Shown piece after piece: positions 1 to 64,000 of a stretch of DNA of 64,000 nucleotides. A program made the position numbers and the translations under genes. Origin of the DNA: Parcubacteria group bacterium Licking1014_17 (GTDB taxonomy: Bacteria; Patescibacteriota; Minisyncoccia; 2-02-FULL-40-12; IGHO2-01-FULL-4-A). How positions within the stretch are numbered: the first letter of the stretch is position 1; each line of letters opens with the position of its first letter. The stretch lies in the NCBI GenBank assembly GCA_007376485.1, contig VMGJ01000004.1:6717-70716 (forward strand), written 5' to 3'. A model generated the notes under the pieces. The model did no database searches and was not told the DNA's origin. It saw only the letters and a program-made list of their open reading frames with translations.

Positions 1-10
1 TAAAATAAGC

Positions 11-211
11 GTGGCGGTGGTTAAGCTGGCTTCCCCCCTCAAGGTTGGCGATGGGGTGAAGGCAAAACACGGCGACAGCGAATTTGAGTTTGCGGTAGAA
101 TCGATGCAGGTTGAGCACGAGGATGTTAAATCAGCCAAAAAGGGCGAGGAAGTGGCGATAAAGTTTCCTCAAAAAGCGAAAGAAGGCTGGGAATTGTTCG
201 CCGCCGAGTAG
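11..211 (+). CDS. small beta-barrel-like hypothetical protein; reading frame is open to the window edge, so it may be the C-terminal part of a longer translation-factor-like protein
   Basis: ORF track; no in-frame stop between position 2 and 11; alternating hydrophobic pattern resembles an EF-Tu domain-2-type barrel. Confidence 0.3.
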   Translation: MAVVKLASPLKVGDGVKAKHGDSEFEFAVESMQVEHEDVKSAKKGEEVAIKFPQKAKEGWELFAAE

Positions 212-246
212 CGAATAAGAAAATAGAAATTACGTTTTTTTGGCGC

Positions 247-320
247 GGGCGCGTAGCTCAGTTGGTTAGAGCGACTCGTTGACGTCGAGTAGGTCCCCCG
301 TTCGAATCGGGGCGCGCCCA
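247..320 (+). tRNA. tRNA-Val (anticodon GAC)
   Basis: Manual cloverleaf: acceptor gggcgcg/cgcgccc, D-stem gctc/gagc, anticodon stem actcg/cgagt with loop ttGACgt, T-arm ccccg-ttcgaat-cgggg; CCA not encoded. Confidence 0.8.
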
Positions 321-391
321 CAGGTTATAGTTTTCGGTGCGCTCGTGAGGTCCCTCCCTGAAATTTTTAACATATATAAATATAAATTATT

Positions 392-688
392 ATGGAACAA
401 GAAAAACGCCGAGTAGAGCAGGAGAAAGAAAGAGTGTATTTTACGCCCGAAGAAATGGAAGTAGAATCAGCCGCATCCAAGGCGGCTCACATAATGGTTG
501 ATATGAAATTGGCAAAGCCAGTAGTGACTTACGATGAAAAACAATCGATAAAGCGGATTGAAATAATCGACAAAAAAGATAAGAAGCTTTTGCTTTTTGA
601 GGATATAGAATTAATCAATAAGGCGATGAAGGAAGCATCCGAATTACTTGAGAAATCCAAACCACGCGAGAGAGGGATGGACAATTAA
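392..688 (+). CDS. hypothetical charged/coiled-coil small protein
   Basis: ORF between two tRNAs, K/E-rich; no recognisable motif. Confidence 0.35.
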   Translation: MEQEKRRVEQEKERVYFTPEEMEVESAASKAAHIMVDMKLAKPVVTYDEKQSIKRIEIIDKKDKKLLLFEDIELINKAMKEASELLEKSKPRERGMDN

Positions 689-700
689 TAATTAAATAAT

Positions 701-772
701 GCCGGACTAGCTCATCGGTAGAGCGCTGCCCCGAAGAGGCAGGCGTGCCCAGTTCGACTCTGGGGTCCGGCA
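701..772 (+). tRNA. tRNA-Phe (anticodon GAA), atypical anticodon loop ccGAAga (C33, G37)
   Basis: Acceptor gccggac/gtccggc, D-stem gctc/gagc, anticodon stem ctgcc/ggcag, T-arm cccag-ttcgact-ctggg. Confidence 0.6.
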
Positions 773-800
773 CAGAAAAAATAAACCAAGGCATTATTAT

Positions 801-871
801 GCGGGTATCGTATAGCAGCAGTACGGCACCTTGCCAAGGTGCTAGCACGGGTGCAAATCCCGTTACCCGCT
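801..871 (+). tRNA. tRNA-Gly (anticodon GCC), short D-loop and 4-nt variable loop
   Basis: Acceptor gcgggta/tacccgc, anticodon stem gcacc/ggtgc with loop ttGCCaa, T-arm acggg-tgcaaat-cccgt. Confidence 0.65.
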
Positions 872-2005
872 CTAGAATTTATGAAAAGAGCTGATCGCTT
901 TTTTTATATTTTTATAGCCATCTTTTTCGAGAAGTTCTACGAGCCCTCTGTTTATTTCGCCGATTAGTTGCGGACCTTCGTAAATCATTCCGGTTATCAA
1001 TTGGACAAGAGATGCGCCTCTTTTGATTTTCTCGTAGGCGTCCTCGGCCGAAAAAATTCCGCCAACGCCGATAATAATCAGTTTTTCACCGCAATATTTT
1101 TTGGTTTCGGAGATTAATTCGTTTGAAATGTTGAAGCACGGCTTCCCGCTGATGCCACCCTTGATGCCGTCCGGAATTTTTTCTTTAAGCAGGGGACTGG
1201 CGTAATTCTTTTCAAGGTTGCCGATGATCACGCCCGTCACCCTGTATCTCATTGCCACATCCAGTAATTTTTTGAACTCGGAAAAGGGGAGAGTGATTGG
1301 CATTTTCAAAAACAAGGGCTTCCCTACCGGTAAAGAAAAAATTTTGGCCAGCAATTTGTCCAGTTTTTCTGGCTCGGCGAACGATTCGCCGCCAAAAGCA
1401 TTCGGACAGGAAATATTAATTTCATAAGCATCGCCTATCCCCTCCTCAATTACTTTTTTGAGGCATTGGCAATAGTCATCAATCCCCGCCTCGTCGGAAA
1501 CGGTTCCGGGCGAATTGGTTTTGCCGACGGAAACAAAAATCGGAAAATCTGGATCCCCCCGCTTTTTCAGTTTTTCGGCGATTTTATCTATGCCTATATT
1601 TTTTAAACCATAATCAACGACCAACGCCTTGGATTTCGGCAAACGCCAAAGCCGATGGCTCGGATTGCCGGCGTAAGGTTTGTTTGTAGCCGTACCCACG
1701 GACATAAAGCCAAAACCGACATCTTCGGCGATATTTGTTATATTGGCATCTTTATCAAAACCAGCGGCTAATCCCACCGGATTTTTAAACTTGATGCCTG
1801 CTATTTCTTGTTCAAGGGCGGGATTTTGGTAATGGAAAAAAAGTCCCACTAAACCCTTTGTGGTCATATTACTCCCCAAAAACGCCCCGAAATGGATGAA
1901 GAAATTATGCATTTTTTCCGGTTTAAAACGGAATAAAACCGGCCGAAGGATGTATTTATATAAAAAACCCATTGTTTTGATTATTGGCGGATTCTCTGGA
2001 AACAA
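872..2005 (-). CDS. pyrD: dihydroorotate dehydrogenase (quinone), class 2
   Basis: 377 aa; N-terminal membrane-association helix, GFDKDA / RLPKS / FMN-binding GVGGI motifs typical of class 2 DHODH. Confidence 0.85.
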   Translation of the reverse strand: MFPENPPIIKTMGFLYKYILRPVLFRFKPEKMHNFFIHFGAFLGSNMTTKGLVGLFFHYQNPALEQEIAGIKFKNPVGLAAGFDKDANITNIAEDVGFGFMSVGTATNKPYAGNPSHRLWRLPKSKALVVDYGLKNIGIDKIAEKLKKRGDPDFPIFVSVGKTNSPGTVSDEAGIDDYCQCLKKVIEEGIGDAYEINISCPNAFGGESFAEPEKLDKLLAKIFSLPVGKPLFLKMPITLPFSEFKKLLDVAMRYRVTGVIIGNLEKNYASPLLKEKIPDGIKGGISGKPCFNISNELISETKKYCGEKLIIIGVGGIFSAEDAYEKIKRGASLVQLITGMIYEGPQLIGEINRGLVELLEKDGYKNIKKAISSFHKF

Positions 2006-2018
2006 CCCACTAAATGCC

Positions 2019-2103
2019 TAGTTTAACAGATATTGACCGTATTTTCCATGAGATATTGACAATTTAAGCCATATATTGCATGGTATTGACAAATAGACCC
2101 TAG
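2019..2103 (+). promoter_or_regulatory. sigma70-type promoter (TTGACA 2075-2080, N17, TATCAT 2098-2103) preceded by four reiterated (A)TATTGAC(A) motifs
   Basis: Seen directly: gatattgaccg (2019), gatattgacaat (2052), atatattgcat (2061), ggtattgacaaat (2072); consensus -35/-10 with 17-nt spacer just upstream of ORF 2183. Confidence 0.5.
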
Positions 2104-2182
2104 TTTGCTATCATATAACCATAAAGTCCTAAGGGGCTTTTTTGTTTGAAAGGTCGCATAAAATAACACTAATTAAAGGCTT

Positions 2183-2749
2183 ATGACTATCAACATGAAC
2201 ATAAAAAAATCAATTTCTTCAATTTTGCTTGTTCTGCTTGTCCCGGGGGGCATTATACCTTTTGTTGATGCCCATACACCCGGCGATACGGCTGAATCAG
2301 CGCTTGGCAATGTGTTGGCGTATATTACCGCCACCCAGTCGCCTACCGGCGATGAGGAAACTGTCGGAGTGAAGCCGAAGATCGTTCAAAATTCATATTT
2401 CGAAACGATTACTTCGCCGAAGATTATTCGCGATCTGCAAGCCCTGCTCAATCCGACTGTCAGAGAAATGACGGTTACGGTTACCGCCTATTCCTCAACT
2501 CCCGGCCAAACCGACAGCACACCGTTTATCACCGCCCGCAATACAATGGTTAGGGACGGCATCGTAGCGGCAAACTTCCTGCCTTTCGGGACCAAAATCA
2601 AAATCCCGGAGAAATTCGGCAACAAGGTATTCGTCGTTGAAGACCGCATGAATTCCCGTTACGACAAGCGTATTGACGTATGGTTTGAAAACACTCAAAC
2701 CGCGCTGGAATTCGGTGTCAAAAATCTCAAAATCCAAATATTGGATTAA
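2183..2749 (+). CDS. secreted 3D-domain protein (MltA/RlpA-like double-psi beta-barrel cell-wall-binding domain)
   Basis: Signal peptide; VTVTAYS...G.T.SG...ARN..VRDGIVAAN...G.KI.IP...VF.VEDRMNSRY.KRIDVWF matches the 3D domain (three conserved Asp). Confidence 0.75.
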   Translation: MTINMNIKKSISSILLVLLVPGGIIPFVDAHTPGDTAESALGNVLAYITATQSPTGDEETVGVKPKIVQNSYFETITSPKIIRDLQALLNPTVREMTVTVTAYSSTPGQTDSTPFITARNTMVRDGIVAANFLPFGTKIKIPEKFGNKVFVVEDRMNSRYDKRIDVWFENTQTALEFGVKNLKIQILD

Positions 2750-2750
2750 C

Positions 2751-2782
2751 AAAAAAACCTTGCCCATGAGCAAGGTTTTTTG
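2751..2782 (+). terminator. rho-independent terminator
   Basis: aaaaaaccttgctcatgggcaaggtttttt-type hairpin (aaccttgc / gcaaggtt) followed by T-run, directly after the stop of ORF 2183..2749. Confidence 0.7.
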
Positions 2783-2808
2783 TTAAGTTTTAAGGTAGCA
2801 TACTTAAT

Positions 2809-2884
2809 GCGCCTGTAGCTCAATTGGAAGAGCGGCAGCCTTCGAAGCTGTAGGTTCCAGGTTCAAGCCCTGGCAGGCGCGCCA
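2809..2884 (+). tRNA. tRNA-Arg (anticodon TCG), CCA encoded
   Basis: Acceptor gcgcctg/caggcgc, D-arm gctc-aattggaa-gagc, anticodon stem gcagc/gctgt with loop ctTCGaa, T-arm ccagg-ttcaagc-cctgg, terminal gcca. Confidence 0.8.
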
Positions 2885-2892
2885 AATTTCCT

Positions 2893-2921
2893 ATTGACAT
2901 AAAAATTATTAAATGTTAGTA
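2893..2921 (+). promoter_or_regulatory. sigma70-type promoter TTGACA-N17-TAGTAT
   Basis: ttgacataaaaattattaaatgttagtat read directly upstream of ORF 2992. Confidence 0.4.
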
Positions 2922-2991
2922 TTTGGATGTTAATTTAGTTATTTCCAAACCAATTTTTTCGTTTTTGGGCCACCGGCCCGGGAGGTGATTT

Positions 2992-3846
2992 GTGAGATTC
3001 TTTAATTGTTTCTTGTTGGCATTTCTGGTTTTTTCTTTGGCTATCCCCCTCCCCCTTGGTGCGGAAATCATCCGAGCCAAGGACCGAAGAGTCCCCCAAT
3101 CGAGCGAGGGTACCATCGAGGTCGCGGGTGCAGGGGCTCCTCAGGCCGCTCCGCCAGCAACAGTTCCCCAAGTCCTTCAGTGGAAACCGTCCATTAGGAG
3201 AACAAACCCCTTTGTCCGCGGTGGGTTCCCGTCGTGGGAATCTGTGAAAAGATTTTCTCAAAGCCAGAAATTTGAGGTCTTCAAGAAAAATCTGCGATCC
3301 TATGAAGGATTCGCCGAAGGAGAATGGGGAAATATCATCGACACGATATCTAGGGGGACCACCAAAAATGTGGTGTTTGTAGAAATACCCCCCGGTATGG
3401 TGGTGCATCAGATGATGAGTGGCACCCGAATGATCCCGGAGGTTCAAGTGGCCGAGAGCCCAGCCCCTGCGTGGGCGATTTATACGGGGTATAGATGGCT
3501 CCTCTTTTTCCAATGTTGCGGGAATATTAGTTGGGTAGGACCGGATAAGATTTCGATACCCTCCCAAGAATTCGAAGAAAAACCCGTGCAGATTGAAAAA
3601 GAACCATCGCCAGTACCGACACCTACGCCCTCTGAGGCGGTTAAACCATCCCGTGTGATAAAAGAGTGGGTCCAGCCACCGCCGTGCGCGACGCACAAGA
3701 AAAGCAGCAAGAAGAAGTGGCTGGCGGCGATCATTGGTGGTGTTGCCATCTCCGCTGGTATTGCTATTGGTACTCGAGGACATGGCGAAAGCCATCCGCT
3801 GGACCCGGTTACTCATACGAACGATCGAGTACCTTCTAGCCATTAA
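2992..3846 (+). CDS. secreted Pro/Arg/Gly-rich hypothetical protein with C-terminal TM anchor (GTG start)
   Basis: RBS ggaggtga 6 nt upstream of GTG; clear signal peptide MRFFNCFLLAFLVFSLAIPLPLGA; competes with an antisense 302-aa ORF (2935..3843), judged spurious because the + frame has SD + signal peptide. Confidence 0.5.
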   Translation: MRFFNCFLLAFLVFSLAIPLPLGAEIIRAKDRRVPQSSEGTIEVAGAGAPQAAPPATVPQVLQWKPSIRRTNPFVRGGFPSWESVKRFSQSQKFEVFKKNLRSYEGFAEGEWGNIIDTISRGTTKNVVFVEIPPGMVVHQMMSGTRMIPEVQVAESPAPAWAIYTGYRWLLFFQCCGNISWVGPDKISIPSQEFEEKPVQIEKEPSPVPTPTPSEAVKPSRVIKEWVQPPPCATHKKSSKKKWLAAIIGGVAISAGIAIGTRGHGESHPLDPVTHTNDRVPSSH

Positions 3847-4053
3847 GCCCTTTTTAAGCCGGCTAACACGAACTCTCCGCGCCCTCTCCTCTCCTAATTT
3901 AAAATGGGATCAAGGAAATCAGCGCCAAGAGTCCGGTTATGCCGGCTTTTTATTTGCCCGTAATTCGGGCTATTTTATTATCAGTAGCCAAGAATTTGCT
4001 TATACCCTGAAATCGTGTTATTTTCCTCCCATTGGCGATATTGTGACATATAC

Positions 4054-4082
4054 TTGACATATATAGAAGCATTTGTTATATT
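4054..4082 (+). promoter_or_regulatory. consensus sigma70 promoter TTGACA(4054-4059)-N17-TATATT(4077-4082)
   Basis: Read directly; about 70 nt upstream of the 1025-aa surface protein gene. Confidence 0.5.
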
Positions 4083-4152
4083 ATATCCAGTTTGATAATA
4101 ACGCATAGATTGGGGTCAAAAAACCACAATTTACGCGGAAAAAGTAAATATT

Positions 4153-7100
4153 ATGAATACCATCAAAAACAGCAAGGTATGGTTTATCGCAGTGCCATTG
4201 GTCGTTCTGGCAATTTTTGCCGTACCAATGCTAATCACGGAGAATGCTAATGCTATCTCCTTTGATACGTTAAATGCCAGGTTTGTTTCCTACGAAAACG
4301 TGCCGACAACTCTTTGCACAGATGAAGTGCATTTGGTCACTATGACCCTGCAAAATACCGGCACCGAAACATGGACTTCGGCCAAAAATATCAGGCTTGG
4401 CTCTCAAAATCCGGAGAACAACAATAACTGGGGATGGACCAGAGTTGACTTGGAAGAGCATGTTGTTGCGCCCAGCCAGCATTTGGTTCTTACTTTTTAC
4501 ATCCGCGCGCCTCTTACCGCCGGAACTTATAATTTCCAATGGGGGATGCTTCAGGAAAATGTTACTTGGTTTGGGGACTACACGGCTAATATGCCAATTC
4601 AGGTAAAAAATTGCGGCACGCCAACTCCTACCCCAACTCCGACACCGACTTCTTCTCCTACCGAATTAAAATGCCCGATTAGCAACGCGGCCAATAGAAC
4701 AATATTTACTTTCCCTGAAAGAAACTCGGAATATATTAGGGCCAACAGGACTCAAGAAGAAGCCACTTTCGGTCCGGATTCATTTAATTTAGCTAGTGGC
4801 ATTTATAAAGTTACTTTGGTGTCTTTTGATTGGCACTCAATTTATGGAGGTCAAAACCAGTCAAACGAACAATATAAAGTAATCCTGAAAAACGGAGGCG
4901 CTACGGTTGCCACCTCCAACGCCAGCGCCGATATTCCGGAAAGTCAGGATTGGCAGACAACGGTTACCAACACCGCGCTCGCGCTAACTGGTGCCGCGAA
5001 TTCAATAACCGCCATTCATGCTTTTTACCCGACTTCCAACGCCAACAGCTTGATTCCAATCTGCGCCGCGTTTGATTTGGTTCAACAGCAACCGGTTTTA
5101 CCTACTGTTAATATTAAGGCCAACGGCTCGGATGGACCTATCACGATTGATTACAATACTTCCACTACTTTGAGCTGGACATCCAAGAATGCCACGAGTT
5201 GTGTCGCTTCAAATGGCTGGAGCGGAACGAAGGCTACCTCTGGTTCCGAATCAACCGGTAATCTAACCTCAAATCACACCTACACTATAACCTGCAGCAA
5301 TGCCAACGGTTCCGACACCGATAGCGTGACTGTTAAAGTAAGGCAGCAAGAGGTTTTGCCCACCGTCGACATAAAAGCCAACGGCTCGGACGGGCCAATC
5401 ACGGTTGACTACAACACATCGGCTAATTTGAGCTGGACTTCAAGCAACGCTACGAGTTGTGTTGCTTCCGATGATTGGTCAGGCAGTAAAGCCACTTCAG
5501 GTTCGGAATCAACCGGTAATCTGACTTCAAATAAAACCTTCACTATAACTTGCAATAATCAATTCGGTTCCGATACCGACAGCGTAACTGTAAAAGTAAG
5601 ACAGGCCACATTGCCTACTGTCGACATCAAGGCCAACGGCTCTAATGGACCGATTACGATTAATTACAACACATCGGCTACCTTAAGTTGGAATTCAACC
5701 AATGCTGACTCTTGTGTCGCTTCAAACGGCTGGAGTGGAAACAAATCTACTTCGGGATCCGAATCAACGGGCAACCTGACCTCAAATAAAACATATACTA
5801 TCACCTGTTCAAATCAGTATGGTTCTGATTCAGACAGCGTAACGGTGAATGTGAGCCAGGCGGTTTTACCTACCGTTGACATTAAAGCTAATAGTTCGGA
5901 TGGGCCTATCACGATTAATTACAACACTTCAGCTACTTTGGGCTGGACATCAACTAATGCTGACAGCTGTGTTGCTTCAAATGGCTGGAGCGGAAACAAA
6001 TCAACCAGCGGCTCGGAATCAACAGGTAATCTAACATCAAACCACGTCTATACTATTACTTGTAGTAATACTAATGGCTCGGCCAGCGATTCTGTAACGG
6101 TTAACGTCCAGAACCAAGTAATACCTACGGTCAATCTTTTGGCTAATGGCTCCCACGGTTCGATTACGATTAATTACAACACTTCGGCTAATTTAAGCTG
6201 GGATTCAACTAATGCCAATTATTGTATTGCTTCAAATGATTGGAGCGGCAGTAAATCAACCAACGGTTCGGAATCAACGGGCAATCTGACAAACACCAGA
6301 ACTTATACTATCACCTGCTACAATAACAACGGCTCCGCCTCCGATTCAGTCACGGTTTACGTTAATAATCAGAACAACTATCCAACTGTTGATTTGCTCG
6401 CCAATGGTTCACATGGCTCAATTACGATTCCGAACAATACTTCCACTACTTTGAGCTGGAGCTCAAGCAATGCCAATACGTGTTATGCTTTCAACGGCTG
6501 GACCGGCACAAAGTCAACTTATGGTTCTGAATCAACCGGCAACTTAACTTACAGCAAGACTTATACAATCTCTTGCAGTAATTCTTACGGCTCCGCCTCC
6601 GATTCAGTCACGGTTAATGTCGGAAATCCCACGGGCCAAGACATGGTCAGCCTCCAGAAATTCGGTTCAAATATTACCCGCGGGCAGAGTGGCGACTACT
6701 CAACCATCACGGTTTACCCGAATGACACCGTCAGATTCGCGATTCACGTTACTTCACTGACTTCCAACACTCTGTATAACGTTAGAATAAGCGATGCCTT
6801 GCCGGCTGGGTTTACTTACGTGAACAGCAGCACGACACTTGACGGCATTCTTGTCAGCGACGGAATCACCAATACCGGCATCAACATCGGCACGTTGACT
6901 CCGAATCAGGAAAGAATTGTCCGTTTTGACGCAAGAGCCGCTTCAGGTTCCGGATTAACGGCTGGCACCTCGTATGTAAGCAATATCGCCTACGCCGACG
7001 CCGATAGTATGAACCGCGTTACGACCCAGCTTTCTATCACGATAGTCAATAGCACTGTTCCTAACGTTCCAACCGGTACTACGGGTACGGTTGCCATGGC

Positions 7101-7230
7101 CTTGGCCCTCGGCGCATTAGTGACTCTTATGTACATGGGCTACACCAGAACCGGCGCCTTCAAAAAGCGCGACGCCCAAAGCATCGCCAGGAAAAACAGA
7201 AACGACAAGAACAAGTTTAACTTCGCCTAA
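4153..7230 (+). CDS. large modular cell-surface protein: signal/TM, NBR1/CARDB-like beta-sandwich domain, TPTPTPTPTPT linker, unknown domain, 6 tandem 84-aa Ig-like repeats, DUF11-like domain, C-terminal sorting signal NVPTGT + TM + basic tail ending KFNFA
   Basis: 1025 aa; repeat consensus LPTVDIKANGSDGPITI.YNTS..LSW.S.NA.SCVAS.GWSG.K.TSGSESTGNLTSN.TYTITC.N..GSDSDSVTV.V; DUF11-like LP.G..YV.GST..DG block; terminal hydrophobic stretch followed by R/K-rich tail. Confidence 0.85.
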   Translation: MNTIKNSKVWFIAVPLVVLAIFAVPMLITENANAISFDTLNARFVSYENVPTTLCTDEVHLVTMTLQNTGTETWTSAKNIRLGSQNPENNNNWGWTRVDLEEHVVAPSQHLVLTFYIRAPLTAGTYNFQWGMLQENVTWFGDYTANMPIQVKNCGTPTPTPTPTPTSSPTELKCPISNAANRTIFTFPERNSEYIRANRTQEEATFGPDSFNLASGIYKVTLVSFDWHSIYGGQNQSNEQYKVILKNGGATVATSNASADIPESQDWQTTVTNTALALTGAANSITAIHAFYPTSNANSLIPICAAFDLVQQQPVLPTVNIKANGSDGPITIDYNTSTTLSWTSKNATSCVASNGWSGTKATSGSESTGNLTSNHTYTITCSNANGSDTDSVTVKVRQQEVLPTVDIKANGSDGPITVDYNTSANLSWTSSNATSCVASDDWSGSKATSGSESTGNLTSNKTFTITCNNQFGSDTDSVTVKVRQATLPTVDIKANGSNGPITINYNTSATLSWNSTNADSCVASNGWSGNKSTSGSESTGNLTSNKTYTITCSNQYGSDSDSVTVNVSQAVLPTVDIKANSSDGPITINYNTSATLGWTSTNADSCVASNGWSGNKSTSGSESTGNLTSNHVYTITCSNTNGSASDSVTVNVQNQVIPTVNLLANGSHGSITINYNTSANLSWDSTNANYCIASNDWSGSKSTNGSESTGNLTNTRTYTITCYNNNGSASDSVTVYVNNQNNYPTVDLLANGSHGSITIPNNTSTTLSWSSSNANTCYAFNGWTGTKSTYGSESTGNLTYSKTYTISCSNSYGSASDSVTVNVGNPTGQDMVSLQKFGSNITRGQSGDYSTITVYPNDTVRFAIHVTSLTSNTLYNVRISDALPAGFTYVNSSTTLDGILVSDGITNTGINIGTLTPNQERIVRFDARAASGSGLTAGTSYVSNIAYADADSMNRVTTQLSITIVNSTVPNVPTGTTGTVAMALALGALVTLMYMGYTRTGAFKKRDAQSIARKNRNDKNKFNFA
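5095..6620 (+). repeat. six tandem ~252-bp coding repeats (Ig-like domain array)
   Basis: Near-identical nucleotide blocks (e.g. ggctcggatgg(a/g)cc(t/a)atcacg, ggttc(c/g)gaatcaac(c/g)ggtaat) recurring every ~252 bp. Confidence 0.85.
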
Positions 7231-7262
7231 ACGGATATCTTAACGTAGGGCGGATTCAGAAA

Positions 7263-7898
7263 ATGAAATCGAGGGTCAGGTTCGCATTGCTATTTCTCAT
7301 TTCCGTTTTACTTCTCGTTATAGTGCTCAACGGGCGGTACTTTTACGCCAACGCGGTTTACTCGCTGAATCAGCCGGTATCCAATTCGACGCCGGCACCG
7401 GAAATCAGGGTGTTCATACCTCCGGTAAAAGAAGTCCCAAACGTAAAGCCTTTGCCCGACAGCGCTACATTGGTGATACCGAAAATCAATGTTTCCGTTC
7501 CTATTGTCTTCGATATCAACGGCAACAGCGAGAAAAGCATATATGACAATCTAAACCGCGGGGCGGTCCATTACTCAAACACCCCCAAGCCCGGCATGCT
7601 CGGAACAGCGATGATATTCGGCCATAGCTCTGATTACATCTGGAAGAGAAATGCCTATGCGTCCGTTTTCGCCCTTCTGGACAAACTGGAACCGGGAGAC
7701 GTGATGTACGTAAAGTACAGCGACGGCAGAAGATTTGATTTCAGGGTTAATCAAAAGATAATATTCGACCCTAATGCCAACGATTGGCGAATCCAAGAAA
7801 TGGCGTCCGCGAAAACGCCGACACTCATGCTGATAAGCTGTTGGCCGGTCGGCACCGCCAGCAAACGCATAGCCGTCGAAGCAATTGGGATTAAATAA
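7263..7898 (+). CDS. sortase-family transpeptidase (membrane-anchored)
   Basis: N-terminal TM; catalytic His in MIFGHSSDY, Cys in TLMLISCWP (TLxTC-like), Arg in SKRIAVEAI; immediately downstream of a substrate-like protein with sorting signal. Confidence 0.75.
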   Translation: MKSRVRFALLFLISVLLLVIVLNGRYFYANAVYSLNQPVSNSTPAPEIRVFIPPVKEVPNVKPLPDSATLVIPKINVSVPIVFDINGNSEKSIYDNLNRGAVHYSNTPKPGMLGTAMIFGHSSDYIWKRNAYASVFALLDKLEPGDVMYVKYSDGRRFDFRVNQKIIFDPNANDWRIQEMASAKTPTLMLISCWPVGTASKRIAVEAIGIK

Positions 7899-7904
7899 GA
7901 CGAA

Positions 7905-7939
7905 CTAAAACATCTCCGCCTCCGGCGGAGGTGTTTTAG
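7905..7939 (+). terminator. rho-independent terminator
   Basis: 14-bp stem aaaacatctccgcc / ggcggaggtgtttt with 3-4 nt loop, followed by T-rich tract, after the sortase stop. Confidence 0.65.
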
Positions 7940-8062
7940 TTTCCGTTAAAATCGGCTGTGGAAACATTATTTTCTGTTTTAATGATATAATAACGGCGAA
8001 CAATCATATTTTTTTTAAAACGGGTGATGCTTTAAAAATAGGCGTAACCCGGGTTTAATGTC

Positions 8063-11000
8063 ATGGAAATCATACCGGCACCAGTAAAGACACCTTTTTA
8101 TAAAAAACCTGGTTTTTGGTTTCTGACCCTTTTGTTTTTGCTTCTCATCAGGGCGGAAGTTTATGTGTTGAGCGTTGACCGGCAGGTAAACCAAGTTGCC
8201 CTAATAAGCGCCACAGGCGCCGGCTGCACGACTCTTGCCCATCCCATCGCGGTAAAAGTCAGCATGCCGAATTCTCAAGAAAGCGGCTGGTTCATTGGGG
8301 TGGGTGATATCCCCGGCGCTGCCGCCTTTGACGAATCAAACATTAAAGCAGCTATTCAGAATTGGCCAGACGTTGACGGGCTTTTCGTTGGCACGGCCAA
8401 CGGTGATGGCGCGGGCGGTCCTGATGGTACTACCGATGACCGCGCCGGCTGGTTCATTATGGACTGGGGTTGTTTTAAAGATTTAGCCGGAAACGACATC
8501 GCTGAACAAGAATACGGCGTAAACGAAGGAGGAGACATATATGTGGGAACAAGCGCCACAAGCTTAAATGTTAACCCCACGCATCTATCGGGCAATCCCA
8601 ACGCTTCGGGCTGGAAGTATGTAAGCAGCATATCAGAATCCGGTTGTAGCAATTGTCTCAATAGTTTCGATATAGGATTAAATAACGGCGCTGAGTACAA
8701 ATATGTCTATTTTTGGAGCAATGGCAGTCCGGCGGGGTGCGCACCGAGTTGCATCCAACAAGAAATAGATAATGGCACCTGCAAATGCGGGATAGATGAT
8801 AGGTCTTGTGGTTGTCGTGCCAATGGAACCGTGGGGATTTCCGGTTCCAATGTTCAATATATAGAAATACTACAATCACAAAACGGCGGCACGCCTACCC
8901 CGACGCCCAAACCGACGTCTACGCCAACCTCGACACCAACCCAACAGAGTAATAATTCTCAGTGCGTCAGCATTTCCGCTCCCGACACAGTAGAGCAGGG
9001 CAAGACATTTGACGCCACGGTGGTAATGAAAAACACCGGCGCTAAGCCGTGGACCGACCCCGACAATCCGCCCGATCCGGTTGGAGGCAAAGCAACTCCT
9101 CATAAACTCGCTTCCACAAATCCACGTGCCAATATGACGTGGGGGCTGAATGAAGTCGGTCTGCCTGTCTCTAATGTCGACCCGGGAGAAAAGGCGACAT
9201 TTAATTTCAGCGTCACCGCTCCCGCAACCGCCGGCACTTACAGTTTCGCCTGGCAAATGAGAGAAGACTGGATTAAATGGTTTGGGGCGGTTTGCAGCAA
9301 AAACATACAAGTAGTCCAGCCGGCTCTCGTGAATAACGCCGAATGTGTGAGTATCACGGCGCCGGATTCGGTTGAAAAAGGCAAGACATTTGACGCCACG
9401 GTGGTAATGAAAAACACCGGCGCTAAGCCGTGGTCGGATCCCGACACCGACGGTAACAGTTACCCCCATAAACTCGGCTCGGATAATCCGAAAAATAATA
9501 TGAATTGGGGGCTTTCGAGAGTGAGCTTGCCGTTATCGCCCGTGTTGCCCGGCCAAACCGCGACGTTTGATTTTACCGCCACCGCTCCTTCGGTTGCCGG
9601 CATTTACGCGTTCGACTGGAGAATGGTTGAGGAATGGACCGAATGGTTTGGCACGGCGGGCTGTCATAAAAATATCGTTGTTACGGAACCCTACGTCCCT
9701 CCGCCCACCGTTGACATTAAAGCCAATAATTCTGATGGACCCATAACAATTCCCTACAACTCATCCGCCGCGTTATCATGGACATCTAAAAATACCGCGA
9801 GCTGTACCGCCTCGAACGGCTGGAGCGGAATGAAATCAATCAATGGTTCCGAATCAACCGGCGGTTTAATTTCTTCAAAAACTTATACTATTAGCTGTGT
9901 AGGCGCCAACGGAACGGCTTCTGACAGTGTTACTGTCAATGTCGAAAACCGGATATTACCCGTGGTGGATATCAATGCCAACGGCTCGGATGGACCGATT
10001 ACTGTTCCCTATAACTCATCGGTTTCTTTGACCTGGACATCAACCGATGCCGATAGTTGCTCTGCTTCCGGCGATTGGTCCGGCGGCAAAGCCACGGGCG
10101 GGACGGAAGATACCTCGGCGCTAATCAGCAGTAAGACCTATACAATCACTTGTAACAACCAGTACGGTTCGGATTCCGACAGCGTCACTGTCAATGTCGG
10201 CAGTCAAACTTTACCTTCGGTAGACGTAAAAGCCAACGGCTCGGACGGACCAATTACAATTCCTTATAATTCCACAGTGACATTGAGCTGGACTTCCATA
10301 AACGCTACTACTTGCGCCGCTTCCGGCGATTGGTCCGGCGGCAAAGCAATCAATGGTTCGGAAAATACCGGCTTACTGGCATTGAGCCGCATTTATACAA
10401 TCACCTGCGTAAATGGTTACGGTTCCGGTTCGGATAGCGTTGCCATTAATATAAGCAATCCAACCCCAACCCTGAACCCAACTCCAAGCCCGAATAGTTC
10501 CGGCTCGGTTAGCATTCAAAAATTCGGGATGAATATAACCAAGGGAGCGACGGTTGAATCCATAAGTATTACCGCCGATCCGAATGACACAGTCAGATTC
10601 GTCATCAGAGTGCGCTCTCTTTCCAATGGCTACGTCTTCAACGCCAGGGTGGTTGATACCTTGCCCAGCTGGTTAGGTTATGTAAACGGCAGCACTACTA
10701 TCGACGGTATTCTTGTCAGTGATGGCATAACGGGCGCCGGGCTGAATATCGGAACGCTTGCTCTGAATCAGGAAAAAATCATCCGTTTCGACACGGTGGT
10801 ATCGAACGCAAACATCGTCCCGCAGGGAACTTCTTACATTACAAATATCGCCTACATTGACGCCGACAACGTTGCCCGCTCCTCTGTCCAGCTGTCCATT
10901 AATATCGTAAACGGCTCCGTTCCCAACATTCCGACGGGAACTTTCGGCACAACTTTGCTGGCATTGGCGTTGAGCGCCTTACTGACGCTCGTCTACCTCA

Positions 11001-11068
11001 CATACAGAATTTTCAAGAAAAAAGGCGGCTCAAGCAAAGATAAAGATAAATTCAACTTTGCCTCTTAA
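8063..11068 (+). CDS. second large modular cell-surface protein: N-terminal TM, Cys-rich domain, PT linker, two duplicated NBR1/CARDB-like domains, three 84-aa Ig-like repeats, DUF11-like domain, sorting signal NIPTGT + TM + basic tail ending KFNFAS
   Basis: 1001 aa; shares repeat family, DUF11-like domain and C-terminal signal with ORF 4153..7230 but in a different module order. Confidence 0.85.
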   Translation: MEIIPAPVKTPFYKKPGFWFLTLLFLLLIRAEVYVLSVDRQVNQVALISATGAGCTTLAHPIAVKVSMPNSQESGWFIGVGDIPGAAAFDESNIKAAIQNWPDVDGLFVGTANGDGAGGPDGTTDDRAGWFIMDWGCFKDLAGNDIAEQEYGVNEGGDIYVGTSATSLNVNPTHLSGNPNASGWKYVSSISESGCSNCLNSFDIGLNNGAEYKYVYFWSNGSPAGCAPSCIQQEIDNGTCKCGIDDRSCGCRANGTVGISGSNVQYIEILQSQNGGTPTPTPKPTSTPTSTPTQQSNNSQCVSISAPDTVEQGKTFDATVVMKNTGAKPWTDPDNPPDPVGGKATPHKLASTNPRANMTWGLNEVGLPVSNVDPGEKATFNFSVTAPATAGTYSFAWQMREDWIKWFGAVCSKNIQVVQPALVNNAECVSITAPDSVEKGKTFDATVVMKNTGAKPWSDPDTDGNSYPHKLGSDNPKNNMNWGLSRVSLPLSPVLPGQTATFDFTATAPSVAGIYAFDWRMVEEWTEWFGTAGCHKNIVVTEPYVPPPTVDIKANNSDGPITIPYNSSAALSWTSKNTASCTASNGWSGMKSINGSESTGGLISSKTYTISCVGANGTASDSVTVNVENRILPVVDINANGSDGPITVPYNSSVSLTWTSTDADSCSASGDWSGGKATGGTEDTSALISSKTYTITCNNQYGSDSDSVTVNVGSQTLPSVDVKANGSDGPITIPYNSTVTLSWTSINATTCAASGDWSGGKAINGSENTGLLALSRIYTITCVNGYGSGSDSVAINISNPTPTLNPTPSPNSSGSVSIQKFGMNITKGATVESISITADPNDTVRFVIRVRSLSNGYVFNARVVDTLPSWLGYVNGSTTIDGILVSDGITGAGLNIGTLALNQEKIIRFDTVVSNANIVPQGTSYITNIAYIDADNVARSSVQLSINIVNGSVPNIPTGTFGTTLLALALSALLTLVYLTYRIFKKKGGSSKDKDKFNFAS
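8960..9690 (+). repeat. internal duplication (2 x ~380 bp) encoding paired NBR1/CARDB-like domains; contains an exact 54-nt repeat (8999-9052 = 9379-9432)
   Basis: ggcaagacatttgacgccacggtggtaatgaaaaacaccggcgctaagccgtgg occurs twice verbatim. Confidence 0.8.
9700..10455 (+). repeat. three tandem ~250-bp coding repeats of the same Ig-like family as 5095..6620
   Basis: Repeat consensus PTVDIKANGSDGPITIPYNSS..LSWTS.NA.SC.ASG.WSG.KA..GSE.TG.L.SSKTYTITC.N.YGSDSDSVTVNV. Confidence 0.8.
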
Positions 11069-11101
11069 ATATAATCGGAACCTCCGGCGCCAGCCGATAA
11101 T

Positions 11102-11740
11102 ATGAAACTCCGAAACCGGCTCATATTAATATTTATATCTCTGACGGTATTTTTTCTGATTATTCTCAATGGCAGATATTTATACGCGAACGTGTCCTAT
11201 CTGGTGAATAAGCCCACGCCTTTGGTAACGGCATCCAAACCTTCGGCGCAGATATTCATTCCTCCGGTGAAAGTGGCTTCGGGGCAAAAATCACTGCCCA
11301 ATAAAGCCATATTGGTAGTTCCAAAAATTAATGTCTCCATGCCGATAGTTTTCGGTATTAACGGAAACAGCATCAGCAGTATGTACGACGGGCTTAATCG
11401 CGGCGTGGTGCATTATTCCTTGTCTCCTATGCCCGGCACCATGGGCGCGGCGATGATTTTAGGACACAGTTCCGATTACATCTGGAAGAATAATCCTTAC
11501 GGAGCCGCTTTCGCTTTATTGAACAAACTCAAACCCGGGGATACGATGTTTGTGGAATACAGCGATGGTAGGAGGTTTAATTTTAAAGTCAACCAATCGG
11601 TGATATTCAACCCCCTCTCCGTTGATTCGGAAATTGAACTTATGCAGGCGGCAAAAGTGCCTTCCTTGATTCTTGTCAGCTGCTGGCCGGTCGGTTCAGT
11701 CGTCAAGCGGATAGCAGTAGAAGCGATAGCGATAAAATAG
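11102..11740 (+). CDS. sortase-family transpeptidase, paralog of 7263..7898
   Basis: Same architecture and catalytic motifs (MILGHSSDY, LILVSCWP, VKRIAVEAI); ~50% identical to the first sortase by eye. Confidence 0.75.
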   Translation: MKLRNRLILIFISLTVFFLIILNGRYLYANVSYLVNKPTPLVTASKPSAQIFIPPVKVASGQKSLPNKAILVVPKINVSMPIVFGINGNSISSMYDGLNRGVVHYSLSPMPGTMGAAMILGHSSDYIWKNNPYGAAFALLNKLKPGDTMFVEYSDGRRFNFKVNQSVIFNPLSVDSEIELMQAAKVPSLILVSCWPVGSVVKRIAVEAIAIK

Positions 11741-11794
11741 AAATTTGATAGAAACCGCCATTTTTGTTAGGATTTCTCATCATATCCGCCATAT

Positions 11795-11867
11795 CCGCCC
11801 CTAGCTCAACTGGCAGAGCAGATCCCTCTTAAGGATAAGGTTCTCGGTTCGACTCCGAGGGGGCGGA
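11795..11867 (+). tRNA. tRNA-Lys (anticodon CTT), atypical C1:G72 and G27/A43 mismatch
   Basis: Acceptor ccgcccc/ggggcgg, D-arm gctc-aactggca-gagc, anticodon loop ctCTTaa, T-arm ctcgg-ttcgact-ccgag; preceded by a duplicated 9-mer atatccgcc x2. Confidence 0.6.
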
Positions 11868-11922
11868 CAACATATTATTCCCAAAACTTGATTTTTTGAC
11901 CAGAAACTGAGATAATATAATT

Positions 11923-12180
11923 ATGAGAGGGTTCGTAAAATGCGCCCTGTGTGGTTGTATAATTTTAAAGATAGCTTTAGATATATTTCCTGTTGTCTGC
12001 AACCATTGCACAGAGGAAATAGAAAAAAAAGAGCAACCCCATATAGAAGTTTCAGTTTTTGCCAGTAAATATAATGCTCCGGCTAATAGATCATCGTATT
12101 ACTTATCTGGCGTGGGCTCGACTGGTGTGGTAGGGGCTATACCCGAATCCTTGAACGATTTTTCCAATAATCAGAAATAA
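11923..12180 (+). CDS. small Cys-containing hypothetical protein
   Basis: ORF only (85 aa; CALCGC...CNHC). Confidence 0.25.
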   Translation: MRGFVKCALCGCIILKIALDIFPVVCNHCTEEIEKKEQPHIEVSVFASKYNAPANRSSYYLSGVGSTGVVGAIPESLNDFSNNQK

Positions 12181-12320
12181 ATTAATTAAGTAAATCAATT
12201 CTAACTGCCCCAATACAGAAAATAGTGACGGGTTGGAATATTTTTCCTCCCGGCGGATAGATGAAACTCAGAAAATAGCACTTTTGGGAGTGCTATCTAT
12301 TAGAGAATCGGTTTTTTATA

Positions 12321-13631
12321 TTGTATTTTATGTTGAATCAAGAAGAACTTAAAGTATTACAGGAAATAGCCCACGAGAAAGGTGGTAAGTGTTTGTCTAA
12401 AGAATATAGGGGTTCCAATTTTAAGCTTCTCTGGGAGTGTAGCTTGGGTCACAGATGGCTATCTGCGCCCTGTAAAATAAAGGGAGGTAGATGGTGTCAT
12501 ACGTGCGCTGGAAATATCAAGTTAACTATAGATGAAATGCATAAAATCGCGAAACTTCGTGGTGGTAGATGTTTGTCTACGAAGTATACTAATATTGACA
12601 CAAAATTAGAATGGGAGTGTTCTGACGGTCATCATTGGGTTGCTACGCCAGATACTATTAAGGGAGGTGGATGGTGTCCCTATTGCGGTTTAAGAGGGAT
12701 AAGAGAGAATTTTTGCCGCTTGATATTAGAAAATATATTTAACAAAAATTTCCCTAAAGTAAGTCCAGTATGGCTAAAAACAAAAGACGGCAATAGAATG
12801 GAGCTTGATGGCTACTGTAATGATTTGAAGCTTGCTTTTGAATACCACGGAGAGCAACATTTTAAGAACTTAAAATTTTTTTACAGAAACCGTGGCTCGC
12901 TTCAACAAAGGATAACCTATGACAAGTACAAGAGGAAACTTTGTGAAAAAATACAGATAAAATTAATTGAAATCCCATATCTTATAGAGGACAAGGATAT
13001 ATATCAATACATACTAGCTAAATTGAAGGAGTTAAGAGTTAGAATCCCCAAACATAACGCCAAAAATATTTCAAAAATTAATAAGCAATATCTTAATAGT
13101 AGGTTGAAATATTTTTATCAAATAGCTAGTAAAAGAGGTGGTAAATGTTTATCTAGTGTCTATTTGGGTATCAATCATAAACTTAGATGGCGGTGCTCCG
13201 AGGGACACATATGGAAAGCAACGCCATCAAACGTAAAGAGGTACCACTGGTGCCCATCGTGTGCAGGCTGTAAGAGTTATACAATCAACAAGATTAGGGA
13301 GCTTGCGAAACTTCGTGGTGGTAAGTGTTTATCTACCGAGTATAAAGGCGCACATGGTAAACTTAAGTGGCAGTGCTCCAAAGGACACATATGGGAGACC
13401 ACACCGGACAGTATAAGGAACGGGACGTGGTGCCCCAAGTGCAATGGTAATATTAGTTACACTATTGATGAAATCAGCGAACTTGCGAAATCGTGCGGTG
13501 GCAAGTGCTTATCAAAAAAATATGGGGGTGCACATGGTAAACTTAAGTGGCAATGTTCTGAAGGACATATATGGGAAACTACACCTAATAGTATAAGGAG
13601 AGGGACATGGTGTCTAAAATGTAGAAGTTAA
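12321..13631 (+). CDS. multi-zinc-ribbon repeat protein with central Vsr/DUF559-like PD-(D/E)xK nuclease-fold domain
   Basis: Five ~45-aa repeats (R/K)GG(K/R)CLS..Y....KL.W.C..GH.W...P..I..G.WCP.C, each preceded by a helix (EI.ELAKLRGG). Central block ELDGY...LAFEYHGEQHF...YDKYKRKLCEKIQIKLIEIPY matches the lvIEvDG..H...D..R..L...G signature of DUF559/Vsr-like endonucleases. Confidence 0.6.
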   Translation: MYFMLNQEELKVLQEIAHEKGGKCLSKEYRGSNFKLLWECSLGHRWLSAPCKIKGGRWCHTCAGNIKLTIDEMHKIAKLRGGRCLSTKYTNIDTKLEWECSDGHHWVATPDTIKGGGWCPYCGLRGIRENFCRLILENIFNKNFPKVSPVWLKTKDGNRMELDGYCNDLKLAFEYHGEQHFKNLKFFYRNRGSLQQRITYDKYKRKLCEKIQIKLIEIPYLIEDKDIYQYILAKLKELRVRIPKHNAKNISKINKQYLNSRLKYFYQIASKRGGKCLSSVYLGINHKLRWRCSEGHIWKATPSNVKRYHWCPSCAGCKSYTINKIRELAKLRGGKCLSTEYKGAHGKLKWQCSKGHIWETTPDSIRNGTWCPKCNGNISYTIDEISELAKSCGGKCLSKKYGGAHGKLKWQCSEGHIWETTPNSIRRGTWCLKCRS

Positions 13632-13748
13632 GCCAAAGTATTGTTAATAGTTTTAATCTTTTCAATTTCCGTTCCAACCGTCTCCCAGGCGGACTGAATG
13701 GAGTGAAGGACGGTCGAAGCCCCGCAACTGTTTACGGGACGTAAGGAA

Positions 13749-14042
13749 TCAATTTTTTAGTGTCTCAAGATTTATCTGATTACTATATTCGATAAATCTA
13801 TTGGTATTATATCTAATTTCAATCAATTGAACCTGATAAAAACTATTATCATATCTTTGATCCTTATGTCCACCAGCGTATATTATTTTAATCATATTTT
13901 CTTCTTTTATATAAACAATTCTTGCACCCCGACGTTTGCACACATTTTCCTCTGGAAGATTTATCCCAGCGTGAAAGGTTTTATTTTGTAACTCCTTATT
14001 TTTAATGTGATGTACTGGGGTTTCTCCTTGGCATTTTACCAT
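13749..14042 (-). CDS. small RelE/ParE-like putative toxin (tentative)
   Basis: 97 aa; RRGARIVYIKEENMIKIIYAGGHKDQRY resembles the G.YRIIY...V.IL.IGHRKD.Y core of RelE/ParE; 107 nt downstream of the Panacea-domain gene. Confidence 0.35.
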   Translation of the reverse strand: MVKCQGETPVHHIKNKELQNKTFHAGINLPEENVCKRRGARIVYIKEENMIKIIYAGGHKDQRYDNSFYQVQLIEIRYNTNRFIEYSNQINLETLKN

Positions 14043-14149
14043 CTATACTTAAATAACGGATAGCTCTAGACATCTCTTTACCTAGGGTTTTATACCATCT
14101 GTCGTGGCATTTTTTTATGTCATCGAGAACATCAGAATGAATCATTACT

Positions 14150-14677
14150 TTAATCATCATTCAGATCCATCTCTCCAAAGCTATTCCGGTAGAATGCAAG
14201 ATAATATGGGATTTCCTCACCATACCCAACCATCTTGTAAGGAGGCTCAGACTGGGCTATTTTTTCTAGATCGCCCGCGGTTTCGAGTTTAAACTTTTCG
14301 ACTAGTTGTTTTAATATCCTTAATTCATTCTCATCAAAAATTTTAATATTAGGTTCGGAATTGGGTATGATTTTTTCCAAACCATAACTATTTGCCTCTT
14401 GGATATCAATAATGCCTTCATTTTTTAAGTCATTTAATGCTTTGTAGAATAATTTTGGTTCTGGCATCGGCCCATAGTCTTTTTTTGTATAAGGCAACCC
14501 CGTCAAAGACTTTCCTCGCGTAAGTTCAAACAATGTAAAATCAATAAAATATAAGAGTTTTGCCAGCTTCTTTTTTCCAACATCAAACCCCCCGTTTTTG
14601 GCTATAAACAAAACTGCATTCTTAAACTTTTCCTTATTATATTGGCTCTTTTTTGATAGTAACATTAGTAAAATCAT
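14150..14677 (-). CDS. Panacea-domain (DUF4065, SocA/GepA-like) putative antitoxin
   Basis: 175 aa; NAVLFIAKNGGFDVGKKKLAKLLYFIDFTLFELTRGKSLTGLPYTKKDYGPMPE matches the Panacea domain KL.KLLYF.D core. Confidence 0.6.
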   Translation of the reverse strand: MILLMLLSKKSQYNKEKFKNAVLFIAKNGGFDVGKKKLAKLLYFIDFTLFELTRGKSLTGLPYTKKDYGPMPEPKLFYKALNDLKNEGIIDIQEANSYGLEKIIPNSEPNIKIFDENELRILKQLVEKFKLETAGDLEKIAQSEPPYKMVGYGEEIPYYLAFYRNSFGEMDLNDD

Positions 14678-14960
14678 TATATCAGATTATGTATAAAAAG
14701 TTGACAACTAGTTGAATATGAACATAGTATGAACTTTCGTCAATATTGTTATGGTTTTTGTCCGAATCGGCAGAGATAGTTATCTATTTCATGAATAAGC
14801 AGTTTTAACCGATTTCCCAATGTCCCTCCATTTATTTAACTCCAATAATAAGCGTTCCAATTCCGTCCCACTAGGCGGACAAGTTTTATAATCTCTCCCA
14901 GAAGTGGATATTTCCCCCGCTTTTTTGTGATAAGTTATAAATAGTATCAATTTTACGTCT

Positions 14961-15734
14961 ATGAAGAAAATACTATTGATCGTCTTTGTTTCCGCCGCGG
15001 CGATGGTGTTAGCCGTGTCTTCCGCCCGAGCCGACAATGTTTACGCGATTACCGCTAGCCCCTCATATTCTGACACTTTCACTCTTGGCGGATCGGCTTT
15101 GGTCGGGTACAAAATTACATCTACCAATAGCGATGGTCAGACCGGTTGTAATGCCAGCGACGGCACGTCGGCTGTTGTCACTATAATAGCCCCTGACCAT
15201 ATAACTCCAACTCCGCCTTCGCTTACATTCACTAAATGCAGTGTCGCTAATTCTAACATTCAGGATGTGGTGTTTACCGCCGATCAAGCCGGCGATTATA
15301 TCATCGGCGCTTCGGCTTCCGACGCCGGAATTGGAACTTATGACACAGTGGCACACGGGATATTCACGCTTCATGTTTTGCCCGGATCAAGTCCAACCCC
15401 GTCTCCATCCGAAACACCTACACCTACACCATCCCCCACACCAACTCCTTCTCCAACGCCTACGCCGAGTCCTACCCCATCGCCATCTCCGACACCCACA
15501 ACGACTTTAACTCCATCGCCCACGCCGACTCCTTCTCTATCTCCCACACCGACTTCTTCCCCGACACCTACACTAACCCCGACTCCGACCCCCTCGCCCA
15601 CACCCACCCCGTCATCTACGCCATCGCCCTCGCCTTCACCATCAGACAAATTTAAAATGCCAACAATTGACAATTTCTTTATTCTAAATAAATTCCGAGC
15701 AATTTGGGCCAAGTGGCATCAGTTGGGATTCTGA
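14961..15734 (+). CDS. secreted protein: signal peptide, ~140-aa N-terminal domain, long (PTPSPT)n low-complexity linker
   Basis: ORF translation; signal peptide [24 protein letters not shown]. Confidence 0.6.
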
Positions 15735-16882
15735 TCAAGACGCCACAATTTTTGAACGCAATCAATAATTATCGGAGTCGCCCGAACAATCTCTTCCTTC
15801 GTGGTCCATCTGCCCATGGTTATGCGGATGTTGTCGTTTTTGGTGGCCCCGATGGCTTTAAGAACATGGGATGGGCCGGTTTCGTTCGCCGTGCAGGCGG
15901 AGCCGATTGAAACACCAACGCCGTTTTTATCAAGAAGCAAAACCAGCATTTCGCCGGCTATCCCCTTAAAAGAAACATTTATATTATTAGGCAGGCGGTT
16001 TTTTATGTCGCCGTTTATGGAAGCACCCGGGATTTTGAGCAGTTCACCAATTAAATAATTTCTTAATTTCAGAAGCTGTTTTGATTCCCCTGTTTTTCGG
16101 AAGTCGGCGATTTTCAGCGCTTCGGCAAAAGCGGAAATCGCGGGAACATTTACTGTGCCCGGCCTCAATCCTCTTTCATGGTCGCCGCCGTATAATACCG
16201 GCTCCAATTCAATCCCCCTTTTTATATAAAGGCACGCCGCTCCTTTTGGCCCGTAAATTTTTGAACTGTTTATAGTCATCAAGTCCACGTTCAGTTTGTT
16301 GGCATCAAGCGGGAGGAAACCGGACGCCTGGCAGGCATCGGTATGAAAAAACGCCGGCGCGCCAGTTTCTTTTCTTTTCTTTTTTATAACTTCGCCTATT
16401 TTTGATATCGGTTGAATTGTGCCGATTTCGTTGCTGGCGCAGATTACCGAAATAAGAGTGGTATCCCTCCTGATCGACTTCGCGATATCTCCCGGATTTA
16501 CCAATCCGCTATTATTAACTCCGATGTAGGTAATTTTAAACCCCTCCTTTCCCAAATGCTCAAAAACATCCGAGACCGATTTATGCTCTATTTGGGTAGT
16601 AATTAAATGCCTGCCCTTGTTTTTGTTGGCTCTGGCAACCCCCAAAATGGCGAGGTTGTTGGATTCGGTGCCGGAACCGGTAAAAATTATTTCTTCCGGC
16701 CTTGAATTCAGGACTTCGGCTATGGCTCGTCTGGATTTCTCAAGTTCTTTAGCTGCTTCCCTGCCGATTTTATGTAGAGATGAAGAATTCCCGTACTTCT
16801 CAAGCTGTTTAACATAAAAATCCCTGATAATGGGGTCAATGGGCGTCGCGGCGGCATAATCCAAATAAACATACTTTTTCAT
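15719..16882 (-). CDS. cysteine desulfurase (class V aminotransferase, IscS/NifS family)
   Basis: 387 aa; LDYAAATP N-terminus, PLP-lysine region SSKIYGPKG, overall NifS/IscS layout. Confidence 0.85.
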
Positions 16883-16921
16883 ATAAGCAATAATATTTTA
16901 ACGGAGGAATTGAGTGTAAAC

Positions 16922-17635
16922 CTATTTCAGCGCCTCGTCTACCAACTGAAACACTTTGTCGGCGTGCGCGCCTTCAATGAATTGGTTGTTGACGAAGAAG
17001 CTGGGGGTGGCTCTTACTCCGAGAGAAACGCCGTAATCCAAATCTTTTTGGATTTTATTGGTAAATTTGCCGGTGGTGTAACAATTTTCAAACTGTGTCT
17101 TATCTAAGCCGATATCAATCGCCCACTGGTGCAAAGCCGCTTCGGTGAGTTTTTCCGCCGCGGTTTCGTAAATTTTATTATGCATCTCCCAGAATTTACC
17201 CTGGTCGCCGGCGCACTCGGCCGCCATAGCCAATGGTTTGGCAAGGGCGTGGAAATCAAGCGGATAGTTTTTATAAACCAGCCGGACTTTGCCCATTTTT
17301 ATATAATTATTATCTAAAATACTAAAGGCATCGGCCCAAAACTTATGGCAGTAGGGGCACTGGAAATCGCTGAATTCGAATATCGTAACCTTGGCTTTGG
17401 AATCGCCCAAAACTCTGTCGCCAGACGTGACTTTAGGCTTGGGCTGGGTAGGAACACCCGACTGCGCCCTTGTGAAATATATGCTCCCCGCTATCAAAAC
17501 CGCCGCTATGATGATGGACACCGGCAATAGAATCTGGATTATAAGCGGCTTCCGCGGTTTGTTCGCCGGCAGAGGCGAAACCGGAACGGTCTGGTTGTTA
17601 TCGCTGTTATTTTGGTTAAATATCCCTTCTTCCAT
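16922..17635 (-). CDS. DsbA-like thiol:disulfide oxidoreductase, membrane-anchored
   Basis: N-terminal TM then thioredoxin fold with CPYC active site (FSDFQCPYCHKF). Confidence 0.8.
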   Translation of the reverse strand: MEEGIFNQNNSDNNQTVPVSPLPANKPRKPLIIQILLPVSIIIAAVLIAGSIYFTRAQSGVPTQPKPKVTSGDRVLGDSKAKVTIFEFSDFQCPYCHKFWADAFSILDNNYIKMGKVRLVYKNYPLDFHALAKPLAMAAECAGDQGKFWEMHNKIYETAAEKLTEAALHQWAIDIGLDKTQFENCYTTGKFTNKIQKDLDYGVSLGVRATPSFFVNNQFIEGAHADKVFQLVDEALK

Positions 17636-17641
17636 TTTGGC

Positions 17642-18019
17642 TTAATAACGCTGTTTGATATCCGGCTTCATTATCAAAAAAATCAAGCCGGCAATCAGAC
17701 CGACGTTTCTTATTGTTATTTCAAGCACATTGGATGAAACGGAGGACAATACAAGCATTATGATGCCCGCGAAGCAAAAGGGCACGATGAATATTTCGGT
17801 TATCAAACTTATTCCCGTCACTATCAGAAAAACGCCCCCGACGTACGCAAACTGACTGCCGGCCAGACCAAGATTGGATGCCGCCGTTGCGATAAGTTTA
17901 GGCAGATACGCGGTCAGCCAGTAAGTGGGATTGACAAACGCGTTCACCCCCAGCCACAAAAAAACAACAGCCATACCCCACCTCAAGACACCCGCGGAAT
18001 ATTTAAGAGATATCATCAT
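17642..18019 (-). CDS. DoxX-family-like small polytopic membrane protein
   Basis: 125 aa, 4 TM, VVFLWLG motif; co-oriented 7 nt upstream of dsbA-like gene. Confidence 0.45.
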   Translation of the reverse strand: MMISLKYSAGVLRWGMAVVFLWLGVNAFVNPTYWLTAYLPKLIATAASNLGLAGSQFAYVGGVFLIVTGISLITEIFIVPFCFAGIIMLVLSSVSSNVLEITIRNVGLIAGLIFLIMKPDIKQRY

Positions 18020-18022
18020 CGG

Positions 18023-19327
18023 TTATTTGCCGGTAAAATTAGTATTTTTTTCCAAAAAATCGAAAACTTTTTCCGTAGTCAAATCCTCTCTTATTCTCTG
18101 TTTTAATCTTTGGGTATCAATCTTTTCAACCGCCTTGTAGTCGCCCCCGGTTTGAGTGCTGATGAATCGGTCGATGACGGCTTGAACCTGGTGTTCAACC
18201 TCGTCTTCAGCCACGCTTACGCTTTCGGCTTTGGCTATGGCTCTGGCTACGAGTCCCATTTTAACATGATTTACCGCCTGGGGCATCCAGTCACGCCGCA
18301 GGTCGTCTATTTTTTTGCCGGCTCCCGAGAGATAATCATCCAAATTGATTTGATGATGGCTTAGTTCGTCTCTGAAATCTTCTATCATGGCGGTCACTTG
18401 GTTATCGACAAGCTTATCCGGAACATCAAACTGGTTTGAATCGGCAATCTTGGTCAAAATCTCAATGCGCAATCTCTCCTTTTCTTTTTCTTCTTTCTCT
18501 GTTAAAAGACTTGTCCGAATGTTTTCTTTCAGATCATCGAGGGAAGAAAATCTGCCGATGCTTTTGGCGAATTCATCGTTCAGTTCCGGCAGGATTGGCT
18601 CTTCAACACCGCCGACGGTCACTTCAAAATCAAGTTTTTTTCCGACCAGAGTTCTGTCATGATAGTTGCCCGGCATTACGAGTTCAAATTTCTTTGTTTC
18701 GCCGGGAACCATACCGATGACATTTTCTTCAAAACCCGGAATTAAACGACTGCCGCCCAGCATGAGCGGATAATTTTCCTCGGCGCCGCCCTTTATATCC
18801 GCGCCGCCGCTTTTAATATTAAAATTCAACGTTACTTTATCCCCTTTTCCCGCCTTTCTTCCAACTGCTTTATATGAAGCCCGCTTTTTTCTTATATCAT
18901 CAAGAATAAGAGTTACATCCCCGTCGCCGACCACAATCTTGTTTTTCGCGGCAACAAGCCCTTTATAATTAACCGGTTTAAAGTCGGGAAACACAAGCAG
19001 TACCGCCCGGTAAACAAGTTTGTCCGGAGCGTTCTCAATGATTTTTAATTCCATATTTTCGATAACATCCAGTTTTCCCCTGTTGACGGCTTCAATCAAA
19101 CTGTTTTCAACCGCCATCGAAAGAGCTTCTTCGCGCAATTTTTTGTCGTCAATTTCCTTGGCCCAAATTTCCCTGGATATTTTCCCCTTGCGAAAACCGT
19201 CCAGTCTGATGTTATCCAAAAGTTTTTTTTCGGCTTCGGTAATATACTTCAATAAATCATCCTTGCCTAAAGTAACCTCAATCGAGGCATTACTGCCGGG
19301 CAGCTTATTTACCGTGAATGAAATCAT
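18023..19327 (-). CDS. tig: trigger factor
   Basis: 434 aa; ribosome-binding GFRKGK motif, central PPIase, C-terminal arm. Confidence 0.85.
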   Translation of the reverse strand: MISFTVNKLPGSNASIEVTLGKDDLLKYITEAEKKLLDNIRLDGFRKGKISREIWAKEIDDKKLREEALSMAVENSLIEAVNRGKLDVIENMELKIIENAPDKLVYRAVLLVFPDFKPVNYKGLVAAKNKIVVGDGDVTLILDDIRKKRASYKAVGRKAGKGDKVTLNFNIKSGGADIKGGAEENYPLMLGGSRLIPGFEENVIGMVPGETKKFELVMPGNYHDRTLVGKKLDFEVTVGGVEEPILPELNDEFAKSIGRFSSLDDLKENIRTSLLTEKEEKEKERLRIEILTKIADSNQFDVPDKLVDNQVTAMIEDFRDELSHHQINLDDYLSGAGKKIDDLRRDWMPQAVNHVKMGLVARAIAKAESVSVAEDEVEHQVQAVIDRFISTQTGGDYKAVEKIDTQRLKQRIREDLTTEKVFDFLEKNTNFTGK

Positions 19328-19388
19328 AAAAAAATCACTAAGCGCGGCTGGCGGCGCCCGTTTTTATTATTCGTCGAGTATTGCCACC

Positions 19389-20690
19389 TTACTTCTCTTC
19401 GGGCTTTTTCCCGGTTTCATCTTTGACCTTGGCATCATCGGCGAGAGCAGGAGCGGGTTCTTCTTCTTTAATGGCTTCCTCGGCAAGCATATTTGATTGC
19501 GGAGCTCTAACGTCTATTTTCCAGCCCGTAAGTTTGGCGGCGAGCCTGACGTTCTGGCCTCTTTTGCCGATAGCCAAAGAAAACTGATCGTCCGCGACTT
19601 CCGCAAGGGCGTGTTTTTTGTCCGCGTCCAGAACCGAGACTTTCATTATTTTCGCGGGCGATAAAGCGTGCGAAACGAAAACCTCCGGGTTTTCGTTCCA
19701 CTCGATAATATCTATTTTTTCACCGTTCAATTCGTTTATAATCGTCTGGACGCGAACACCCTTCTGCCCCACCAGAGAACCGATGGGGTCGATTCCGTCG
19801 TCATTCGACATAACGGCGACTTTCGAGCGCGAACCCGCTTCGCGGGCCACATCTTTGATTTCAACGCTCCCCGATTCAATTTCCGGAACCTCAAATTCGA
19901 ACAATTTCGCGACCAGATCCGGGCTTGACCTCGACAGGATAATAACCGGCCCTTTGTTTGTCTGGTCGACTCTCAAGATTATAAAACGCAACCGCTGGCC
20001 GATGCGATAATTGTCATTGGGCATCTGGTCCGTCGGCATAAGCAAACCGTTGGTTCTGCCAAGATCGACATAAACAACGCGGGATTCAACCCTTTGGATT
20101 ATCCCCGAAAGCACCATGCCTTCCTTATCCTTGAACTCCAAGAATATGGCGTCGCGTTCAATTTCCCGCAAGCGCTGGATTATGACCTGCTTCGCGGTTT
20201 GCGCCGCGATTCTTCCGAAATCCGACTTTTTTTCCAGATTAAACACAATCTGGTCGCCCACCTTCGCGTCCTCTTTAATTTTTTTGGCGTCTTCCAGAAC
20301 TATGTATTTTTCGGGATTGAATTTAACTTTCACCGCCTCGCCTTCTTCCGGATTGCCCTCTTTCTCGGATTCGGCACTGGCGCCGAAATTCTTATCGGTT
20401 CTCGCCTCCCTGATTGTCAATTCTTTTTTGTCTTCTTCCGTAACGGGCACTCCGCCGATTACGTAGCCTTCCTCATCGGTTCCCTCAACCACTATCTTTA
20501 CCTGCTTAACGTCAAAATCTCCCGTTTCCGGATTTATTTTAACTTTGATGATTTGGCTTCTTTCGCCGTAATCGCGCTTATAAGCCGCGGCGATGGCATC
20601 CTGAATCGTATCAATGACTTTGTCCTGGCTTATCCCTTTTTCTTCGGCGATTTGGCCGACAGCCGATAAAAATTGTTTAACGTCAAGCAT
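19389..20690 (-). CDS. nusA: transcription termination/antitermination factor NusA (with acidic C-terminal tail)
   Basis: 433 aa; NusA N-domain, S1, KH1/KH2 (GQKGVRVQTIINELNGEKIDII). Confidence 0.85.
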   Translation of the reverse strand: MLDVKQFLSAVGQIAEEKGISQDKVIDTIQDAIAAAYKRDYGERSQIIKVKINPETGDFDVKQVKIVVEGTDEEGYVIGGVPVTEEDKKELTIREARTDKNFGASAESEKEGNPEEGEAVKVKFNPEKYIVLEDAKKIKEDAKVGDQIVFNLEKKSDFGRIAAQTAKQVIIQRLREIERDAIFLEFKDKEGMVLSGIIQRVESRVVYVDLGRTNGLLMPTDQMPNDNYRIGQRLRFIILRVDQTNKGPVIILSRSSPDLVAKLFEFEVPEIESGSVEIKDVAREAGSRSKVAVMSNDDGIDPIGSLVGQKGVRVQTIINELNGEKIDIIEWNENPEVFVSHALSPAKIMKVSVLDADKKHALAEVADDQFSLAIGKRGQNVRLAAKLTGWKIDVRAPQSNMLAEEAIKEEEPAPALADDAKVKDETGKKPEEK

Positions 20691-20852
20691 GTTTTATTGA
20701 TTATATCCTACCCGGCCGCGATGCGCGAATAGCGCTCTCGTAAAATTAAATCCGCCATTCCCAGCGGACATTTTTATCATTGCAACCGTATTGGTTATTT
20801 TAGCATTCCTAATAACGGCGTCAACCCTCGTCGCAAGCTACAATTACCCGCA

Positions 20853-20877
20853 GGTCAATTCCACCATTTGACCCGCT
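20853..20877 (+). repeat. left copy of a perfect 25-bp inverted repeat GGTCAATTCCACCATTTGACCCGCT (itself an imperfect palindrome GGTCAAtt-CCACC-atTTGACC)
   Basis: Exact reverse complement present at 25840-25864. Confidence 0.9.
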
Positions 20878-20915
20878 CGCCCCGCTGAAGCTCCGGTGAA
20901 GCAGGCAAAGCTCGT

Positions 20916-21416
20916 TTAGGAAGTAGGCGTTTGATAGCGGGCGTGTTCGGGAGGACCGACTTGCTTAAGCCGGTTTTCTTTGACTAATTGTTTTAGATAG
21001 CGGGTTGCCGTGGAATCGGAAATTCTCAAAGCGACTGCCGCTTCACGTGCCGAAATGACCTGCTTTTTTTGCGCCAACTTTATAATTTTTTCCAGTTTCG
21101 CCCGCTTTCTGGCAAATAAAACTTCATTTGCTTTGCGCAATAACACCGTAAAAAATCCTTCGTCTTTTTGCGCCGGCTGAACGGGCGCATTTTGAGTCGG
21201 CGTTGGTGGCGGTACAACTACCGGCTTTGTCGGCGCGGAATTTGATTCCGCGTTTGTTTCTGGGCTTGGCTGGGATTCTGTCGGCGCCGTTTCTATCGTC
21301 TGCTCTTGCGCCGCTCCCGACTCTGGTGCCACGGCTTCAGGCGTTTCCGTTGAAACCGAAGTTTCCATCGGCACTGATTGTTGAGTATCAGAAGGCGTTT
21401 GTGTTTCGTCGGACAT
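20916..21416 (-). CDS. DNA-binding protein: long disordered S/T/P/Q/E-rich N-terminus + C-terminal winged-HTH
   Basis: 166 aa; C-terminal ISAREAAVALRISDSTATRYLKQLVKENRLKQVG is a typical HTH recognition region. Confidence 0.5.
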   Translation of the reverse strand: MSDETQTPSDTQQSVPMETSVSTETPEAVAPESGAAQEQTIETAPTESQPSPETNAESNSAPTKPVVVPPPTPTQNAPVQPAQKDEGFFTVLLRKANEVLFARKRAKLEKIIKLAQKKQVISAREAAVALRISDSTATRYLKQLVKENRLKQVGPPEHARYQTPTS

Positions 21417-21522
21417 AATTATATTTTATCCTTACTAATAAAACTACCTCCTTTTCCGGGCAAGCAGAGATTCTTCTTTTTCTTCAGTTGAAACTCTGGC
21501 GAGTATTGCAGCTTTCATAAAC

Positions 21523-22374
21523 TTAATTCAACTTTTTAGTATCGTTTTTAGGTGGTAAAAAGTTCTGCGTGCTGACCACCTTTTTCCCCGTTTGTTGCTC
21601 TAGTGCTCTTCTTGCATCGCCAGAAATTCGTCCTCCCTTTTGCCCCGCTTTTGCATTTTCGTTATATCCTCTTGCCTGTTCGGTTTTTGCTATTTGCGTA
21701 GTTGAGAGTTCGGCTAACGCGGTAAAAATCAATTCTGCCTCAGTCATATTGTCTCTTAGGTTTTGACCTTTTAGTTCTTTAATTCTTTTGTGTGTCTTTG
21801 TTGTTAAACCACTCCACTCGTAATGAATAATGTCGGTGAGTTTGGCGTATTCAATGCCTTTTTGCACGCCACTCTCTTGCCAATAATCAGTCAATTTGTT
21901 TCTTGTTTCTTGGCCTCTCATTCTTTGCTCAATCCATTTCTCTGACATACCTACTTGCTTCCAATGGCTTCTCGCTCTGTCCACTGCCAGTTCTGGGTTT
22001 ATGGTTTCCTGCAGTCTCTCATAGCCAACTCTAGCCAGCCATTGCTTAAAGGGTTCGGCTTTGGGAGAGGGTATGCTTTGAATTACCCTTAAAACCGTCT
22101 CTGTGTCTGCCACATCGGTTTTATAGTTTTTGCCGTCTTTTGCTCGCATTTTCAGTTGTCCCAAAGATTGGGACAACTCACTACCCTCCTGCTTTAGCTT
22201 AGTTTTTAGGGCATTCCAATACTTTCTAGGTCTTGGGCTTCCACTTAATACTTCCACGACATCAACAATCGCAAAATACCATTGCTCTTTTTCCTCGTCC
22301 CAAGCCCTGCGGACAGGGACATTTTCAAAATTAACGATTAGTTTTTCTGATTGCATTATATGTTTTTTCTCCAT
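21523..22374 (-). CDS. Bro-N domain / DinD-like (DNA-damage-inducible protein D family) protein
   Basis: 283 aa; N-terminal FENVPVRRAWDEEKEQWYFAIVDVVEVL (Bro-N); C-terminal KELKGQNLRDNMTEAELIFTALAELSTTQIAK parallels E. coli DinD KGLKKNQKILDHMGSTELAANLFRATQTEEKL. Confidence 0.55.
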   Translation of the reverse strand: MEKKHIMQSEKLIVNFENVPVRRAWDEEKEQWYFAIVDVVEVLSGSPRPRKYWNALKTKLKQEGSELSQSLGQLKMRAKDGKNYKTDVADTETVLRVIQSIPSPKAEPFKQWLARVGYERLQETINPELAVDRARSHWKQVGMSEKWIEQRMRGQETRNKLTDYWQESGVQKGIEYAKLTDIIHYEWSGLTTKTHKRIKELKGQNLRDNMTEAELIFTALAELSTTQIAKTEQARGYNENAKAGQKGGRISGDARRALEQQTGKKVVSTQNFLPPKNDTKKLN

Positions 22375-22451
22375 AGATTTTAATTTATCTACTTAAAATT
22401 ATTTTCAAATTTTTGAGAATTTAGAAATATACATATTGTGAAAAGTCATAA

Positions 22452-22769
22452 TTAAAGCAGAATATTTTTACATTTTGGACATTGCCCCGTACCTACTAAT
22501 AGTCCAATCATAGTACCACATTTAGAACACGAGAGGTCACTATACGTTGAATCTGATATTTTTATAGCAGTGGTCAGACCATCTGCTGATTGCACTTTTA
22601 TATTCGATAATTTATTGACTATCACGTTTGCCGCTTGACCGCCGCTTTGATTAATAGTTGTTACGGAATGACTGATTCCAATCTCCTTTTTGTTAAAATT
22701 CAAAAATCTCAATCTCAGTGAGCCAAATAATTTTTTAAAAATACCGGACATATAATTCAGAAATTCCAT
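22452..22769 (-). CDS. small hypothetical protein with C-terminal zinc ribbon (CSKCG...CPKC); 13-nt overlap with upstream RM gene
   Basis: ORF translation. Confidence 0.4.
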   Translation of the reverse strand: MEFLNYMSGIFKKLFGSLRLRFLNFNKKEIGISHSVTTINQSGGQAANVIVNKLSNIKVQSADGLTTAIKISDSTYSDLSCSKCGTMIGLLVGTGQCPKCKNILL

Positions 22770-25700
22770 ATTTTATCAATTTCTCTCATTATTCTATCGG
22801 TTTCGACCAAGGCGACAATCATTTGTTGATAGTGTCTTAAATCTTCGTCAATTAATTCACGGCATTTGCGGTCCTTGAGCCATTTTTGCGCCGGCTGATA
22901 GCCGCCTATCCAAAAGTTCCAGGCGATTTCAGGCACGTTATCAAAATATTGAGTGGCATTTATGTACGCCTTACCGTCTTTGTATTCAACTTTCTCAATT
23001 TTATTTGTCCCGGCTATATTATAATCCGTGATGAATTGATTGACTTTTGGCGACTCCAGCAGATGTAGGCCGCGAAGCTCGCACCCCAAAGCGACAAGCG
23101 CCTGAAATTGTTTCTTGTCCTTCGGATATGGCACGCGAGGAAAATCAATTTTGAGAAACTCTTTGTATTTCTCACGATACTTTGGCGAATGCAAAACTGC
23201 ATAGATATAATCAAAAATATCCTCTGGTGTAACTTTGCCGGCAATCTTCTCAATTTCAGCAACAATCTCTGTTTTCAAATTAAGTATCCTTACGTCGTTG
23301 GTAAATGTGTAGAACGGAAATATATAAGTCTGATCGCTTGCCGCGTGAATATCAGAAATAGATCGAGTTACAAATACACGATCAAATAATTGATTAGCAG
23401 GAATGGTTCGACTAGATAGTAAAGATAGATTCTCTTTTTTCACTATGTTTATGTTTGTCTTTTCTCTCGGATAAGCGATAAAACCTTTTGAGTTGCCGGT
23501 ATATATGGTATAACGCACATCAAAAGGCCTGTATTGAATTTGCTCAACGCTATAACCCTTTCGTAAGTCATCCTGTGCCCACTTGATTTTCCAATCTCGT
23601 CCATCTTCAGGTAACTGATATTTATCTTGCACCTCTTTTTCTGTAAGTTTTTTGAAATCATCCGCTACTTTTTCTATGCTGTCCAACGAGAATTGAATAA
23701 CCGTATCATCCCGCTTCGTTTGAATACCAGAATTATAGTGTAAAAATAGCTCATCAATTTTGAATCCCTCGTCATATTCGCTCTTTGCTCTGAAATTCTT
23801 AGGCACAAAGAAATAGTAAGGTTCTGAATAATCCAGTTTTTGCCACTTAATTTTTTGTATATCGGATGCATTAAGTGTCTCGAATTTTTCTTCGCGCTTG
23901 CCGAATAATTCTGAGTGATAAACAGTGCCGAGCTTTTTTTTATCCGCGTTTTTGCGGACAAAAATATTTATTGATACCCCCTGCTGGATACTAAAAACAT
24001 TTTCATCGTTTGCCTCCTTTTTTCTGGCATTGCCGTGCAAGTCCAAAATATAAACAGCGTCAAATGTTTCAAGTAGGTGTTTTCTCATCTGCCGATGGGT
24101 AATACCATCTATGAAAGAATTATTAGTAATCATTGCAACGATACCGGTCTTGTTTTTCTCAATAAAATGCTCGGCGAAACGAATGAACTTAATGTAGTCG
24201 TCGTCAAGATTTATCTTGCGCTCGCCTAGGCCTTTTTTATAGTCCTTAATAAGATTTAAAATCCACTCACCTTTATTTGAAGAACTAATGCTATAAGGTG
24301 GATTACCGAGAACTACCATAATAGGCCTATCATTTTTTATAACAGCCGCTTCTTTTGCTTCTTCGGCTATGCTTTCCGCAAAACCAAATGAGAGTAAATC
24401 CGGCTGGACACTGCTTTCTTCAAGAGAATTCGTAAGGAAAACATTCAACCGCGCGTTATTGAAATATTTAAAACCAGTTTCTTTTAGCATCATGCCGATT
24501 TTTAAATGAGCGATTACGTATGGCGCCATCATCAGCTCAAAGCCATATATTCTCGGCAAAAGGTCGTGAAGGACATATGCCGGCCATCGGCCTTGTTGGT
24601 TTGAAAATTTATCGTGGATATTTTGTACCGTTTCGCTTAAAAATGTGCCCGTGCCCACGGCCGGATCAAGAATTTGCACTTTATGCACGGCTCCCGCTTT
24701 TGCTGTATCGGCTAATCCTTGCGGGAGGTTAAATTCTTTTTTAAGCAGTTCATCAACTGACCGAACGATGAATCTGACTACCAGAAGTGGCGTGTAATAT
24801 GCTCCCATTTTTTTGCGAAGCTCGGCGTCATATTCTTTCAAAAAGTCTTCGTAAAAATGAATGACCGGGTCAAGCCCTTCGTGTATCTTTCCAAATAAAT
24901 CTTTCTGCTTATAATACTGCTCCATAAGCGCGCGCACGTCCGTCAGTGAGAAGACCTCGCACAATTCATTAACAATATAGCCGAGCCGTTTATCAAAATC
25001 CGGGCCGATAATGTGGTCAAAAAAGTGCCGAAGCAATGGATTGGAAGCGGGCACAAGTTCGCGGGCTTTTTGTCGAGTGAAAGGTTCCGATGATTCGTCA
25101 TAATAGCGCGCGACAAAAAGCCCATACACAAGCGTCTGGGCATACATATCAGCGAAGGTATCAGGAGTTAAGTCGTGTACAAGTAATTTCTTTACAATTT
25201 CGTACACGCGCTTTATCTCTCCATAATCATCTATGTTTGAAGAGAAAATGTGCCTTACATTATCGCGTATGCGCCGGGCTTTGCCGCCCATAATTTTGGC
25301 TAAAAGAGCTCCGTTTTTAATCGGTTCCGGTTTGCCCGAAAGAAAATTTATCAGGGCATTAGCAAGAGTATCGTAATTCTCGGAATTACCAACAATACGA
25401 CCATTCTGAATTGATGCTATAACGATAGGTTCTTCGTAACGCTGACCGTTTTGATAAAAACGAAATTCTATATAGTTAGTAAGAATAAAGTTAGTATAAC
25501 CCGAGATATATCGTTGCAACTGTTCGCTCCGTTCCATCTTGTTAATATCGACATCAACGTCCTTTGTTTCCGCATAACCGAGCTGAATTTCCCCACGTGT
25601 AAAAACGAAATCGGGCGCACCAAATTCGGAGTGTTTTGGTTCGTTCAGTGATCGCGCCTTGACGCCTATATCCGCTATAAGTCCTTCGAGTGCCGAACGA

Positions 25701-25792
25701 TATGTATGTTCCCGTGCTTGGCCGGTGGCATATTTTTCCGCAAGAGCGGCGACATATTTCGCAACGGATTCAGATTGATTCATTGAGCGCAA
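22757..25792 (-). CDS. Type IIG restriction-modification enzyme (MmeI-like fused PD-ExK endonuclease / gamma-class N6-adenine methyltransferase / TRD)
   Basis: 1011 aa; N-terminal APDFVFTRGEIQLGYAETKD (D..E.K nuclease motif), MTase motif I ILDPAVGTGTFL and motif IV VVLGNPPYSISS, ~400-aa C-terminal specificity region. Confidence 0.75.
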   Translation of the reverse strand: MRSMNQSESVAKYVAALAEKYATGQAREHTYRSALEGLIADIGVKARSLNEPKHSEFGAPDFVFTRGEIQLGYAETKDVDVDINKMERSEQLQRYISGYTNFILTNYIEFRFYQNGQRYEEPIVIASIQNGRIVGNSENYDTLANALINFLSGKPEPIKNGALLAKIMGGKARRIRDNVRHIFSSNIDDYGEIKRVYEIVKKLLVHDLTPDTFADMYAQTLVYGLFVARYYDESSEPFTRQKARELVPASNPLLRHFFDHIIGPDFDKRLGYIVNELCEVFSLTDVRALMEQYYKQKDLFGKIHEGLDPVIHFYEDFLKEYDAELRKKMGAYYTPLLVVRFIVRSVDELLKKEFNLPQGLADTAKAGAVHKVQILDPAVGTGTFLSETVQNIHDKFSNQQGRWPAYVLHDLLPRIYGFELMMAPYVIAHLKIGMMLKETGFKYFNNARLNVFLTNSLEESSVQPDLLSFGFAESIAEEAKEAAVIKNDRPIMVVLGNPPYSISSSNKGEWILNLIKDYKKGLGERKINLDDDYIKFIRFAEHFIEKNKTGIVAMITNNSFIDGITHRQMRKHLLETFDAVYILDLHGNARKKEANDENVFSIQQGVSINIFVRKNADKKKLGTVYHSELFGKREEKFETLNASDIQKIKWQKLDYSEPYYFFVPKNFRAKSEYDEGFKIDELFLHYNSGIQTKRDDTVIQFSLDSIEKVADDFKKLTEKEVQDKYQLPEDGRDWKIKWAQDDLRKGYSVEQIQYRPFDVRYTIYTGNSKGFIAYPREKTNINIVKKENLSLLSSRTIPANQLFDRVFVTRSISDIHAASDQTYIFPFYTFTNDVRILNLKTEIVAEIEKIAGKVTPEDIFDYIYAVLHSPKYREKYKEFLKIDFPRVPYPKDKKQFQALVALGCELRGLHLLESPKVNQFITDYNIAGTNKIEKVEYKDGKAYINATQYFDNVPEIAWNFWIGGYQPAQKWLKDRKCRELIDEDLRHYQQMIVALVETDRIMREIDKIWNF

Positions 25793-25839
25793 TTATACCC
25801 CGAAATCGCACAGAAAGCCAGTGCCAAAATGTACCGACC

Positions 25840-25864
25840 AGCGGGTCAAATGGTGGAATTGACC
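25840..25864 (-). repeat. right copy of the 25-bp inverted repeat, 48 nt upstream of the RM start codon
   Basis: agcgggtcaaatggtggaattgacc = reverse complement of 20853-20877. Confidence 0.9.
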
Positions 25865-25879
25865 CACAACTACTTTTGC

Positions 25880-26175
25880 AACCCCGCCCAAGTTTCGCAG
25901 GGCAAAATTCAGAAGGGCGAGCCGGCTCTTTTGAGGGCTGTTGAAGTCGCCGGCAGCACGGTTTTGTCAACGACCGAGAGGACATTCTCACATTCTTGAG
26001 AATGTGAGAATGTCCTTGAATGTCTTGACAAATGCCAGCGACTTCACCAGATGGATTTTCTTCGCTGGAGAAAATCCAGTCCCGAAAAAGAGTTGGCAAG
26101 CCCGCATGCCGGATTTTTAAGTCGGGTATAGCAAACCCGCCCAAATTTTGCAGAGCAAAACTTCGGCGGGCAAAA
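25880..26175. repeat. hairpin-dense noncoding tract: perfect 16-bp-stem hairpin (25980-26015) nested in a longer palindrome (25964-26031), second hairpin (26053-26077), and two divergent copies of a ~45-nt hairpin motif (25880-25925; 26132-26175)
   Basis: ggacattctcacattc-ttga-gaatgtgagaatgtcc; ttgtcaa...ttgacaa; ggattttc...gaaaatcc; accccgcccaagtttcgcagggcaaaa vs aacccgcccaaattttgcagagcaaaa. Confidence 0.8.
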
Positions 26176-26305
26176 CTATCAACAATTTATCCTCTTTATT
26201 GTTGACCTGCGCGCTCTTGGTTGCTACATCTGCTTAATACTAACGTTGTTGAAAACCAAAACGCGGATTCCTGTTAGAATGTATTAGGTAATAAAATAAA
26301 TATTC

Positions 26306-28015
26306 ATGCCTGACGGCAAACAAGCGACAAATCAATCTCCGATTACGCCGGTCCAGACCGGCAAGGAGCAGGAATTGGAGGCAAAATTGGGTGAAATTCA
26401 GGCTAAACACCTTGAAGAAGAGGCAATATTGAGGTCGCAGAAGTCCGGCGTGCCGTATATAGACCTGAAAACTTTCCCGGTTGATACCGGCACCGTGGCA
26501 ATGATTGACGAAGAAGCGGCGCGCAGAGCCAAAGTCGCCGCCGTCGCCAGCAAAGCCGGAGTTATGAGCATCGTTGTAAACGACCCCGACAACCCGGAAG
26601 CGAAATCAATCATTAAGTCATTTGAAGACAGAGGCCTTGTCTGCAAGGTTTTTGTGGTTTCTGAAATCGGGCTCGCGAAAGCCTGGGCCAGATACAAATA
26701 CGCCAAAGAAAGAAAAGCGGAGGTGAGCGGAATGGTAAAAATTGACGAGTCGGCCATTGACGCCCTCGAACAACAAATCAATAGTTTAAAAGACCTCAAA
26801 GACAGGATTGTATCCATATCAATCACGCAACTGCTTGATATGCTCATCGCCGGCGCGTTAAAAATAAACGCCTCCGACATCCATTTTGAAGCGAAAGAAA
26901 CAAACATCCGTTTGCGGTACCGCCTGGACGGTATGCTTACGGACGTGGTTGATTTTTCGCCAACCGGTTATCCGAATTTGCTCAGCAGAATAAAACTTGT
27001 TTCGGGCATGAAGCTTAATATCCACGACAAGCCACAGGACGGACGCTTCACCATTAGGCGCAAGGATTTGGATATTGAAGTGCGTGTTTCGATTCTCCCC
27101 GGACCTAACGGCGAGAATATCGTGATGCGCATACTCGACCCCCGGACTATCCAGCAAAATCTGGAAGATATGGGCATGCGCCCGGACACATTGAGAACAA
27201 TGAACGAAATGCTCAAAAAAACGACCGGCTCAATACTCACCACGGGGCCAACTGGTTCGGGCAAGACCACGACTTTATACGCGTTCATCAGAAAAATAAA
27301 CGCTCCCGATTTGAAAATAATCACCATTGAAGACCCGGTTGAATATCACGTAAAAGGAGTTCAGCAAACCCAGGTGGACCCGGAAGCCGGCTACACATTC
27401 GCTAATGGTCTCCGTGCCATCGTCAGACAGGACCCAGATGTTATATTGGTCGGCGAAATCAGGGACAAAGAAACCGCCGATATCGCCATGCAGGCGGCGC
27501 TTACTGGCCATCTGGTTTTTTCGACGATCCACACGAACAGCGCTGCCGGCACCGTTCCTCGCCTAATCGACTTAGGCGTGAGACCCCAAACCATAGGACC
27601 AGCAGTAAACGCTATGATGGCCCAGCGGCTTTTAAGGCGCCTTTGCTCGAAATGTAAGAAAAAACAGCTTATTAAAAAAGAGGATTACGATTTATTGAAA
27701 AAATATCTGACCGATGTCCCCATGGAAATCATAAAAGAGATTGATATCCCCAAAATAAGCGAAAATATGGAGATATATTACCCGGCTGGCTGCGCCGAAT
27801 GCAATGACACCGGCTATAAAGGCAGAGTGGGAGTTTACGAAATAATATTAATGGACAAGGATTTGGATAAATTAATTGCCCAGATGCCGTCAATTTCGCA
27901 GGTCGAAGAATTAGCGGTTAAAAAAGGAATGATATCTTTATTAAAAGACGGTTTCTTGAGGGTTTTGTCCGGAATAACATCCGTAGAGGAAGTATTAAGA
28001 ATTATAGGCGAATAA
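26306..28015 (+). CDS. type II/IV secretion-family assembly ATPase (PilB/GspE-like)
   Basis: 569 aa; GspE N-terminal domain, Walker A GPTGSGKTTTL, Asp and His boxes, C-terminal tetracysteine CSKC...CAEC. Confidence 0.85.
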   Translation: MPDGKQATNQSPITPVQTGKEQELEAKLGEIQAKHLEEEAILRSQKSGVPYIDLKTFPVDTGTVAMIDEEAARRAKVAAVASKAGVMSIVVNDPDNPEAKSIIKSFEDRGLVCKVFVVSEIGLAKAWARYKYAKERKAEVSGMVKIDESAIDALEQQINSLKDLKDRIVSISITQLLDMLIAGALKINASDIHFEAKETNIRLRYRLDGMLTDVVDFSPTGYPNLLSRIKLVSGMKLNIHDKPQDGRFTIRRKDLDIEVRVSILPGPNGENIVMRILDPRTIQQNLEDMGMRPDTLRTMNEMLKKTTGSILTTGPTGSGKTTTLYAFIRKINAPDLKIITIEDPVEYHVKGVQQTQVDPEAGYTFANGLRAIVRQDPDVILVGEIRDKETADIAMQAALTGHLVFSTIHTNSAAGTVPRLIDLGVRPQTIGPAVNAMMAQRLLRRLCSKCKKKQLIKKEDYDLLKKYLTDVPMEIIKEIDIPKISENMEIYYPAGCAECNDTGYKGRVGVYEIILMDKDLDKLIAQMPSISQVEELAVKKGMISLLKDGFLRVLSGITSVEEVLRIIGE

Positions 28016-28180
28016 AACCACCATAACCTGTAGGCAATAGCCGAGACGTTGGAGTCTGGGGTTAGAGTAATCCCGAGGTATACCCCAGTTAAAAACCGAG
28101 ATACCCATCTGCGAAAATACTCCTTTGAGGCAGTCCCGCGAAGGAAGACCTCAATTGCCTACAGATTGCGGTGGTTTTTT
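28016..28180 (+). ncRNA. candidate ~165-nt structured RNA (long closing stem ctgtaggcaat/attgcctacag plus internal ctgggg/ccccag stem, ends in T-run); could be a 6S-like RNA or an elaborate terminator
   Basis: Seen directly between pilB-like stop and ruvB start; 11-bp perfect long-range complementarity 28028-28038 vs 28154-28164, then ggtggtttttt. Confidence 0.35.
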
Positions 28181-28241
28181 AATAAATAAACCCCTATACT
28201 TCAGATACTAAGGGATTACCTTAATATTAAACCAAAGCGCC

Positions 28242-29288
28242 ATGAATGTCAAGACTACAAAAACCAAGCCCAAAAGGGAGGTTACGAGGGAAATCTCCAG
28301 CGATGACGACAAAGTTTTGGATCTGGCGCTGCGCCCGACGAGCTTCAAGGAATACATAGGACAGGCAAAAACCAAGGAAAATCTGTCAATTCTTATAGGC
28401 GCGGCGGCAAAACGCAGGGAATCCCTCGAACACATACTGATCCACGGTCCATCGGGTCTCGGAAAGACAACTCTTGCGTATATAATAGCCAAAGAATTCG
28501 GAGCCGGCATTAGAATAACTTCCGGCACCGCCTTAGAAAAAGCCGGAGACATAGGGTCAATTCTTACCGGGCTGTCAAACGGCGATTTTTTGTTTATAGA
28601 CGAGGTTCACAGGCTGAACAAAGCTGTGGAAGAAACCCTTTATCCGGCGATGGAGAATTACTGTCTGGATATTATTATCGGCAAAGGCAATTCAGCTAAA
28701 ACACTCCAGGTAAAACTGCCGCGGTTTACGCTTATAGCCGCCACAACCCGCATATCCCTGCTTACCAACCCATTCAGGGCGCGTTTCGGCGCCCAGTACA
28801 AACTGGATTACTATTCACTTGAAGAAATGACGGAGATATTAAAAAGATCGGCTCGCTTACTTAGAATAGACGTAACGCCGGGAGCGTTTGTTTCACTCGC
28901 GAAATCAGCCAGAGCCACGCCGAGAATCGCCAATCGCCTGCTCAAGCGGGTCAGGGACTATGCCCAAGTCCACAATATTGATAAAATAAGCGAGGGGGTG
29001 GTTCAGAAAACACTGGGAATGCTCGACATAGACGAAACGGGACTGGACGCGACCGACAGGAAGATTCTTCTTGTCATCCAGAATAACTTCAATGGCGGAC
29101 CTGTCGGATTAAAATCTGTCGCCGCCGCCATTGCCGAAGAAGAAGACACGATAGAAGATGTCTATGAGCCGTATCTGATGCAAATAGGATTCATATCCCG
29201 GACCGCGAGGGGCCGCGTAATAACCGAGCCGGGCAAGGCGCACATCGGCGCCGCCCTTACCAAAAATAAACAAGGAACTCTTGTTTGA
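28242..29288 (+). CDS. ruvB: Holliday junction branch-migration helicase RuvB
   Basis: Walker A GPSGLGKTTLA, Walker B FIDEVHRL, sensor motifs, winged-helix C-terminus. Confidence 0.9.
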   Translation: MNVKTTKTKPKREVTREISSDDDKVLDLALRPTSFKEYIGQAKTKENLSILIGAAAKRRESLEHILIHGPSGLGKTTLAYIIAKEFGAGIRITSGTALEKAGDIGSILTGLSNGDFLFIDEVHRLNKAVEETLYPAMENYCLDIIIGKGNSAKTLQVKLPRFTLIAATTRISLLTNPFRARFGAQYKLDYYSLEEMTEILKRSARLLRIDVTPGAFVSLAKSARATPRIANRLLKRVRDYAQVHNIDKISEGVVQKTLGMLDIDETGLDATDRKILLVIQNNFNGGPVGLKSVAAAIAEEEDTIEDVYEPYLMQIGFISRTARGRVITEPGKAHIGAALTKNKQGTLV

Positions 29289-29568
29289 TGAAATGGACTA
29301 TATATTGGGCATCTTTAATTCTATAAATCTCGGGGTTGTTTTGTTTGTGCTCATCATCGGCGTTTATTCTTTTTTGTCATTTTTTATAATTTACCACCTG
29401 ATCAGATTCGGAACCGGCACTTTGCCGAAAATAACGGCTTTTGTATTTTTCGCTGGCGCGATTGTGTTGGTTATGATAGCCATTATCGCCTACGCGAAAC
29501 TTGATATGAGCTCCACCATTGAGCTGTTTAAAAAAGCCATGATAAAAACGCCTTTTTACCCAAGATAA
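29281..29568 (+). CDS. small 2-TM membrane protein
   Basis: ORF, hydrophobic helices. Confidence 0.4.
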   Translation: MFDEMDYILGIFNSINLGVVLFVLIIGVYSFLSFFIIYHLIRFGTGTLPKITAFVFFAGAIVLVMIAIIAYAKLDMSSTIELFKKAMIKTPFYPR

Positions 29569-29569
29569 A

Positions 29570-30148
29570 ATGAACTTGTCGGTATTTTCCAAAACCAAAA
29601 ACAGTTTTGAGGGAATGCGTCCTTACGAGAACGTGCTGCTGCTTCTCCGCCGCCATTGGTTTGTCATTCTAAGCACAATTGTGGCATACGCAATTCTTTT
29701 GGTTTTACCTTTTGTGCTTTATGTTTTTGTCGCCTATTACCTATCCCTGGCTCACTTGACCGGCTTGTATTGGCTTGCCGTCACGCTCTACCTTTTGTTT
29801 TGGTGGTACGGGCTTTTTTACGCGATAACCATGTACCTGCTTGACGTCTGGATAGTCACCGATCATCGCGTCATTGACAGCGAGCAAATTAAATTTTTTG
29901 ACAGGACGGTAGCCGAGCTTAATCTGTCTAAAATACAGGATATATCCCTAAAGGTGGAAGGGCTGATTCCCACATTCCTGAAATTCGGCGATCTGGAAAT
30001 CCAGACTGCCGGCGCCGAAGAAAAGTTTTTCTTCAGGCAAATCCCCAATCCCGGCGAAGTTAAGGATGTAATCTTTCACGCGTCAAACGAATACATGAGA
30101 CTGCACATAGGCAATATAGAAGTCCACGACAAGTCAACCACCCTGTGA
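29570..30148 (+). CDS. membrane protein with bacterial PH domain (bPH_2 / YdbS-YdbT-like, DUF304)
   Basis: Three TM helices then DVWIVTDHRVI...GDLEIQTAG...FRQIPNPGEV pattern. Confidence 0.5.
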   Translation: MNLSVFSKTKNSFEGMRPYENVLLLLRRHWFVILSTIVAYAILLVLPFVLYVFVAYYLSLAHLTGLYWLAVTLYLLFWWYGLFYAITMYLLDVWIVTDHRVIDSEQIKFFDRTVAELNLSKIQDISLKVEGLIPTFLKFGDLEIQTAGAEEKFFFRQIPNPGEVKDVIFHASNEYMRLHIGNIEVHDKSTTL

Positions 30149-30166
30149 TATTTTAAATATACGAAC

Positions 30167-30901
30167 ATGGCGTCTAAAAAAAGTTTAATAATTTTGATTT
30201 CGTTTGTTGCCGCGACGGCCGCGATTTGGTCGCTCGATATAAAAAACAAAACATCTCCGGATACAAAATCCGCTTCTTATCTGGCGCAGTTTCTCGAATA
30301 TTCAGGAGATACCCAGTCAAAATCGGAGATAAGCCAAATTGCCGACACAACGTCGCCGGATGCGAATCAGAAAAAAATTACGGGGACTGATATTATATCT
30401 CCAAATTCGGCGTTTGATTCCGCCCCGACCGTTATGGAAGCATCGGAGCGTGAATTTGTGAAATATTCACCAGTCACCACGCCAACGGCAACATTCAGCC
30501 CGGTGCCGACTCAAACCAAAGAACCTACACAAACAAAAACGCCAACTCCCGAACCGCCAACTAATTCTCCCGCGCCCGAACAAGCCGCAACGCCCATTCA
30601 ATCCATCACCATCACGGCTTATTCCGCTTCCATAAAACAAAAAGGGTCGGCGAATATTTCCATAAAAACCGAACTTAATTTAAATTGTTCGATAAAAGTC
30701 ACGCTTCCCAGCGGCTCCGTCTCAACGGCTAAAGGACTGGAAGACCAGCGGACGTCAGCCGATGGCACCGCCGGCTGGACATGGAAAATCAACTGGAACA
30801 CAAAAACCGGCACCGCCCATATTGACATCACTTGTAAAGACGACATTATGTCTTTATCACAATCAACAAGCACGACGTTCGAAATATTACCGTCAGATTA
30901 A
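30167..30901 (+). CDS. secreted hypothetical protein with PT-rich linker
   Basis: Signal peptide/TM; TPTATFSPVPTQTKEPTQTKTPTPEPPTNSPAPE. Confidence 0.5.
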   Translation: MASKKSLIILISFVAATAAIWSLDIKNKTSPDTKSASYLAQFLEYSGDTQSKSEISQIADTTSPDANQKKITGTDIISPNSAFDSAPTVMEASEREFVKYSPVTTPTATFSPVPTQTKEPTQTKTPTPEPPTNSPAPEQAATPIQSITITAYSASIKQKGSANISIKTELNLNCSIKVTLPSGSVSTAKGLEDQRTSADGTAGWTWKINWNTKTGTAHIDITCKDDIMSLSQSTSTTFEILPSD

Positions 30902-30917
30902 ATGTCTGATAATAAAT

Positions 30918-31628
30918 ATGTCCGGACACAGCAAATGGAGCCAGATTAAGCACAAAAAGGGCGTCAGCGACCAAAAAAGGGGGCAATTATTCAGTAAAAT
31001 ATCCAGACTAATCACTGTCGCCGCCAAAGACGGAGACGATCCGTCGGCTAACGCGCGCCTTCAGGACGCGATTGAACAAGCCCGAGTGGCAAATGTCCCG
31101 AAGGAAAATATAGAAAGAGCCATAAAAAGAGCCCGGGAAAAAGAAAGCGCCGCCCTGAATGAAATGATTATCCAGGCGACCGGCCCCCAATCCATCGCTT
31201 TAATAATAAAAGCCATTACCGACAATAAAAACCGGACTATAAACGAGATTAAGGGCACTCTTTCGGAAAATGGATTCAAAGTGGCGAATGAAGGTTCGTT
31301 GGATTGGCTTTTTGAAAAAAAAGCCGTTATCGCCGTGAGCGGCCAATTTAACGAGGATTTGGAACTGGGCGCTATCGAAAACGGCGCCGATGATATTAAA
31401 AAAGAAGATGAGTTGATTATTATAACCGGAAAATCCGGCTTATTGCATCAATTGCAAAACTTTCTCAAATCCAAGGGGGTCCATATAGAATCCGCTGAAA
31501 TTGGTTACGTGCCTAAAGATAAAATTACCGTTTCCGACGATAAAGTGGCGGCTGCTCTGGATAAAGTATACGAATCGCTGGATAACCATAACGATGTGGA
31601 CAGTGTTTATACAAATACGTCCAACTGA
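30918..31628 (+). CDS. yebC: YebC/PmpR-family probable transcriptional regulator
   Basis: Starts MSGHSKWSQIKHKKG (canonical YebC N-terminus); the longer track ORF 30762.. is an artefactual N-terminal extension. Confidence 0.85.
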   Translation: MSGHSKWSQIKHKKGVSDQKRGQLFSKISRLITVAAKDGDDPSANARLQDAIEQARVANVPKENIERAIKRAREKESAALNEMIIQATGPQSIALIIKAITDNKNRTINEIKGTLSENGFKVANEGSLDWLFEKKAVIAVSGQFNEDLELGAIENGADDIKKEDELIIITGKSGLLHQLQNFLKSKGVHIESAEIGYVPKDKITVSDDKVAAALDKVYESLDNHNDVDSVYTNTSN

Positions 31629-31637
31629 TAAATTTTT

Positions 31638-32108
31638 ATGAAAGTGCTTGGCATTGATCCGGGAACATCCCTACTGGGTTACGGCATCATCGAAGTCAAA
31701 CAAGGAACTTATAGAGCTCTGGAGTTTGGTGTTTTCCGCACGCCGCCGAAAATAAAAAACACCGACCGGTCGTTACTGATATATAATTTCTTCATCAACT
31801 TGGTGAGAAAACATCAGCCGGACAGAATCGCGCTGGAAAAATTGTATTTCGCAAAAAACATCACAACCGCCATGGGAGTCAGTGAAATAAGAGGCGTCTT
31901 GGTGTTGATATCGGCGATGCAAAAAACCGACCTGCACGAATACACGCCCCTTCAGGTGAAACAGGCGGTTTCCAGTTACGGCCGAGCCGGCAAGCCTCAA
32001 GTCCAAGCCATGGTCAAACTGATACTCGGTCTTGATAAAATCCCGAAGCCCGACGACGCCGCCGACGCGTTGGCTATTGCAATCTGTTGCGCGAATAATA
32101 TAGTATAA
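31638..32108 (+). CDS. ruvC: Holliday junction resolvase RuvC
   Basis: MKVLGIDPGTSLLGYGIIE catalytic Asp region; 156 aa. Confidence 0.85.
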   Translation: MKVLGIDPGTSLLGYGIIEVKQGTYRALEFGVFRTPPKIKNTDRSLLIYNFFINLVRKHQPDRIALEKLYFAKNITTAMGVSEIRGVLVLISAMQKTDLHEYTPLQVKQAVSSYGRAGKPQVQAMVKLILGLDKIPKPDDAADALAIAICCANNIV

Positions 32109-32187
32109 GCGTATTAAACTCGTCTTTTTTACCGCTAGCCCGGCAGTTTTGCGAAAACACCGGCTATAGGCATAAAAGATAAGCATA

Positions 32188-32331
32188 ATGAAATACGAAA
32201 AAGAGCTTCTGTTAAAAAAGAAAGAAGAAGGCGAGGAGGAAGATGAGGGAGCGACAGATACAGTAGAAAAAACAGAAGACGAAGAAATTGACGAAGAGGA
32301 GGAGACTAAAGAAGGCGGAGAGAATATATAA
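32188..32331 (+). CDS. possible small highly acidic peptide (47 aa, E/D/K-rich)
   Basis: ATG..TAA frame read manually; ends at a bidirectional terminator; no homology inference. Confidence 0.2.
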   Translation: MKYEKELLLKKKEEGEEEDEGATDTVEKTEDEEIDEEEETKEGGENI

Positions 32332-32350
32332 TATAAGAGATTCCAAACTA

Positions 32351-32381
32351 AAACCCCGCTCCGGCGGGGTCTTAGTTTTTT
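32351..32381. terminator. bidirectional rho-independent terminator shared by tyrS (-) and the small acidic ORF (+)
   Basis: aaaccccgc-tccg-gcggggtcttagtttttt. Confidence 0.6.
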
Positions 32382-33585
32382 ACGATATCCTTATATATCT
32401 TCTCACTCCCACTTTCATTACATCACCCGGGTTAATTTCTCTGTCCCATTTTTTTTCAACCGAACCATTGATAGCTACCGCACCCTGACCAATTAATCTT
32501 TTGGCTTCAGATTTGGATTTAGCTAGCCCCGAGTCAACCATTACATCCACCAAATCAGTATTGCCTTTTAATTTATACTCCCCAATATCCTCCGGCAATT
32601 TTTTCTGGCTGAATACCCTTTCAAATTCTTCGCGGGCTTTCTTGGCTTCTTTTTCGCCGTGATACATCCTCACAAGTTCGGCGGCAAGCTCCAGTTTATA
32701 ATCTTTTGGGTTTTCCCCCTCGTTCATCCCCTTTTTAATTTCTTGGATGTGTTCCATCGGCACTTCGGTAGCGCATTCAAATATGGCCAGAATCATCTCG
32801 TCCGGGAAAGACATCACTTTGCCAAACATCTCGTTCGGCAGATCATTGAATGACACGAGATTACCCTCGGTTTTACTCATCTTCTTGCCGCTGACAGGGT
32901 CCTCTAGTAGTTTTGTCGCGAAAACCAGTTTTTCTCTTTTTTTGTGATTTTTTAAAAAATCTCTCCCGACTAACATATTAAAAGTCTGGTCTTTCCCACC
33001 CACTTCTCCATCAACATCAAGCGCAACCGAATCATATCCCTGCATAATTGGGTATAAAAACTCATGAACCCCGATGGGCTTCTTGTTTTTCATTCTCTTT
33101 TGAAACATATCTCTGGCAAGCATTTGCTGTACGGTTTCCTCCGAAGCCAGTCTAATGAAGTTATCTAGGTCCATTTTTTCATACCATTCGGCGTTGTGTC
33201 TTTTTTCTACCTTATCAGTATCAAGTATTTTAGATATCTGGTCCCAATATGTAGCCATATTTTTCCTAACCTGCTCCGCCGTCAGCTGTTTTCTCGCCGC
33301 GTCTTTGTCCGTAGGATCGCCTATACGCGCCGTAAAGTCCCCCATTAGAACGATGGGAATATGCCCCGCTTCATACAGCCTTTTTAAAAACAAAAGTACC
33401 ACTGAATGTCCGATGTGTATTTCTTTTCCGGTTGGGTCTATACCTAGATACACGCGGATTTTTTTTCCTGAAAGAAGAATTTTTTTGGCCTCTTCTTTCG
33501 ACGGATAAACCCGCTCTATACCGCGGCTAAGCAGCTCGTCTATCTTTTTTTCTTCCTCGTCTGTAAAAGCCATATTAACTAACAT
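32380..33585 (-). CDS. tyrS: tyrosyl-tRNA synthetase
   Basis: HIGH (HIGHSV), KMSKT (KMSKTEGN), C-terminal S4 domain. Confidence 0.85.
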   Translation of the reverse strand: MLVNMAFTDEEEKKIDELLSRGIERVYPSKEEAKKILLSGKKIRVYLGIDPTGKEIHIGHSVVLLFLKRLYEAGHIPIVLMGDFTARIGDPTDKDAARKQLTAEQVRKNMATYWDQISKILDTDKVEKRHNAEWYEKMDLDNFIRLASEETVQQMLARDMFQKRMKNKKPIGVHEFLYPIMQGYDSVALDVDGEVGGKDQTFNMLVGRDFLKNHKKREKLVFATKLLEDPVSGKKMSKTEGNLVSFNDLPNEMFGKVMSFPDEMILAIFECATEVPMEHIQEIKKGMNEGENPKDYKLELAAELVRMYHGEKEAKKAREEFERVFSQKKLPEDIGEYKLKGNTDLVDVMVDSGLAKSKSEAKRLIGQGAVAINGSVEKKWDREINPGDVMKVGVRRYIRIS

Positions 33586-33634
33586 ATTACCACTTAAAAA
33601 AAATAATATCTACCCTTGAAATCCCGCCATTATT

Positions 33635-35821
33635 ATGCCAAAATCTCAACAGTTAATGATAAATATACGAAAAAAACTAAAAAAGTGGAGTCGTTTTTTT
33701 ATAGCCGCAGGCGTCGTTTTTGTCTTGGGCGTGACTGTTATGGTCATTATGTTTCTTTACTATATCAGCCAGATACCCGATCCCACGACGTTGTCGGCGA
33801 GGCGCATCAGCGAGTCGACTAAAATATACGATAACACCGGAGTGACGCTTTTATACGACGTTCATGGAGAGGAAAAAAGGACAATAGTGCCATGGAGTGA
33901 TATATCCGAAAACGTAAAAAAGGCGACTCTTACGTCGGAGGACAGCGATTTTTATAACCATAATGGTATTGATTTTAGGGGCATACTAAGGGCGTTTTAT
34001 CGGGATATAACAAGTTTGAGTGTTTCCCAGGGCGGCTCGACAATAACCCAGCAGTTGGTAAAAACTTCCTTACTCGGCACGGAAAGGACTTTTTCTAGAA
34101 AAATCAAGGAGGCAATTCTTTCAATTCAAGTGGAGAAGAATTATTCGAAAGATTATATTTTTTGGATGTATCTAAACCAGATTCCCTACGGTTCGAATGC
34201 CTACGGCATCGAAGCCGCCAGCCAGACGTTTTTCGCCAAACATGCTTTGGATATCACCCTCGCCGAGTCGGCATTATTGACCGCTCTCATCAAGGCGCCA
34301 AGCTATTATTCCCCTTACGGTAACCATGTTACCGAGTTAATGAGCCGAAAGGATTATATTTTAAACAGAATGTCCGCGCTGAATACGATTACAAAACAGG
34401 AACTGGACGCGGCCCTAGCCGAAAAACTTGATATAAAGCCCCCACACGACAGCATATTAGCCCCTCATTTCATTATGATGGTCAAAGATTTACTGGTTAA
34501 AAAATACGGCGAGGATATGGTTGAAAACGGCGGGCTGAAAGTCATAACCACACTGGATACCGAACTCCAAAGTACTGCCGAAGAGTTGGTTACCAAATAC
34601 GGCGATATTAACGAAAAAAAATATAAATCCACCAATGCCGGCTTGGTTGCCGTTGACCCCCGTAATGGTTATGTGAAGGCACTGGTCGGCTCCCGCGACT
34701 ACTTTAATATAGAAAAAGAGGGGAATTTTAATGTGGTTACTGCTCTCAGACAGCCGGGATCTTCCTTTAAGCCATTTGCCTACGCGACCGCTTTTAATAA
34801 GGGCTATACCGATTCGACAATATTATTCGATTTTAAAACCGAATTTAACCCAAACTGCGACGCTTCCGGGAATCAGGAATATTACAAGTCGGAAAAATGC
34901 TACCATCCGCAGGATTATGATGGCAGATTCCGGGGCCCGGTTACAATGCGCCAGGCGATGGCACAATCTCTTAATGTGCCATCGGTTATGACTCTCTATT
35001 TGGCCGGTATTGACGACACAATACGCACCGCCCAACGCATGGGTATCACTACCCTGACCGACCGCTCGCGGTACGGCTTGTCTTTGGTGCTCGGCGGCGC
35101 AGAAGTTCATTTGTTGGATATGGCTTCAGCTTACGGCGTTTTCGCCAACGACGGCGTTTATAATCCCGCCGTTCTGATTGAAAAAGTCACAAGCAGTGAC
35201 GGCGTGGTTCTTGAAGAATACAGTAAAAACGATCGGGAGGTAATCAGCACGGAAGTGTCTCGGCTGGTTACGGACGTGCTATCGGATAATAATGCCCGCG
35301 GGCCGGTTTTCGGTTACAACAGTTCCCTCTACTTCCCAGACCGCCAGGTTGCCGCCAAAACGGGCACCACGCAGGATAATCGTGACGGCTGGGTCATTGG
35401 GTATACCCCGGTACTTTCAGTCGGCGTGTGGACGGGCAACAATAATAATGAACCTATGACAAAACAAGGTGCCGGCTTGTCGGCTGCCGGACCAATGTGG
35501 CATGAGTTTATGGTTCGGGCTTTAAAAAACACTCCCTCGGGCGAGTTTATTAAACCACAATTGCCTCAGACTGAAAAAATAATGCTTAATGGCTCTTATT
35601 ATGGTTCGGAAGGCATATATAATATCCTCTATTACGTGGATAAAGATAACCCATCGGGCTCGCAGCCGAATAGCCCCGCGAGCGACCCGCAATATAAAAA
35701 CTGGGAATACCCAGTTCAAAAATGGATTTTGGAAACCGGCCAAACAATTTCCACGCCGACTCCCGCGCCCCCAGAAACGATCAGCCCGACTTTCCCGCCA
35801 TCCCCCACCCCTACTTTTTAA
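33635..35821 (+). CDS. class A penicillin-binding protein (bifunctional glycosyltransferase/transpeptidase, PBP1A-type)
   Basis: N-terminal TM; GT51 motifs EDSDFYNHNGID and GGSTITQQLVK; transpeptidase SSFKPF (SxxK) and KTGTT. Confidence 0.85.
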   Translation: MPKSQQLMINIRKKLKKWSRFFIAAGVVFVLGVTVMVIMFLYYISQIPDPTTLSARRISESTKIYDNTGVTLLYDVHGEEKRTIVPWSDISENVKKATLTSEDSDFYNHNGIDFRGILRAFYRDITSLSVSQGGSTITQQLVKTSLLGTERTFSRKIKEAILSIQVEKNYSKDYIFWMYLNQIPYGSNAYGIEAASQTFFAKHALDITLAESALLTALIKAPSYYSPYGNHVTELMSRKDYILNRMSALNTITKQELDAALAEKLDIKPPHDSILAPHFIMMVKDLLVKKYGEDMVENGGLKVITTLDTELQSTAEELVTKYGDINEKKYKSTNAGLVAVDPRNGYVKALVGSRDYFNIEKEGNFNVVTALRQPGSSFKPFAYATAFNKGYTDSTILFDFKTEFNPNCDASGNQEYYKSEKCYHPQDYDGRFRGPVTMRQAMAQSLNVPSVMTLYLAGIDDTIRTAQRMGITTLTDRSRYGLSLVLGGAEVHLLDMASAYGVFANDGVYNPAVLIEKVTSSDGVVLEEYSKNDREVISTEVSRLVTDVLSDNNARGPVFGYNSSLYFPDRQVAAKTGTTQDNRDGWVIGYTPVLSVGVWTGNNNNEPMTKQGAGLSAAGPMWHEFMVRALKNTPSGEFIKPQLPQTEKIMLNGSYYGSEGIYNILYYVDKDNPSGSQPNSPASDPQYKNWEYPVQKWILETGQTISTPTPAPPETISPTFPPSPTPTF

Positions 35822-36111
35822 TACACAACAATCCCGTCGAGGACAAAACCGTCTTTCTTTAGACTGCAAAGAATAACATCCTTTCTGGAGTATATATAGT
35901 TAGATAGTGATTTATTCCTTGTCCTAACTACAAGCTTGTTCGATTTTGTGCCGATAAAATCTATGGCGGCGATATAAGCTTTTTCATTAGCTTCATCTTC
36001 ATAATCCAGCGATAACACCTTCAAAACGGATTGAAGTATTTTTTTATCATCAGCTTGTTTTTCATATACAAGCCTTTTTGTCTTAATTAAAATATCTTGG
36101 ATTCCCTTCAT
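35818..36111 (-). CDS. small hypothetical protein downstream of dnaN (possibly DUF721/DciA-like)
   Basis: 97 aa; position after dnaN and weak pattern similarity only. Confidence 0.3.
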   Translation of the reverse strand: MKGIQDILIKTKRLVYEKQADDKKILQSVLKVLSLDYEDEANEKAYIAAIDFIGTKSNKLVVRTRNKSLSNYIYSRKDVILCSLKKDGFVLDGIVVY

Positions 36112-36113
36112 TT

Positions 36114-37211
36114 TTAACTGTTATTTCTTAAAGGCATAATAACATAAACATAATCGTTCATCTTTTCACCTTGAATTAATATCGGACTGCCCTCCCCTGT
36201 AAACTTAATAATAACATTTTCAGTGGGGATTGTCTTCATGCCGTCAAGTAAATAATGGTAATTGACCGAGAATTTAAATGGTTCGTTTCTGGTTAAACAC
36301 TGCGTATTGGCCACAATTTCCCCTTTTTCACTGCTACTTGCTTTTATCTCAAGATTATTTTTCAGAACCCGGATCGTCATATCGTAAATATTCGAGGAAA
36401 ATACACTCGACATTCTGACGCTTTTTTCAAAATCATCCTTACTGACAACGACTGAGCCGATAAATTTTTCAGGAATAATTTTTTTATATTCCGGGTAATG
36501 GCCATCTATCAAGCGAGTGACGAATTGGAGATTATCATTATAAACAAATAATTGATTACTGCTCGTCGCTAAATTAACATCTTCATCGATAAGATCCATA
36601 ATTTTTATTAGCTCCAGTGCGGTTGTCCTTGGAACAATGAGTGATTTTTTCACCGCCGATTTAACCATTACTGTCTTTTCGGCAAGGCGGAAACTGTCGG
36701 TTGCCGCGAATTCCGCGTTAATTGGCGTGATATTAATAAATATTCCGCTCAATTCCGGCCTGGTTTCAGATAAAGACGCCGAATCTATAACACTTACTAG
36801 CGCCTGTTTGAGGTCTCTATTGTTTATCACCATAGAACTACTTTTGTTTATGGTTGGTATTATTGGGAATTCATTGGTTGGGAGCCCAAGTATATTTGTT
36901 TTAAAATTATTTGAATTTATCTGAAGAGTGTTTTTATTATTGACGCTTATTCCGATTTTTTCCCCATTAATATTATTCACAAATTCCGATAAAACCCTTG
37001 CCGGCACCGCTATCTCGCCTTGTTTATCCACCCTAGCGCCGATATTGTAAGAAATTCCCATTTCAAGATTGGTGGCCGACATTAAAAGACTGCTATTTTG
37101 GGTTTTCATTAAAACAGTGCCAAGTATCGGCAGTGATGCGTTTCTGGATATAACCCTTTCAATAATTCTCAGGCCGTTCTGAAACTTCTTTAAATTAATT
37201 TCTATATTCAT
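36114..37211 (-). CDS. dnaN: DNA polymerase III beta sliding clamp
   Basis: 365 aa; three-domain clamp layout, N-terminus MNIEINLKKFQNGLRIIERVISRNASLPIL. Confidence 0.85.
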   Translation of the reverse strand: MNIEINLKKFQNGLRIIERVISRNASLPILGTVLMKTQNSSLLMSATNLEMGISYNIGARVDKQGEIAVPARVLSEFVNNINGEKIGISVNNKNTLQINSNNFKTNILGLPTNEFPIIPTINKSSSMVINNRDLKQALVSVIDSASLSETRPELSGIFINITPINAEFAATDSFRLAEKTVMVKSAVKKSLIVPRTTALELIKIMDLIDEDVNLATSSNQLFVYNDNLQFVTRLIDGHYPEYKKIIPEKFIGSVVVSKDDFEKSVRMSSVFSSNIYDMTIRVLKNNLEIKASSSEKGEIVANTQCLTRNEPFKFSVNYHYLLDGMKTIPTENVIIKFTGEGSPILIQGEKMNDYVYVIMPLRNNS

Positions 37212-37453
37212 ATTTAAATCAGTAATAATAATAAGTGGTTTATTATACTGATAAGTTTAAATTATTAAATAATATCAATGTAATTTTATTAAATAACGTG
37301 TTTATAAATTATTTATAAATATCTTAATTTCTGATGCTAATTTATGGGGATTTTTATATTGGCTTCTAATACCTATTAATTTATTATTTATATCAATCAT
37401 TAATTAATAACAAACCAACAGTTTTATCCACAACCTATTATATATTACAGAAC
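37212..37453. promoter_or_regulatory. predicted oriC / DNA-unwinding element: ~80% AT dnaA-dnaN intergenic region with perfect DnaA box TTATCCACA (37424-37432)
   Basis: Read directly; additional near-consensus box TGTGTATAA at 38886-38894 in the dnaA/rpmH divergent region. Confidence 0.55.
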
Positions 37454-38836
37454 TCAATTAGTGTCAAGTGATTGATATATACGTTCTTTGATAAGCGTCA
37501 ACTCCTGTTTTATGGTCTCGCTGTTTTCTTCCCCCTCTCTTATTTTAGTGCAGGCGTGGATAACCGTGGAATGGTCGCGTCCGCCCAGTTTTAAGCCGAT
37601 TTCCGGGAAGGAAAATTTAACTTCTTCGCGCAGTAAATACATGGCGATTTGGCGGGGATGGACCACTTCTTTCCTGCGACTTCTTTTGGTTAGGTCGGTC
37701 AGGTGGATTTTATAAAAATCAGCGACTGACTTCATGACCAATTGCGGCGTCGGCTTGCGGTAGGGCGTGCTAAGATAAGCCGTGAGTAGCTGCTTTATTT
37801 CCTTTATTGTCGGCATTTTATTGTAAATCTGATTGAAGGCGGCAATTCTATTTAGGACCCCCTCTAATTCCCTGATATTTTTCTGGATATTGGTCGCGAT
37901 ATACGACAAGGATTCTTCATCTAGTACGACCCCCTTTTCCTTTCCTTTAAGTTTTAAAATAGCCAAACGGGTTTCATAATCCGGCAATTGAATGTCGGCT
38001 ATCATGCCGCCCTCGAAACGGGACCGCAAGCGCTCTTCAAGCGCCGGTATTGTGCTTGGCGGCCGGTCGGAAGAAAGTATTATTTGTTTATTTTTACTAT
38101 AAAGCTCATTAAATGTTCCAAAGAATATATCCTGGGTGCGTTCTTTACCGGCGATAAATTGAATATCATCAATAATTAACAGATCTAGCCCGCCATAACG
38201 CTGTTTTAATTCTTCAACAGTTCTGTTTTTTATTGATTCGACTATTTGGGTGGTTAATTTTTCGGCGGGAATATAAAGGATTCTCTTCGTCGGGTCGTTT
38301 GAATGAATTAAATTACCGGTGGCTTGCAGAATATGAGTCTTACCGAGACCAACACCGCCGTAGATGAATAGCGGGTTGTAAATTTTACCAAGATTTTTAG
38401 TTACCGCCACACAGGCGGCGTGGGCGAGTTCATTATTAACTCCGACGACAAACGATTCAAAGGTATACCTGTGGTTTAAATTAGTTATTTTGTCTATTTC
38501 ACTGTCTGAAGGGCATTCTTCTTGTATCCTATCTCGGAGTATCTGCGACATTTCTATTCTTTGGGGGGCGACGGCTAACCGCGCGTTGCCTATGGAATAC
38601 TTTACTTCCCTGATACTCTGGTCGTGTTTTCTGATAATGTTTAAAATCTGCTTGTTATATTTGTTTTCAAGCCACTCTTTTATAAATCCATTGGGGACTC
38701 CGACTACGGCGATGCCATTATTATTTGCCACGAGCAAGGTTTCTTTAAACCACGTTGTAAAACTAGCTCTTGAAAGAGATAATTCCATTTCTGATAACAC
38801 CGCCTTCCAGAGTTCTTCACTATTCATAATTAGCAA
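37454..38836 (-). CDS. dnaA: chromosomal replication initiator DnaA
   Basis: 460 aa; AAA+ Walker [13 protein letters not shown]-terminal HTH DNA-binding domain. Confidence 0.9.
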
Positions 38837-38949
38837 GTATACAAATATTCTACCACTTTAAACAAATCAACAAGCGTTGACAATATGTGTATAACAAGTG
38901 AACTAAATTTCCTTTTGACGTCAACTGTATGTTTTGATAGATTATACTA

Positions 38950-39087
38950 ATGAAGATAACAACCTACAATCCATCCAAAAGAAAAAGGAAGAGGACCCAT
39001 GGTTTTCTTTCAAGAATGAAGTCAAAAAGCGGTAGAACTGTTTTGGCTCGAAGAAGGAGCAAGAAAAGAAGGCGTTTAGTTGTTTAA
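38950..39087 (+). CDS. rpmH: ribosomal protein L34
   Basis: Manually translated: [45 protein letters not shown] (not in ORF track because <60 aa). Confidence 0.85.
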
Positions 39088-39148
39088 TTGAAGCTAAAAG
39101 TAAGGTTCTTTGTCTGTGCGCCGATTGTAATGTTGGTCGTGATAATAT

Positions 39149-39376
39149 ATGGTTTTATTAACCACAAAATTATTTTCGTTTTATAAAAAATATTTATTCT
39201 GGCCTGTTCATGCGCTTTTGCCTGTCAGCGGCGGGTGTCGATTTTATCCGACCTGTTCGGAGTATGCCAGGGAAGCCGTAAAAAATCACGGGCTGGCGGT
39301 TGGTGTTATTAAATCCACCTGGAGAATTTTACGCTGTAATCCTTTTAATAAAGGCGGCGTTGATTTTTGCAAATAA
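39149..39376 (+). CDS. yidD: membrane protein insertion efficiency factor YidD
   Basis: [11 protein letters not shown]...[14 protein letters not shown] signature. Confidence 0.85.
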
Positions 39377-39379
39377 CAT

Positions 39380-40105
39380 ATGATACAAATCTTCAATTTA
39401 ATTATATACAAGCCCATATTCAATGCGCTTATAGCCATTTATAATTTCATACCCGGGCACGATCTTGGTTTGGCTATAATACTTCTGACAATAATCATCA
39501 GACTTATTTTTCTTCCGCTGACCATCCGCACGGTGGCATCCCAGCAGTTAATGGCTAAGATCCAGCCCAAATTAAAAGAGCTCAAAGAGAGGTATAAAGA
39601 CAATAAGCAGGCGCTTGGCGAGGCGACAATGGCTCTTTATAAAGAACATAAAATAAATCCCTTGAGCGGCTGCCTGCCTTTATTGATACAATTCCCGGTG
39701 CTCATCGCCCTTTACAGGGTATTTCTCGCGGTTTTTAAGCCTCAAGACCTACCCTCTATGCTTTATTCTTTCATCAGTAATCCGGGTGTGATAACTCCTA
39801 TCGCCTTCGGATTTTTTGATTTATCCAAAAGAAGCATTGTTCTGGCTATTGTCGCCGGCGTGATGCAATTTATCCAGGCAAGGTCGTCGTTTTCTCTGCA
39901 AAAAAGTTCCGGTTCAATGGATAAAGATTCGTTTGCCTCCAAAATGAACAAGCAGATGATGTATTTCTTCCCGTTTACCATTATTTTAATCGCCTGGGGA
40001 TTGCCGGCGGGCATAACCATATACTGGATTGTAACGACTCTTTATTCGTATGTTGAACAAAAATTGGTTTACAAATATCGCGTGAGTAAAGAGGCAATCA
40101 ATTAA
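39380..40105 (+). CDS. yidC: membrane protein insertase YidC/Oxa1 (short Gram-positive-type form)
   Basis: 241 aa; NPLSGCLPLLIQFPVLIALY conserved core. Confidence 0.85.
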   Translation: MIQIFNLIIYKPIFNALIAIYNFIPGHDLGLAIILLTIIIRLIFLPLTIRTVASQQLMAKIQPKLKELKERYKDNKQALGEATMALYKEHKINPLSGCLPLLIQFPVLIALYRVFLAVFKPQDLPSMLYSFISNPGVITPIAFGFFDLSKRSIVLAIVAGVMQFIQARSSFSLQKSSGSMDKDSFASKMNKQMMYFFPFTIILIAWGLPAGITIYWIVTTLYSYVEQKLVYKYRVSKEAIN

Positions 40106-40131
40106 TTAAAAGAACATGTAATTAAAAGAAC

Positions 40132-40614
40132 ATGGATAATGCGGAAAAACGCGAAAAAATAATATCGGTTGCCAGGGAGATAATAAAATTTATCGGCGTT
40201 GACGCCGAAATTAACTGGCTTGAAGAAGGTTATGTCGCGAAAACGCCGATAATTTCAATTGAGTCTTTAAGTGGGTCCGGCGTGTTGATAGGAAAAAAGG
40301 GGCAGAATTTGGAGGCATTGGAGCACCTTATCAAGCTCGCGGCGGCTAAGTCGCTGGAAAACGAGATTTTTCCTTTTATAGTCGATGTGAATAAATACAG
40401 GAAGTCACAAATCAGCCATATAGCGAGCACAGCCAGAGAAGTTGCCGTCAGGGTGGCGAGAAATAATAGGGCTGAATTTCTTTCACCCATGTCGGCTTAC
40501 GAGCGGAGAATCGTGCATACTGAACTATCCTCATTTAAAGGAGTGGGCACGGAGAGCGTCGGCAAAGATCCCAATCGGCGCGTGATAATCAAGCCCCAGA
40601 CTAACATCATCTAA
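40132..40614 (+). CDS. jag: Jag/KhpB RNA-binding protein (KH + R3H)
   Basis: C-terminal R3H: SPMSAYERRIVHTELSSFKGVGTESVG. Confidence 0.75.
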   Translation: MDNAEKREKIISVAREIIKFIGVDAEINWLEEGYVAKTPIISIESLSGSGVLIGKKGQNLEALEHLIKLAAAKSLENEIFPFIVDVNKYRKSQISHIASTAREVAVRVARNNRAEFLSPMSAYERRIVHTELSSFKGVGTESVGKDPNRRVIIKPQTNII

Positions 40615-40616
40615 TA

Positions 40617-42035
40617 ATGCTTCCCGTTTCTTACAATGTGGCTATAATTGCGTTCGCGCGCGTTGTTTTGGGCGGTATTAGCCTTGTGATAATCGGTCTT
40701 ATGACCAGGGCGCTGGGGGCTTCCGGTTTTGGCGAATACAGCACTGTGTTCGCTTATTTGGCGATGTTCATAACCATCGCCGACATGGGTTTGTATTCGC
40801 TCTTGGTCAGGGAAGTTTCGCGTCCCAACGCCGATGAAAAAACAATAACGGGGTCACTGGTGACATTAAGGATAATTCTTGCTGTCGGCATAGCCGTCGT
40901 CGCCTGCGCTGCCGCCTATTTTTTCCCCTATCCCCGCGCCGTAAAACTGGCTATCAGCGTGGCGGCGCTTTACGCGGTTTTTTCTTCAATTACGCAAATT
41001 CTGACCGGGGTATTCCAGAAATATTTAAAAACCTACTTCATATCCATCGCGGATGTGGCGGCGAGGCTGATACAATTGGGTTTTGTTTTTCTACTGGTGA
41101 GAACCGGAAACGCGACGCTTATGCCGTTTATCTGGGTCATGGTGGTTTCGGAGGCGATTCATATGCTGATAGTTTTCATGTTTTCCCGGAAAATTATCAG
41201 ATTCAATTTTAATTTTAATTTTGACGTTTTCATCAAGTGGGTTCGGGTGTCGTTTCCCATCGCTGTATCGCTGGTATTTGTTTATATTTATTTCAAAATG
41301 GACACGGTTATTCTGTCCCTGATGAAACCTGCCGGCGACGTGGGAATATATTCGGTGGCGTATAAAATCCTCGAGCTGGTTATTTTCCTGCCGGCGGTTT
41401 ATATGAATCTGGTTATGCCCGTGCTTTCGCGCCATGCCGCCGACAAGCCGGAGTTTATGGCGAATTTCAGCAAAGCATTCCGTGTGCTGGCTATCATATC
41501 CATGCCCGCCGCCGCTTACTTTTATGTTTTGGCAAACCCGATTATAGCCATTATCGGCGGTCCGGGTTTCTCCGCGTCCGTGGGCGTCTTGCGGATTCTT
41601 ACGCTTGCCATTTTTTTGATATTTTTCGGTAACTTGGGCGGCAATTCCCTCATCGCTCTTAATTTACAGAAAAAAGCCATGTGGATTTACGCCGCCGGCG
41701 CGGTTATCAATCTGGCGGCGAATATTATTTTTATACCGAGATTTAGCTACGTTGCCGCCGCCTGGACCACGGTCGCCACGGAACTTTTCGTCACGGTGGC
41801 CATGTTCGCTCTTCTTAAGAGCAGCGCCGATATTCGCGCTTCCGCCGGAAATTTTATCAGGCCCTTAATCGCCACCTGCCTGATGATTTTGATTGTTTAT
41901 CCGCTAAGAAATAATTTTATCCTGGGAACATTGGCGGCGGTTTCATATCTTCCGATTATGTATTTCATCGGCGGCTTAACAAAAAAGGACCTGAGCGAGG
42001 TCTTTTCCGCGAAAATCAAAAATGGGGCGGTTTAG
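40617..42035 (+). CDS. MOP-superfamily polysaccharide/lipid-linked oligosaccharide flippase (Wzx/MurJ-like)
   Basis: 472 aa, ~14 TM helices, typical flippase hydropathy. Confidence 0.55.
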   Translation: MLPVSYNVAIIAFARVVLGGISLVIIGLMTRALGASGFGEYSTVFAYLAMFITIADMGLYSLLVREVSRPNADEKTITGSLVTLRIILAVGIAVVACAAAYFFPYPRAVKLAISVAALYAVFSSITQILTGVFQKYLKTYFISIADVAARLIQLGFVFLLVRTGNATLMPFIWVMVVSEAIHMLIVFMFSRKIIRFNFNFNFDVFIKWVRVSFPIAVSLVFVYIYFKMDTVILSLMKPAGDVGIYSVAYKILELVIFLPAVYMNLVMPVLSRHAADKPEFMANFSKAFRVLAIISMPAAAYFYVLANPIIAIIGGPGFSASVGVLRILTLAIFLIFFGNLGGNSLIALNLQKKAMWIYAAGAVINLAANIIFIPRFSYVAAAWTTVATELFVTVAMFALLKSSADIRASAGNFIRPLIATCLMILIVYPLRNNFILGTLAAVSYLPIMYFIGGLTKKDLSEVFSAKIKNGAV

Positions 42036-43162
42036 GGGCGGATGTTAATTTTATAGAGTTTGCCGTCATTTATGTTCCTGAAAATCAGAGCGTCTTCAAG
42101 AATCGTCAGTATAATTTCATCGGCATCAATATTGTTGGCGTTATAGGTCAAATCGGATGTCGAGTCCAGTGTTTTGCTGGAACCGCTTTCCGTGTCAATC
42201 ATTATGAACTTACCCGACCACGAGCCGCTGAACTCGCTCGGTATAGAACAATAGATAGTTTTATCATCTATACTCCAGGCGCACCTATTAACGTCAATCG
42301 GCGCGCTTATCCCCCGGGTTTTGCCGGAAGCAAGATTCGCCATAACTAAATGCGTCACCCCGTTCTCTATCGCCGGATAAATATATTTATCCCCCTTTTG
42401 CGACCACAATATTGACAATCCCTCGAGGGAATCAAGCTGGAGGGAAAGTTTTTTGGTATTTATATCTAAAAGATACAAGCTGTGCATATCGTTGCTTTTA
42501 GGTACCTTGAGAATCAGCGAAAGCGTATTTTCGTCCGCCCACACCAGCCGCCACTGGTCGGAGCGGGTGTTTATTATGTTGCTGTAATTTTTGAGCAGCG
42601 GGTCAGCGACGGCAATATCGCCCGCCGACTCTTTGTCGTTGAAAAAAATATAAGCGATTTCATCGCCGCCGGGAGAAAAAACCGGGTTGATAATCTGGGA
42701 ATCGTATTTTTTTGATTTTCCGGTCGTCGTATCAATATACTCCGAATAATTGGTGTAATGGACAATAAGTCCGCCGTCCTTCTTTGACCAGGAAACCGAT
42801 TGCGCGCCGACGGGGATTTTGGCTATGACCCGCGAGCCGCCGGCGTAATTATCTATGGAAAGAATACGAACCTCGCCCTTTTTGGGCACCAAATAAAGAA
42901 TATTCTTCCCGTCCGATGAAATTACCGGGCTTAGCGCCTCATCATTAGCGAGCCTGATAAAATCAGGATTGCCGGGGTTCTTCTCTATGACCTCATTAAA
43001 GCGGGAAATCAGCGAGTCGCCGATTTGGGCTTTGCTCGAGCCGCCGATGGATATCTGGCTTCTGTTATTCAACAGCCATTGTCCGGCGTAAAAAACCGCC
43101 GCGCCCGCAACCATAAAGCACAGAAACAGTAATATATTTTTAAATGTTTTTGATTTCTCCAT
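42032..43162 (-). CDS. secreted beta-propeller (TolB/PD40-like) repeat protein
   Basis: Signal/TM then repeated I.Y....G.I.V.D blades. Confidence 0.4.
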   Translation of the reverse strand: MEKSKTFKNILLFLCFMVAGAAVFYAGQWLLNNRSQISIGGSSKAQIGDSLISRFNEVIEKNPGNPDFIRLANDEALSPVISSDGKNILYLVPKKGEVRILSIDNYAGGSRVIAKIPVGAQSVSWSKKDGGLIVHYTNYSEYIDTTTGKSKKYDSQIINPVFSPGGDEIAYIFFNDKESAGDIAVADPLLKNYSNIINTRSDQWRLVWADENTLSLILKVPKSNDMHSLYLLDINTKKLSLQLDSLEGLSILWSQKGDKYIYPAIENGVTHLVMANLASGKTRGISAPIDVNRCAWSIDDKTIYCSIPSEFSGSWSGKFIMIDTESGSSKTLDSTSDLTYNANNIDADEIILTILEDALIFRNINDGKLYKINIRP

Positions 43163-43182
43163 TTTATTTAAATTGTCATGCC

Positions 43183-44439
43183 CTATCCCTCGTCCGATTC
43201 CATCACGGCTTGTTCAGCCATTGAACGGATATTCATTTCCTCGGTTTTTCTTTCGCCATATTCCTTTACCAGCGGCCGGTATTTTTTATAAGCCGTCTTT
43301 TCTTTTTTATACATATCATAAACTTTCTTGATTTGAGTTGGCCACAAACCAACATACGGTATAGATTCTATTATAAACGTTTTGACGAGGTACTTATACA
43401 CCGCTTCCTTCAGCGCGTTGGTGATTTTTTGCTTTACCGAATCCGATAAGGGCGTGACCGGGACGCTACTTCCAGTATATTCTTGGTACTTTTCTTTGTA
43501 AAGTTCGGATTTCTGATGCGATTTTACGATGCCCGTTCTGATGGTTTCGGCGTTTTCGGACTGCTCATCCATCCTTTTGTTGGTAAAATAAGACACAGTC
43601 CCGATGATAGGTGTTGCTATGAAATTAATAATCGGCGGAATCCAGCATAAAATTATGGTTGCGTCCAAAAACCAGTCGCTGCCGTCATCCAATATCGCCA
43701 GCGTGAACAGAAAACCGTACTTTGTTTTATTGGGCGGGGTTATTTTACCGAGCGCTTTGGCGACTTTCTCGTCTTCTTTCAATGACCTTGGAGTGTCTTC
43801 AAATATTGACTCAAGGGTGTTTTGTTTTTCCAGATTCCTTTGCTCGTATAATTCATATTGCCGTCGGATATCTGACGGCAGTTCTTCTTCGGGCGCGATG
43901 TCGGGTTCGGCTTGTTCTTGTTCGCCGCGCGCGGGCGAAACCGGCTTTTTCTCCTTTTTGATTCCGTATTCATCTTCGGGCTCATCGGGACCGTATTGTT
44001 TTTTAAAGGATTCCGTATAGTCGGTTTTTCTGGGTTTATTGCCGCCCTCCGCGCTTCCTTGGAATCTACTCTCTTCAGGACTAAGCGCAAAACCTGTTTC
44101 TTTGAATTGCTCCCTCCAAAGCTGAGCCTGCTCCGCCTCAAGGGGTTTTAGTTGTTGTTGATAATTTTCTCTTTGAAGCCACAGATCTTGTGCCTGCTGC
44201 CGAAGTGTATTTTTTTCCTCGGGTGTTAAATTTTTGTCTTCCTTTATTTTTTCAATAATTGAATTTCGTTCCTTATCAATAGAGGAGACTTTTTCTCTTA
44301 TCGGCTTTTTTTGCTCTTCAACCCCCTTTCTCTCGACTTCAAACTTCTTTTCTATATCACGATTACTGCCCCCGGGGTCTCTGGCGGTTTTCTGCGGCGA
44401 ATTTACCGCGGTGTCTGTTGTAGAATTATTAGTAGACAC
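43183..44439 (-). CDS. hypothetical membrane protein with long K/E-rich coiled-coil N-terminal region; downstream of the VirB4-like genes (possible T4SS accessory)
   Basis: 418 aa; central TM segment FLFTLAILDDGSDWFLDATIILCWIPPIINFIATPIIG. Confidence 0.4.
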   Translation of the reverse strand: MSTNNSTTDTAVNSPQKTARDPGGSNRDIEKKFEVERKGVEEQKKPIREKVSSIDKERNSIIEKIKEDKNLTPEEKNTLRQQAQDLWLQRENYQQQLKPLEAEQAQLWREQFKETGFALSPEESRFQGSAEGGNKPRKTDYTESFKKQYGPDEPEDEYGIKKEKKPVSPARGEQEQAEPDIAPEEELPSDIRRQYELYEQRNLEKQNTLESIFEDTPRSLKEDEKVAKALGKITPPNKTKYGFLFTLAILDDGSDWFLDATIILCWIPPIINFIATPIIGTVSYFTNKRMDEQSENAETIRTGIVKSHQKSELYKEKYQEYTGSSVPVTPLSDSVKQKITNALKEAVYKYLVKTFIIESIPYVGLWPTQIKKVYDMYKKEKTAYKKYRPLVKEYGERKTEEMNIRSMAEQAVMESDEG

Positions 44440-44470
44440 AGAGGAGAATACAGAGAAATCATATTACAAA

Positions 44471-46267
44471 CTATTGAGCTCCGGCCAAATCTTTCTTGGC
44501 TTGCTCAATTTCGAGCAATTGTCTGGGGTCGGAAGTAATAACCTGGTCCTCGGCGTAAGACGCCAACACCCTGATAGCCACGTGGCCTGTGCCGACGAAA
44601 AACAGCCCGTGGCCGACTTTCGCTTCCAAAAGGAAGAATTTTTCAGAATCGGTCAAGTTGAAAACCTGCTGGATTAAATCAATTGACGCCGGCGACTGCC
44701 TAAGCAGTATCTGCATGGACGAGTTCGTGATAATCGGTTTGCCGTAGGTCGAGCTTAACATATCCGGAACGTCCTGGGATATTGTCGTCAGCCCCAGATA
44801 ATATTTTCTGGCGCGCTTGGCGATTCCGAACAAAAAAGCGGCGCCGGCTTCGTGCCTCATCAGCGTCCACGCCTCGTCCACCACCAGTATCCGTTTTTTG
44901 AGCGATGTCCGCACCTGCGTCCAGATAAAATTAAGCACCAGATACATGGCAATTGGTCTTAGCTCTTCTTCCATATCCCTTACGCTGAAAACGATAAACT
45001 GGTTGTCCAGAAGGACGTTGGTCGGATTATTCAAGAATCCGGCGAAAGTCCCCGATGTGTATTTTCTGACGCGCACCACCAGAGATTCGGTGCCGGTCAT
45101 GCCCTCAAGCACGCTCTGGAAGTCCTGCATCATAGGCGGCGCCATATTCGTCGTGTCCTTGGTGTTGTAAGTTATATCTCTTATGGCGTAAGTTTGCGTC
45201 AGCGCTTCGTCAATAATGGCTTCCTCCTGCGGCGTGAGGTCACCCAGCATCAAGCGTATCAAGCCGGTGAGCACCGTGATATGGGAGCGCAAAACGTCCG
45301 CGAAGCTTTCGTCGGGGCGCGGACTCGGCAAATCAAACGGGTTGATGTGGTTTGAGGAAGCTATTGAGATTTTTACGCTTGTGCCGCCGACCGTATCGCA
45401 GAGATATTTAAATTCGTTTTCCGGGTCGATTATAAACTCGTCCACGCCGAACATCAAACTTCGCAGAAGTTCCAGCTTAATCGTGTAACTTTTGCCGGCG
45501 CCCGATTTGGCGAAAACCACCGAATTGGCGTTTTCCAAACTGAAACGGTCAAATATTATCAGAGAATTGTTGTGGAGGTTGATGCCGTACATAATGCCCT
45601 TATCCCTCGTCAGATTGTATGAAACAAACGGAAACATTGAGGAAATCGGCTCCGTGTCCAGGGAGGTAAGCACTCCAAGCTCATCCTTATTAAACGGCAA
45701 GGTAGAATTGAAGCCCTCCTTCATTCTGAAAGTCGCCGGCTTGATGTAAATCATCTGGGATTCCGTCATCCCCTTGAGCTGTTTTTCTATCTCATTCAAT
45801 TCCTGCTGTGTTTTGGCGTAAACAGTGATATAAACGCCGATCTGGAAAAACCGGTCCGTGCCCTGCTGGAGCTTGTCGCGGAGCATTTCTATGTCCCCGA
45901 TGGCAGTTTCAATGATCGGATCGCGAACTTTGCCTTTAGCTTGGTCTTCCATTGCCTGCGCCTGAAGTTTCGCCAGCTTATCCCTTAATTTTTTCAGAAT
46001 CTGGCCGGTATCCTGCGGATGAATATAAATGGAAGCATCAAAAGAAATGTCTATATTGATTATCGGGGAAAACCAGCCGGTGGTCAGGAAGCGCGGGTAG
46101 GTGGCGATGAAAAACGTGCGCGCGAATGTATCGCCCATCTGGATATAATTCGCCGTGATGGTAATCGAAGGCGGCGCGATTAATTCGTCAACGCTCTTGT
46201 TTTCTCCGGCAAGCGAATCTATGGGCACTGTTGATATTTGCGGCGATAATTGCTGGTCTTCGTTCAT
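44471..46267 (-). CDS. VirB4/TrbE-family type IV secretion ATPase (ATPase part; N-terminal domain encoded by the adjacent upstream ORF)
   Basis: Walker A FAKSGAGKSY, Walker B RILVVDEAW (DEAW typical of VirB4/TraC), TTISQDVPD motif. Confidence 0.75.
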   Translation of the reverse strand: MNEDQQLSPQISTVPIDSLAGENKSVDELIAPPSITITANYIQMGDTFARTFFIATYPRFLTTGWFSPIINIDISFDASIYIHPQDTGQILKKLRDKLAKLQAQAMEDQAKGKVRDPIIETAIGDIEMLRDKLQQGTDRFFQIGVYITVYAKTQQELNEIEKQLKGMTESQMIYIKPATFRMKEGFNSTLPFNKDELGVLTSLDTEPISSMFPFVSYNLTRDKGIMYGINLHNNSLIIFDRFSLENANSVVFAKSGAGKSYTIKLELLRSLMFGVDEFIIDPENEFKYLCDTVGGTSVKISIASSNHINPFDLPSPRPDESFADVLRSHITVLTGLIRLMLGDLTPQEEAIIDEALTQTYAIRDITYNTKDTTNMAPPMMQDFQSVLEGMTGTESLVVRVRKYTSGTFAGFLNNPTNVLLDNQFIVFSVRDMEEELRPIAMYLVLNFIWTQVRTSLKKRILVVDEAWTLMRHEAGAAFLFGIAKRARKYYLGLTTISQDVPDMLSSTYGKPIITNSSMQILLRQSPASIDLIQQVFNLTDSEKFFLLEAKVGHGLFFVGTGHVAIRVLASYAEDQVITSDPRQLLEIEQAKKDLAGAQ

Positions 46268-46272
46268 ATTAG

Positions 46273-46923
46273 TTATAATTTACCCCCCGGGTTATAGTAG
46301 CCGTATAAAACTTTTTTTAATTCCTCTTCTTCAAGTACGATGGTAGTGATGCCCATTCCGCCAAGCCCGCCGCAGATGACGCCGATTCTCTGATCCAGCT
46401 GGATTTTAAGCGATTCAAATTCCTGGTCGGTCATTGACGCCGCCGCGCCGCCGGAAGATTTAAACATGCCCGTGAACTCGCTAAGCAGTCCCTTGGTTCT
46501 CTGCTGGGCGCTGGCTGTTTCCAGCCTGTAAAACGGGACTGAAATGTAAAAATGTTTCTCCATGATATTGGACAGTTCCGATAATCCCTTAATAAACCTC
46601 GCGTATTCGGCAACCTGTATTTTTAAGAGCTCATTGGTGATGCCGGTTCCCGCCTCTTCTATGGATTTCAGATACGGCTCCAAATCCATCTTCCGCGAAT
46701 TAATGAGAATCTGGGTCGTGAAATCAACGGAATTGATAAAGTTCTGGAACGCCTGGACCAGTGCCACCTTTTCATCGGAAGATTTCAAGTCAAAATTGAC
46801 GGAGCCGACGTCAATAACCGAACGCAAAGAACCGTCTTTCATTATCGCCACCGATTCCCTAATTTCGGCGATCAGAACGAAATCTTTAGTGGTTTTTGCC
46901 GTTGGTTTTTTTGAATCAAACAT
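46273..46923 (-). CDS. VirB4 N-terminal (CagE/TrbE/VirB-type) domain as a separate ORF
   Basis: 216 aa; FVLIAEIRESVAIMKDGSLRSVIDVGSVNFDLKSSDEK... matches the VirB4 N-domain pattern; 5-nt gap and +2 frame offset to the ATPase ORF across a C6 homopolymer (46283-46288). Confidence 0.55.
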   Translation of the reverse strand: MFDSKKPTAKTTKDFVLIAEIRESVAIMKDGSLRSVIDVGSVNFDLKSSDEKVALVQAFQNFINSVDFTTQILINSRKMDLEPYLKSIEEAGTGITNELLKIQVAEYARFIKGLSELSNIMEKHFYISVPFYRLETASAQQRTKGLLSEFTGMFKSSGGAAASMTDQEFESLKIQLDQRIGVICGGLGGMGITTIVLEEEELKKVLYGYYNPGGKL

Positions 46924-46929
46924 ATTTGT

Positions 46930-47334
46930 TTACTGGTATTTTTCAATTATAACATCACCCTCTTTGGTTTTGGTAGCTTCCTGCTGTTCCTGCGCCGCCA
47001 CCGCTTCTTTCCTGCCTTCCTCGCTCGGGATTATCTGGCCCATCTGCTGGCTGGCCGACTCGTTGGTGTAGGAATATTTTTTGCCGCTCAATAAAAACGA
47101 CAAAGTTATACCGATGTATTTGGGGAGCGGGATGCCTTCAGGTTTAGCAAAAGCCAGCGCCGCGAAAATTATGGCTATCGGAAGGGAGGCGATAATAAAA
47201 AAGACCCCGCTCAGCGCGAAATGGAGAAAAAAAATAATAACGGCGCCGATAGCGACGAAAATAAACTGGCGCAAAGTGAAAGGGCCGACTATTTTCGGTT
47301 CCATTTCTATAAATTGTGGCACTTGGTAGCGCAT
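46930..47334 (-). CDS. PrgI/VirB3-like small 2-TM T4SS protein
   Basis: 134 aa; QVPQFIEMEPKIVGPFTLRQFIF + two TM helices, directly upstream of VirB4 as in Gram-positive T4SS. Confidence 0.55.
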   Translation of the reverse strand: MRYQVPQFIEMEPKIVGPFTLRQFIFVAIGAVIIFFLHFALSGVFFIIASLPIAIIFAALAFAKPEGIPLPKYIGITLSFLLSGKKYSYTNESASQQMGQIIPSEEGRKEAVAAQEQQEATKTKEGDVIIEKYQ

Positions 47335-47906
47335 TATTTTTGGGTGTCGCTTAAATCAATAACGTCCGAGTAATTTCTGAACTGGGGCGGCTGGGCTGGC
47401 GGAGGCGGTGGGGGTGTTTTGGTTGGTTCGGTGGAAACGGCTGATGGGGCGGACTGGACTGGTTTTTGGACTGACGCCGGCGGTTGCGTTATCACAGCCG
47501 GTCTATACGGCGCGGGACCCCTTCTGGCAATCTGCGACTGCACTTTTTTAATGTCTTCCAGCGCCGGCGTCAGCACTTCGGCGATAAGATTATTCACCAA
47601 TTCCCGGGCGAGATTATCATCTGTGCCGAGCTTAGTTTTGACCATATTCACCATATTTCCGATGTATTCGTCGCCGATAAGAATATCGCGGATGATAATG
47701 GCAAATTTTACGCCTTGCTCACTGCTTATTTTATTACTCGCTATAAGCCCACATATAAACTCCGCGACAGGCATATCTATAATTAAATCTTTGATTGTTA
47801 CTGGTATTTTTGCCAACTTGGACTCAAAAAATTCCATAGCAATCTGGTCCATCTTTCCGGCAAAATATGGAGTGAAGGTAAAATATTGTTCTGTGCTTAT
47901 TCCCAT
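47334..47906 (-). CDS. hypothetical cytoplasmic protein with Pro-rich C-terminus (T4SS cluster member)
   Basis: ORF, translationally coupled (1-nt overlap) to PrgI-like gene. Confidence 0.4.
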   Translation of the reverse strand: MGISTEQYFTFTPYFAGKMDQIAMEFFESKLAKIPVTIKDLIIDMPVAEFICGLIASNKISSEQGVKFAIIIRDILIGDEYIGNMVNMVKTKLGTDDNLARELVNNLIAEVLTPALEDIKKVQSQIARRGPAPYRPAVITQPPASVQKPVQSAPSAVSTEPTKTPPPPPPAQPPQFRNYSDVIDLSDTQK

Positions 47907-47933
47907 GACTATTATTTATTAATCACATGGTCG

Positions 47934-50657
47934 TTAGTACTTTGATCGTATTGCGCTGGTAGTTTGGGAAAGGAATCTACCCAATATCCTGGGGCTAACG
48001 CTTGTTTTAACCATAGCTACCATAGCTGGATCATTGTGGAAGTCAAAACTCAACTCTCTCAATCCCTGAGCGTCAATACTCTTTATCTTTTCATCCAACA
48101 GTCTATTGATTTCGGCGTCTTTGGCCGTTGGTGTGTTCGCAACAGTACCAGCCTGCACTGCCAATTCCGTCATATGATTAGCCCATATCTTGGGATTATA
48201 CGCATTGACGGTTTTCACTAACTTGGCACCTTCAGCAGAATCTTTGCCGCCCAAAGCTTCAAGCGCATTCTTAAACCCGTCATAGGAATCAATCTCCTTG
48301 TCTTCATTCATCGCGTTAACCAATTCTTTATGCCTGTTTCCAATTTCTTTGAGTTGTTCCATAACATCCGCAAGTTTCAACGCCGCCTGCCTTTCATTTT
48401 TCTTGCTTAGGTCATAAACATTTCCGGCGGAATCTTTAACCTTAATAGCCTCAACCCTGATTGATTCGTAAAACTCTTTCTTTTCGTTCGGGTCAGCATA
48501 CATCTCCGCGACTTTATTTATGTCGCCAATCTCATTAATCTTATTATTTTTGGCCAATTGACTGGCAGCGAGCTTGCGAGTTTCAACATCGGCTTCTGTT
48601 TTGAGTCCTCCGACTTCTTCGCCTTTTGCCAATTTAAGAAGATCAGAATCAACCCCAGGCGTACTGCTGATGTCACTAATTTTAAGTTGCTTGATACCGC
48701 CCTTCTTGAGTGACGCAACCAGCGCTTTGCCTTCAGCTGTGTATTCGCCGCCGGCGTTCTTGAGAGCTTTCTTAAATTCTTCAAATGAACCAACTCTCTG
48801 ATTTTCAAGCTGGATAGCCATCGCCGCCGCGCCGGTTTTACCCCGCGCACCAGATTGCCCTTTAATGAAGTCCAATTTCTCCTGGTCGGTTTTCTTTGAA
48901 TTCATTATTCTTTCAATTCTTGACCTCTCGTCGGTAAATTGTTTCGCTCTTTCTCCTTGATACATTCCTGCCGCCGCGCTGCCGCCGAACAATTCGGCGG
49001 TTCTCATCTGAGTCCGTCTGAAGTTCTGGGCGCCAAAGAAGCGGGTGCCGCCTATGCCGACACCGCGTTCCGCTATATCCTTGCCTCTGGCGGTTAAGCC
49101 GGTCTTGATGCCCTCAACCACTCTGGCGCCCGGGACAAAGCGTTTGATACCGGCGGACATCCTGCCGAAAGAAGTAGCCCCCGCTCCGGCCAGTTGCCCC
49201 GTAATGTCAAAAGCCAGCTTCAATCCGTACACCAGAAATATCAGAGTCAGGACGTAAAAAATAATATCATTGAGAGGAAAAACATCAAAAAAAGAACCGC
49301 TCGGTCCGGAACCCACCACCGCACCCACACTGGCTTTGCCTTGGATGAAAATAACGGCAAACATAAGGAAAAACAGGTATATGGGCACAAAGAAAGTCCA
49401 TTGGAGAAAATTGCTCCACCACTTTGTCCAGGTAGAAGCCTTTAACTTCGGTATCATATAGCCAAACCATGCTATCGGCGAAAGAATCATCAGAAACCAC
49501 AAAATCGGGATGCGGACAAACGCGAACGTGGTGGCTGTCAGAAGAGCGAACAGCGCAAAAAGAAGGAAGATTATTATAAATATACCGCCTATAATCGGGT
49601 GACCGGCCATATAAGCGGCCCCGGCCGAGAGAGTGCCATCGGCATTCGCCGCTCCGGCAGTCGTAAACGTGCTTATGGCGAGCCCGTTCGCAAGACTACC
49701 GTCCAAAGTGTTGCCGAATTTGGTAACTTCGTTTAAAAATACCTGGCTTATGCCTCCCGAAAGCTCCACTAAATATCTGGCTATTTCCATACTGAAATTA
49801 ATCAGCAAGGCGGAAGCGAGAAACTTAGGCATCAAGCTAGACCAGACATATTCTTTGATGTTAAAGATAGTGCCGAAAGCCATAATTATTAAAACTAAGA
49901 TGAAGAACAAATTGACAAAGTTTTTTATATTCATCCAGCTGTCTATGACCACGTCTGGCGGTTTGCTGGAAGCTATGCCCAAGAGTATAACCAAGATACC
50001 GGTAACCCAGCCCATAACGGTTGTTAAAAGGAACTCTATGGCGCCAATTATGACAAGAGCCAGGTCCGTCAGGCAGGCTTTTATGTTGGTCACATACGGA
50101 AACGAACAGGTACTCTTATTTTGTGAATTTATCGCAACTTTTATCGGGTCAGTTTGATTGGTGACCCGCAAATCATAAGCGCCTTCTGATAATTCATCGC
50201 TTAATTTCTGTTTTTCATTTCGTATATCCTCGCATCGGCTTTTATTTGGTCCGTTTGAACCGATTTGGTTCTTGCAATCCAGCTTTACCCATTCATCATC
50301 CAGTAATTGGGTCTGTAATCTGTTTTTCTGTTCGCCCAATACGACTATTTTATCGGCAATATCTTTGCAATCGGAGCTTATCTGCCCACTTTTGATTAAA
50401 TCGTCACAGCCCAAACTCACATATACGACACCCGCTGCCTTTAGCTGTTGGTCTATGTATTCTATTTGCTGTTCGGGCGTTCTACCGGCCGGACTTGCCG
50501 AAGAATTGCCCGCCGGTGCCGATCCCGCGTCGCCTCCTTGAGCCCAGGCAGGACTAGCGCTGCTGGCTGATAAAATTAAAAAAACGAATGCGCCCGCCGC
50601 CATGGCAAATATTTTTGCCGCAAGTTTAAATTTGCTTTTTTGCTTGGGAATTATCAT
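47934..50657 (-). CDS. VirB6/TrbL-like large polytopic membrane protein (signal peptide, Cys-containing extracellular domain, ~8 TM core, ~400-aa coiled-coil cytoplasmic tail)
   Basis: 907 aa; hydropathy layout typical of T4SS channel component; position upstream of PrgI-like/VirB4. Confidence 0.45.
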   Translation of the reverse strand: MIIPKQKSKFKLAAKIFAMAAGAFVFLILSASSASPAWAQGGDAGSAPAGNSSASPAGRTPEQQIEYIDQQLKAAGVVYVSLGCDDLIKSGQISSDCKDIADKIVVLGEQKNRLQTQLLDDEWVKLDCKNQIGSNGPNKSRCEDIRNEKQKLSDELSEGAYDLRVTNQTDPIKVAINSQNKSTCSFPYVTNIKACLTDLALVIIGAIEFLLTTVMGWVTGILVILLGIASSKPPDVVIDSWMNIKNFVNLFFILVLIIMAFGTIFNIKEYVWSSLMPKFLASALLINFSMEIARYLVELSGGISQVFLNEVTKFGNTLDGSLANGLAISTFTTAGAANADGTLSAGAAYMAGHPIIGGIFIIIFLLFALFALLTATTFAFVRIPILWFLMILSPIAWFGYMIPKLKASTWTKWWSNFLQWTFFVPIYLFFLMFAVIFIQGKASVGAVVGSGPSGSFFDVFPLNDIIFYVLTLIFLVYGLKLAFDITGQLAGAGATSFGRMSAGIKRFVPGARVVEGIKTGLTARGKDIAERGVGIGGTRFFGAQNFRRTQMRTAELFGGSAAAGMYQGERAKQFTDERSRIERIMNSKKTDQEKLDFIKGQSGARGKTGAAAMAIQLENQRVGSFEEFKKALKNAGGEYTAEGKALVASLKKGGIKQLKISDISSTPGVDSDLLKLAKGEEVGGLKTEADVETRKLAASQLAKNNKINEIGDINKVAEMYADPNEKKEFYESIRVEAIKVKDSAGNVYDLSKKNERQAALKLADVMEQLKEIGNRHKELVNAMNEDKEIDSYDGFKNALEALGGKDSAEGAKLVKTVNAYNPKIWANHMTELAVQAGTVANTPTAKDAEINRLLDEKIKSIDAQGLRELSFDFHNDPAMVAMVKTSVSPRILGRFLSQTTSAIRSKY

Positions 50658-51883
50658 TGTCCGTTTTCCAAATTCTGCATCTGCTCATCAAAACTCGGCG
50701 GCTGCTGGCTGGTAACACACTGGTCACGCTGGCATTTTCTCGTTTCTTCCCCGACGCAGATATTATAAGCGTTTGGATTCCCCGTCGTTGTCGGGTTATT
50801 GCATGAAATTCTCGCCATGGCTTCACACTGGGAATCGCATTTTTGATTGTTGGCTGTTTGCGCGCCGGCGGCTGATCCTTGCCCCTGTTGGCGTATACCG
50901 TCCGCCTGATTCTGCAAAATCTTGTCGTCCGCGGTTTGCAAGGCGGCGTCGGTGACATCGGTGATGACCCCCGAGCACAATTCATTGCCGCCGCAGAGGT
51001 TTTTCAGCCGGTTTATAACTATACCCATGGCCACAGTCACAAGTTCGCCAATTTCGTCCGTGCCGGTAACCCAGTCGAATTCTTTGGTTATAACCCCCGC
51101 CGCCGCTTCCGCTGAAACCTTACCCGGGGTCACAATAGTATCCAGGAGAGAATCGGTGACTCTTTTACCTATAAAACCGCTCCCGGCGACACCTTCATCA
51201 ATGCTTGCCTGCTTGCTCTCATCCTTTATCTTGGCTAAATATTCGCGGCTTTGAAGCAACACGGAAAAGAAGTTATTTTCCGGCGCGAGGAGTGCTTCAG
51301 CCGCTTCCCAACCGCCGTTGCTGAAATCTTTTTTGAAATCGTCTATTGAGAAGGCTTTTGCCGTGCCGTCGGGCATGACTATCGTTTCCGGCAGAGTGCA
51401 CTGGGTCATTAAATTGAAAGGCAAGTCTGCGTCAATTCTTCGACGGTCGGGGCTGGCTATTTCAGCCTCGCTTTCTGTCAGTTTTCTGGCTCCGAATATT
51501 TGCCCTATCACTGGCGTGAGGTATTTGCACCACGTGGGTTCGTAAGACGTCTCACTGCCGTAAGCGGCAAGAGAAATATTCATCCAGCCCAACTTAGAGC
51601 CCAAATCCGTATTTGTCATCCGCCAGTTCATGTAGTCGGTTATCCATAACGGCGAGTTTTTTACCCCGCCGGTCACGATATTTTCCAGCACGCCCGAGCT
51701 CATTTTCCGGAAAACCATATTCGCCAAAACGCGGGTCAGTGGATCTAAAACTAATTCCTTTTTCAGTAAAAGCCATTGGGCCACTCCTCCGGCGTGAGCT
51801 GTTTCAATTGGATAGACAAAAATACACAACGGAATAATTGCGACTAGTATTGATATAATGACCGATTTTCGAAGCTGTTTCAT
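50654..51883 (-). CDS. secreted hypothetical protein with Cys-rich C-terminus
   Basis: Signal peptide; C-terminal CDSQCEAMARISCNNP...CVGEETRKCQRDQC. Confidence 0.4.
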   Translation of the reverse strand: MKQLRKSVIISILVAIIPLCIFVYPIETAHAGGVAQWLLLKKELVLDPLTRVLANMVFRKMSSGVLENIVTGGVKNSPLWITDYMNWRMTNTDLGSKLGWMNISLAAYGSETSYEPTWCKYLTPVIGQIFGARKLTESEAEIASPDRRRIDADLPFNLMTQCTLPETIVMPDGTAKAFSIDDFKKDFSNGGWEAAEALLAPENNFFSVLLQSREYLAKIKDESKQASIDEGVAGSGFIGKRVTDSLLDTIVTPGKVSAEAAAGVITKEFDWVTGTDEIGELVTVAMGIVINRLKNLCGGNELCSGVITDVTDAALQTADDKILQNQADGIRQQGQGSAAGAQTANNQKCDSQCEAMARISCNNPTTTGNPNAYNICVGEETRKCQRDQCVTSQQPPSFDEQMQNLENGQ

Positions 51884-52938
51884 TGCGGAGATTGTCCGTT
51901 TAGTAAATTCAATGTTTTAAACAGCGTTGTTTCGGGCACGGCCAGTTTGCCGTCGCTTATCAATTTGCCGAATCCGCTGATGATTCCGGTAAACTCGGAA
52001 AAATAGCCGGTGATTTGATCCAAAGCCACCAAACCGAGAACGGGATCGTCGCTGGCTTTTTTAAGCTGCAGAAAATCATTCGAAAGATTCAGAGAAACCT
52101 CCATCAGATGTTCGTGCCATTTTCTGAATCTCGGTGGTACCCTGATAGTCGATAATCTGTCGTGCATATCGGAATAAGTGGAAGATATGGTCGTCAGTTT
52201 TTCGCTCGCCGCGTTATTGTCGCCCATTGTGAAATCCTGAACCATTTTTATCAGCAAGGGCTGTTGGCCGTTGTATATGGAAATGAAATTTGGCTCTATC
52301 ATTTCCGAAAAATCCGAAAGATATTTTTCTTCGGATGCTTTCATATCGGTCGAGGAAATAATTTTGCTTGCGTCCACCTGCAGTTTCGGGAGCGCTTCAT
52401 CAAGCGTCGCCATGGCTATTAGATTAAGAGTGTTCGTCGGGTCGGCGCTGTCTTTCATGGCTAAAGTTATGTCTCCGGCCAAATATCCGCCGACAGTTCT
52501 GTTTATCAGAGCCATGGTTAGATTTTTTGAGTTCATATCCAGCGCGACGGCTTTGTCTTTCGCGGCTTTGTTTTCGTCAAAACTCGGGTCGTAACCGGCG
52601 GCGACCTCTTCGCCGTCAATATAGCCGTCGTTATCGGTATCTTTAAGCATTGTGTCAGATGCATATCTTGATTCAGCGGCGTCAGGTAAGCCGTCGCCGT
52701 CTTTGTCGGTTACGTTGTTGTAGATAAGCACGGGCTGTCGCGCCGCGCCGGCTTCGGTAACCGTCCCGTCGCTGTTTGTTATCGTGCCCGATATGTTGGC
52801 GGTCAGATGGGAACCGAAAAATCCGAAAATCCTAAAAACAAAAACCAAAGCCAGCGCCGAAAGCACGCCCAGAACGGTTTTTAATTTTGGAGACATCCGC
52901 CTTAAATCACTTATGAACTTTTTTAAAGGATAATCCAT
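51880..52938 (-). CDS. secreted protein with thrombospondin-type-3-like Ca-binding repeats (DKDGDGLPD, DTDNDGYIDGEE)
   Basis: ORF translation. Confidence 0.4.
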   Translation of the reverse strand: MDYPLKKFISDLRRMSPKLKTVLGVLSALALVFVFRIFGFFGSHLTANISGTITNSDGTVTEAGAARQPVLIYNNVTDKDGDGLPDAAESRYASDTMLKDTDNDGYIDGEEVAAGYDPSFDENKAAKDKAVALDMNSKNLTMALINRTVGGYLAGDITLAMKDSADPTNTLNLIAMATLDEALPKLQVDASKIISSTDMKASEEKYLSDFSEMIEPNFISIYNGQQPLLIKMVQDFTMGDNNAASEKLTTISSTYSDMHDRLSTIRVPPRFRKWHEHLMEVSLNLSNDFLQLKKASDDPVLGLVALDQITGYFSEFTGIISGFGKLISDGKLAVPETTLFKTLNLLNGQSPQ

Positions 52939-54556
52939 GTTTTTTGAAATTATTTATAAGGCAAAAAACGGCTACGCAAAAGAATGGAATTAATATCCAA
53001 TCGCCAAACCTATTATACCATGTTTTTTTGCGCGGGATGTATATAGTTCCTGTTAATAACTCCGAGTCCTTGTTTTGGGCGGTTTTCGCGGTCAACCCCT
53101 GCCCGTCAACGGCGTAAGAAATGCCCGTGTTTGCCGCCAAAATTATGGGCGTGTTGTTTTCGGCGGCTCTAAGCTTTGCATTGGCTTGGATTTGGCTTAC
53201 CATGGCGCTGTTTCCGTTGAGAAAACCGGTGCTTGATAAGCCGGCAATCACGTCCGATGTTTTAGCCACACCGCGCACGAATCCCGGTGAAAAGAAATCG
53301 GAGCAGATTGCGGAACCGACGCGGAACAAACCGGCGAAATCCACGCCTTTCGGCTCATTCTGTTTCCCGGGCGCGAGATCTCTCGTCCTGCTGAACGATA
53401 CGACGGTTTTGGGCGAGAGAAGTTTTATCGGCAGCTTGAGTATGTATGGGATAAATTCGCCGCCGGGGGACAAAATTCTTTTATCGTAAAAACCGATATA
53501 TCCTTTTTGGCTGTCTATGTAAAGCGCGCGCGAACGGAATTTCCCGTTTTCGTCTATGAATCTCGTCGGCGCCACGGTCAGCACTTCTTTTCCGGGGAAT
53601 ATCTTCTTGAAATATTTTGTTATTTGGTCGGCGCCGAGAAAATTGGAAATATTTTTGATAAAACTTACTGCTTCAGGAAGCACGACCAGCTGGACCTTCG
53701 GGTCCGCGGAATTAATTTTATTCATCAATTCAAGCTGGCTGTTAAAAATTTCCAGCTGTTCCTTGGGCGCGAGGTCGTATTTGCTCGGCTCGTTTGCCTG
53801 GACAATCGCGTATTCCAAGCTTTGGCCGCCGCTCGGCTGATTTTGCGGTTTGGATTTTGGAATTGCCACAAAACAAAGGGCCGCGAGAATAACCGCACCG
53901 GCTACGTAATAACGACGGGGCGGATTTATATTTAATCTTTTTTGATAAAGGGCGAGCAGAAAATAATTTGCCGCCGCGATAACCGTCGTTATGCCGTAAA
54001 TTCCCGTAATCGGCGCGAGCCATATTATAAGCCGGCTGTCCGTGAATAAATACGCAAGGTTGCCGATTGTCCAATGGAATCCGAGTACGCTTCCGGAGCC
54101 GAGCCACGCCACGCCGAAAAAATATGTTCTTAAAAATTCGGCAATTGCGAAAAATGAAACGGCGATGGCAAGTTCAAAATACCACTTTCTCTGGCGCCGG
54201 AGTTCTAACCCCAGAAACAACGAGAACAATCCCCAGAACAGCGAAAAAGCCAGCGTGCTGTAAAGCCAGACAAATGCCACGGTAACAAACGAAAGCAAGG
54301 GACTCATGCCCAGCAGTTCCGCCAGATTGATTGAGAAAAACCATCTGACCGTGTAACCAAAATAAACCGCGCCGGCAGCGAACCCGAGCAAAAAAAGAAA
54401 CTTCTTATTTTTATTTTCCTTTGAAGCGGCGTAAATCGCCCATAAAAGAGGAACCAGCGCAAACCACGCCAAATAACGCAAATATGCGGCTGAAGCGGCG
54501 ACCAAAAGAAGCCCTGAAACTATCGCGGGAATAATGAAACGGTAATATTTTGCCAT
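52907..54556 (-). CDS. lnt: apolipoprotein N-acyltransferase (Lnt; polytopic N-terminus + CN-hydrolase domain)
   Basis: 549 aa; catalytic Glu in LVVLPE, Lys in YDKRILSPGGEFIPY (cf. E. coli YDKHHLVPFGEFVP), Cys in SAICSD. Confidence 0.7.
   Translation of the reverse strand: MAKYYRFIIPAIVSGLLLVAASAAYLRYLAWFALVPLLWAIYAASKENKNKKFLFLLGFAAGAVYFGYTVRWFFSINLAELLGMSPLLSFVTVAFVWLYSTLAFSLFWGLFSLFLGLELRRQRKWYFELAIAVSFFAIAEFLRTYFFGVAWLGSGSVLGFHWTIGNLAYLFTDSRLIIWLAPITGIYGITTVIAAANYFLLALYQKRLNINPPRRYYVAGAVILAALCFVAIPKSKPQNQPSGGQSLEYAIVQANEPSKYDLAPKEQLEIFNSQLELMNKINSADPKVQLVVLPEAVSFIKNISNFLGADQITKYFKKIFPGKEVLTVAPTRFIDENGKFRSRALYIDSQKGYIGFYDKRILSPGGEFIPYILKLPIKLLSPKTVVSFSRTRDLAPGKQNEPKGVDFAGLFRVGSAICSDFFSPGFVRGVAKTSDVIAGLSSTGFLNGNSAMVSQIQANAKLRAAENNTPIILAANTGISYAVDGQGLTAKTAQNKDSELLTGTIYIPRKKTWYNRFGDWILIPFFCVAVFCLINNFKKHGLSFKKVHK

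Positions 54557-64000: not shown

Follow-up and report, generated by a model that had tools for sequence, protein, structure and literature searches.

Seven open reading frames (ORFs) on the minus strand tile positions 43183-51883 of the window, i.e. the whole 64-kb stretch of DNA analysed here, which belongs to the 790-kb genome of the Patescibacterium Licking1014_17. The ORF listing places them where an earlier, sequence-only reading of the same DNA had placed them. The T4SS genes form a single tightly packed minus-strand run adjoining the replication origin (Table 1), with ATGA-type overlaps of start and stop codons at 51880-51883 and 50654-50657. The cluster is the standard chromosomal type IV secretion system (T4SS) gene cluster of ultra-small Patescibacteria and, judging from PrgI and VirB4 matches above curated cut-offs, a real T4SS-like operon. 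The sequence-only reading had described a stripped-down T4SS-like cluster uncoupled from conjugation functions, and this description holds. It had also called the set minimal, which goes too far: the cluster includes four or more additional syntenic genes (those for the 352-, 409-, 190- and 418-aa proteins), plus a PD40 neighbour. The 409-aa ORF lies within the range which that reading covered and is absent from its text. When the operon was scanned for promoters and terminators, promoter-like sequences turned up about as often as expected by chance and no site could be interpreted.

Table 1. Genes, junction and chromosomal neighbours of the T4SS cluster, in window coordinates.
Feature	Position	Strand	Basis
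dnaN	36114-37211
dnaA	37454-38836
rpmH	38950-39087
yidC	39380-40105
PD40/TolB-like beta-propeller protein with N-terminal anchor, 376 aa	42032-43162	-	NCBIfam TolB-propeller, E 1.6e-8, below cut-off
418-aa protein downstream of virB4	43183-44439	-	Synteny of C-terminal domain
VirB4-type ATPase, 598 aa (second half of N-domain and P-loop C-domain)	44471-46267	-	NCBIfam, Pfam, PDB
Junction: TAA 46273-46275, G6 run 46283-46288, 5-nt spacer, virB4 ATG at 46267	46268-46288	-
TrsD-like/"TraC-like" (PF26593) protein, 216 aa	46273-46923	-	NCBIfam, homologue clusters, AF2 and Foldseek
PrgI/VirB3-like membrane anchor (TM hairpin), 134 aa	46930-47334	-	Pfam PF12666
Cytoplasmic helical-bundle protein, 190 aa	47334-47906	-	AF2 model, homologue search
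Polytopic membrane protein, VirB6/TrbL-like channel subunit (remote), 907 aa	47934-50657	-	Transitive homology, topology, position
Extracytoplasmic Cys-rich protein with signal/anchor sequence, 409 aa	50654-51883	-	Conserved cluster member
Membrane-anchored protein with bacterial TSP3 (Ca-binding) repeat, 352 aa	51880-52938	-	Pfam TSP3_bac, E 1e-7
ksgA	54520-55344

Core components of the secretion system

The PrgI assignment of the 134-aa protein, proposed earlier, is borne out by PF12666 (48.2 bits against a gathering threshold of 27, E 1.6e-12, profile positions 2-90 of 91), and a hydrophobic hairpin lies at residues ~22-62. The 598-aa ORF matches the conju_CD1110 profile NF045971 at 358.6 bits (E 6.5e-107, positions 176-732 of 752), which passes the cut-off of 325, and the first ~175 profile positions are missing from it. 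Further matches are to Pfam P-loop_TraG (E 2.4e-24) and to the VirB4 C-domain in PDB 4ag5 (E 2.9e-45). Walker A (253-AKSGAGKS-260) and Walker B/DEAW (460-ILVVDEAW-467), both noticed previously, are present and conserved, with G256, G258, K259, S260, D464, E465, and W467 invariant (100%) over the 120 closest VirB4 homologues. These homologues are 561-614 aa long, share 64-72% identity, and come from Patescibacteria wherever named.

On profile and predicted-fold evidence, the 216-aa protein is free-standing and remotely homologous to residues 1 to ~200 of the VirB4 N-terminal domain, in line with the earlier suggestion. In NCBIfam it matches VirB4_plasma positions 97-233 (E 1.6e-7) and conju_CD1110 positions 15-157 (E 4.7e-5), both below the family cut-offs. 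Against TrsD/TraD NF041427 it scores 25.5 bits (E 1e-5, positions 12-94 of 201), which does not reach the cut-off of 200 bits; its relatives reach E 1.9e-9, and the protein and its relatives together score 25-38 bits against the same 200. The NF041427 similarity is thus best read as remote homology and not as membership by the NCBI criterion. PF26593 is present in the precomputed annotation of the identical protein (P0001) and of all 114 other matches. The AF2 model (pLDDT 83.4) was compared with the PDB using Foldseek, and the top 14 matches all fall in R388 T4SS entries. Twelve are chains of VirB4 size (661-937 residues), and the best match is modest (E 7e-4, prob 1.00, TMq 0.49-0.51 over ~200 columns). 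Because Foldseek gave no TrwK residue range, the assignment to the VirB4 N-domain specifically is made from the NCBIfam profile coordinates. Y210 and N211 are near-invariant across the TrsD-like family, which has a conserved C-terminal YNP tail.

The three proteins tile the profiles of longer chains. On the VirB3-VirB4 fusion profile NF045975, PrgI aligns to positions 28-124 (E 0.004), the TrsD-like protein to 97-233 and the ATPase to 292-876; on NF045971, the TrsD-like protein and the ATPase cover 15-157 and 176-732, respectively. As far as these alignments indicate, PrgI, the TrsD-like protein, and VirB4 are three genes collinear with the single-chain VirB3-VirB4 of other bacteria. PrgI is immediately upstream of the TrsD-like gene in ~70 loci, and the order PrgI, TrsD-like, VirB4 is kept in nearly all of 62 Patescibacteria loci.

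The 907-aa protein begins with a signal peptide and an extracytoplasmic domain of ~160 aa, contains at least seven hydrophobic segments, and closes with a soluble domain of ~400 aa in which no significant internal repeats were found. It had been called VirB6/TrbL-like, and that call stands in part: the protein is polytopic and can be linked to the family through relatives, but a direct HMM match is lacking, with no hit to TrbL/VirB6 (PF04610) in Pfam even at E<=10. The syntenic protein of locus L001 shares 35% identity with it (E 3e-81), and residues 260-492 align at 26% identity (E 4e-12) with an L002 protein whose residues 170-361 match Pfam TrbL (E 3.5e-8). TrbL is matched by 3 of the 32 members of the family, whose profile reaches TrwI/VirB6 (7o3v_F) among PDB sequences only at E 0.21, and the gene lies upstream of PrgI in 51 loci. 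The protein therefore appears to be a remote VirB6/TrbL-like protein, linked only via relatives, plus topology and gene position.

Accessory and neighbouring genes

The conserved synteny block starts with the gene for the 352-aa TSP3 protein, which has one N-terminal TM segment; TSP3 homologues lie directly upstream of the 409-aa family gene in 13 of the 14 loci with the family. The 409-aa protein has a single N-terminal hydrophobic segment and 11 Cys. It matched nothing in Pfam, NCBIfam or PDB sequences, its family profile gave no PDB match, and a word-indexed homologue search recovered only the protein itself. In 12 loci, homologues nevertheless occupy the place between the TSP3 and VirB6-like genes.

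No TM segment is seen in the 190-aa protein, whose tail is Pro-rich and disordered and which carries at its C-terminus the conserved motif N-[IV]-[IV]-[DN]-L, docking-like in appearance. It has 222 representative homologues at E<=1e-3, and its gene is located between the VirB6-like gene and PrgI in 13 loci. There is no Pfam or NCBIfam family match; its AF2 model (pLDDT 87.9) has helices over residues 5-128, and a fold search of the PDB found nothing similar (best E 1.7).

Downstream of virB4, the N-terminal half of the 418-aa protein is lineage-specific, charged and of low complexity, and its C-terminal membrane-hairpin domain (~226-418) is conserved. The protein matches no Pfam or NCBIfam family, is related to a 220-aa protein of L001 (E 2e-9), and searching with its C-terminal domain finds the gene next after virB4 in 35 loci. 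By this recurrence, the C-domain family is the standard gene immediately downstream of virB4. The 418-aa protein was also considered as a VirB2-like pilin and rejected, as it has no similarity to the T4SS_pilin protein of L003. In 17 loci, a PD40 homologue follows virB4 at a distance that varies; the 376-aa protein is a conserved neighbour and a candidate machine part only.

The junction between the TrsD-like gene and virB4

The sequence-only reading had noted the "split" of VirB4 and offered a genuine split gene, a frameshift pseudogene, programmed frameshifting or a sequencing error as explanations. On the minus strand the junction reads ...AAC CCG GGG GGT AAA TTA TAA ctaat ATG AAC, and the two ORFs are in different frames. 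The G6 run (C6 on the plus strand) encodes Pro-Gly-Gly after the YN motif. Stop codons are present in all three frames between this run and the virB4 ATG, one of them a TAA in the ATPase frame immediately after the run (PGG*), and therefore no indel in the run could fuse the ORFs. Likewise, when indels of +/-1 and +/-2 were simulated in the G6 run, translation always ended at residues 214-219.

The same arrangement, which the sequence-only reading had suggested looking for in related genomes, is present in 54 Patescibacteria loci. Their TrsD-like and virB4 genes are distributed over the three relative frames as 23/18/13, with gaps of -47 to +206 nt. Spacer lengths include 2 and 128 nt, as well as 3 nt (in frame, with a stop). 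The 216-aa ORF has 115 homologue clusters, at identities down to 31%, of which 111 are 191-241 aa, one is 273 aa, and three are 125-163 aa. Beyond Patescibacteria, Chloroflexota and actinomycetes share the two-gene layout, as does a plasmid of Pontibacillus.

These data bear on whether the true gene is one ORF of ~814 aa, broken by a sequencing or assembly indel in C6 or by a recent frameshift. Such a reading would fit two ORFs that differ in frame, with a gap of 5 nt and a 6-nt homopolymer close by, a summed length of 814 aa equal to that of a classical VirB4, and fused forms elsewhere (an 834-aa protein of an S. aureus plasmid begins with the TrsD-homologous segment). However, with stops in every frame, the single VirB4 ORF that a 1-nt indel was supposed to restore is impossible. 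Moreover, the homologue clusters of the 216-aa ORF are never VirB4-sized, the 120 VirB4 homologues are ~590 aa, and both genes occur in any frame and with spacers up to 206 nt in 54 independent loci, so that this explanation retains practically no probability. Programmed ribosomal frameshifting at the G-run, yielding a fused full-length VirB4 beside the separate products, has in its favour a homopolymer near the stop codon of the upstream ORF. It is just as hard to credit, since the TAA in the ATPase frame blocks read-through, the G-run merely encodes Pro-Gly-Gly behind the conserved YN motif, and junction sequence, spacing and relative frame all vary among relatives. The genuine split was thus the correct option: the "split VirB4" is an ancient, conserved two-gene arrangement and the lineage-wide norm, real but shared across the lineage rather than peculiar to Licking1014_17. 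It was already described in 2025, with TrsD as the name of the small protein in the literature (PMC12102498) and "TraC-like" that of its Pfam family PF26593. Annotators of Patescibacteria, Chloroflexota, actinomycetes or Bacillota should not take a short VirB4 that follows a ~215-aa ORF for a frameshift or pseudogene.

Three Patescibacteria ORFs of 774-809 aa (L055, L057, and L058) were examined as TrsD-VirB4 fusions and rejected, as their extra ~200 residues are Pro/Ala-rich, of low complexity and without a TrsD profile match. Module layouts differ elsewhere. Here and in some Bacillota there are three separate genes, and in the classical forms a single chain combines TrsD with the ATPase or contains all three modules. 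Actinomycetes have a PrgI-TrsD fusion and a separate ATPase; their PrgI-TrsD ORFs have no match to the NCBIfam SCO6880 family.

Chromosomal setting and possible function

The order of L001 matches that of the window: PcrA-KsgA-Lnt-TSP3-409-VirB6-190-PrgI-TrsD-VirB4-...-PD40-flippase-Jag-YidC-...-DnaA-DnaN. The chromosomal setting near dnaN, dnaA, rpmH, yidC and ksgA (Table 1) recurs in L001 and L003. The analysis thus shows the gene identities and the chromosomal synteny, and also that the two-gene arrangement is genuine and conserved. In agreement with the sequence-only reading, a Pfam scan found no relaxase and no VirD4/TcpA-type coupling protein in any ORF of the window, and no VirB2 pilin (PF18895, PF04956) among the window ORFs scanned, small intergenic ORFs included. 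A coupling protein, relaxase or pilin array may be encoded elsewhere in the genome. The window also encodes a PilB-type ATPase; the same scan found no competence genes adjoining the cluster. Nor did the cluster yield a VirB1-like hydrolase, a VirB8-like protein or a VirB2-like pilin to make up the envelope-spanning part.

We infer how the parts assemble and what cargo is moved as follows. Acting in trans, the TrsD-like protein would contribute the first half of the VirB4 N-domain. PrgI may anchor it and the VirB4 hexamer beneath the VirB6-like membrane channel, taking the contact between VirB3 and the VirB4 N-domain in R388 as a model for the interaction of PrgI with the TrsD-like protein; in R388, VirB3 wraps around the VirB4 N-domain, the part that mediates VirB4 dimerisation. 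ATP hydrolysis by VirB4 would drive assembly and/or transport across a single membrane, and the extracytoplasmic proteins (the 409-aa protein, the TSP3 protein and the N-domain of the VirB6-like protein) might contact the wall or the host. The system most likely serves host interaction, by transferring or taking up macromolecules where it contacts the host, and not conjugation, because no relaxase or coupling protein is found here and a related species in culture cannot grow epibiotically without the machine. Epibiotic growth of Southlakia epibionticum requires TrsD, PrgI and VirB6 (PMC12102498); the functional data for strain ML1 are those of Wang et al. 2023.

Two other functional readings were weighed. 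The VirB4 is a member of the CD1110 family, which is characteristic of conjugative elements in Bacillota, and there is no nearby relaxase or T4CP, as might be expected of a decaying ICE remnant that has lost both and has no present function. However, every gene is intact, the packing is tight with overlaps, conservation extends to the catalytic motifs, the cluster is not flanked by an integrase or repeats, and gene order and dnaA housekeeping context are shared by divergent Patescibacteria at 31-57% identity. Together with the essentiality of the orthologues in S. epibionticum, this makes a remnant highly improbable. A machine for DNA uptake or release, comparable to Helicobacter ComB or the gonococcal GGI T4SS, rather than for host-directed transfer or nutrient acquisition, is the other reading; the sequence-only reading had suggested DNA uptake, besides host attachment. 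An uptake or release machine would fit a T4SS without a relaxase, and it recalls both the PilB-type ATPase and the T4SS loci of class ABY1, which co-localise with comF, recG, and radA (PMC12102498). Competence in S. epibionticum needs type IV pili and ComEC, but comEC deletion mutants are viable. The T4SS cannot be lost, so what makes it essential is something other than DNA uptake through ComEC. The cluster here also lacks adjoining competence genes, and the uptake or release reading is therefore unlikely. Overall, the locus very probably encodes a chromosomal, vertically inherited T4SS of a Paceibacteria-class Patescibacterium, akin to the conjugation machinery of monoderms (MPF-FATA), with separate PrgI, TrsD-like protein and VirB4, serving host interaction over conjugation.

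A more speculative proposal, which we consider possible though doubtful, is that VirB3 anchor, TrsD-like protein and VirB4 ATPase are separable modules cut at differing points, with the free TrsD-like protein acting as an adaptor and the unnamed partners as host-feeding parts. If so, the TrsD-like protein would be a regulated or exchangeable adaptor for ATPase docking and a new control point of T4SS assembly, and the 190-aa protein, the membrane protein downstream of VirB4 and the two surface proteins (409-aa and TSP3) could be lineage-specific parts of a host-feeding machine.

Comparison with known systems

Among classical systems, R388 (TrwM/TrwK; PDB 7o41, 8rtb) resembles the locus in the homologous ATPase C-domain and in the match of the predicted 216-aa fold to TrwK. 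In contrast, TrwK is one 823-aa chain, and R388 is a diderm system with VirB7/9/10, VirB2/5, VirB11, and VirD4, none of which was found here. The MPF-FATA subclass of the staphylococcal plasmids pGO1/pSK41 (TrsC-TrsD-TrsE) resembles the locus in having a separate, small TrsD, a remote homologue of the VirB4 N-terminus, directly upstream of the VirB4 ATPase, TrsE. It differs in being plasmid-borne and conjugative, with relaxase and coupling protein, the similarity is far under the TrsD cut-off, and the subclass is without a recognisable VirB6 (PMC12102498), whereas the window has a VirB6-like protein. The main text of Guglielmini 2014 (PMC4027160) leaves TrsD unmentioned; TrsD-VirB4 homology is stated in PMC12102498.

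The CD1110-family loci of Bacillota (CTn2-type elements) are alike in that the VirB4 of the window lies above the family cut-off. Similarly, the Pontibacillus plasmid NZ_CP062975.1 has the order large membrane protein, 116-aa protein, 274-aa TrsD-like protein, and 621-aa VirB4. The Bacillota loci differ in having an Mbov_0395-type pilin-like gene and a peptidoglycan hydrolase beside VirB4 and in lying on mobile replicons, and their VirB4 shares only ~33% identity with that of the window.

The closest likeness is to the T4SS of the Patescibacteria clade, with VirB4, an adjacent TrsD homologue, PrgI/VirB3 and a VirB6-like protein, no relaxase or T4CP near virB4, and, in class Paceibacteria, a location near dnaA, dnaN, ksgA, and rpmH (PMC12102498). 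In that survey, TrsD is the commonest Patescibacteria T4SS component (2,272 homologues, 1,664 of them beside virB4), PrgI and VirB6 are reported, relaxases are rare, and T4CP homologues occur in many Patescibacteria far from virB4 (PMC12102498). A difference is that S. epibionticum has an essential six-pilin array and the window is without a VirB2-like pilin gene; such a gene near virB4 is frequent in the clade, not universal. Both the gene set and the "split" are therefore already known, and the Licking1014_17 genome is part of the published survey, listed as VirB4-positive under GCA_007376485.1 (Quinonero-Coronel et al. 2025, PMC12102498). The 190-, 409-, and 352-aa proteins and the 418-aa C-domain are left unnamed there. 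Cultivated Patescibacteria depend on this machine for their epibiotic life, and these conserved genes are candidates for its envelope-spanning parts.

Composition of the secretion-like gene cluster

An ORF map of the window matched the layout described by the sequence-only reading, with few-base overlaps or gaps of less than 35 nt between most adjacent ORFs of the cluster.

Coordinates of the secretion-like cluster, the origin neighbourhood and other features of the window
Feature	Position	Strand	Context
352-aa ORF, TSP3-repeat protein	51880-52938	-	ORF map
409-aa ORF	50654-51883	-	ORF map
907-aa ORF, VirB6-like	47934-50657	-	ORF map
190-aa ORF	47334-47906	-	ORF map
134-aa ORF, PrgI/VirB3-type	46930-47334	-	ORF map
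216-aa ORF, TrsD-like	46273-46923	-	ORF map
598-aa ORF, VirB4 ATPase	44471-46267	-	ORF map
418-aa ORF	43183-44439	-	ORF map
376-aa ORF, PD40 propeller protein	42032-43162	-	ORF map
dnaN	36114-37211	-	origin neighbourhood (36114-40614)
dnaA	37454-38836	-	origin neighbourhood
rpmH	38950-39087	+	origin neighbourhood
yidD	39149-39376	+	origin neighbourhood
yidC	39380-40105	+	origin neighbourhood
jag/khpB	40132-40614	+	origin neighbourhood
surface protein + sortase, copy 1	4153-7230 + 7263-7898	+	tandem module (4153-11740)
surface protein + sortase, copy 2	8063-11068 + 11102-11740	+	tandem module
DUF4379 protein	12321-13631		GC-poor segment (12321-14677)
SocA/Panacea-domain protein	14150-14677		GC-poor segment
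1011-aa Type ISP enzyme	22757-25792	-	lower-GC region
PilB-type ATPase	26306-28015	+	beside ruvB
297-aa dockerin protein	58835-59728	+	

The 134-aa protein is a PrgI/VirB3-type anchor, an assignment borne out by Pfam PF12666 (48.2 bits against a cut-off of 27). The 598-aa protein is a VirB4 ATPase: it scores 358.6 bits against the CD1110 family (curated cut-off 325), matches the solved VirB4 C-domain 4ag5 (E 2.9e-45) and has conserved Walker A and Walker B motifs, and it spans only positions 176-732 of the 752-position CD1110 profile. The 216-aa protein had no match in the Pfam copy searched. It aligns to positions 15-157 of CD1110 (E 4.7e-5), to NF045975, a Mycoplasma VirB3-VirB4 fusion family (E 1.6e-7), and to TrsD/TraD (E 1e-5). 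An AlphaFold model built with 61 homologues (pLDDT 83.4, pTM 0.70) retrieved only R388 T4SS entries as its 14 best PDB matches, 12 of which are VirB4-sized TrwK chains (best match E 7e-4, probability 1.0, TMq ~0.5). Because of these profile alignments and structural matches, the proposed likeness of this ORF to the VirB4 N-terminal region is supported, as remote homology. NF045975 is tiled in order by three consecutive window proteins, PrgI (profile positions 28-124), the 216-aa protein (97-233) and the ATPase (292-876); therefore, the three genes are collinear with a single-chain VirB3-VirB4.

The 907-aa protein had been described as polytopic and VirB6/TrbL-like. Its topology agrees: a signal peptide and an extracytoplasmic segment precede at least seven hydrophobic helices, and the tail is soluble and ~400 aa long. 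Its homology to TrbL is transitive. No direct TrbL/VirB6 profile match was obtained, only 3 of 32 members of its family match TrbL, and the family profile reaches E 0.21 at best against R388 VirB6. It shares 35% identity (E 3e-81) with the syntenic protein of L001, a contig reached via distant homologues, and its membrane core is 26% identical to a Moranbacteria protein that itself matches Pfam TrbL at E 3.5e-8. From transitive homology, topology and gene position, "VirB6-like" appears a reasonable description.

The 190-aa protein belongs to a conserved family (222 representatives), and its predicted structure is a helical bundle, modelled with confidence, that leads into a disordered, Pro-rich tail; no relative with a solved structure was found for it. 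In family alignments, a conserved C-terminal N-[IV]-[IV]-[DN]-L-[KRS] motif, which looks like a docking peptide, lies behind a variable disordered linker that grows to 300-500 aa in relatives; the core of the motif reads N-V-I-D-L in the window protein. The C-terminal membrane domain of the 418-aa protein is encoded immediately after virB4 in 35 loci, and its first 225 residues form a charged extension specific to the lineage. The 409-aa and 352-aa proteins are anchored and extracytoplasmic, and occur upstream of the VirB6-like gene in 12-14 loci; the PD40 propeller protein occurs downstream in 17. No VirB1-, VirB2- or VirB8-like protein and no relaxase or coupling protein was detected in the 64-kb window, consistent with the absence of relaxase, coupling protein and pilin reported by the sequence-only reading.

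A two-gene VirB4

The 216-aa and 598-aa ORFs lie in different frames, 5 nt apart, next to a G6 run (46283-46288); the coding strand of the junction reads CCG GGG GGT AAA TTA TAA ctaat ATG. Four origins had been considered for this arrangement: a genuine split gene, a frameshift pseudogene, programmed frameshifting or a sequencing error. If the two ORFs were pieces of one broken or frameshifted gene, a one-nucleotide change could restore a single VirB4 ORF. However, simulated indels of one or two G in the run all end at residues 214-219, a TAA directly follows the run in the ATPase frame, and the third frame also stops before the ATG. An indel at this site could not rejoin the two ORFs. The run itself encodes Pro-Gly-Gly, after the nearly invariant Tyr210-Asn211 of the 216-aa protein. 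Among 115 homologue clusters of the 216-aa protein, with identity down to 31% and all annotated with Pfam PF26593 ("TraC-like"), 111 are 191-241 aa, one is 273 aa, three are 125-163 aa, and none is of VirB4 length; for the ATPase, each of the 120 nearest homologues (64-72% identity) has a length of 561-614 aa.

The same split was sought in related genomes, using profiles built for both proteins on three contigs reached via distant homologues and 80 genome loci reached via VirB4. It was found in 54 Patescibacteria loci with a single copy of each gene, on which the junction statistics are based. The two genes occur in all three relative frames (23, 18 and 13 loci), and the gap between them ranges from an overlap to 206 nt (median 18 nt). 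The spacer is 128 nt in one Moranbacteria locus, and an in-frame stop separates the genes in another surveyed locus. No fused TrsD-VirB4 was found among the surveyed Patescibacteria loci; three longer VirB4 ORFs were rejected as fused forms, the extension being Pro/Ala-rich. The lengths of the 216-aa homologues, the lengths of the ATPase homologues, the varied junctions of the 54 loci, and the stops in all frames with the indel simulation therefore exclude sequencing error, pseudogenisation and programmed frameshifting alike. Judged from these four independent lines, the VirB4 split is a genuine, ancient two-gene arrangement.

Unlike the window, three surveyed loci (L039:9141-9822, L060:779-2750 and L078:9917-11686) have a TrsD-like or VirB4 gene broken within a domain into two adjacent ORFs, and such breaks may be real frameshifts or assembly errors.

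Chromosomal setting and other features

Housekeeping genes enclose the cluster (PcrA, KsgA, Lnt, cluster, flippase, Jag, YidC, YidD, L34, DnaA, DnaN), and the same order recurs in relatives at 52% and 31% identity. From this setting and shared order, the locus is part of the vertically inherited core near the origin rather than a mobile element. In the relatives L001 and L003, rnpA lies between rpmH and yidC; it was not detectable by tblastn anywhere in the window (best E 0.17). The source given for identical proteins is "Parcubacteria group bacterium Licking1014_17".

Elsewhere in the window, a tandemly duplicated module pairs a ~1000-aa surface protein (DUF11 and Ig-like domains) with a sortase encoded directly after it, and fits a monoderm wall-anchored adhesin pair. 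The PilB-type T2SSE ATPase (E 1.9e-119), which has an MshEN domain, is a type IV pilus assembly ATPase, and its gene adjoins ruvB rather than lying within a pilus operon. Around the Type ISP restriction-modification enzyme (Type_ISP_C E 7.6e-79) the GC content is lower (0.37; low-GC stretch 22-24 kb), and BRO-N domain and wHTH proteins are encoded next to it; because of these features, the region is possibly an acquired island. A GC-poor segment (0.37; low-GC stretch 12-14 kb) encodes a CapR-homologous protein bearing a DUF4379 treble-clef zinc finger, together with an antitoxin-like SocA/Panacea-domain protein, and may be a defence or toxin-antitoxin islet. The dockerin type I repeat occurs three times in the 297-aa protein (E 9e-34), alongside an FG-GAP-like repeat; dockerins are unusual for a genome of this size.

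Comparison with known systems

The TrsD-like/VirB4 two-gene layout also occurs in Chloroflexota and ~20 actinomycete genomes, the genes overlapping at ATGA or TGATG. On a Pontibacillus megaplasmid it takes the form of genes for a 274-aa protein and then a 621-aa CD1110-family VirB4. In an S. aureus plasmid, an 834-aa protein begins with the TrsD-like segment. In 18 of 19 actinomycete loci (L066-L083; Nonomuraea, Actinomadura, Spirillospora and Streptomyces; L067 is cut), PrgI-like and TrsD-like segments share one uninterrupted frame directly upstream of a short VirB4 (for example, L066:8784-9980, coordinates being stop-to-stop in high-GC DNA with uncertain true starts). These ORFs gave no match to NCBIfam SCO6880, and their layout suggests that VirB3 and TrsD are fused there and the ATPase is separate.

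With the parts identified, their collinearity with VirB3-VirB4 fusions shown and the separate TrsD-like gene found to be conserved, a mechanism can be proposed. In R388, the VirB4 N-domain (residues 15-400) has VirB3 wrapped around it and also mediates VirB4 dimerisation (PMC9259494). By analogy, PrgI would keep the TrsD-like protein at the membrane, where it could supply in trans the missing N-domain part of the 598-aa ATPase. The VirB6-like channel would sit above the hexameric ATPase, and extracytoplasmic proteins may form or decorate the outward-facing part. We infer that the system's most likely role is in host contact rather than conjugation, perhaps via effector export or import of host macromolecules. 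Two leads remain: conserved accessory genes that lack names, and the differing ways in which the VirB3, TrsD and VirB4 modules are fused.

Overall, the interpretation as a T4SS-like cluster is supported, and such systems have been surveyed across Patescibacteria (Quinonero-Coronel et al. 2025, PMC12102498). According to that survey, Patescibacteria VirB4 proteins are monophyletic, and their clade has its kin in the monoderm MPF-FATA class. In the same survey, homologues of PrgI/VirB3 and of VirB6 occur widely, VirB2-like pilins are often present, there are hardly any relaxases, and T4CP are seldom close to virB4. The Paceibacteria locus adjoins dnaA, dnaN, rnpA, ksgA and rpmH (PMC12102498). 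In Southlakia epibionticum, Tn-seq identified the TrsD, PrgI, VirB6 and VirB4 orthologues as essential for epibiotic growth, independently of ComEC-mediated DNA uptake (cited in PMC12102498 and a 2025 review, PMC12857230). Because the survey covers this system and lists GCA_007376485.1 (Licking1014_17, Paceibacteria, 790,175 bp) as VirB4-positive in its genome table, the window cluster is an instance of the published system.
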